35,624 bases of DNA, from contig JBBQXJ010000049.1 of the NCBI GenBank assembly GCA_038209745.1, positions 1-35,624 on the forward strand. The letters run 5' to 3'. Origin of the DNA: Verrucomicrobiota bacterium. Its GTDB lineage: Bacteria > Verrucomicrobiota > Verrucomicrobiia > Limisphaerales > CANJSG01. The position numbers and the translations under genes are program-made. Below the pieces are notes generated by a model. That model made no database searches and had not been told where the DNA came from. It was given only the letters and a program-made list of their open reading frames with translations. Positions 1 through 35,624 of this stretch are shown here, in pieces (the stretch's first letter is position 1; every line of letters begins with the position of its first letter).

Positions 1-225
1 GCTCCGAACTGACACCAGTTTTGACACCGGATGGATGTCCCGAGTAGTGGGCGAGTTTTGACCGAATAGTCTGGAAAACCCAATGGAATCAGGCTATTTT
101 CTAACCGTTGATGGCCTTTCGATGCCCCAAGAATGACCGGCGGGAGCCGTCGCCCTACCCTCTATCCGCGTTCAACCAGTCCTGACCGGTCGCAACCAAA
201 TCCGGAGCATTGCCCCCACCTCTCC

Positions 226-254
226 AAAGTGTCCACCAATCCAAATCAGGCCCA
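226..254. mobile_element. Probable solitary IS3-family terminal inverted repeat (right end)
   Basis: AAAGTGTCCACCAATCCAAATCAGGCCCA; the reverse complement starts TG and contains GTGGACAC, the usual layout of IS3-family ends. No partner end or transposase in the window. Confidence 0.45.
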
Positions 255-401
255 GACGTCGAAACCCGAAAGACCTATCAGCTCCAAGCCTCGCCGGACC
301 CCACACCTTGGACGAATTTCGGTGGGGCCTTCAACGCGACGGTTCCCGGCTACACCTACGACGGAAAGGTGGCCGCCAGCTATGACTCTCTCCGTGTCCA
401 A
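255..401 (+). pseudogene. Orphan fragment resembling the C-terminal tail of a secreted protein
   Basis: Reads DVETRKTYQLQASPDPTPWTNFGG...LRVQ directly after the IS-like end. Resembles the YQLQxSxDLxxWT tail seen in verrucomicrobial secreted proteins. No own start codon. Confidence 0.35.
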
Positions 402-821
402 GCCGGAACGAGGCAGTGGAGATGGTGGAGCGCGCCCGCCCAGGGCGCAGTGGACCGCGCCCTCGCGGTCCATCGGAGGCGCAAGAAACGATTCACCGCC
501 TGGTGGGTCCGGACGCGTCCGGATCCGCTGCGGGGCGCGCCGGACGGCAGCCGAGGCGGCTGCGATCCCCATTCATTTCCACTGCATCGTCCCATGTCCA
601 AGAGATCGCAAATACTTGATCTCCAAACCCCAAAGAGCGGCGTAGCAGCGCACGCAATCCAACGCGCTGACGCGTGGACCTGGCGCGTTCGGATTTCGAA
701 AGGTCTCGGACTGGTGGCTCTATTGGAAAGGCGGACAGGAACCGGTTGTGGACCGCCGAATCGCGCTGGCGCTAGAGGAAAAGATCGGCAACTTCAATTC
801 TGTTTAGAAAGGCATCACAAT

Positions 822-1604
822 ATGAAAATTGGAACCCGAACAACGAAACTTCTCGTCGTCCTCCTATTGGCCAGCGCCAGCGCACGCGGCGCCGGTTTTC
901 TCGACTTTTTCGACAAGAAACCCACCACCAACGCGACTGCATCGGCATTGTCCTCGCTCTCCGGTCTCAGCGAAGACCAGATCGTGGGCGGACTCAAGGA
1001 GGCGTTGGGCAAGGGCGTGCAGCAGGCCGTGGCCAAGCTGGGCCAGTCGGGCGGCTTTCTCGAAGACCTGAACGTCAAAATTCCTATGCCGGCGAATCTC
1101 CAAAAAGTGGAGAAGACCCTGCGCAAGCTCCACCAAGACGGGTTGGCGGACGAGTTCGTGACCACGATGAACCGCGCGGCCGAACAGGCCGTTCCCGAGG
1201 CTGCCGCCGTGCTCGGCGATTCCGTGAAGCAGATGTCCATCGCGGACGCCAAGTCCATTCTCGTCGGCACCAACAACGCCGCGACCGAATACTTCCGTCG
1301 AACGAGTGGGACCGACCTCCAAGCCCGGCTGCTTCCCATCGTCAAGGCCGCCACGGAAAAGGCGGGCGTCACCTCGGCCTACAAGCGGATGACCGACAAA
1401 GCCGGCGGCGCTCTGGGCGGTCTCGGTGGACTTGGCAGCAGCCTGCTCGGCGTCGAAGCACCCGATCTCGACGGCTACATCACCAGCAAGGCTCTCGACG
1501 GCTTGTTCCTGAAGATTGCCGAGCAGGAGAAGATGATTCGGGACAACCCTGTGGCCAGGACTACCGACCTCCTCCAAAAGGTCTTCGGCGCGGTCGCCAA
1601 ATGA
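822..1604 (+). CDS. DUF4197 family exported protein
   Basis: ATG at 822 gives a signal peptide (KLLVVLLLASASARGA). Motifs GLKEALGKG, MNRAAEQAVP, DAKSILVG..NAATEYF, KALDGLFLKIAEQEKMIRDNPVARTTDLLQKVFG. Confidence 0.88.
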   Translation: MKIGTRTTKLLVVLLLASASARGAGFLDFFDKKPTTNATASALSSLSGLSEDQIVGGLKEALGKGVQQAVAKLGQSGGFLEDLNVKIPMPANLQKVEKTLRKLHQDGLADEFVTTMNRAAEQAVPEAAAVLGDSVKQMSIADAKSILVGTNNAATEYFRRTSGTDLQARLLPIVKAATEKAGVTSAYKRMTDKAGGALGGLGGLGSSLLGVEAPDLDGYITSKALDGLFLKIAEQEKMIRDNPVARTTDLLQKVFGAVAK

Positions 1605-1698
1605 TCGAAACGCAAAAACACGCCCCGCACCCAACCGGGTTCCGTCGATCTCCCTCAACACGCACTGCTCTGGCTTGATTCACGGCGGAGCCTTCGCC

Positions 1699-1732
1699 AA
1701 CAAAGACGCCGCCGGAACGATCCAGCGGCGTC
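1699..1732 (-). terminator. Intrinsic terminator of the minus-strand lipoprotein operon
   Basis: Minus strand GACGCCGCTGGA-TCGT-TCCGGCGGCGTC (12-bp stem with one G-U) followed by TTTGTT, about 28 nt past the stop at 1760. Confidence 0.6.
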
Positions 1733-1759
1733 GCAACGTTGGGGCGCAATCAGACGCGG

Positions 1760-2368
1760 CTAGAAGCCGACGGCGGACTTATTGCCCTGCTTCACGATGG
1801 TCTCTTCACCTTCCCAGACCGCGAGGCCATCGGGTGTGGCGAGGCTCAACTGGAAGACGTAGCTGGACTCGCGCAGGCTGCCCTGCCGGACGAGGCTCTC
1901 GATGATCTTGCCGGAGAGGGTGTAGTCGGGGCCTTTGCGCAGCTTGTCGTTGCTGAGGAACTGCTGCTTGGCCTTGGACTCGGCGGCGAGAGGGTCTTCG
2001 GCGGGTCCGAGGCCGCCGGCGAGATCAGTGACGACCTTGCCGGTGTCCAGCAGCGCGGTGCGGATCTTCTTCACGAGCAGGTCGGTGTCGATCTGCTGGG
2101 AGGTGTTGTTCCGGATGTAGCTGATGGCGATGACGGTGCGGCCGTCGGGGCCGGTGCCGGTCAGCTTCCCGGGCGCGATCCACTTCGCGACCATCGAGTT
2201 GATCATCGTCTCGGCGGCACGGTTCCAGTCCTGGACGTTGATCTGGCCGACGTTGCTGATCGTGCGGTTGCCCGAGGACTCGACGTAGGTGGCCCGCGGG
2301 GTAGAGCAGCCGACGGCGAGCGTCACGGCGGCCGCTGCGAGCAGGGAGGAGGTTTTCATGGGATTCAT
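1760..2368 (-). CDS. LpoB-like (penicillin-binding protein activator family) lipoprotein
   Basis: Lipobox LAVGC; IRNNTSQQIDTDLL, DYTLSGKI, YVFQLSL...GLAVW match the LpoB/COG3417 family. Start may be 2359. Confidence 0.8.
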   Translation of the reverse strand: MNPMKTSSLLAAAAVTLAVGCSTPRATYVESSGNRTISNVGQINVQDWNRAAETMINSMVAKWIAPGKLTGTGPDGRTVIAISYIRNNTSQQIDTDLLVKKIRTALLDTGKVVTDLAGGLGPAEDPLAAESKAKQQFLSNDKLRKGPDYTLSGKIIESLVRQGSLRESSYVFQLSLATPDGLAVWEGEETIVKQGNKSAVGF

Positions 2369-2387
2369 GGTCGTGGAAAGGAGCGGA

Positions 2388-2813
2388 TCAATGGGTGTTT
2401 TCGTAGAGCTTCAGGCGGAAGTCGCGCGCGTTGCCCACAGGCGCGATGCCGGTGAGGAAGAGCGTTTCCTTGCCTTCGATCTGCCGGGACAGGACGACGG
2501 ACGTGGGACCGCCGACAACCAGGCCGTTCTCGTCGAACCATTCGAACTTGTAGCCGAACTTCTGCACGGAGGACGTGTTGTTGCGCAGCTCCACCTGGAC
2601 CCGGAGGAAGCCGCCGGGGGTCATGGCATTGTTCACCCCGAGGATCTGGACCTTGCGGGCCAGGGTCGAATCGGTGATGACGCGTTTTTCGTCGACCATG
2701 TTGCGCTGGTAGGACGGTTGGGCGTTCTCGGTGGAGTTGACCGTGGTGCTGCATCCGGTGAGGCCGGCCAGACCGAGCAAACCGGCCGCGAGGAGCAGGA
2801 GGATGGGTTTCAT
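2388..2813 (-). CDS. YcfL/DUF1425-like lipoprotein
   Basis: ATG at 2813 overlaps the upstream stop (2810-2813); lipobox LTGC; LRVQVELRN...YKFEWFDENG motif; 141 aa. Confidence 0.8.
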   Translation of the reverse strand: MKPILLLLAAGLLGLAGLTGCSTTVNSTENAQPSYQRNMVDEKRVITDSTLARKVQILGVNNAMTPGGFLRVQVELRNNTSSVQKFGYKFEWFDENGLVVGGPTSVVLSRQIEGKETLFLTGIAPVGNARDFRLKLYENTH

Positions 2814-4243
2814 TTCAGTTTGATGTGCTGGACCAGCAGCGGGGCCGCCGGGCTGACGGACTTGACGAAGATGAGGTTCGTGGAATTCGGCTCCAGTGCA
2901 AGCGGCGCCTGTTGGCCGTTCGAGGTCCGGATCGTGATCGATCCGCCGGCGCCCGTGGGAAAGGAGCAGTATTGGAACTCCTTCGGCAACGTGGTCCATG
3001 TGCGGGTGTCGGCGATGTTCACCGCGATCTGAAAGGCGGAAGTCGCCACCTTCATCAAGAGGCCGGCGAGGTCGTTTTGCCGACCCACGGACTTGTTGGC
3101 GAAGTAGGAGGCGGTGGCCTTGATCGTCGTGGAGAGCAGGGTCTTGGTGATGATGGAGGGCAGCTCGTTCTGGAAGGCCTGGCCGACGACGCTGTCCATG
3201 CTGGAGACCAGCACCGTGGTCTCGGCGGTGCCGCCGTGTTCGACCGAAAGCGAGCGCACGTAGTCGCGGTCGAACTCCAGCGTGGGAAAGGCCGCTCCGA
3301 CGTAGGGCAGGTTGCCGTCGCTGACGAAGAAGATCGGAATATCGAGGCGGAACTGGTTCCGCTTGGGCGCGCAACCCGTCTCGAAGACGACGTAGGTGCG
3401 GGGCTGGACCGGCTCGCCCCGGGCATACTTCTCGGCCAACTCGATGTCGGCCCGCGTGTATTTGTTGTCTCCGGAAAGGCCCACCAGTCGCTCAAAGGAT
3501 TTGCGCGAGCGCTCTAGATCCGAGGAGTCCCCGGCGAACTGGAGAAAGTAGAACCCGTCGAGAAAGACGGAGAAGGGATTGACGTAGTCGGCGTAGCCTT
3601 TGAGCAATTCGACCTGCGCGTATTGATTTTTGAGACCGGTGGTGACCGCCGGATCCTGCTTCGCCTTTTCGACGCTTTCATACTCCTGTTTCTTGTCGCT
3701 CGAAGCCGCCGCGATCTCCCCGTTCTCCTTTTCGATCCGCCTCTTGTTCGCCTCCACCGCCTCCTGCTGGCGCCGGTAGGCGCGGATGACCTCGGGCCGC
3801 GCCTTGTCCACCTCGCCCAGCTGGAGGTAGTTAAACGCCTGGTAGGTGCTGAGCATGACCTTGTCATACTCGCGGCTGCCGTAGGGCAGATTTGCCTGGT
3901 TGGAAAGGAGCGCGCCGGTCTCCCGGCTGACGCTCACCTTCGCCTTCTCGTCATAGTCGTCGATCAGCCGGGCCGCTCGGCTGAAGGCGACGATGCTGTT
4001 GCTATAATCCCCGGCGGCGCGGAGCGCGGTGGCTTCTTCCAGGCGCCAGATCACGGCGTCCTTGCCCCCCTCGTTCTTGTCTGCCTTTTCGCCATACTCG
4101 CGGGCCGCAGCCGCGAAGGCCCCCGACTTCCAGGTGCCGGCGGCTTTGTTCTGCTGCTGGTAGGTCTGGCAACCGGTGAGAACCACGACCCCGAGAGCGG
4201 CCAAGGCGAGAAGGCGGACCATCGGGGCAAATTGCGGAATCAT
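2810..4243 (-). CDS. COG3014-like TPR-type lipoprotein
   Basis: Lipobox VLTGC; helical N-terminal half (YDKVMLSTYQAFNYLQLGEVDKAR); VVFETGCAPKR; ADTRTWTTLP near the C-terminus. Confidence 0.78.
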   Translation of the reverse strand: MIPQFAPMVRLLALAALGVVVLTGCQTYQQQNKAAGTWKSGAFAAAAREYGEKADKNEGGKDAVIWRLEEATALRAAGDYSNSIVAFSRAARLIDDYDEKAKVSVSRETGALLSNQANLPYGSREYDKVMLSTYQAFNYLQLGEVDKARPEVIRAYRRQQEAVEANKRRIEKENGEIAAASSDKKQEYESVEKAKQDPAVTTGLKNQYAQVELLKGYADYVNPFSVFLDGFYFLQFAGDSSDLERSRKSFERLVGLSGDNKYTRADIELAEKYARGEPVQPRTYVVFETGCAPKRNQFRLDIPIFFVSDGNLPYVGAAFPTLEFDRDYVRSLSVEHGGTAETTVLVSSMDSVVGQAFQNELPSIITKTLLSTTIKATASYFANKSVGRQNDLAGLLMKVATSAFQIAVNIADTRTWTTLPKEFQYCSFPTGAGGSITIRTSNGQQAPLALEPNSTNLIFVKSVSPAAPLLVQHIKLK

Positions 4244-4303
4244 TGAGCGTGGCTTCCGGCGAATCGGCGGGGCGGACTCTCGGTTCGTGATCTTGCAGAA
4301 AGC

Positions 4304-5176
4304 CTACTTGCGGAGGATCGCGCCCTTGTCGACGCCCAGATCCTCGATCACTTCGGCTTTGGAGAATTTCGGCAGCACGTCGGTGATCTTGATCCTGCCG
4401 ACGGCGACTTCTTCGCGGCCCAGCACCTCCTTGGTGTCCGGATCGACCATCTGCTCGCCGACGGCGAAGACGCGCCAGACCTGGCCGACCATGATTCCGG
4501 TGCCGTCGCCCCGGTTGATGGTCACGACCTTGTCCGTCTTGGCGATGACTTTGGCCGGATAGATGACGTCCACCACGCGGCTCCCGATCCAATCGGCGCT
4601 TTCCTTGACCACGGCGCGCAGCAGGGCGTCGGTCGATTCGGCGTCGTTGCCGGCTTCGTTCGTGGACTCCTTCGCATCGGTCTTGGAGATGGTGTTCGCG
4701 GCGGACTCAAGGAGCTTCCCGGACGACGCCTCGTAGATCTTGGCGATGAGGGACAGGCGGACCGTGCGCTTGACGATGGTGGTGTTGGCAACCTTCTGCA
4801 CGAGCCGCTCGGTCTGGTCCTCGAAGTCGTCGATGGAGGTCACCAGGAGGTATTTCGCCTCCGACAGGTTGAAGCCCTTGACCTTGTCGACGCTGAGGGT
4901 GGAGGTGCGTTCGTCGTCTTTCACCAGATCCGCAAGATCGGCGCGGGAGACGATCTGGAACTTGCGGGTGGCGTTCAGCACGTCTACCTGCTGCTCCGCG
5001 AGCGACTGGGAGATCTGGTCGAGCGACGCTTTCTTGCCGGTCCGGGCGAGCTTTTCGGCGATGGCCGGGAGCGGCTTCACGGGGAGCACGCCGAGCGTGT
5101 CGCGCTGGGCGTAGGTGGTGGAGACCCCGGTCAACAGAGCGGCGGCGACGAGGAGGCGGCGGAACAGCGGTTTCAT
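4304..5176 (-). CDS. CsgG/TolB-N-like exported protein with FlgT-C-like beta domain
   Basis: Signal peptide ending TTYA; TRKFQIVSRADL and AKYLLVTSI (CsgG-like); C-terminal VTINRGDGTGI...VDPDTKEVLG...GRIKITDV. Confidence 0.7.
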   Translation of the reverse strand: MKPLFRRLLVAAALLTGVSTTYAQRDTLGVLPVKPLPAIAEKLARTGKKASLDQISQSLAEQQVDVLNATRKFQIVSRADLADLVKDDERTSTLSVDKVKGFNLSEAKYLLVTSIDDFEDQTERLVQKVANTTIVKRTVRLSLIAKIYEASSGKLLESAANTISKTDAKESTNEAGNDAESTDALLRAVVKESADWIGSRVVDVIYPAKVIAKTDKVVTINRGDGTGIMVGQVWRVFAVGEQMVDPDTKEVLGREEVAVGRIKITDVLPKFSKAEVIEDLGVDKGAILRK

Positions 5177-5213
5177 GGAAATCATCGGAAAAAATGGGAA
5201 AATCACGCGCGGT

Positions 5214-6353
5214 TCAGTTCTTCATGTTGTGCTGTTCCTGGATAGTGGCGCCGTCGTAGAGGGACTTGCCGTTGATCTCCACCCGATAGCCGCTCTGCTC
5301 GAGCATCTTGGCGAAACCGAGCATCTTCTGGACTTCGGCGTCGGTCAGCTTGCGGTCCTTTTCGATGGAGTTGAGGAACTGGATGTTGTCCTTCCACCGC
5401 TCATAGCCGGCTTCGCTCATGGCGAGGGAGACTTTCAGCTTCTGGTTCGGCACGACGTTGATGGTGCGTTCCCATGTGCTGAAACCTTCCCGGGTAAGGC
5501 GGAGTTTGTGCAGCCCCTTGCCCAGCTCGAAGGTGCCGGGAGCCGAGCCCATGACCACGCCGTCCATCTCGACCGTCACGTCGGAGAGAAGCAGCTCCAC
5601 ATTGGCGTTGCCCTGTTTGACCGTGCCGTCGTCCTTGAAACCGAGGTCGGGCAGCGTGATCGCTTGGCCGCTCAGGTCGGTGGCGCCACAAACGATGGTC
5701 ACCGGCACTTTCTTGGACTTGGTCACGTCCTGGGGCAGGGCCGCGACCTTCGCGGGAATCTTCTTCATGAGCTGCTCCACGCAGTCCTCGGCCAGCTTGT
5801 TGTAGAGTTCGGTCGACTCGACCTTGGTGCCGGGAACGGCCCGCTGGACGATGGACGCCTTGACGGTGTCGCCGGCCACTGCGCCGCCTTCGCCGGCTTC
5901 GAGCAACTTGTAGCCGACGCGCATGGTATAGATTTTTTGGCGCACATTGAGCAACTCGTCCTTGAAATTACGATCCTCGACTCCGACCGACGAAAGGGAC
6001 GCGAGCAGGATGAAATCGACGTCGAGGTTCTGCGCCAATCGAACCGCGGAGGACTGCTGGCCGAGAGCCGTGTCGAGGTCGGTCCCGATCTTGTTCTTGT
6101 CCAGCGCGTCGGTCACCGCTTGGCGGCTGAGGAGCTTGATCCCCTGCCCGGCCGCCTTGCCCCCGAGCATGTCCTCGATGAGGGACGCCGTGGCGTCGTA
6201 GTCGGACCCGGCGCGGTTCTGGACGAGGATGGCGCCCCGGCGCAACGGGGTCTCCGGGACTTCGGCTGCAGCCGCCCGGCCCCAGCCGATCAAGAGGACG
6301 GCGGCGAGCAGGAGACCGCGAACCAATCGATTGGAAGCGAGGGTTGGGAGCAT
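5214..6353 (-). CDS. Exported PEGA-domain protein
   Basis: Signal peptide (GLLLAAVLLIGWGRAAAA); PEGA motif VEMDGVVMGSAPGTFELGKGLHKLRLTREGFSTWERTINV. Start could be 6371. Confidence 0.75.
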   Translation of the reverse strand: MLPTLASNRLVRGLLLAAVLLIGWGRAAAAEVPETPLRRGAILVQNRAGSDYDATASLIEDMLGGKAAGQGIKLLSRQAVTDALDKNKIGTDLDTALGQQSSAVRLAQNLDVDFILLASLSSVGVEDRNFKDELLNVRQKIYTMRVGYKLLEAGEGGAVAGDTVKASIVQRAVPGTKVESTELYNKLAEDCVEQLMKKIPAKVAALPQDVTKSKKVPVTIVCGATDLSGQAITLPDLGFKDDGTVKQGNANVELLLSDVTVEMDGVVMGSAPGTFELGKGLHKLRLTREGFSTWERTINVVPNQKLKVSLAMSEAGYERWKDNIQFLNSIEKDRKLTDAEVQKMLGFAKMLEQSGYRVEINGKSLYDGATIQEQHNMKN

Positions 6354-6491
6354 TGAATTCGGAAAAGTCATGGCACCGATTGGCTGGGAGGATTTGCGTT
6401 TTTTGGGTTCGCAGCCGGCCACGAACCGAAGTGATACATCCGATGCGTTGGCGGCCTCGTCAACGCCATTTCCGGAAGCCGGACCCAAGGA

Positions 6492-7253
6492 TCAGCTCCG
6501 GCGAACCTCGCCGCCACGCTGTCTCGCCAACAGATCGACCGTGTCCCGCCCAAGGCAAATGGCCACGTCGCCGCGCAGTTCGGGTAGCCGAAGCAAGCGC
6601 CGCCCGTTGCGCGCCGACTGCAGGGCCCCCGGCAGATCGGACTGATGCCGAAGGTAGATCTGGCGGGCGATCTGGGCGGAATCGGCCACGGCCCCTTCCT
6701 CGAATCGGCTCCACACCAAATCCGCCAACGCCCCTGCCGCCAGCGTGTCTTCGAACGACGCCTCTTCGTAGGTGCCGGAGCACACGAGGATCAGGTGCCG
6801 CGATTTCGATTCTCCGGCGGCGTTTAAGTGGTTCGCCACCGTTCCGAGATTGAGGAACGCACCGACCAGCACTTCCGCCGCACCCGCGCAGGCCTGCAAG
6901 GCGCGGGTGCCATTGGTCGTGGTCATGATCAGGGTCCGCCCCGCCACGCGTTCGCGGGTGAATTCCCGGGGAGAATTCCCGCAGTCGAAATCGATGCCGC
7001 CCGTCAGTTCGGGGCCGATCTTAACGCCATGCCGTTCGCCGGCGAGCAATGCCGCGGGCCGGCGCCTCTTTGCTGCCAGGGCTTCCGGGATGTCGTTCAC
7101 CGGCACGATCGCCTCAGCGCCGTTGGCCAGCGCGGTGACCATCGAGGAGGTGGCGCGAAGGATGTCGAAGACGACGCACACCGTCTCCGAAAGGTCACGC
7201 TGGCGCAGGGCGGCGAACTCGGCGGGGCTGAAGAGAACTTCGAGGGATTTCAT
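6492..7253 (-). CDS. comB: 2-phosphosulfolactate phosphatase family protein
   Basis: VVFDILRATSSM, LAGERHG, GNSPRE, MTTTNGTRAL, EDTLAAG motifs; ATG at 7253. Confidence 0.92.
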   Translation of the reverse strand: MKSLEVLFSPAEFAALRQRDLSETVCVVFDILRATSSMVTALANGAEAIVPVNDIPEALAAKRRRPAALLAGERHGVKIGPELTGGIDFDCGNSPREFTRERVAGRTLIMTTTNGTRALQACAGAAEVLVGAFLNLGTVANHLNAAGESKSRHLILVCSGTYEEASFEDTLAAGALADLVWSRFEEGAVADSAQIARQIYLRHQSDLPGALQSARNGRRLLRLPELRGDVAICLGRDTVDLLARQRGGEVRRS

Positions 7254-7366
7254 CGGGGCCGCGATGCGACACCACCCGGACTTCCCCGCCAAGCCGATAG
7301 TCCTTCGACAAGGATCCTCACTTTCCGCTTTGCACGCCGCCGCCGTTTCCTAGTCTCCGCGCAGAC

Positions 7367-8308
7367 ATGAAGAACATCCTGGTCACCGGCGGCGCCGGTT
7401 TCATCGGTTCGAACCTGACCCTGAAGCTCCAAGAGCTGCATCCCGACGCGCGCATCGTGGTGGTGGACGATTTCCGTTCCGGCGACTTCAAGACGCTGCG
7501 CGGATTCAAGGGCGACTTCGTCACCGCCGACGTTTCCCGGCTCGACTGGCAGAAGCAGTTCAAGGATCTGGTTTTCGACGCCATCTTCCACGAAGCCTCG
7601 ATCACCGACACCACGGTCCATGACCAGTTCCTCCAGAGCCACGACAACATCGAGGGCTTCCGCAAGCTGCTGGACTTCGCCGCGCCGCACCAGACGCCGA
7701 TCGTCTACGCCTCCTCCGCCGCCACCTATGGCATGTCCGCCCAGGCCGAAGTGAACCGCGAGGACCAGCCCCCCGCCCCGGCCAACATCTACGCCTTCTC
7801 CAAGGTGCAGCTCGACAACCTGGGACGCGCCTACGCGAAGCGGCTTCCCGGCTGGAAGATTGTCGGCCTGCGCTACTTCAACGTCTACGGACCGCGCGAG
7901 CCGCACAAGAAGGCGGCCGCGAGCATGATCTACCAGCTCTACACCCAGATGAAGGCCGGCAAGCGGCCGCGCGTCTTCCGCGCCGGCGAGCACAAGCGCG
8001 ACTTCGTCTACGTGAAGGATGTCGTGGCGCTCACCATCCGGGCCGCCACCGCTCCCGCCAGCGCGATCTACAATTGCGGTTCCGGCGTCGCCGTGTCGTT
8101 CAACGAGGTCATCGCCGAGTTGAACAAGTGTCTCGGCACGAACCTTGAGGCCGACTACATCGACAATCCCTACGGAAGCTTCTACCAGCCCCACACCGAG
8201 GCCGACATGTCCAAGGCGAAGGCCGAGCTGAACCACGTCCAGGCCTTCCCGCCGTCGAAGGGCATTCCCGACTACGTCAGCATTCTTGAAGGCAAACAGC
8301 CCGCGTGA
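7367..8308 (+). CDS. rfaD: ADP-L-glycero-D-manno-heptose 6-epimerase
   Basis: VTGGAGFIGSNL, YASSAATYG, NIYAFSK (YxxxK), LRYFNVYGPREPHK, KRDFVYVKDV. Confidence 0.9.
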   Translation: MKNILVTGGAGFIGSNLTLKLQELHPDARIVVVDDFRSGDFKTLRGFKGDFVTADVSRLDWQKQFKDLVFDAIFHEASITDTTVHDQFLQSHDNIEGFRKLLDFAAPHQTPIVYASSAATYGMSAQAEVNREDQPPAPANIYAFSKVQLDNLGRAYAKRLPGWKIVGLRYFNVYGPREPHKKAAASMIYQLYTQMKAGKRPRVFRAGEHKRDFVYVKDVVALTIRAATAPASAIYNCGSGVAVSFNEVIAELNKCLGTNLEADYIDNPYGSFYQPHTEADMSKAKAELNHVQAFPPSKGIPDYVSILEGKQPA

Positions 8309-8327
8309 TCGCCGCCTCTTCCCCAAC

Positions 8328-9623
8328 GTGAACCCGACCGACCTCCGCGGCATTCTCCGCTACATCCCGAGCTTTCGGGAAAAGACCTTCGTCATCGCCG
8401 TGGATGGCGCGGTCGTCACGGACGAGAACTTTGCGAACATCCTGCGCGATGTCGCGGTGCTGCGGTCGCTCAACATCCGCGTCGTTCTCGTCCATGGCGC
8501 CGCCCAGCAGATCCAGCAGCTCGGCAACGCCGAAAACGTCCGTCCCTCCGATCTTACCGGCAGCGGCATCACCGATCCGTCCACCCTCCGGCTGGCCCTG
8601 ACCGCCGCGAACCGGTTGACCCACGAGATCCTCGAAGGTCTGGCCGACAACGACATCCGGGCCGCGTCCACCAACGCCGTCATCGCGCATCCCCTCGGCA
8701 TCCTCCAAGGGCAGGACCACCAGATGACCGGCAAGGTCGAGCGCGTCGACACGGGATTTCTCAACATTCTTCTGGAGCACGGCATCGTGCCCGTCGCACC
8801 GCCCCTCGGGCTGGACGGTGAGGGCAAGACCTTCCGGGTGAACTCCGACACGGTCGCGCTGGAAATCGCCGAAGCGGTCAAGGCCGCCAAACTCATCTAC
8901 ATCACCACCGCCGACGGGCTCATCTTCCAGAACCGTCTCCTGCGACAGGTCCCCGTCGCCCTGCTCGACGCCATGTTGGCCAAGACCAAGGCCGACTTCG
9001 CCGCCGACACCCTGACCAAGGCGCAGTGCGCCGCCATCGCCTGTCGGCACGGCATCCAGCGCGTCCACATCATCAACGGCCGGGTCGACGAAGGCCTCCT
9101 CACCGAGCTCTTCTCCAACGAGGGGGTCGGCACGATGATCTACGCCAACGAATACGAGCAGATCCGCAAGGCGCTGAAGAAGGACGTCACCTCCATCCTC
9201 AAGCTGACCAAGGCCTCCGTCGAATCGGCGGAACTCGTCAAACGCACCCGCGCCGCCATCGAAAAGCAGCTCCCCGACTACTTCATCTACGAGATCGACC
9301 GGAACCCCGTCGCCTGCATCGCGCTCCACGTCTATCCCGAGCAGAAGAAGGGCGAACTGGCCTGCCTCTTCGTGGCGTCCTCGCACGAGAACCAAGGAAT
9401 CGGCCGGAAGCTGATCCAGTTTGTCGAAGCCCGCGCCAAGGAAATGGACCTGGACGAACTGCTCACGCTCTCGACCCAGGCCTTCACCTACTTCCAGACC
9501 AAGGGCGGATTCGTCGAGGGCACTCCTGAGGACCTGCCTCCGGAACGCCGCGACAAATACGCCTCCAGCGGCCGGAACTCCAAGGTTCTGGTGAAGCGGC
9601 TGAAGGTGGCGCAACCGACGTAG
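8328..9623 (+). CDS. argA: Amino-acid N-acetyltransferase (N-acetylglutamate synthase, AAK + GNAT domains)
   Basis: YIPSFREKTFVI, VVLVHG, RVHIINGRVDEGLLTELFSNEGVGTMI, GELACLFV...QGIG, RNSKVLVK. GTG start at 8328 inferred. Confidence 0.9.
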   Translation: MNPTDLRGILRYIPSFREKTFVIAVDGAVVTDENFANILRDVAVLRSLNIRVVLVHGAAQQIQQLGNAENVRPSDLTGSGITDPSTLRLALTAANRLTHEILEGLADNDIRAASTNAVIAHPLGILQGQDHQMTGKVERVDTGFLNILLEHGIVPVAPPLGLDGEGKTFRVNSDTVALEIAEAVKAAKLIYITTADGLIFQNRLLRQVPVALLDAMLAKTKADFAADTLTKAQCAAIACRHGIQRVHIINGRVDEGLLTELFSNEGVGTMIYANEYEQIRKALKKDVTSILKLTKASVESAELVKRTRAAIEKQLPDYFIYEIDRNPVACIALHVYPEQKKGELACLFVASSHENQGIGRKLIQFVEARAKEMDLDELLTLSTQAFTYFQTKGGFVEGTPEDLPPERRDKYASSGRNSKVLVKRLKVAQPT

Positions 9624-9766
9624 AGGCAACTTTGGGCTGCCTGTTCGGGATCGGATCCGATTCCGCCTCTACTGCGTCGGTCCGAGGCGCTCATACCTGA
9701 AGCGCACGCTTGGATTGGACACAAATTCTTCGTCTGCGCTGCGAAAAAACCACAGCAACGCGAGGC

Positions 9767-10577
9767 GACGCAGGATTCACCCGCGTGAGCGAGGATTTTT
9801 ACGTCGCCCATGACCGGCCCAAAACCCTCTACGTCCGCGCGCTCCACCAACGGGCCGCCCAATGGTTGCGCCGCGCCCAACTCCCGCCCGCCCTCGCGCC
9901 CTCGCGCCTCACGGACGCGACGTCAAACCTCGCTGCCGTCAAAGCGCCGCCGAGCCGGGCAGCCTGTGGGAGCATCTCCACCGCACCGTGTCCGAGACGC
10001 GCGCCGCCAAGGGTTTGCGCCATAAACAGGCCACCGTCCTGGCCATCACCATCGCCTGGCTGCCGACCGGCCAACGAGGCGGTCACCGGGCCATCGCCCT
10101 CTTCGCCAACGCTTTGGTCCAGGCCCAGCGCGCACGGCTCCGTTGCGGGCACAATCGCAGGACCAAAGCCCATGAAGTTCCGGCTGAAAACTGCCGCTAC
10201 CGCGTCCTCACCGCCGTGCCCGTGCAGGCCCTCGGCCAGGCGCTGGTGCAATGGCAAACGTCTGAGCGCCGGTTAAGCCAACGAGGCCAGATTGCTGGAA
10301 CTGGCGCGGGCGTGTTGGGACATTGAGAACGGCGGGCACGGGCGGCTCGATGCAAGCGCCTTTGAAGACGGCTGCCGCGTGCGCCATCCCGTGGCGGCCA
10401 CCGCGCCGGGCTGGCCGCGCCGCTTCGTCCACGGGGAATACGCCGCCGGGTCCCGCCGCCAGCCTTGCGCCCACGATCGCACCCACCCCACCCACCTTCT
10501 CCGCGCGCTCCCGCAGCGACCCCGCCATCCTCGTCCGCTTCGTCACCACCCTCCCGCCAGACTTTAAAGCGGCCCCG
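9767..10577 (+). mobile_element. Degraded ISAs1-family element with an N-terminal DUF4338-like segment
   Basis: Three frames: GFTRVSEDFYVAHDRPKTLYVR (DUF4338-like); RAAKGLRHKQATVLAI (ISAs1 N-domain); WDIENGGHGRLDASAFEDGCRVR (ISAs1 HWxIENxLHxxLD..EDxxR). End-like GACTTTAAAGCGGCCCCG at 10560-10577. The DDE core is missing. Confidence 0.75.
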
Positions 10578-10650
10578 GGAGTCCGCCTTGACCGAAAACA
10601 AGAGGCTGACAACCCGCTCTTGATGCCTTTGACTGCCCGCGTTTTCGATC

Positions 10651-12171
10651 ATGCCAAAGCGCACAGACATCCATTCCGTCCTCATCATCGGCGCCGGACC
10701 GATCATCATCGGCCAGGCCTGCGAGTTCGACTATTCCGGCACCCAGGCCTGCAAGGCCCTGCGGGAAGAGGGCTACCGTGTCGTCCTCATCAACTCCAAC
10801 CCGGCCACCATCATGACCGACCCGGAGTTCGCGGACCGCACCTACATCGAGCCTGTCACGCCGGAAGCCGTTGAGAAGATCATCGTGCGCGAGCAGGCGG
10901 AGATGAACTCCTTGCGGAGGGCCACCGGGAAGGAAATTGGCAAACTTGTCCTCCTCCCCACCCTCGGCGGACAGACCGCCCTCAACACCGCCATGAAACT
11001 CCACGGCACCGGCGTCCTGGAGCGCTTGGGCGTGGAGATGATCGGTGCCAAAGCGGACGCCATCGAGAAGGGCGAAGACCGCCAGATCTTCAAGGATCTC
11101 ATGATCCAGATCGGGCTGGATGTGCCCATTTCCGGAACGGCCCACACCGTCGAAGAATGCTGGGCCGTCGCCGAGAAGATCGGCCGCTTCCCCCTCATCA
11201 TCCGGCCCGCCTACACCCTCGGCGGCACCGGCGGCGGCATCGCCTACAACCGCGAAGAATTCGCCGAAATGGCCAAGCGCGGCATCGACCTTTCCCCCGT
11301 CTCCGAGATCCTCATCGAGGAATCCCTCCTCGGCTGGAAGGAATACGAGATGGAGGTCATGCGCGACCACGCCGACAACTGCGTCATCATCTGCTCCATC
11401 GAAAACTTCGATCCGATGGGCGTCCACACCGGCGACTCCATCACCGTCGCGCCCATCCAGACCCTCACGGACAAGGAATATCAGATCATGCGCGACGCCT
11501 CGTTCGCCGTGATCCGCGCCGTCGGGGTCGAGACCGGCGGGTCCAACATCCAGTTCTCCGTCAATCCCGACAACGGCCGGATGATCGTCATCGAGATGAA
11601 CCCCCGCGTCTCCCGCAGCTCCGCGCTCGCGTCCAAGGCCACCGGGTTCCCCATCGCCAAGATCGCCGCCAAGCTCGCCGTTGGTTACCTGCTCGACGAG
11701 CTCAGGAACGACATCACCCGCGAAACCCCGGCCAGCTTCGAGCCCAGCATCGACTACGTCGTCACCAAGATGCCCCGCTTCGCCTTCGAGAAGTTCCCCC
11801 AGGCCGACGCCACGCTGACCACCCAGATGAAGAGCGTCGGCGAAGCCATGGCCATCGGCCGCACCTTCAAGGAATCCTTCCAGAAATGTCTCCGCTCGCT
11901 GGAGATCGGCCGCAGCGGCCTCGGCGGCGACGGCAAGTCATGGCGGATCGGCGTCGATGTCTACGGCGACCGCGAAATCCTCCCGCGCGACGTCATCAGC
12001 CGGAAGCTCAGCATCCCCAACGCCGAACGCGTCTTCTTCATCCGCCACGCCCTCCGCGCCGGCTTCACCGTCGAGGAGATCTTCCAGCTCACCAAGATCG
12101 ACCGCTGGTTTCTGGTGCAGATCAAGGAACTCGTGGACTTCGAGGAAGAGCTGGCGGGGGCGAAGAATTAG
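10651..12171 (+). CDS. carB: Carbamoyl-phosphate synthase large subunit, N-terminal half only (506 aa)
   Basis: [66 protein letters not shown]. Stops after [20 protein letters not shown]. Confidence 0.93.
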
Positions 12172-12188
12172 ACTCTGCCCCGTTATTT

Positions 12189-13538
12189 ATGCCCCTGACC
12201 ACGAGCCAGCAGCTAATCGCCTTCAGCAACCACTTGGCAGCGCGTCGGGAATCCATCCTGTTTGCTTGGCGAAAAGCGGCCCGCGCGGATCCCGAACAAA
12301 CGACCGGCCGCGCGCTCACCCTCGGGCAATTCCTCGATCACATTCCACAGATCCTCGACGGCTTTGAACTCCAGCTGCGCTCCCGTCCGGGCGGGGCGGC
12401 TGCCCAAGCCGCCGATATCGGAAAAAAGGTGGAGGGGGTGAAGCACGGATTGCACCGCTGGCAGCAGGGGTATCGGTTGAAGGAACTCTTGAACGAGTGC
12501 GGCCTGCTTCAGCTCTGCTTGGTCGAGGAGCTGGGTCGCATCGCTGCGAAGCATCCCGAGCTGGAACACGAGACGCTGCTGGAGGCGAATCGCGAGTTGC
12601 TCAACCTGATCAACGATACCATCAGCGCAAGCGCCGCCCAATACGAGCGTATGCAGCGGGCGGAAGCCTCCGGGCGGTTGAACGACCTCATGGGCGTGCT
12701 CGCCCACGTCCATGAAATCGAGCAGCGGCGCGCCACCCTCATCCACCAGGCCGTGCATGATCTCACCAGCGACGCCCTCGGCGTCAGCATGGCGGCGACG
12801 TGGATCGGCAAGCCCGACACCGTAGAAACACAGCGGGTGGAAACGGCGGCGTTCCTGCAGCGGGCCGTGCAAGGGCTCACCGCGACGCTGGGTGAACTGA
12901 TGGTGCTGACGCGGCTGGAGGCCGGTCAGGAAAAACGGAAAATCTCCACGTTCGACGCCGCCGCCCTGATTACGGAACTGGGCCAGATCAATCAATCCTT
13001 GGCCCACGAACGCGGGCTGTTCCTCAAGGCCAACGGTCCGGCTTCGTTAACCATTGACGGCGACGCCGACAAAGTGGGGCGCCTGCTAAAAAACCTTTTG
13101 ATCAACGCGCTTAAATACACCGGACACGGCGGAGTCACCGTGAGTTGGGGCGCGGAGGAAAAGAACTGGTGGATGATGGTCAAGGACACCGGTCCCGGAT
13201 TGTTAGCCGGCTGCGGCGCCCCCATGCTGGAGGGCTTGCAGGAGGCCACCGCGAGCGCCAAGGAGTCGGACGTGAAGGCCGCCGCAGTCGAAGGTGTAGC
13301 CTCGCATGTGCTGACGCAGCCCTAGGACTCCTCCACTCCGGCTGGGCCTGCTCTGCAGCAGTCCGGTGAAGGGATTGGGCTTTCGATCGTGAAACGCCTA
13401 TGTGAATTGCTCGATGCGAGCTTGGAGATCGCCAGCTCGGCAGAAACGGGCACGACGTTCCGTGTCGTGTTTCCCAGCTGCTACCCAACTCCGGTTGACG
13501 AAAAACCGGTAGCAGGCGCGGCGGTCAGCTTGAGTTGA
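12189..13538 (+). pseudogene. Cytoplasmic sensor histidine kinase (RsbRD-N-like N-terminus) interrupted by an in-frame TAG at 13323-13325
   Basis: ATG 12189; H-box VHDL, N-box NLLINALKYT, G1 DTGPG. After the TAG the same frame continues GEGIGLSIVKRLCELLDASLEIASSAETGTTFRVVFP to TGA 13536-13538. Confidence 0.8.
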
Positions 13539-13851
13539 CGATTGGTGGCACGCGCTTCGGTCCCCACCGTTGACGCTCGATTTTTCCCGCGCCGTCCGCT
13601 TCAGGTGCTCTTGGCATCGCACGCCCTGCTTCAGGGGGCGGCCTTTGCGCCGATCCTCCGTGCGGCTGCCGATGAAAAGCGGCGGCGAAGCGCTGGCCAA
13701 CGGGCGCACCTTCAAGACGCTTCGCGCGGTCCGGGAATCCCCGGCACGGTCAGAGGCACTGAACCGCGGTGGTCCATCACCGCTTCCCCGCGTTCCGCTC
13801 CAAAGACCCATGGTTCGACAAACACTTCCACCGCGTTCATTCTCCACATCT

Positions 13852-14421
13852 ATGCGGAAACCGCGACAAGCCCTCCTCGCGACGGCGCTCTTGGCCGCGG
13901 TTTGCGCCGGCGGTTTGGCCATGCGGCGCCCCGCGCCCGTCGACCGGGCCCAGCAGTCGGTCGCGACCTTGTCGGGCGGTTGTTTCTGGGGTTTGCAGGA
14001 GTCGCTCCGCTCCCTTCCCGGTGTCATCAAGACGACCGTCGGCTACACCGGAGGCACAACGACGAATCCGACCCACGATCGCGTGGCCGCCCGCACGACC
14101 GGTCACACGGAAGCGGTGGAGGTGGAGTTTGATCCGACCCGGTTGAGCTACGAGGAATTGCTGACCGCGTTCCTGGACGCCCGCGATCCGGCGCGGCTCA
14201 CCGGCAGCACGAACTCCACGGCTCGCTCCGCCATCTTCTACCACGACGAGGGTCAACGACGTTCCGCCGAGCGCGCAAAAGAACGCGTCGATCATTCAGG
14301 GAAATGGAGCTCGCCGGTCGTCGCGGAAGTCACCGCCGCCACGACGTTCTATCCAGCGGAGGAATACCATCAGGACTACTATTTGAAGGTGGCCGCCGGC
14401 CGGGCCTGCAGTTCCGAGTAG
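13852..14421 (+). CDS. msrA: Peptide-methionine (S)-S-oxide reductase MsrA-like protein with an N-terminal signal/anchor
   Basis: GGCFWG, VGYTGG, GHTEAVEVEFDP, FYPAEEYHQDYY; hydrophobic N-terminus from ATG 13852. Confidence 0.82.
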   Translation: MRKPRQALLATALLAAVCAGGLAMRRPAPVDRAQQSVATLSGGCFWGLQESLRSLPGVIKTTVGYTGGTTTNPTHDRVAARTTGHTEAVEVEFDPTRLSYEELLTAFLDARDPARLTGSTNSTARSAIFYHDEGQRRSAERAKERVDHSGKWSSPVVAEVTAATTFYPAEEYHQDYYLKVAAGRACSSE

Positions 14422-14456
14422 AACGGACCGACGGGTCGCGTTCCCTCTCGGCAACT

Positions 14457-15410
14457 TCACAAGGGTTTCATCGATCCATCCAACACCGCCGACACCGGCA
14501 TCGAATTGCCGAAATGCTCGAAGTCCTTGAAGGACCAAACGACCTGTTTGTCGCGGGTGATCTCGATGATCTGGGGATTGTCCGGTCCGGCGTGGCAGTT
14601 GCCGAAGACGATGTGGCCGTTCGGCAGGACGTTCAGCGACGTGATCCAGGCGAGGGTGATTCCGGGGAGATCATGCTGCGCCACCTTCCAGACGATCTCC
14701 TTCTGCGGGGTGACTTCGAGCAGGCTATGGCCATTGCCCGCCGCGACCAAGGTGTTGCCATTCGCCAGTCGCACCGCGCCAAAGACGGCGTTCCCGAACG
14801 CTTCCGGCCCGTGGCCCGGTTTCGACTCCTGCCCGAAAAGGGGCACCGGGAAGTCCCAGACAACTTTCCCATCCGCATCGTATTCGCGCACGGCACCGTC
14901 GCTCTCGTGGCAGACGAGATAGTGTCCGTTCGCCAGCCTGCGCACCATCCGCGTGTCGCTGTGGGTGCTGGGATGATCGATTTTCAGACGGACCGTGTGC
15001 AGCAGTTTTCCAGAGCGATCCACTTCGATGATCCGGGCCACGCCGCTTTCCGCGATCATGGTTGAACCGTCAGGCAGCCGCTGGAAGGCGTGGACCTCGA
15101 CCTGCTTGCCCTCGTTGCCGTTCTGCGTGGCGCTATCGTAGCTCCAGACGGTTTCATGCGCCGGCGTCATTTCGACGATCCGGGTCCAACTGGTCTGGAA
15201 GAGAATGTTGCCGCCGGGCAGGAGAGCGAGGTCGTGGATCGGTCCGATCTTGTGTTCCCACGAGAGATGCCCGTCCGATTCGACGATCGCGATCCGTCCT
15301 TTCGAATCGTCGCCGATCAGCAGGCGGTGGCCGGCGAGAGCGGCCGCGCGGGCCGGAAGCGATCCGATGACAAACGCGAGGACCGAGGCGAGGAGCGATA
15401 CGGGAATCAC
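14457..15410 (-). CDS. Exported beta-propeller protein (PQQ-like/arylsulfotransferase-like repeats)
   Basis: Signal peptide; repeated (R)LxNG(N/H)xL...E.....G..VW units. Confidence 0.75.
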   Translation of the reverse strand: MIPVSLLASVLAFVIGSLPARAAALAGHRLLIGDDSKGRIAIVESDGHLSWEHKIGPIHDLALLPGGNILFQTSWTRIVEMTPAHETVWSYDSATQNGNEGKQVEVHAFQRLPDGSTMIAESGVARIIEVDRSGKLLHTVRLKIDHPSTHSDTRMVRRLANGHYLVCHESDGAVREYDADGKVVWDFPVPLFGQESKPGHGPEAFGNAVFGAVRLANGNTLVAAGNGHSLLEVTPQKEIVWKVAQHDLPGITLAWITSLNVLPNGHIVFGNCHAGPDNPQIIEITRDKQVVWSFKDFEHFGNSMPVSAVLDGSMKPL

Positions 15411-15538
15411 CTGACAACGGTGGCAATCAATACCGATGGCGGCAATGGAGATTCGAAGTCAAACAGGGCCGCGAAAGCGAATCCGGACGGTCGGGAGCCG
15501 TGTCGTTTCCCAGCCTGACTTTCGCTCGTTGTTTCCGC

Positions 15539-15934
15539 CTACTCCTTGATCGTGGCGGCGAGCGTCGCGGCGGGCTCGGCGACCTTGACAGCCGCGACTT
15601 CGAAATCCATCTGCGTTTCGTCGTCGCGCTTGAACTGGGTGAGGCTCAAGACCGTCATCTTGGTATTGGGTGTCACGCGGACCAAGGTGCCCGGCAGATC
15701 GTTTGCATCCATCTGGACCAGCAGCTCAACGGTGGTGCCGTTACCCGTCTGGACGATGTCCTGGGCTCTCAATGTGGCGCCCACTGCCAACGCCTTTCCA
15801 GCCACTTGCGGGCTGGTTCCGGTGACGGAATGCACTTTGACGGCGACCGAAGAATCGGCGGCGCCGGAGGTGGAGGCCGCGCCGAAAACCAAGCCGACGG
15901 TAAGGACTGCGGAGAGGAAGCGGATGCTCTTCAT
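15539..15934 (-). CDS. Small exported protein with a FecR-like domain
   Basis: Signal peptide; ALAVGATLRAQDIVQTGNGTTVEL...VRVTPNT resembles the FecR N-domain. Confidence 0.6.
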   Translation of the reverse strand: MKSIRFLSAVLTVGLVFGAASTSGAADSSVAVKVHSVTGTSPQVAGKALAVGATLRAQDIVQTGNGTTVELLVQMDANDLPGTLVRVTPNTKMTVLSLTQFKRDDETQMDFEVAAVKVAEPAATLAATIKE

Positions 15935-16166
15935 GCCAGAGCGAATAGCCGGGGGCGTGCCAGCGCGGGCTTTGTGAATCCCTTTCCGTCAGTGTGTTAG
16001 ACAAATTGGAAAACTGTCCAAGCACGGAGCACGAATTGTCCTGAAGCCCGTAGGCGCTTCTACGCGGGCTCGAACAACCTCTTCGTCTGCTCCGCCTGTT
16101 CCTCTCATTCCTGCAATCCGTCCTGAGGGAAAAAGAGGGTTGTTCTGGAATTTCCTCTGCTCGAGA

Positions 16167-17660
16167 TCAGACCGTTTCGGTTATGCCGGCCATCAATCGC
16201 ATCAATGCGGGCTGGGAGAATTCTTCGCGGGAAAGTTCGCCGCTGATCCGTCCTTCGCGCAGCACGAGGATTCGGCGGCTCAGGTTCATCACTTCCGGAA
16301 GCTCGGAGGAGATGACCAGAAGGGCCAGCCCTTGGCAGGCCAGTTCGTCCAGCAATCCGTGGATCTCCGCCTTGGCCCCGACGTCGACGCCGCGAGTGGG
16401 CTCGTCCACGATCAGGATGTCGCACTCCCGGGCGAGCCACTTGGCCAGAGCGACCTTCTGCTGGTTGCCACCGCTCAGTCCGTTGATCACCGCCTCCATC
16501 GTAGGCGTCTTCACCCGGAGCCGGGCGCCGTAGCGCTCCGCAACGGCCCGCTCTTCTTTCCGTCGGACAAAGCCCCAGCGCGAGAGAGGCCCCAAGGTCG
16601 CGAGAGAGGTGTTCTCCCGGCAGTTCATCGAGAGAACCAGTCCTTGGCGCTTCCGATCCTCCGGCAAAAGGCCGATGCCCGCAGCCAGCGCGGCCTGCAC
16701 ATCGCCCAGCGGCAGCGGCCGACCTTTCGCCCAGATCCGGCCGGTGGCGGCCGGATCGAGTCCGAAGATCGCCTGGGCCACTTCGCTCCGGCCTGCGCCG
16801 ACCAGTCCGGCGAAACCCAGAACCTCGCCCGCCCTCAGGCTGAAGCCGATATCGACGAACTTCCCCGGTGAGCCGAGTCCCACCACGCGAAGGAGCTCCT
16901 CACCGAGCGGCTGCTCCAGATGTTTCGGCGTCACCACGGAGACCTGGCGGCCCACCATCTGATGGATCACTTCCTCGGGACTGGTCGACCCGGTCAAACC
17001 GGTCCAGACGTGGGCGCCGTCGCGAAGCACGGTGACCGTGTCGCACAGCCTGAAAATCTCCTCCATCCGATGCGAGACGTAGAGGACGGTGATGCCACGT
17101 TCGCGCAGCTGGGCGAGAAGGCCGAAGAGGTGTTCGCTCTCGGCGAAGGACAGCGAACTGGTCGGCTCGTCCATCACGATGATCCGTGCTTCCGTGCCGA
17201 GAGCGGCGGCGATCTGCACGATCTGTTCCTGGCCCGTGGTCAGTTCGCCGATGGGGCGGTTCACATCGATGTCCGATCCGATCTCCTCGAGCATCCGCCG
17301 CGCGCGCTTCCGCATTTCGGTCCGGTCCAGCCAGCCGCCGCGATTCGGCAGTTCACCGAGGCAAAGGTTTTCCGCGACGGTGAGATTCGGACAGAAGGCC
17401 AGCTCCTGGTGGACCATCGCGATGCCCAGACGCCGCGCCGCCAATGGATCCGCCGGAGCGATGGTTTCACCCTCCAGACGGATCTCGCCCCCGTCCGCCG
17501 TGTAGACTCCCGCAAGGATCTTGCCGAGCGTGCTCTTGCCCGCTCCGTTTTCGCCCATGATCGCATGGCAGCTGCCGCGCTTGATCGAGAAGCTCACTCC
17601 GTCCAATGCCTGGACTCCGGGAAAGCCTTTGCGGATGTCGTGGAATTCGAGGAAGGGCAT
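16167..17660 (-). CDS. Monosaccharide (CUT2) ABC transporter ATP-binding protein, RbsA/MglA type
   Basis: GENGAGKSTL, MDEPTSSL, YVSHRMEE; second ABC domain LSGGNQQK, DEPTRGVDVGAK, ISSELPE. Confidence 0.92.
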   Translation of the reverse strand: MPFLEFHDIRKGFPGVQALDGVSFSIKRGSCHAIMGENGAGKSTLGKILAGVYTADGGEIRLEGETIAPADPLAARRLGIAMVHQELAFCPNLTVAENLCLGELPNRGGWLDRTEMRKRARRMLEEIGSDIDVNRPIGELTTGQEQIVQIAAALGTEARIIVMDEPTSSLSFAESEHLFGLLAQLRERGITVLYVSHRMEEIFRLCDTVTVLRDGAHVWTGLTGSTSPEEVIHQMVGRQVSVVTPKHLEQPLGEELLRVVGLGSPGKFVDIGFSLRAGEVLGFAGLVGAGRSEVAQAIFGLDPAATGRIWAKGRPLPLGDVQAALAAGIGLLPEDRKRQGLVLSMNCRENTSLATLGPLSRWGFVRRKEERAVAERYGARLRVKTPTMEAVINGLSGGNQQKVALAKWLARECDILIVDEPTRGVDVGAKAEIHGLLDELACQGLALLVISSELPEVMNLSRRILVLREGRISGELSREEFSQPALMRLMAGITETV

Positions 17661-17777
17661 GCCGCAGATTGGCCGTGGCTGCGGCAAGGCTTCAACGGTC
17701 AAGTGAAGAGGCGGTCAAGCGGAGCGGTCGCTCCATGCTTGCCAGCGAAGCAGGTTTCTCCACACCGTCCGGGCTCG

Positions 17778-19130
17778 ATGAAGATCAAATTCAAGACGGT
17801 GGAAGGCGCGATCGTCGCGCCCCAGGGTTTCCTGGCCAGCGGCGTGTTCTGCGACATCAAGCGCCTCGGCACCGGCAAGGGCTCCGCCAAGGGACCCAAG
17901 CGCGACCTCGCCCTGATCGTCTCCGAAGTCCCCTGCTCCGTCGCCGGCATGTTCACGACGAACCAGATCTGTGCCGCGCCGGTAAAGGTCTGCGTCGCGC
18001 GCATCAAGAAGGGCAAGGCCCAGGCCGTGGTGGTGAATTCCGGCAACGCCAACGCCTGCACCGGCAAGCAGGGCATGAAGGACGCGGAGGCGATGACCGC
18101 CCTGACCGCGAAGCTTCTTAATCTCGACGATGAACAGGCCTTCGTCGGTTCCACCGGGCGCATCGGCGTGACCATGCCGATGGAGAACGTCCGCGACGGC
18201 ATTCGGATGGCCGCCGGCCTCCTGGGCAACGCGCCCGAACACGCCGCCGAAGCCGCCGAGGCCATCATGACCAGCGACAGCCGGGCCAAGCAGATTTCCA
18301 TCGAGTTCAAGCTCGGCGAAAAAACCGTCCGCCTCGGCGGAATGTGCAAGGGCGCGGGGATGATCCAGCCGGGCATGAGCGGCACCGGAACGCGCCCCGC
18401 CGCGTTGCCCAACGGTGTGCCGGCAGGCCTGCACGCCACGATGCTCTGCTTCATCACGACTGATGTCGCGATCAGCGCCAAGCTTCTCCAAGCCGCGTTG
18501 CGCGAAGCCGTCGCCCACAGCTTCAACCGCATCACCGTCGATGGAGACATGAGCACCAACGACACCGTTCTCGTCCTCGCCAACGGCCTCGCCGAGAATC
18601 CGGCCTCCGGTATCCGGAATCAGTCCTCCAAAGATTTCCAGGTCTTCCAGGCCGCGCTCATCCACGTCTGCCTGGAACTGGCCAAGATGATCGTCCGCGA
18701 CGGCGAAGGCGTGCATCGCGTCGTCACTGTCCGCGTGGATGGCGCCAAGACGATCGCCGATGCCGATGCTGTCGCCCGGGCCGTGGCGAACAGCGCGCTG
18801 GTCAAGACGAGTTGGCATGGTGGCGACCCGAACTGGGGCCGCATCATCGGCGCCCTCGGCTACAGCACGGCCAAGATCGTCGAGGACAAGGTGGACATTG
18901 GATACAGCGCTCCCGGCGGCAAGAAGATCCTCTGGAGCCTCAAACACGGCCAGCCCACCAAAGCATCCTACAAGGAGCTGTGCGCCGCCGTCGCACCCAA
19001 CGAGTTCGATCTCCACATCCGCCTGAACCTGGGCCCGGCCTCCGCCATCATGTATGCGGCCGATCTGACCGAAGCCTACGTGGACTACAACAAGGGGGAC
19101 GTGACCGATCCTGCGACGCTGGGGGGCTGA
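17778..19130 (+). CDS. argJ: Glutamate N-acetyltransferase / ornithine acetyltransferase
   Basis: NSGNANACTG, STGRIG, KGAGMI..ATML, NRITVDGDMSTND, RDGEG, DPNWGRI; ATG 17778. Confidence 0.93.
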   Translation: MKIKFKTVEGAIVAPQGFLASGVFCDIKRLGTGKGSAKGPKRDLALIVSEVPCSVAGMFTTNQICAAPVKVCVARIKKGKAQAVVVNSGNANACTGKQGMKDAEAMTALTAKLLNLDDEQAFVGSTGRIGVTMPMENVRDGIRMAAGLLGNAPEHAAEAAEAIMTSDSRAKQISIEFKLGEKTVRLGGMCKGAGMIQPGMSGTGTRPAALPNGVPAGLHATMLCFITTDVAISAKLLQAALREAVAHSFNRITVDGDMSTNDTVLVLANGLAENPASGIRNQSSKDFQVFQAALIHVCLELAKMIVRDGEGVHRVVTVRVDGAKTIADADAVARAVANSALVKTSWHGGDPNWGRIIGALGYSTAKIVEDKVDIGYSAPGGKKILWSLKHGQPTKASYKELCAAVAPNEFDLHIRLNLGPASAIMYAADLTEAYVDYNKGDVTDPATLGG

Positions 19131-19149
19131 GCGAGCAATCGGCTGCGGG

Positions 19150-20748
19150 CTACTTCTCCCCGTCCACCCACCAGGTGGTCAGGTCGCCCTTCCCTTTGAT
19201 GGAGACCACACCCCGGGGGGTCAGCCGGAATCCATCGCCGATCAGCCGGGCCGTCGCCTCCGTGATATGGACCCGCCCGGGTTCGCCATGTGATTCCATC
19301 CGGCTGGCGGTGTTCACCGTGTCGCCCCAAAGGTCATAGATGAATTTTCTCCGGCCGATGATGCCCGCGATCACGGGTCCGGAGTTCAATCCCACGCGCA
19401 TTTCCAGGGTTGTGCCCTGCTCGACGTTGAACCGCTTCATCACGGCGTGCAGTTCGATCGCCATCCGGGTCGCCGCTTGGGCGTGATCCGACCGTGGCAG
19501 GGGCAGGCCGGCGACCGCCATGTAGGCGTCGCCGATCGTCTTGATCTTTTCGATGCCATGCCGATCGGCGAGTTCGTCGAAAGCGGTGAAGATCTCGTCG
19601 AGCAGCCTGACCACGATCTTCGGCGGAACGCGCACCGACAGGCTGGTGAAGCCGGCAAGATCCGCGAAAAGCACCGTCGCCTCCTGGAAACTGTCGACGA
19701 TGGTGGTTTCGCCCTGCCTCAGGCGGTCGGCGATCGGCTTGGGCAGGACATTCAAGAGCAACCGCTCCGATTGGGCCTGCTCTTCCTCGATCCTTTTGAT
19801 GTAGACCTGCTCCAAGTCCCGGAGCCTTTTCTTCTCCAGAGCGGCGCCGATCCGCGCCCGCAGCAACACGGGGTTGAAGGGTTTGGCTAGGTAGTCCTCG
19901 GCCCCTAGTTCGATGCACTGGACGATGCTCTCCATCTGGTCGAGCGCCGAGATCATGATCACGGGCAGGTTCTTGAGAGTGACATCGCCCTTGATGGCGG
20001 TGAGCAGTTCATGGCCGTCAAGCCCCGGCATCACCATGTCCAGGAGCGCGAGGTCGAAGCCGCCCTGCCGCAGACATTTGAGCGCCTCCGTCCCGTCCAC
20101 ACAGGCGACGACCGAGAATCCAAGCTTTTCGAGGCGGCGCTGGAGCAGATCGCGATTGCCGGCGTCGTCATCCGCGAGAAGCAGGCGTCCCTGTTCGGTC
20201 GAGGAAATCTCTGGGCCTTTCGGGGTTTGAACCAGGCTGCTCTGGATGTTCGACCAAGTGCCCGCGCGGGAACCGACGGAACCGGCGGCCGCCGCTTTTC
20301 GGAACATCTGGATCGAGCATTCGTTCAGCAGCTGCGTCTCCATCAGGCCGAGCCAGGAACGCCCGGCCTCGATGACCTTGCCCAGATCCGCCTCGAATTC
20401 CTGGTGTCCGAGATCTTCGCACATCTCGATCAACAGCTCGCCGAAGCCGATGATGTGGTTCGCTGGGGTCCGGAGTTCGTGGCTCAACCGCTGCCGGTCG
20501 TGGCCGTGGGTGTAGAACGTGTCCTCGCCAAGATACAGGTTGATCAAGCCGACCAACTGCAGACCGCCGCTGTGGATCTTCTCCAGATCGTGCAGGAACT
20601 CCGGAGGCATGTGGCCCTCGGCCTCTTCCAGAAGAATCTCGCTGTAGCCGATGATGTGGTTGATCGGCGTCCGCATGTCGTGACGGATGCGCGCCAATTG
20701 AAACTTCTCGTTGCCATCGAGCGATTTCTTGTTGGAGGGGGTTGCCAC
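19150..20748 (-). CDS. Class III adenylate cyclase with two N-terminal HisKA-like segments and a receiver domain
   Basis: HDMRTPINHIIGYSE and HELRTPANHIIGFGE; REC (LLADDD, LLDMVMP, DYLAKP); cyclase (VLFADLAGFT, EKIKTIGDAYM, YDLWGDTVNTASRMES; K and D specificity residues indicate ATP). GTG start at 20748 inferred. Confidence 0.87.
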   Translation of the reverse strand: MATPSNKKSLDGNEKFQLARIRHDMRTPINHIIGYSEILLEEAEGHMPPEFLHDLEKIHSGGLQLVGLINLYLGEDTFYTHGHDRQRLSHELRTPANHIIGFGELLIEMCEDLGHQEFEADLGKVIEAGRSWLGLMETQLLNECSIQMFRKAAAAGSVGSRAGTWSNIQSSLVQTPKGPEISSTEQGRLLLADDDAGNRDLLQRRLEKLGFSVVACVDGTEALKCLRQGGFDLALLDMVMPGLDGHELLTAIKGDVTLKNLPVIMISALDQMESIVQCIELGAEDYLAKPFNPVLLRARIGAALEKKRLRDLEQVYIKRIEEEQAQSERLLLNVLPKPIADRLRQGETTIVDSFQEATVLFADLAGFTSLSVRVPPKIVVRLLDEIFTAFDELADRHGIEKIKTIGDAYMAVAGLPLPRSDHAQAATRMAIELHAVMKRFNVEQGTTLEMRVGLNSGPVIAGIIGRRKFIYDLWGDTVNTASRMESHGEPGRVHITEATARLIGDGFRLTPRGVVSIKGKGDLTTWWVDGEK

Positions 20749-20774
20749 GCGGAAGCTGCGACGGTCCGGGTCGC

Positions 20775-21143
20775 TCAGGGAGTGCGGAGATGTTTCTCTA
20801 TCTTCTCGAGCAACCGCGGCAGTTCGATCGGCTTGGTGTCGAAATCGTCGCAACCGGCTTCGCGCGCCCTCTGTTCGTCGCTGGCCATGGCGTGGGCCGT
20901 CAGGGCGATGATCGGAATCCCTTTCGTCGCGTCGTTCGCCTTCAAGCGCCGGGTCGCCTCCCATCCGTCGATGATCGGCAGGCTCATGTCCATGAGGATG
21001 ATCTCCGGCATTTCGGCCTGGGCCATGTCGATGGCCTGCTGGCCATCCACCGCGATCGAAACAACATGTCCCCGCCGCAACAAGCGCCGGGAGAGCATGT
21101 CTCGGTTCATTTCGTTGTCTTCAACCAGAAGTATTCGGGCCAT
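20775..21143 (-). CDS. Single-domain response regulator (CheY/DivK-like)
   Basis: ILLVEDN, ILMDMSLP, IIALTAHA, FDTKP; 122 aa from ATG 21143. Confidence 0.92.
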   Translation of the reverse strand: MARILLVEDNEMNRDMLSRRLLRRGHVVSIAVDGQQAIDMAQAEMPEIILMDMSLPIIDGWEATRRLKANDATKGIPIIALTAHAMASDEQRAREAGCDDFDTKPIELPRLLEKIEKHLRTP

Positions 21144-21203
21144 GGAGTGGTTAGGTTGATCGGGGATCCGTTCGGCAGTGCCCGCCGAAGCCAAGCTGCT
21201 GGC

Positions 21204-24200
21204 TCAGATCTCCCACTTTAGATTTCGTTTAATGACGGAGTCGATTTCCGCGGCCAGACCAAGGATCGACAGGGTGCCTTTTTCGATGACTTTGACCACG
21301 TGTCCATTGAGCCGCTCCCGGTCCTCGACGGTAAGATCCTTGGCGGTGCTGACGATCACCGGGATGGTCCGCCAATCCGGATTCATGCGAAGCTCCTCCA
21401 TGAACTCGAACCCGTCCATTTCGGGCATCATCAGATCCAAAAGGATGAGTGCCGGCCGCTCGAGCTTCACCTGGTCCAATCCCACCAGACCATTGGCCGC
21501 CTCCCGGACGGACCACCCTTCCTTGCTCATCTGCCGCGCGAGCATCTCCCGGGTATCGGTGTTGTCTTCGACGATGAGCACTGGCCCGTTGTTCTGGGTA
21601 GATTGGCGGAATTTTCTGAGCAGCTTGCTCAGACGGGACCACTCGACCGGCTTGGTCACGTAGTCCATGGCCCCCAGAGAGAAGGCCAGGTTCTTGTCAT
21701 CCACGACGCTGACCATGACAACCGGTATCTCGGCGAGTTGGGGGTCCGACTTGAGGGCGCTCAGCACGGCCCATCCATCCATGCCCGGCATCATGACATC
21801 CAGCGTGATGGCAACAGGACGGAGCTCCCGAGCCCGCTGCAGCCCTTCCTGGCCGCTGGACGCCGTTTCGACGTGATAACCCTCCTTGGTCAGATGACGA
21901 GCCAGCATCTCTAGGATATGGGGATCATCGTCGATCGCGAGCACCGTGATGCCGGGCTTCGCGCCCCCATTGTCCGGAGCAGGAGCCCTGGCTGCCGGCG
22001 CGTCCTCCGGGCACTGGACCGGCAGCGTGGCGTTGAAGGTGGTTCCCTTGCCGTGCTCGCTTTCCACCGAAAGAGTTCCGCCCATCAGTTCGCAGAACCT
22101 GCGGCTGATCGCGAGGCCCAGTCCCGTCCCGCCATACTTCTTCGAAGTGGACGCATCCGCCTGGGCGAACGCCTTGAAAAGATTGCCCAGTTGGTCCGGC
22201 GTCATCCCGATGCCGGTATCGGCCACGGTGAAGGAAACGGACGGAACCCCGCCTTCGGGCGCACCCTCTGATGCAGCGGTCGACGGTGGCTCCAGATGCC
22301 GGGCAACCCTCACCGTAATGGTGCCGTTCTCGGTGAACTTGTTGGCGTTCGACAACAGGTTGAAAAGAACCTGTCTGACCTTGGTCATGTCGGCCCGAAT
22401 CGTGCCGGCGTCGGCCGGACATTCGACGGTCAGACGATTCCCGTTCTTTCCGATCAGAGGTTCGAACGTGGCCCGGACCTCCTCGACCATGGGAGCGATT
22501 TCGAACTCCTCGAGATAGAGCGTCATCTTGCCCGCCTCGATCTTCGAGAGGTCCAGGATGTCGTTGATCAAACCCAACAGGTGCCGCCCCGATGACCGGA
22601 TCTTCTGGAGATCCACGCTGAACCCGTCCAGCTCCATGTCGACGGCCTCCTCCTGCAGCATCTCCGAGTATCCGATGATGGCATTGAGCGGCGTCCTCAG
22701 CTCGTGGCTCATGTTCGCGAGGAACTGGCTCTTGGCCGAGCTGGCCGACTCCGCTTCCTCCTTGGCCTTGCGCAGATCCTCTTCCGCCCGTTTGCGTCCG
22801 GTGATGTCCTGTCCGACACAGACAACCCCGATGACCGCCCGCTGTTTGTCCTTCAGGAGCGCACCCGAAAATGAAATCGGAATCATGGTTCCATCGGCGG
22901 CGCGATACGTCACCTCCATGTTCACGACCGTCAGACGCCGCACCAGTTCGTCGTCGAAGATCGTCGTCGCTCCTGCTTCCAAGACGAGGATTTCGCGGAT
23001 GTTCCGTTGCAGGAGATCAGCCTCCTCGAAACGCAGAAGCCTGCAGAGGGCACGATTGACGGTCCGGACAGCGCCCGTGGTATCCACGACCATGAGGCTG
23101 TCGTTCATGGTGCGGATCACCGAGTTCACATAGTCCTTGTCGACCAGCTGTGCCCGTTGATCCTTTAGATCCAGGATCATCTGGTTGAAGGTCTTGGCCA
23201 GGGCTCCGATTTCATCGCTCGAGCGACAAGAGGCCTTGGCATCGAAATCACCGACCGCGACCCGTCCGGCCACCCGGGAAAAATCTCCGATCACGCGAGT
23301 CACCCGACGCGTGATGATCACCACGACCCCCACCACCACGGCGAACATGACCAGACCCAGCGATATCACCGATCGTTCGAGCTGCCTGATGGGCGACAAG
23401 GCGATCCGGGTATCCTGCATCACCAGTGTCGCCCATCCAAAACCAGGAAAATTGGTCCACCCTTTGCACTGGCTGAAGCCGATCAAGGACCGGCCGCCCT
23501 GGTCATTGTCTTCGATCACGGAACCGTCCTGACCGGATACTGCGGATCGCGCCGCTTGTAGATGCTGGTCGAAGAGATTGGCCCGGGCTTCGGCCGCCGG
23601 GCCCGCGTTCGAATCGAACAAAACGCGGCCTTTTTTCTGGATGAGGACGATCCGGTATTCCTTCTCCGTTTGGATGATCTCGCCCAGTTGGTCCAGCCGC
23701 CAATCGGCTTCCAGCACGAAAATGATCTGCGACTGGGACCGATCGGTGACCGGGAACATGAAGCGAACGACCCACTGCTTGCTGACGGGATCAAGTTGGG
23801 CGTCCCGGATCGTATTTGTTCCCGCGAGCGCCCTCCGCCGGTCACTGTCCATCGGCAGAGTGCTGCCCATCAATCCGGGTTCGCTGGCCACGACGACCTT
23901 GCCACTGGAATCCATCAACTGGACACTCGCAAACTCGGGGTGTTGCTTGACCACCCCGCTGAGGAACTGAAAGGCCGCGAGAGGATTCTCGGGAATCAAG
24001 ACATCCTCCAAAACGTCCATTCTCGACCATGCTTTAACGTCGCGTTCCGCACTGAAAAGGACGCGATCCACTTCTCGGGCGGTGTCCTTGGCGCTCTGCT
24101 CGAAACTGTTGCCCAGACCTCTGCCAACCGCTTCGGTGCCGATGAGATTGGAATAGATCCCAATGCCCACCAGCGGCAAAAGTGATACCGCCAACGAGAA

Positions 24201-24227
24201 GGCGAGGATTTTGGCCCGAACCTGCAT
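21204..24227 (-). CDS. Hybrid sensor histidine kinase (TM-Cache-like-TM-HAMP-PAS-HisKA-HATPase-REC-REC)
   Basis: Two TM helices; DEIGALAKTFNQM; FLANMSHELRTPLNAIIG; NLLSNANKFT; DTGIGM; GGTGLGL; two receivers (TLDVMMP, LLDLMMP). Confidence 0.93.
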   Translation of the reverse strand: MQVRAKILAFSLAVSLLPLVGIGIYSNLIGTEAVGRGLGNSFEQSAKDTAREVDRVLFSAERDVKAWSRMDVLEDVLIPENPLAAFQFLSGVVKQHPEFASVQLMDSSGKVVVASEPGLMGSTLPMDSDRRRALAGTNTIRDAQLDPVSKQWVVRFMFPVTDRSQSQIIFVLEADWRLDQLGEIIQTEKEYRIVLIQKKGRVLFDSNAGPAAEARANLFDQHLQAARSAVSGQDGSVIEDNDQGGRSLIGFSQCKGWTNFPGFGWATLVMQDTRIALSPIRQLERSVISLGLVMFAVVVGVVVIITRRVTRVIGDFSRVAGRVAVGDFDAKASCRSSDEIGALAKTFNQMILDLKDQRAQLVDKDYVNSVIRTMNDSLMVVDTTGAVRTVNRALCRLLRFEEADLLQRNIREILVLEAGATTIFDDELVRRLTVVNMEVTYRAADGTMIPISFSGALLKDKQRAVIGVVCVGQDITGRKRAEEDLRKAKEEAESASSAKSQFLANMSHELRTPLNAIIGYSEMLQEEAVDMELDGFSVDLQKIRSSGRHLLGLINDILDLSKIEAGKMTLYLEEFEIAPMVEEVRATFEPLIGKNGNRLTVECPADAGTIRADMTKVRQVLFNLLSNANKFTENGTITVRVARHLEPPSTAASEGAPEGGVPSVSFTVADTGIGMTPDQLGNLFKAFAQADASTSKKYGGTGLGLAISRRFCELMGGTLSVESEHGKGTTFNATLPVQCPEDAPAARAPAPDNGGAKPGITVLAIDDDPHILEMLARHLTKEGYHVETASSGQEGLQRARELRPVAITLDVMMPGMDGWAVLSALKSDPQLAEIPVVMVSVVDDKNLAFSLGAMDYVTKPVEWSRLSKLLRKFRQSTQNNGPVLIVEDNTDTREMLARQMSKEGWSVREAANGLVGLDQVKLERPALILLDLMMPEMDGFEFMEELRMNPDWRTIPVIVSTAKDLTVEDRERLNGHVVKVIEKGTLSILGLAAEIDSVIKRNLKWEI

Positions 24228-24238
24228 GCAGATGGAAC

Positions 24239-24736
24239 TCAGTTTTCTTTGCCCGCACGCAACACGTAGCCCGGTTCACCCGGGAGGCGGCCATCGATCC
24301 GCAGCACTTTGACAGACGGGTCCTTCATCGACGCGTCTATGAAGCCTATGCCGCTTTTGAGCCGGCTGATCTCCTTGATGACCTCGCCGCTCGAAGCCCG
24401 CACGACGGGAGAGGAGACGATCTCCGCCTTGAAAACTCGGAGCATCCAGTCCCTGTTCAAGGCTTCCTCGGTTCGATGATACACCTTCTCCAGGATCAGT
24501 TCCTTTTCCGGAAGGCCCGCTTTCAAAGTCACCAGCGCCACCCGGTTCCGGCTGCCGGTCTTCCAAAACTGCTGCTGGAGCTCGAAGAGGCTTCGAAGTT
24601 CCTTGAGGGACAATTCGTCCACCGGATTGTCGCGGTTCACGACGATCGCCACGTCCGCAACCTCCGCCGCATGGCCCACCTGAACCATCGCGGTAAACAC
24701 GATGCCGAGCAGCATTTTGCGGACGGAGAGGATCAT
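24239..24736 (-). CDS. Small PstS/PBP-like periplasmic binding protein
   Basis: Signal peptide; VAIVVNRDNPVDELSLKELRSLF...W and GIGFID...VKVLRIDG, typical of short PBP-domain proteins. Start 24736 lies just after the porin stop. Confidence 0.75.
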   Translation of the reverse strand: MILSVRKMLLGIVFTAMVQVGHAAEVADVAIVVNRDNPVDELSLKELRSLFELQQQFWKTGSRNRVALVTLKAGLPEKELILEKVYHRTEEALNRDWMLRVFKAEIVSSPVVRASSGEVIKEISRLKSGIGFIDASMKDPSVKVLRIDGRLPGEPGYVLRAGKEN

Positions 24737-24737
24737 G

Positions 24738-26060
24738 TCAGTAGGTGAATGTTGCCTGTGTGTAGAAGGCATTAGGATTGTCCAGGCCCTTTTGATCGAT
24801 GTAATGATATTCGAACTTCAAGGCGGCCCAGGTGATGAAATCCCAGCGGACCCCCAACGTGTGCCGGCGGACATCGACCAGCAAAGGTCCGTAGTATGGA
24901 TCGCCCTCTCCCAGGTCGAGATAGTCGAAGCGGTAGTAGGGCTTGAAGGCGTGATACTGGTATCCCACCTGCGCATAGGCCCCCCAGGTCTCATAGCGTT
25001 GGTTGCTCACGTGGTCGTCGTGCTCGATCCGCATTCCTTCAAAAAGGAACTCGATGTTGTCCCGCAGATAGGTGAGGTGGGCGCCCGTGATCAGTTCGTT
25101 GATGTTGCCGTTCCTGCTGGCGACCGACGGATCGGGGGGGATGACATCGGCGTAGCCGTTAACCCCGAAGCCGAGACCGGGAACTCCGGCCGGCTGCAGA
25201 TCGAGAACGCCGTAGACCGCCTTGTTGTCGTTGAGATCCTGGATGTCGACTGTGGTCGTGTAGGCTCGGCCGCGGCCGTTGGCGATTCCGATATTATAGT
25301 GCAGATCGACCAGCTTCGTCGGTTGATACCCGTAGATCTCGACACCCACTGAATGGATCGGGAGCACCGACCCTCCATCATGGAAGCGCATCAACTCGGG
25401 CCTCAGAATCGTGGTCTGGAACCAGGTGCCATGATGGAACGTCTCGTTCCAATAGCCAAAGGGAGTGTGCGTGCGGCCGAGCCGAAAATTGAAAAGGTCG
25501 TTGGCGTGGTATTGCAGCTGAAGCCGCTCGATCGTGGTGGATGCCGATTCGTCGTCCTTATACTGGAAAACGATCTCGGACATGATGCTGACCCGGTCGG
25601 AAAGCCTCGAATTGGCCATCAGTCCCAGCTGACCGAGACCGAACGTCGAGGGCAGTTCATCGGCGCCGCGCAATTTACCACCCACGCGATAGTCCACGTC
25701 GCCAAACCAGAGCAGACTTAGACTCGGCATTTTCGAGCCCACATCGTGGCCCATGTCCACATCGGGCTCCGCCAGGACCACGGGCGTCGTCGGCGCGGCG
25801 ATCCTCGCAGGAGTCTTCTGTTCAAGCGCCTGCAACCGCTGGACCAGTCCATTGATGGCGTCCGATTGGGAATCCAGCTTTTGTTTCAGGTTGCTGTTCT
25901 CTTCCTGCAGCTTCCGGACTTGCTCCCGAAACGTACCGCCCTCCTCCGCCCCGAAAGCCGGCCGCATGGGCGACAGCGCCACGAGCAGGCCGCAGGCGAT
26001 GAAAGTGGAACCCCGCTGCGCCACGGGGCGCAGACTGCTTTTGGTTCGGGATCGAATCAT
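24738..26060 (-). CDS. Outer-membrane porin-like beta-barrel with an N-terminal coiled coil
   Basis: Signal peptide; coiled coil VRKLQEENSNLKQKL; FRLGRTHTPFGYWN; alternating beta strands; C-terminal aromatic ...QATFTY. Confidence 0.78.
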   Translation of the reverse strand: MIRSRTKSSLRPVAQRGSTFIACGLLVALSPMRPAFGAEEGGTFREQVRKLQEENSNLKQKLDSQSDAINGLVQRLQALEQKTPARIAAPTTPVVLAEPDVDMGHDVGSKMPSLSLLWFGDVDYRVGGKLRGADELPSTFGLGQLGLMANSRLSDRVSIMSEIVFQYKDDESASTTIERLQLQYHANDLFNFRLGRTHTPFGYWNETFHHGTWFQTTILRPELMRFHDGGSVLPIHSVGVEIYGYQPTKLVDLHYNIGIANGRGRAYTTTVDIQDLNDNKAVYGVLDLQPAGVPGLGFGVNGYADVIPPDPSVASRNGNINELITGAHLTYLRDNIEFLFEGMRIEHDDHVSNQRYETWGAYAQVGYQYHAFKPYYRFDYLDLGEGDPYYGPLLVDVRRHTLGVRWDFITWAALKFEYHYIDQKGLDNPNAFYTQATFTY

Positions 26061-26129
26061 GAAAGGTTTTTGAGTGTATGAAAGCAGCCGAGACTATTTC
26101 TCCCCAAGGCGAAGCTCTTTTCAATCTTC

Positions 26130-26156
26130 TAATCGGCAAACTTGGGCGGAAGGTGA
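26130..26156 (-). promoter_or_regulatory. Possible sigma-28-like promoter of the porin-cyclase operon
   Basis: Minus strand TCAC-N15-GCCGATTA versus the FliA consensus TAAA-N15-GCCGATAA, 70 nt upstream of the porin ATG. Confidence 0.35.
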
Positions 26157-26226
26157 TTCGACAGGATGGCGGCTGCTTCTCATCGAGCCTCCAGATCACA
26201 TCGAACGGGAAGACGTCTCCGTGCGT

Positions 26227-27756
26227 TCACCGGAACGGGAAGACCCAGGAAACAACCATCGTAACTCCGAATCCGATCAGCGAGACGACGGTCAGCATCG
26301 GAGTCCAGGTCTTCAACATCTCCTTCTCCGTGAGCCCGCCCAGCCGACTCACGACCCAAAAGCCGGAATCGTTCATCCAAGAGCAGCTGAAGGCCCCGAA
26401 GCCGATGGTCAGGAACAGATACAAGGGATGCACCGACATGGTGCTCGCTCCTGCCGCATCGACGGTCAGCGGGTAGAGCATGGCCGAGGTGGTCAGCATC
26501 GCGACCGTCGCGGAGCCCTGGGCCACTCGGAGAACGACGGAGACAATGTAGCCGAGCACGAGGAGGTTGATCTTGTAGTCCAAAGCAACCTCCTTGATCG
26601 CTTCGGCCATGCCGGCGTTTCGCAGCATCAGGCCGAAGGCGCCGCCTGCGGCGGTGATCAGGATGATGGTGCCGGCCGTTTCCAGCGGCGGACCGAAATG
26701 CTTCTCCAACTGACCGAATGTCACCTTGCGCTGACGCATCATGACGATGACGGCGAGCACCGTTCCCAAGAACAAAGCGATGTTCTTGTCGCCGATGAAC
26801 TCGGACCACTTGATCGCGGTGAAGAATCCCGGTTGACCGCCGAGCATCGACACAAAACCCGTGGCCCACCCCCGACCTTCCGCCGCTGCTCCCTGCGCCA
26901 CGACAAAGAACGAGGACAACCCGATCAGGAGAATCGGAATGATAACGGGCGAAATGGACGCGATGAAACCCGGGAGTTGCGACTCGGGCTTGTCCACGAT
27001 CGCCTGCAGCTCCTGCATCGTTGAACCCGGAGTTTCGCGGAGAGGCACCTCGATGCGCTTGTTCAGCCACTTGGAAAACAGCCAACCACCCAACACCGCC
27101 GGCAGACCGACGACGATACCGGCAAGAATCGACAGGCCAACGTCCACCTTCAGGTTGTCCACCATGGCCATCGGTCCCGGATGAGGCAAGGTCATCGAAT
27201 GCGTCACCACGCCGCCGGCGCAGATGACGAGCACGAACAACAGATAGTCCTTGCCCGTGCGGACACGAAGCGCCTTGGCCAGCGGCACCATCAGCATGAA
27301 CATGGTGTCGAAAAAGATCGGAACAGAGAGGACGTAGGTGCTCAGGAGGAGGGCGACACCCGCGTTTCGCTCACCAAACGCGGCGAGGAAGCGCCTCACG
27401 ACTTTGTCCGCCGCTCCGGATTCCATGAGACACATGCCTATGATGCTCGCCAGAACAATGGAAATGGCGATGCCTCCAGCGGTCCGCCCGAACTCGCTGG
27501 CGGTCATGTCCACGGCGCGGCCCATGTGGAACTTCGGTGCGGTTTTGCCCGGCGCCGGCAAGGTCTCGGCCAGCGGACTGGACTCGCGGGATTCGGGCAG
27601 ATTCTCAGCCATGAGCCCGGCGATCAGAGCTCCTCCTATGAGGGCGATGAACGCGGGCAGCCTCAGCTTCGAGATCGCCAGGATGACGAAACCGACGCTG
27701 ACGAGGAGGATCATGAACGGCCAATAGGAAAACGAGGTGGCGGCAAGAAGTTCCAT
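26227..27756 (-). CDS. GntP family (gluconate:H+ symporter-like) permease
   Basis: LRLPAFIALI, ESGAADKV, SVPIFFD, PHPGP, ITAAGGAFG, RVAQGSATVA, WMNDSGFW. Confidence 0.9.
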   Translation of the reverse strand: MELLAATSFSYWPFMILLVSVGFVILAISKLRLPAFIALIGGALIAGLMAENLPESRESSPLAETLPAPGKTAPKFHMGRAVDMTASEFGRTAGGIAISIVLASIIGMCLMESGAADKVVRRFLAAFGERNAGVALLLSTYVLSVPIFFDTMFMLMVPLAKALRVRTGKDYLLFVLVICAGGVVTHSMTLPHPGPMAMVDNLKVDVGLSILAGIVVGLPAVLGGWLFSKWLNKRIEVPLRETPGSTMQELQAIVDKPESQLPGFIASISPVIIPILLIGLSSFFVVAQGAAAEGRGWATGFVSMLGGQPGFFTAIKWSEFIGDKNIALFLGTVLAVIVMMRQRKVTFGQLEKHFGPPLETAGTIILITAAGGAFGLMLRNAGMAEAIKEVALDYKINLLVLGYIVSVVLRVAQGSATVAMLTTSAMLYPLTVDAAGASTMSVHPLYLFLTIGFGAFSCSWMNDSGFWVVSRLGGLTEKEMLKTWTPMLTVVSLIGFGVTMVVSWVFPFR

Positions 27757-28241
27757 GGGTGGTTGGCGGGAAACTGCGCCAGAACACCCCCCACGCGGCA
27801 AGGCTTATTGCTGGCAACGAAGGATCTGCTTCCAAGGAACCGATCAAACAGTTCGTTCACGAAATCCGGAAACGGGCGACCCAAGGCATCGGTCTGTCGC
27901 GCCGGAACCTCTGCAGAGCGTGTCTTCAGTCGCTCTTTCCCCTCATCGCAGAGTCTGCATTCGGACCGGCACGGCTCCGGGAGGCACCCATGCTCCGATG
28001 AAAAACGGTAGGGACCGAACTACGGGCGCCATGAAAATGCGCCCCGTGGGCGGTTGCTCCGACCGATCCAGCCTGAATCCTTCACGCGACCCCCAGTCTC
28101 ATCGGTTTCAAGCCGACAAACAGAACCAGAGCAACTCCGATCAACGCACGGGGCACTCGATTCCAGAACAGGGGCACTGGGCACACCCTATAAATCCGCC
28201 CAGCGGCGCCCTCTCCGCCTCCGCCCGGGAGCGGGCCGGGA

Positions 28242-29804
28242 CTACTTCTTCAGCAGCGCGTATTCCATCGAGTCGACGAGGGACTGGAGGCTGGCGGTGA
28301 TGATGTTCTCGCTGACCCCGACGGTGCCCCACTCGGTTTTGCCATCGGTGCTGGTGATCAGCACGCGGGTCTTGGCGGCGGTTCCTGCGATGCCGTCGAG
28401 GATGCGGACCTTGTAGTCCGTCAGCGTGATCTTCTTCAGGGCCGGGAACGACTTGCCCAGCGCGGAGCGCAGTGCGCCGTCGAGCGCGTTCACAGGGCCA
28501 TCGCCTTCCGCCACGGTGTGGTGCGTCTTGTCGCCGACACGGACCTTCACGGTCGCTTCGCAGACGGATCGGTCGCCGTTGCCGCGCATGGAGACGTGGT
28601 AGGAATCGACCGTGAAGAGCAGTTCCGGATTGTGATCGAGGACGCCGCGGATGAGCAGCGCCAGAGACGCTTCGGCCGCCTCATATTCGAAGCCGCTCGA
28701 TTCAAGTTCCTTCACTTTGGTCGTGATCGCCCGGGTCTCGGGCGCATCGGCGGCCAGCTTGAAGCCCAGCTCGGCCGCTTTGATGAGGATGTTCGTCCGA
28801 CCCGACATGTCGCTGACGAGGACGCGACGGTGGTTGCCGACGGACTCGGGCTTGATGTGTTCGTAGCTGCGGGCCACCCGCTCGATGGCGTGGACGTGGA
28901 TGCCGCCCTTGTGCGCAAAGGCGGTCTGCCCCACCCACGGCTGGCGCGTGTCGTGACGGACATTCGCGACCTCATCCACGAACTCGGAAAGCTCCTTCAG
29001 CTTGGGCAGCGACTTTTCGGGCACGCCGACGCGGTTCATCTTGAAGGCAATGGTCGGGATCACGCTGATCAGGTTGCAGTTCCCGGTGCGTTCGCCGTAG
29101 CCGTTGATCGTGCCCTGGATGTGGTCGGCGCCGGCTTCCAGGGCCGCGATGCCATTGGCCAATCCGAAGCCACAATCGTTGTGGGTGTGGATGCCGATGC
29201 GGGCGTGCAGCTTGTCCTTGGCGAAGGCGACGATCCGGGCGACCTCGCTGGGCAATGCGCCGCCATTGGTCTCACAAAGACAGATGACGTCCGCTCCGGC
29301 CTTTTCGGCGGCCCGCCAAGTCGCCAGCGCATATTCGGGCTCGTCCTTGAAGCCGTCGAAGCTGTGCTCGGCGTCATAGACGACGATTTTCCCCTGGTCT
29401 TTCAGGAAGCGGATCGTGTCGGCGATCATGGCGAGGTTCTCGGCCGGCTTGACCCGCAGCACCTCGGTGACGTGGAGAAGCCACGTCTTGCCGACGATGG
29501 TGACGACGGGGCTCTTCGAATCGAGGAGCATCCGGATCTGGGGATCGTCCTCCACCGCGACGCCCTTCTTCCGGGTGAAGCCGAAGCTGGCGATCTTCGC
29601 GTGCTTCCATTTCCGCTTCGCGGCCTGCTGGAAGAACTCCAGATCCTTGGGATTCGATCCCGGCCAGCCGCCCTCGATGTAGTGCACGCCGAACTGGTCG
29701 AGGCGCTCGGCGATGCGGAGCTTGTCGGCCAGCGAGAAGTTGATGCCTTCGGCCTGAGCGCCGTCACGGAGGGTCGTGTCGTAGATCTCGACTTTTTGTT
29801 TCAT
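28242..29804 (-). CDS. cimA: Citramalate synthase (LeuA-related)
   Basis: DTTLRDGAQAEG, YIEGGWPGSNPKD, YDAEHSFDG, HTHND, GERTGN, AFAHKGGIH, and a LeuA-type regulatory domain (GDGPVNALD). Confidence 0.88.
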   Translation of the reverse strand: MKQKVEIYDTTLRDGAQAEGINFSLADKLRIAERLDQFGVHYIEGGWPGSNPKDLEFFQQAAKRKWKHAKIASFGFTRKKGVAVEDDPQIRMLLDSKSPVVTIVGKTWLLHVTEVLRVKPAENLAMIADTIRFLKDQGKIVVYDAEHSFDGFKDEPEYALATWRAAEKAGADVICLCETNGGALPSEVARIVAFAKDKLHARIGIHTHNDCGFGLANGIAALEAGADHIQGTINGYGERTGNCNLISVIPTIAFKMNRVGVPEKSLPKLKELSEFVDEVANVRHDTRQPWVGQTAFAHKGGIHVHAIERVARSYEHIKPESVGNHRRVLVSDMSGRTNILIKAAELGFKLAADAPETRAITTKVKELESSGFEYEAAEASLALLIRGVLDHNPELLFTVDSYHVSMRGNGDRSVCEATVKVRVGDKTHHTVAEGDGPVNALDGALRSALGKSFPALKKITLTDYKVRILDGIAGTAAKTRVLITSTDGKTEWGTVGVSENIITASLQSLVDSMEYALLKK

Positions 29805-29821
29805 GGAGAGCGGGGGTGTTT

Positions 29822-29919
29822 AACCACGAATAGGCACGAAGACACACGCATAAAGGCGGAACGCCGGGCCGCGTTTCGTCGGTCGCTGTTTGTCGGGGCC
29901 TTCGTGTCCATTCGTGGTT
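29822..29919. repeat. REP-like inverted-repeat element in the cimA 5' region
   Basis: AACCACGAATAGGCACGAAG (29822-29841) and CTTCGTGTCCATTCGTGGTT (29900-29919) are 18/20 complementary. Confidence 0.65.
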
Positions 29920-29921
29920 GG

Positions 29922-29961
29922 AAAACCAAAAACCCCGTTCCGGTTCGCGGAACGGGGTTTT
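29922..29961 (-). terminator. Attenuator terminator hairpin upstream of cimA
   Basis: Perfect 14-bp inverted repeat AAAACCCCGTTCCG-N5-CGGAACGGGGTTTT (29929-29961); on the minus strand the GC stem is followed by TTTTTGGTTTT. Confidence 0.85.
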
Positions 29962-29979
29962 CGTGGAATTAAAACTCGT

Positions 29980-30084
29980 TCAGCGCCGTCGTGCCGCAGT
30001 GCCACTAATCGTGGTGACAATGGTGACCAGCAGACCCGCCGAAGCGGTTCCGGAGGAACATTTTGAGGTAGAGGCACTGATCAA
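29980..30084 (-). CDS. Putative cimA leader peptide (34 aa)
   Basis: TTG-started MISASTSKCSSGTASAGLLVTIVTTISGTAARRR*; run of Leu/Val/Thr/Ile codons; stop lies 18 nt before the terminator stem. Confidence 0.65.
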   Translation of the reverse strand: MISASTSKCSSGTASAGLLVTIVTTISGTAARRR

Positions 30085-30371
30085 TTAAAACCTGATGCCA
30101 TGCCGCCGAGACCTTGGCAAGCGTGTCCTCGCGGACTTCATGATGCAGAGGCTGGCGATCGGCCCCTACGCCGTGCCAAAAAGCTGAGCCCGGAAAGGCC
30201 GGGAAGAAAACACGCCGTCAACGACGTGGGGCGACGCCTTGGTCGGTATCGCTCCCCACCCAAAAAAAACCAAGCCTCCCCGCCCTCCATTCCCGCGATC
30301 AGCCTTTCCCTTCGCCGCGCTCCACCAACGCAGCTTCACAATGAGAAGATGCGTTTTTGCGCCGCCCCATC

Positions 30372-31103
30372 TAATTCGAAGTCGCTTTCAAGATGAGGCG
30401 ATCAATGGCAGTGAGGCGGCCTGGCCAGACCACGCCGATTTGACGCACTCGCAGTAAAGCGGGCGCGGCTGACAGGTGCCATCACCACGACCGTTGCATC
30501 ACTGCGGCCATGTCTGGCGCTACTCCTGCCGGCTTTGTTCGGGGCCACGCTCGAACACACCGCCGCCGCCTTGGGGGTGGGCCGGGCCACCGGGTCTCGT
30601 CTTCAGGCCGCCTTCCACCAGAAGCCGTCCGCCGTTCCCGCCCCGAAACGTCCCGCGGTAGACAACGGCTACGAACGTGAATTCCAAAATGTTTACGGGG
30701 TCGTCAGTCCGCTGGAAGGAGAACTGGACTGGATGATTTCCCCGGCCATGAACACCGGATGGATGGGAGCCCTCCTGCCCCAAGTCAGCGCCGTCCACCA
30801 CCAAGACTTCATCGTCATGGTCGTGGATGACGCACCTTCGCAGGTGGCCAAGGTGCTGGTGGTGCCGGAGATTAACCGCCTGCTTCTCCTTCTCCGCATA
30901 GGCGCTGGAACTCAATCCGCGGGAACACATGTGGGACGAAATCCGGGAGAAGAAATTTCCCAACCGGGTGTTTTCACCCATGGCGGGGAGGTGCAAACCT
31001 TGCAAACAGGACTGCTACGGCTGGCGGCGGATCGCGATCGGCTCCGGAGCATTTGCGCCTGGCCTTGGATCCTTAATCTCAATTTGAACGCGAACTGGAA
31101 TGA
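30372..31103 (+). mobile_element. Internally deleted IS630-family element (transposase pseudogene)
   Basis: ARPRR...ATLEHTAAALGVGRATGSRLQ (HTH); REFQNVYGVVSPLEG; IVMVVDDAP; after a frameshift YALELNPREHMWDEIREK. Imperfect IRs at 30372-30394 and 31081-31103 (16/23 match). Confidence 0.8.
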
Positions 31104-31789
31104 ACGTCCTCCGCAGCACCGCCCTGCTCCGAGTCCGGCGCGCCCTGCCGGACGACCCGTCCCGCGTCCAGCACCAGCACCTCGTCACACAGCGCGCGGA
31201 TCTCGGCCGGATCGTGGCTGACGTGCAGGATGGGCAGCGGATAGGCGTCGCGAATGCGCCGCAGGAAGGGAAGGATCCGCTGCTTCAGCCGGGCATCGAG
31301 ACTGGCCAGAGGTTCATCCAACAACAGCAGCACCGGCGCCGCCAAGAGCGCACGGGCCAGGGCGACCCGTTGCTTTTCGCCGCCGGACAGGGCCGTAATG
31401 GAGCGGTCGATCATCGGTCGGATCTCCAGGAGCTCGGTCACTGCTTCCAATGAAAACCGGGCGTCGGACGGTTCCACGCCACGATGGCCAAAGAGGAGAT
31501 TTCCCCGGACCGAGAGATGCGGGAACAGCGCCAGATCCTGCGGCACATACCCGATCCGACGTCGATGAGCCGGGACAAACGACCGGGCGGCACAGTCCGT
31601 CAGGACACAATCACCCAAGCGGATCGATCCCATCGCAGGTCGATGAAGCCCGGCGATCATGTCGAGCAGCGTCGTCTTGCCGGCACCCGATGGACCAAAG
31701 ATGCCGGTGACATGCGCGCCAAGGGTCGCGCTCAATTCGAGACTGAACTCTCCTTGCCGGATCCGGAGATTTTCGAGGACGAGACTCAT
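31079..31789 (-). CDS. modC: Molybdate ABC transporter ATP-binding protein (short, no TOBE domain)
   Basis: GPSGAGKTT, RRIGYVPQDLALFPHLSV, LSGGEKQRVALARA, LDEPLASLD, VSHD; ATG overlaps the modB stop. Confidence 0.88.
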   Translation of the reverse strand: MSLVLENLRIRQGEFSLELSATLGAHVTGIFGPSGAGKTTLLDMIAGLHRPAMGSIRLGDCVLTDCAARSFVPAHRRRIGYVPQDLALFPHLSVRGNLLFGHRGVEPSDARFSLEAVTELLEIRPMIDRSITALSGGEKQRVALARALLAAPVLLLLDEPLASLDARLKQRILPFLRRIRDAYPLPILHVSHDPAEIRALCDEVLVLDAGRVVRQGAPDSEQGGAAEDVHSSSRSN

Positions 31790-32454
31790 GGACGTTGGCG
31801 GTGCAGAAGCCATTCGCTGGTCCACAAAGCGGCGAAGGCGATGATGGCGGAAACGCCGAGCAGCCAGTAGGCGCGGCTGTCTTCGCCCAACTGGACGGAC
31901 TGGTAGATCGCGAGGGAAAGCGTGGAGGTCTGCCCGGGAATGTTGCCGGCCAGCATGATCGTGGCTCCGAATTCTCCCAGGGCCCGGGCAAAGGCCAGCA
32001 CCGTTCCAGCGAGCACTCCGCGCCCGGCCAACGGCAGGCTCACGGTGAAGAACACGCGCCACGGTCCGGCCCCGAGCGTTCCGGCGATCTGCTCCAACCG
32101 CGAGGGAACCTCCTCAAAAGCGACCCGCGCCGACCGAACCAAAAGCGGAAGCGACATTACGCCGAGCGCCACCACGACGCCGCGCCAAGTGAACGCGATG
32201 TCCCAGCCCAGCGTGTCATGGAGAAACCCGCCGACGGGGCCGCGCCGGCCAAGAAGCTTCAGCAGGATGAGGCCGGTGGCGACCGGCGGCATCACCAGCG
32301 GGAGCGAAACGAGGGTTTCCACCAGGGACTTGCCCCGCCACTGCCGCCGGGCGAGCAACCAGGCCAGCGCCAAACCGATGGGCAGGAGCAGCAACGTGCT
32401 GAGCGCCGCCATGCCGAGGGTGAAGCCGATCAATTGCCAGTCGTCCCCGGTCAT
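31786..32454 (-). CDS. modB: Molybdate ABC transporter permease
   Basis: LPLVMPPVATG, FARALGEFGATIMLAGNIPG. Confidence 0.93.
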   Translation of the reverse strand: MTGDDWQLIGFTLGMAALSTLLLLPIGLALAWLLARRQWRGKSLVETLVSLPLVMPPVATGLILLKLLGRRGPVGGFLHDTLGWDIAFTWRGVVVALGVMSLPLLVRSARVAFEEVPSRLEQIAGTLGAGPWRVFFTVSLPLAGRGVLAGTVLAFARALGEFGATIMLAGNIPGQTSTLSLAIYQSVQLGEDSRAYWLLGVSAIIAFAALWTSEWLLHRQRP

Positions 32455-33257
32455 GGCTTTGAATCAAGAACTGTGAATCCATGGCTGCGGAAGACCTCGG
32501 CGGCTTTTCTCGAGCGGAGGAAGGCGAGGAACTTCGCCGCCTCGGCGGGATCCGGAGCCTCTTTGAGCAACGCGACCGGGTAGACGATCTTCGGCGCGCA
32601 CCCAGCCTGAATCTCGCAGGCGATCTTCACCTTCTTGGAGGCAGCCACGTCGGTCCGATAGACGATGCCGGCTTCGACGTTGCCCGATTCCACCGCGGCC
32701 ATCGCGGCGCGCACGTTTTCGGTGGGGACGATCTTGGATTTGATTCCCGGCCAAAGGTGAAGGCACTCCAAGGCTTGCTTGGCGTAGACCCCGGCCGGCA
32801 CCGCCTTTGGATCTCCCAGGGCCACTCTGCGGACGGTGCTGTTGGTCAGCGCCGACGGAGTGGGGATCCAAGCCCCGCGGTCGGACGCCACCACGACCAC
32901 GAGCGAGTTTCCCAGAAGCGCCTGTCGCGTCCCGGCCACGACAAGTCCGGCCTTTTCGACGCGGTCCATCTGGAGATCGTCGGCGGAGACGAAGAGATCC
33001 GCCGGCGCTCCCGCCGCGATCTGGCGCGCGAGAACGTTGGAGCCGGCGAAGTTGAAGTCGGGCTTCTCACCGCCCTGCAATTCATATTGTGACGCCACAT
33101 CCTTCAGCCCGTCGGCCATGCTGGCGGCTGCGAACACGGTGACTGCCCGGGCGGTGGCTCCGGAAATCCAGAACACAATCAGGAGTCGAGCAAGGACCGG
33201 GATCGACGGAGCGCGGAGGCCCGACGCGTCTGCCGGCCGATGGGCGCTATGCTCCAT
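32451..33257 (-). CDS. modA: Molybdate ABC transporter substrate-binding protein
   Basis: VFAAASM, NFAGSNVLARQIAAGAPADLFVSA, DPKAVPAGVYA, GIVYRTD, IVYPVA. Start uncertain (33257 or 33275). Confidence 0.9.
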   Translation of the reverse strand: MEHSAHRPADASGLRAPSIPVLARLLIVFWISGATARAVTVFAAASMADGLKDVASQYELQGGEKPDFNFAGSNVLARQIAAGAPADLFVSADDLQMDRVEKAGLVVAGTRQALLGNSLVVVVASDRGAWIPTPSALTNSTVRRVALGDPKAVPAGVYAKQALECLHLWPGIKSKIVPTENVRAAMAAVESGNVEAGIVYRTDVAASKKVKIACEIQAGCAPKIVYPVALLKEAPDPAEAAKFLAFLRSRKAAEVFRSHGFTVLDSKP

Positions 33258-33264
33258 GAAGGGA

Positions 33265-33657
33265 TCAGTTGGCATCCAGCGAACACTCGTCCGGCGGCCC
33301 ACCCGCCGGTCGCTCGAACGCGCCTGAGTCGTCCTCGTTCGCGCGCGGCTCGAGGCACCGGAAATCCTTCTCGACGGCGATGGAAAGTCCCCAGGCAGTT
33401 TCGGCGTAAAGCCCGACGTCATCCCCTTGGACCCAAGCCGCGACAGCCGTTTCAGGAAGAAAGACCGTCAAAACTCCGTCCACGAGATCGGATGTAATAT
33501 CTTCGACCGAACCCGAGACAACCCGGCACTTGAATCGTTCCGTCGGGCCGGGCCCCAGCACGGTGGTGTTCTCGACGCTCCCTCCCGCCCCAAGACGGTC
33601 CACCTCCGGTTGCCGGAGACGGATACGCAGAGAGTTTTCGCGGAGACGCAGTTTCAT
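33265..33657 (-). CDS. Conserved hypothetical protein (MKLR..NSLRIRL...VEKDFRCL type)
   Basis: 130 aa from ATG 33657; recognisable conserved termini MKLRLRENSLRIRL and VEKDFRCLEPR. Confidence 0.7.
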   Translation of the reverse strand: MKLRLRENSLRIRLRQPEVDRLGAGGSVENTTVLGPGPTERFKCRVVSGSVEDITSDLVDGVLTVFLPETAVAAWVQGDDVGLYAETAWGLSIAVEKDFRCLEPRANEDDSGAFERPAGGPPDECSLDAN

Positions 33658-33749
33658 GGGCGATGTCGAAGGGGATTCAACACGGCCCGGTCGAGGCGTC
33701 AAACCTATCGCTCGTCATCCCGCATCCCGGATCCCAAAAACGACGTGCT

Positions 33750-34508
33750 TCAGTTGGGGAACGTGTAAGCGTATTCGATCCGCCCCCGATCCGTCACTGC
33801 CCACAAGTTAACGGTCGGACCGACACACATTCCTTTCCGAAGCTGGCGAACCCCGCCGTCGAAAAACGCGTAGTTGGAGGAAACCTTCCCGTGCCGAACG
33901 TGGTCCAATTCCTCGTAGTCGTTGCCGTGGCCCTCGAAGAGATCCATGAAGTATTGCTTCGAAGCGTGCTTTTTTTCGCCGAACAGGATCGTGTCCGAAG
34001 GCTTGGACACGGCGGTCTCGGGGAGGCTGAGCTGTTGCTGGGTCGCAGCGTCGACCTCCGCGATGGTGGTGCCAAAGTAATCGTTGAACCCGTTGATCAT
34101 GTAGCTGCGCGGCGCCTTGTCCGCAGCATCGGCATTCGGGAGGGCGGAAGCTTCGGTGGCCGGCGGAGTGAAGTTATCGACCGGGCAGATGAGGACCCGG
34201 AGATCCTGATAGTCGTTGCGCAACCGGCCCGGCCACCGATTGAAGGGCGGAGGACAACGAGGGGGATTCTTTCCATTGTTGTCGCTCACATACATGGCCG
34301 CTGCGAGGCCGATTTGGCGGAGATTGTTCACGCAGGCGATCCGTTGGCCCTGCCCCTTGGCATTGGCCAGACTGGGCAGGAGCATCGCGGCCAAGATTCC
34401 GATGATCGCGATGACGACCAGCAGCTCGATGAGTGTGAAGCCGCGCCGGTCAGCAGGATGCAGCCGGTTGAATGCGCGGTCAGTGTTTAGGGTCGGTTCA
34501 GACGACAT
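33750..34508 (-). CDS. Prepilin-type N-terminal cleavage/methylation protein with an H-X9-DG-like C-terminal motif
   Basis: [24 protein letters not shown]...[27 protein letters not shown]. Confidence 0.9.
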
Positions 34509-34935
34509 GAAATCTCGTTCCAGTATGTTGATTGTCTTGGCCGCAGTCCTAGCCATGGCCTACGTAACATTCTTCACCGACTGGTTCCGGTCGGAGCCCA
34601 TTCGATTGAGCCATCGTTTTTTTGCTGGCGGTCGCGGAAACTCGGCTGGCGGCAGGTGGACGTTCTATGTGCAGCCCAAACAACCGATCTCCACGCTCAA
34701 TGTCATCCGCGCGTCCGATGTCTCCGGAGCCAAGCCCAAATCCCTCTGGCACATGGTCGCAGGCTCAAAGCCGGTTCCGATCGAGGCCTTCGACTACGGC
34801 GAGCGCATTCCGGGCATGAAGCCTTTCGTGGCTGGCACGGCTCCTGAGCCTCTCCTCCCAGGGGAGGAGTATATCGTCCGGGTGGAAATGGGCAAAAAGC
34901 ACGGCGAGATGAAGTTCGCCGTTCCAACGAACTAG
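34507..34935 (+). CDS. Hypothetical membrane-anchored protein
   Basis: [27 protein letters not shown] hydrophobic anchor, then LWHMV...[12 protein letters not shown]...EPLLPGEEY; 142 aa. Confidence 0.7.
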
Positions 34936-35086
34936 AGACTCGGCCGAACCAGTCTACGCGAGTTCAACGTCTGGACGCCACCGGCCGAACCCCAACGGCC
35001 CGAATGCCATGCCACCGTCTCTGGCTTTTCAGGTCGCGCAGCCTTTGATTTTATCCCGGTCCATGTCGTCGGCCGGAAAACACGTA

Positions 35087-35116
35087 TTGACGGCCTGCCA
35101 AGTCGCTCGCTAAGTT
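35087..35116 (+). promoter_or_regulatory. Sigma-70-type promoter of tRNA-Asn
   Basis: TTGACG-N18-TAAGTT followed by a GC-rich discriminator, 16 nt before the tRNA. Confidence 0.55.
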
Positions 35117-35132
35117 GCGCGCCCGTTTGCGT

Positions 35133-35207
35133 TCCAGAGTAGCTCAATGGTAGAGCACGCGGCTGTTAACCGTGGGGTTGTAGGTTCGAGTCCTACCTCT
35201 GGAGCCA
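35133..35207 (+). tRNA. tRNA-Asn (GTT)
   Basis: Acceptor stem TCCAGAG/CTCTGGA; D-arm GCTCAATGGTAGAGC; anticodon loop CTGTTAA; T-arm GTAGGTTCGAGTCCTAC; encoded CCA. Confidence 0.97.
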
Positions 35208-35485
35208 TTTCAAACAGCCATCAAAGGCAACCGTTTGAAGAAGTTTTCCTCCCCGTTCGGAGTCGACTGGCTCCCAAATTGACACCGGTGTGGGTTCCTT
35301 TTCTAGACCTAGCCGGGACCAACCCTCGGCTTTCGTTGTGCGCGCGGTTTTCTTAGATCGTTACAGCGCCCCTCTTCCGCTCAACCGAGAAAATCGCAAA
35401 CTCTGACGCCGTTGAAGTCGACGATGGTCGGACTCACATCGTTCCCAACGATGTTTTGTCGAACGACCGCACCCATGCCTTTGGC

Positions 35486-35624
35486 CATCGGCGTCCGAAG
35501 GCGGGTGTCATGATGCGGCGTAGAGGGAGGCGAGGCGTGGCACGGCGAGGGCTTCCGTGAGCCGGTCGCGCAGGGCGTGGCGGAGCCAGCGGAGGAACTT
35601 CACGCTGCGCTGGGTGGCCCGCCG
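35486..35624 (-). mobile_element. 3' end of a probable IS4-family element (transposase C-terminus at 35508-35624 plus terminal IR)
   Basis: Minus-strand partial ORF RRATQRSVKFLRWLRHALRDRLTEALAVPRLASLYAAS*, followed by an end reading CATCGGCGTCCGAA on the plus strand, similar to IS4-type CA....TGTCC ends. Confidence 0.5.

Follow-up and report, generated by a model that had tools for sequence, protein, structure and literature searches.

A porin and a single-lobe PstS-like protein encoded ahead of a candidate cAMP-controlling phosphorelay in a Verrucomicrobiota bacterium

Gene content and layout of the locus

The stretch of DNA that we analysed, hereafter the window, is 35,624 nucleotides long and carries five co-oriented genes on the (-) strand. 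In order, their products are a porin of 16 strands bearing a coiled-coil stalk (24738-26060), a secreted protein of 165 amino acids (24239-24736), a dCache-HAMP-PAS hybrid kinase with two receivers (21204-24227), a lone receiver (20775-21143), and a protein that combines a DHp module, a receiver and a class III adenylate cyclase (19150-20748). Both this order, with its domain content, and the intergenic gaps of 1, 11, 60 and 26 nucleotides given in a preliminary description of the locus are borne out by the ORF coordinates and Pfam. The gaps depend on the choice of start codons; alternative starts farther upstream would lengthen gene 2 (ATG, 24772), gene 4 (TTG, 21194) and gene 5 (ATG, 20964), in each case into the preceding gene. 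Also as originally described, Pfam detects no ABC permease, transporter ATPase or DNA-binding domain in the five genes.

The putative operon is flanked upstream by a GntP permease gene on the same strand and on the other side by a convergent ArgJ gene. The 166-nucleotide spacer between the GntP and porin genes (26061..26226, (-) strand) is a likely location for the operon promoter, and scans of this spacer found neither a sigma-70 consensus site nor an Rfam family.

The porin

The first gene (24738..26060) encodes a 440-amino-acid outer-membrane porin that is identified by its modelled fold rather than by Pfam, in which Porin_O_P (PF07396) reaches 15.6 bits against a cut-off of 20.9. Behind a signal peptide come a coiled-coil helix in the periplasm (residues ~43-80) and the 16-strand beta-barrel, and the AlphaFold2 model (pLDDT 75.1) accordingly contains a single long helix and 16 strands. 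Foldseek matches of the model include OmpT, OmpM1 (8byt), OmpC, OmpF and OprP (2o4v), with E-values of 1e-12 to 1e-10. The periplasmic arm at the N-terminus varies among relatives: it is a coiled coil in the window, an AMIN domain, annotated as a peptidoglycan-associated targeting domain, in two Acidobacteriota loci (L009 and L025), and the 165-residue protein's own family in two fused proteins (L023 and P0206).

As in general 16-strand porins, the modelled barrel has a loop between strands 5 and 6 (residues 199-235), which contains short helices and presumably folds inward. In the family alignment this loop is the most conserved stretch of the protein, with the consensus GRYHTAIGYYNTAYHH..W.QT, and it carries a His-His pair. 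The loop at this position is the constriction loop in 16-strand OmpF-type porins, and its strong conservation therefore suggests a specific pore.

The half-PBP

The second gene (24239..24736) starts one nucleotide past the porin stop codon and encodes a protein with an N-terminal helix resembling a signal peptide. Pfam yields no match, the threshold of PBP_like_2 (PF12849) not being reached, and some relatives carry a precomputed match to that family. The PstS profile TIGR02136 aligns over positions 120-236 of 295 (E = 2e-4; 20.6 bits versus a cut-off of 206.6), and phmmer aligns the protein to residues 80-190 of 252 of the PstS chain 4q8r. An AlphaFold2 model (pLDDT 88.8) has PstS chains as its top Foldseek matches, with alignments of ~125 columns to targets that are 240-260 residues long and TM scores of 0.6 by query and 0.4 by target. 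The protein thus corresponds to one PstS lobe, in place of the two-lobe hinged fold of type II periplasmic binding proteins (PBPs), and we refer to it as a half-PBP. Half-PBPs form a large stand-alone family of proteins of about 160 amino acids (72 homologues of 96-219 amino acids; 4647 representatives at E<=1e-10; overall range about 130-240).

In E. coli PstS, a Ser-Gly-Thr loop of lobe II binds the anion. This loop is missing in the half-PBP, in which phmmer places AGLPEK opposite DGSGTR of 4q8r, so that Leu-Pro-Glu occupies the Ser-Gly-Thr position; the family consensus there is G-x-P-E-R, with a nearly invariant Glu77. The earlier designation of the protein as PBP-like therefore needs correcting: only one lobe of the PstS fold is present and the usual phosphate-binding loop is absent. 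Because it consists of a single lobe, the half-PBP cannot close on a ligand in the manner of a Venus flytrap. The cue is probably not phosphate bound as in PstS. PstCAB-type ABC genes are found neither among the five genes nor beside the pair in the loci annotated.

Kinase, receiver and cyclase

The third gene (21204..24227) encodes a hybrid sensor histidine kinase of 1007 amino acids, in which Pfam recognizes a periplasmic dCache domain between two transmembrane segments, then HAMP, PAS, HisKA, HATPase_c and two receiver domains. The dCache_1 score of 42.6 bits lies slightly below the curated threshold of 45, and homologues of the kinase reach 57.5 and 74.4 bits. The N-terminal part (residues 1-481) shares 35% identity with the input half of GGDEF-EAL proteins from two Nitrospirota loci (L006 and L008), and residues 502-999 share 52% with the hybrid kinases of L009 and L025. 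Judged by these identities, the kinase is a mosaic. Its relatives in all four loci directly follow a half-PBP. The fourth gene (20775..21143) encodes a receiver-only response regulator of 122 amino acids (Response_reg, 87.5 bits) that is 71-73% identical to lone receivers in the same position in L009 and L025.

The last gene (19150..20748, GTG start) encodes 532 amino acids, with Pfam matches to HisKA (17-70), Response_reg (190-300) and Guanylate_cyc (353-529; 204.7 bits). Its DHp is a HisKA without an ATPase domain, and a second H-box-like motif is visible in the translation. L025 encodes a HisKA-REC-Pkinase protein whose HisKA-REC part matches residues 18-350 at 31% identity; over the DHp-REC part, identity with the L009 and L025 counterparts is 31-32%. 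The best solved relatives of the cyclase domain are adenylate cyclases, with AC5 C1/C2 and AC9 aligning at its motifs FADLAGFT, KTIGDAYM and YDLWGDTVNTASRM. The domain has the residues expected of class III adenylate cyclases: two metal-binding Asp, a Lys and an Asp that specify the substrate, and an Asn and an Arg for the transition state. Since the adenine-specifying, metal and transition-state residues all align with adenylate cyclases, the product is likely to be cAMP, as was proposed. Possible readers of such a signal are encoded in the host genome, where cNMP_binding has 10 matches spread over 8 open frames.

The domain series HisKA-HATPase-REC-REC, then REC, then HisKA-REC-output corresponds to that of a multi-step His-Asp-His-Asp phosphorelay. 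Pfam finds the four receiver domains previously counted, two in gene 3 and one each in genes 4 and 5. Of the three His sites that had been claimed, Pfam supports one HisKA stretch in each of genes 3 and 5, whereas the third is the H-box-like motif of gene 5, which the L025 homologue lacks. An Hpt domain was not found anywhere in the window, and the ATPase-less DHp may serve as the second His module of the relay.

Distribution of the porin and half-PBP pair

We examined 44 loci, including the window: 24 found solely by a peptide pattern of the half-PBP, 16 usable ones from the same phylum as the window, and 3 further pairs. By label they belong to Acidobacteriota, Gemmatimonadota, Nitrospirota, Planctomycetota, Proteobacteria and the phylum of the window. 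Because many of those from Acidobacteriota are likely to be orthologues, the counts exceed the number of independent events. In 38 of the 44 loci, the half-PBP gene adjoins a gene for a membrane transducer, an arrangement typical of sensors that depend on solute-binding proteins, and usually a porin or porin-sized gene lies beside the half-PBP. These are 20 of the 24 pattern-found loci, 14 of the 16 from the window's phylum, all 3 further pairs, and the window. The transducers comprise 13 histidine kinases with an OmpR-type response regulator, 5 hybrid histidine kinases, 3 GGDEF-EAL proteins, 15 chemoreceptors (MCPs) and 2 TM-HAMP-cyclases. The pair is thus conserved together with transducers across phyla, and its outputs are exchangeable, the latter as had been anticipated from the window. 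Because chemoreceptors and cyclases do not regulate transcription, their presence speaks for a role of the pair in sensing, and against its being simply a regulated target. No inner-membrane importer is conserved with the pair in the loci annotated.

An intact transducer is absent in the remaining 6 loci. None lies beside the half-PBP in L003, L004, L005 and L070, L060 lies close by a contig end, and L017 retains a kinase fragment and a decayed porin fragment upstream of the half-PBP. A porin homologue is detected by tblastn in 21 of the 24 pattern-found loci, directly upstream on the same strand in 20 and within the same ORF in L023. This ORF (L023:6704-8542; 612 amino acids) is one of three half-PBP and porin fusions, which occur in both orders: P0191 is a porin followed by a half-PBP (E = 3e-26), and P0206 is a half-PBP followed by a porin (E = 9e-59). 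The fusions argue for a link of the half-PBP to the porin only.

Some loci depart from this arrangement. In L006 and L008, the half-PBP beside the GGDEF-EAL transducer has no adjacent porin and is a separate paralogue; a second half-PBP is paired with a porin elsewhere in these Nitrospirota genomes. Where the transducer is a chemoreceptor in the window's phylum (12 loci), a protein of roughly 400-590 amino acids with weak Pfam porin matches stands in place of the porin; one of these proteins aligned to the window porin with an hhalign probability of 2% (E = 0.023).

Close relatives and modularity

The complete layout, of which the preliminary description knew no characterised example, is not unique: L009 and L025 contain the same five-gene arrangement, in which the sensor is a four-helix bundle and the output a Ser/Thr kinase. 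The recurrence of the neighbourhood in other phyla places it far beyond chance, and the inputs and outputs of the module are evidently swapped in a modular fashion. Among 401 genomes of the window's phylum, the sensor domain alone has one strong match beyond its own genome, in G247 (1.2e-28), and a weak one in G142 (7.7e-7). In G247, the closest relative with the module, a porin and a half-PBP also lie beside the matching kinase; there, the kinase precedes them and a cyclase is absent.

In a tree of half-PBPs, the five beside dCache transducers and that of L003 form one clade spanning three or four phyla and three output types, with weak support (86/47), long-branch warnings, and a sensor type that is confounded with taxonomy because nearly all four-helix-bundle cases are Acidobacteriota.

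A model for the module and its alternatives

We consider it rather probable that the window carries a copy of an accessory sensing module that is widespread and here stands ahead of a cAMP-controlling phosphorelay. Across bacteria, a 16-strand porin with a periplasmic stalk, a coiled coil in the window, would team with a secreted one-lobe PstS-like protein next to inner-membrane transducers with a periplasmic four-helix-bundle or dCache sensor; the window copy is the variant with a dCache sensor and cAMP as the output. A cue might pass through the porin or act on it, with the half-PBP staying on the periplasmic side of the porin, and either the cue or the half-PBP itself might alter the state of the kinase dCache domain. 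Delivery of a ligand from the porin via the half-PBP to the Cache domain, as first proposed, would be one form of this. In the order that we infer, phosphoryl groups would pass from the kinase His to the kinase receiver(s), then to the ATPase-less DHp of the last protein and on to its receiver, which would switch the dimeric class III cyclase in one direction or the other and so set the cAMP level. The lone receiver could be an intermediate or a phosphate sink.

Direct docking of one small protein family is less simple with two unrelated sensor folds, the four-helix bundle and dCache. That both folds accompany the same pair would fit more easily if the porin and half-PBP were an uptake or retention device for one solute, which the transducer senses through its own dCache or four-helix-bundle pocket; gene linkage would then reflect a common compound and not protein contact. 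Domains of both types bind ligands on their own, and pairs without a transducer (L003, L004, L005 and L070) as well as half-PBPs without an adjacent porin (L006 and L008) point in the same direction. However, a one-lobe fragment without the PstS anion loop would make a poor solute trap, and the loci annotated have no inner-membrane importer conserved alongside the pair. The Nitrospirota paralogue that sits beside a GGDEF-EAL sensor, away from the porin pair, is hard to square with a role at the pore only, and the half-PBP tree groups, if weakly, by sensor type. On balance we regard this explanation as unlikely.

Less probable still is that what the stalked porin and half-PBP signal is the state of the outer membrane or peptidoglycan instead of a diffusible ligand, in the manner of RcsF-IgaA-Rcs. 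The variable periplasmic arm of the porin, with its AMIN domain in some loci, and the absence of the canonical PstS ligand site are suggestive of such a function, but among the 38 adjacent transducers are 15 chemoreceptors, proteins that normally track external chemical gradients, and the most conserved part of the porin is a loop inside the barrel, pointing to a selective pore. The comparative data come close to refuting the idea that the first two genes have nothing to do with the three signalling genes that follow: the different gene order and missing cyclase of G247 would be expected of accidental neighbours, whereas the gaps of 1 and 11 nucleotides, the recurrence of the neighbourhood in several phyla and the layout common to L009 and L025 would not, leaving this a very slim prospect.

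Relation to known systems

No description of the porin and half-PBP module was found in the literature searched. As in our model, a periplasmic PBP-fold protein, encoded beside or near the transducer, feeds it the signal in PstS-CtpL and in the binding-protein/transducer pairs LuxP-LuxQ, TorT-TorS and NspS-MbaA. According to a review, the chemoreceptor CtpL is served by PstS, which belongs to the same Pfam family, PBP_like_2 (PMC8050422). The partners of receptors that depend on solute-binding proteins (SBPs) include chemoreceptors, kinases and GGDEF-EAL proteins, like those of the module. However, the SBPs of these receptors are complete two-lobe, ligand-clamping proteins, most of which also serve an ABC transporter, whereas the window encodes one lobe with a replaced anion loop, no transporter, and a dedicated porin that elsewhere is sometimes fused to the half-PBP. 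The terms "outer membrane", "truncated" and "single domain" have 0 occurrences in the main text of that review (PMC8050422).

In the GltB-GtrS/GltR glucose system of Pseudomonas aeruginosa, a periplasmic binding protein activates a sensor kinase (PMC7927077). GltB is full-length and belongs, as an SBP, to an ABC importer, and the system acts through a DNA-binding regulator, whereas the window has no importer, a half-PBP, and cAMP as its likely output. The GltB-GtrS/GltR locus also encodes OprB.

The RcsF route, like the one in our model, crosses the envelope, with a barrel in the outer membrane and a small protein exposed to the periplasm signalling to an inner-membrane component (IgaA) of the multi-step Rcs phosphorelay. 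RcsF is a lipoprotein of another fold, and its barrels are general porins or BamA and not dedicated partners. The window porin shares with OprP/OprO and OmpM1-type porins the 16-strand fold, a weak Porin_O_P match and a coiled coil ahead of the barrel, but the sequence similarity is below the Pfam cut-off and the conserved loop with the His-His pair is particular to its family. The periplasmic stalk of OmpM1 includes an SLH domain, in place of which the porins of the module have a coiled coil, AMIN or half-PBP arm.

Cyanobacterial proteins of the CyaC type fuse a receiver to a class III cyclase, and phosphotransfer sets cAMP synthesis. CyaC carries its own full kinase core, whereas the window protein has only ATPase-less DHp modules and a receiver, and would rely on the separate hybrid kinase. 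In L009 and L025, the same DHp-REC scaffold carries a Ser/Thr kinase.

A five-gene locus with four receiver domains

Five co-oriented genes on the minus strand of the window (19150-26060) encode a porin (gene 1; 24738-26060), a secreted protein of 165 amino acids that we call the half-PBP (gene 2; 24239-24736), a hybrid kinase (gene 3; 21204-24227), a lone receiver (gene 4; 20775-21143) and a protein with a class III cyclase domain (gene 5; 19150-20748). The preliminary description had depicted them as an operon leading from porin and periplasmic binder through a hybrid kinase and a receiver to cAMP; the observation stands as described, and the interpretation is supported in part. The intergenic gaps of 1, 11, 60 and 26 nucleotides are reproduced from ORF coordinates with the start codons chosen, and depend on that choice: genes 2, 4 and 5 have longer upstream starts, each overlapping the preceding gene.

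Pfam detects dCache_1, HAMP, PAS, HisKA, HATPase_c and two receiver stretches in gene 3, a receiver in gene 4, and HisKA (residues 17-70), receiver and Guanylate_cyc (204.7 bits) domains in gene 5, which bears out the four receivers originally counted. The dCache_1 match scores 42.6 bits, against a curated cut-off of 45. Two of three proposed histidine sites are also backed by Pfam, but the third, an H-box-like motif in gene 5, appears only in translation and is not kept in the homologue from L025, one of the loci compared below. As first noted, neither a transporter part nor a DNA-binding domain is found by Pfam among the five genes.

The half-PBP is a one-lobe relative of PstS

No Pfam family matches the half-PBP, and the NCBIfam model of the phosphate-binding protein PstS gives a weak match that is confined to profile positions 120-236 of 295. 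The phmmer program aligns the protein with residues 80-190 of a 252-residue PstS, and its structural model (pLDDT 88.8) matches ~125 columns of PstS structures, which is half of each target. Because these matches cover half of the target or profile, the half-PBP is one PstS-fold lobe behind an N-terminus resembling a signal peptide. The earlier label of "PBP-like protein" needs correcting, in that only a single lobe is present and the standard anion loop is replaced. In alignments, Leu-Pro-Glu lies opposite the PstS Ser-Gly-Thr, the anion loop of E. coli PstS, and the family consensus at this position is G-x-P-E-R, with a nearly invariant Glu. With the loop replaced in this way, PstS-style phosphate binding appears unlikely, and phosphate sensing, a candidate function prompted by PstS and OprP ancestry, was dropped for the same reason. 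The protein cannot be counted as a PstS by model threshold, two-lobe structure, anion loop or transporter neighbours.

We found 72 homologues of the half-PBP, with lengths of 96 to 219 amino acids. When 1.84 billion representatives were searched with a profile, 11084 matched at E<=1e-3, of which 4647 also reached E<=1e-10 and 216 reached E<=1e-30; nearly all among the best 150 are 129 to 240 amino acids long. Given so many stand-alone homologues of like size, a truncation accident is ruled out. In databases these homologues are named "hypothetical protein" or "phosphate transport substrate-binding protein". One protein found by the profile search, P0210 (689 amino acids), contains four stretches that match this profile, together with two PBP_like_2 stretches, and is a version of the one-lobe unit repeated in tandem.

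The half-PBP is paired with a porin

The gene 1 product matches Porin_O_P of Pfam below threshold (15.6 bits versus 20.9). Its AlphaFold2 model, built with 21 homologues (pLDDT 75.1), has a long helix (residues 43-80) and then 16 strands, and Foldseek matches it to OmpT, OmpM1, OmpC, OmpF and OprP with E-values of 1e-12 to 1e-10. By alignment and model, the best-conserved stretch of the family, with the consensus GRYHTAIGYYNTAYHH..W.QT, lies between strands 5 and 6, the position of the constriction loop in 16-strand porins. The N-terminal arm differs among family members, and is a coiled coil in the window, an AMIN domain in loci L009 and L025, and a half-PBP in L023 and the homologue P0206.

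Scanning one genome per species with a half-PBP peptide pattern alone yielded 24 loci, whose titles name Acidobacteriota (most), Gemmatimonadaceae, Omnitrophota, Nitrospirota, Planctomycetota and Proteobacteria. The window porin has tblastn matches in 21 of the 24, and in 20 the match is directly upstream of the half-PBP on the same strand. The match upstream of the L013 half-PBP is broken into three pieces, while that in L023 is downstream in the same ORF, and none was found by tblastn near the half-PBPs of L006 and L008. The genomes of L006, L008 and L017 each carry an additional porin and half-PBP pair elsewhere. Both fusion orders occur: P0191 is a porin followed by a half-PBP, P0206 has the reverse order, and L023 has a single 612-amino-acid ORF fusing half-PBP and porin. 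Both termini of an even-stranded barrel face the periplasm, so these fusions place the half-PBP at the periplasmic face of the porin.

An Acidobacteriaceae MAG (L021) has tandem porin and half-PBP pairs at 2879-4957 and 5461-7414, followed by one 4HB kinase and regulator. L017 (6222-7826) is a decayed module, with a porin fragment containing an in-frame TAA just upstream of an intact half-PBP, and a kinase fragment of 138 amino acids.

Transducers of several classes adjoin the half-PBP

Pfam annotation of neighbours and ORF lists reveal a transducer, meaning an inner-membrane signalling protein, adjoining the half-PBP in 20 of the 24 loci, and 17 of these transducers are directly downstream on the same strand. 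One small gene separates the two in L009, the L023 transducer is directly upstream, and that of L024 is convergent. No transducer is present beside the half-PBP in L003, L004 or L005, and L017 has only the kinase fragment. The intervening gene of L009, a Chloracidobacterium MAG, is annotated as a "23S rRNA intervening sequence protein" (7396-7830) and precedes a hybrid kinase; apart from this gene, the five-gene layout is conserved there.

Among 401 genomes of the window's phylum, 47 have a match to the half-PBP profile. By open-frame length, the weaker matches are mostly full-size PstS-like frames (261-366 amino acids), and half-size frames are mostly among the strongest. We examined the best 17 non-self matches and set one aside because its locus was too short. 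Fourteen of the 16 counted have an adjacent transducer, a hybrid kinase in 2 and a chemoreceptor in 12; the others are L060, located at the end of a contig, and L070, where a TPR protein takes the place of the transducer. At the porin position, the chemoreceptor loci encode a protein of roughly 400-590 amino acids. These were not counted as porin family members, as the one subjected to profile-profile comparison gave a probability of 2%, which is not significant.

In the Nitrospirota genomes that contain L006 and L008, a TM-HAMP-class III cyclase directly follows a further porin and half-PBP pair (L082 4484-6088 and L083 4994-6571), an arrangement in which a single protein would lead to a cyclic nucleotide; both genomes also have another half-PBP beside a dCache GGDEF-EAL protein. 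A second locus in the L017 genome (L084 1867-5990) contains an intact porin, half-PBP, 4HB kinase and OmpR-type regulator. Altogether, a transducer is adjacent in 38 of 44 loci, including the window: a kinase with an OmpR-type regulator in 13, a hybrid kinase in 5, a GGDEF-EAL protein in 3, a chemoreceptor in 15 and a membrane cyclase in 2. Neighbourhood analysis thus agrees with the initial suggestion that the pair has swappable outputs. The 38 loci are not independent events, since many of those in Acidobacteriota are surely orthologues, and the spread across phyla and output classes is a stronger argument than the count.

A mosaic kinase and a predicted cAMP output

The window's hybrid kinase shares 35% identity over residues 1-481 (dCache-TM-HAMP-PAS) with the input half of the L006 and L008 GGDEF-EAL proteins, and 52% over residues 502-999 (HisKA to second receiver) with the L009 and L025 hybrid kinases. 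Judged by these sequence relationships, the kinase is a mosaic. Between the lone receiver and its L009 and L025 counterparts, identity is 71-73%, and in its DHp-REC part the cyclase protein shares 31-32% with HisKA-REC-Pkinase proteins of the same loci. Because the transmitter half, lone receiver and DHp-REC part all have relatives there, the whole five-gene layout is shared by the window with L009 and L025, where it occurs with a 4HB sensor and Ser/Thr-kinase output. The pattern is one of cassette shuffling, in which the input half resembles proteins of one phylum, the transmitter half those of another, and the output is swapped between cyclase and Ser/Thr kinase.

A search of the 401 phylum genomes for the sensor domain gave one strong match outside the window's own genome, in G247, where the gene order is kinase, porin, half-PBP. 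A word-index search gave four homologous proteins, and the resulting alignment (A3) is shallow, with six rows. In a tree of 26 half-PBPs, the five beside dCache transducers group with that of L003 in one clade (weak support, 86/47, with long-branch warnings). That half-PBP clades track the dCache sensor type is suggestive only, and is confounded with taxonomy.

The best solved relatives of the gene 5 cyclase domain are adenylate cyclases. Its FADLAGFT, KTIGDAYM and YDLWGDTVNTASRM segments align with the AC5/AC9 positions for metal binding, Lys/Asp specificity and Asn/Arg catalysis, respectively. Because both the relatives and the specificity and catalytic residues correspond to adenylate cyclases, the product is likely cAMP, as was originally proposed. 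In the window's genome, cNMP_binding is matched 10 times, in 8 open frames, and the cyclase domain 4 times. The gene 5 protein has DHp modules and no ATPase domain, and so cannot phosphorylate itself. The phosphoryl group would most likely pass from the receivers of the hybrid kinase to the DHp of the gene 5 protein and then to its own receiver, in this putative order.

Possible roles of the porin and half-PBP

We favour, with some reservation, a model in which the porin and half-PBP serve the adjacent transducer as a sensory front-end, which in the window would drive cAMP synthesis through a multi-step relay. Against this model, the pair accompanies two unrelated sensor folds, no intact transducer is present in six loci, and some half-PBPs have no adjacent porin. 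The recurrence of transducers in 38 loci leaves chance adjacency close to excluded. The same neighbourhoods could arise if the proteins merely share a substrate and never touch; we regard this as rather unlikely. Less probable still is a sensor of envelope state, of the RcsF kind.

A more specific and tentative form of the front-end model is that the porin, half-PBP and periplasmic sensor domain constitute one physical envelope-spanning complex, an "antenna". Through such a complex, an external cue would be passed from the outer membrane directly to receptors in the inner membrane, whatever their output (kinase, c-di-GMP enzyme, chemoreceptor or cyclase), and the half-PBP would be the universal coupling piece. 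A complex prediction with half-PBP residues 24-165 and dCache residues 31-285 returned no answer (score 0.00; mark 0.32) and so counts neither for nor against such contact.

Relationship to known sensory systems

To our knowledge, signalling by periplasmic binding proteins involves only complete two-lobe proteins borrowed from transporters. By analogy, the module would belong with binding-protein-assisted sensing, and work like the receptors PstS-CtpL, LuxP-LuxQ, TorT-TorS, NspS-MbaA and GltB-GtrS. However, those systems use two-lobe proteins, whereas here a large family is cut to one lobe, has lost the PstS anion loop, and has a porin of its own as partner, in some cases as a fusion. The openly accessible full texts searched contained no description of the porin, half-PBP and transducer module, in agreement with the preliminary description, which knew of no characterised example of the complete layout. 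The main text of a review on binding proteins in signalling (PMC8050422) has no occurrence of "outer membrane", "truncated" or "single domain".

The window adds a form with dCache, hybrid kinase and cAMP output via a four-receiver relay, a mosaic kinase, and a kinase-for-cyclase swap in a shared layout; the direct membrane-cyclase form in Nitrospirota is a further addition. In several phyla, the pair lies next to membrane transducers of every main class. If it is a sensory front-end, many "orphan" receptors have an unrecognised outer-membrane partner, and ligand screens on isolated sensor domains would miss the real input. If the envelope-spanning complex also exists, it would represent a general layer of signal input in bacteria that has so far gone unrecognised, and the window would be its cAMP-producing form.

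Flanking genes and other features of the window

A GntP-family permease gene (26227-27801, minus strand; 290 bits) lies upstream of the porin gene across a 166-nucleotide spacer, and was not seen in the related loci annotated. Beyond it is a LeuA/homocitrate-synthase-like gene (28242-29804, minus strand). An ArgJ gene (17775-19130, plus strand) converges on the cyclase gene, and their stop codons are 19 nucleotides apart. The listed ORF (16920-19130) reaches far upstream of the ArgJ domain, so the true start of the ArgJ gene probably lies inside it.

Consensus scans detected one promoter-like site (1.4 expected), which is within coding sequence and not convincing, and 12 terminator-like sites (6.2 expected), all within coding sequence and none convincing. 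Among 24 sequencing runs listed, no RNA run contains the stretch; 20 runs typed "DNA?" (a guess), from sediment or soil metagenomes, contain it. Rfam has no family in the porin leader, and its sole match in the window is a tRNA. A tRNA-Asn(GTT) gene is located at 35133-35207 (plus strand), and a protein encoded at 33750-34556 (minus strand) has a prepilin-type N-terminal methylation motif. A 722-amino-acid ORF at 11157-13325 (plus strand) has as its sole match a weak, partial HATPase_c (25.8 bits, just below the cut-off).
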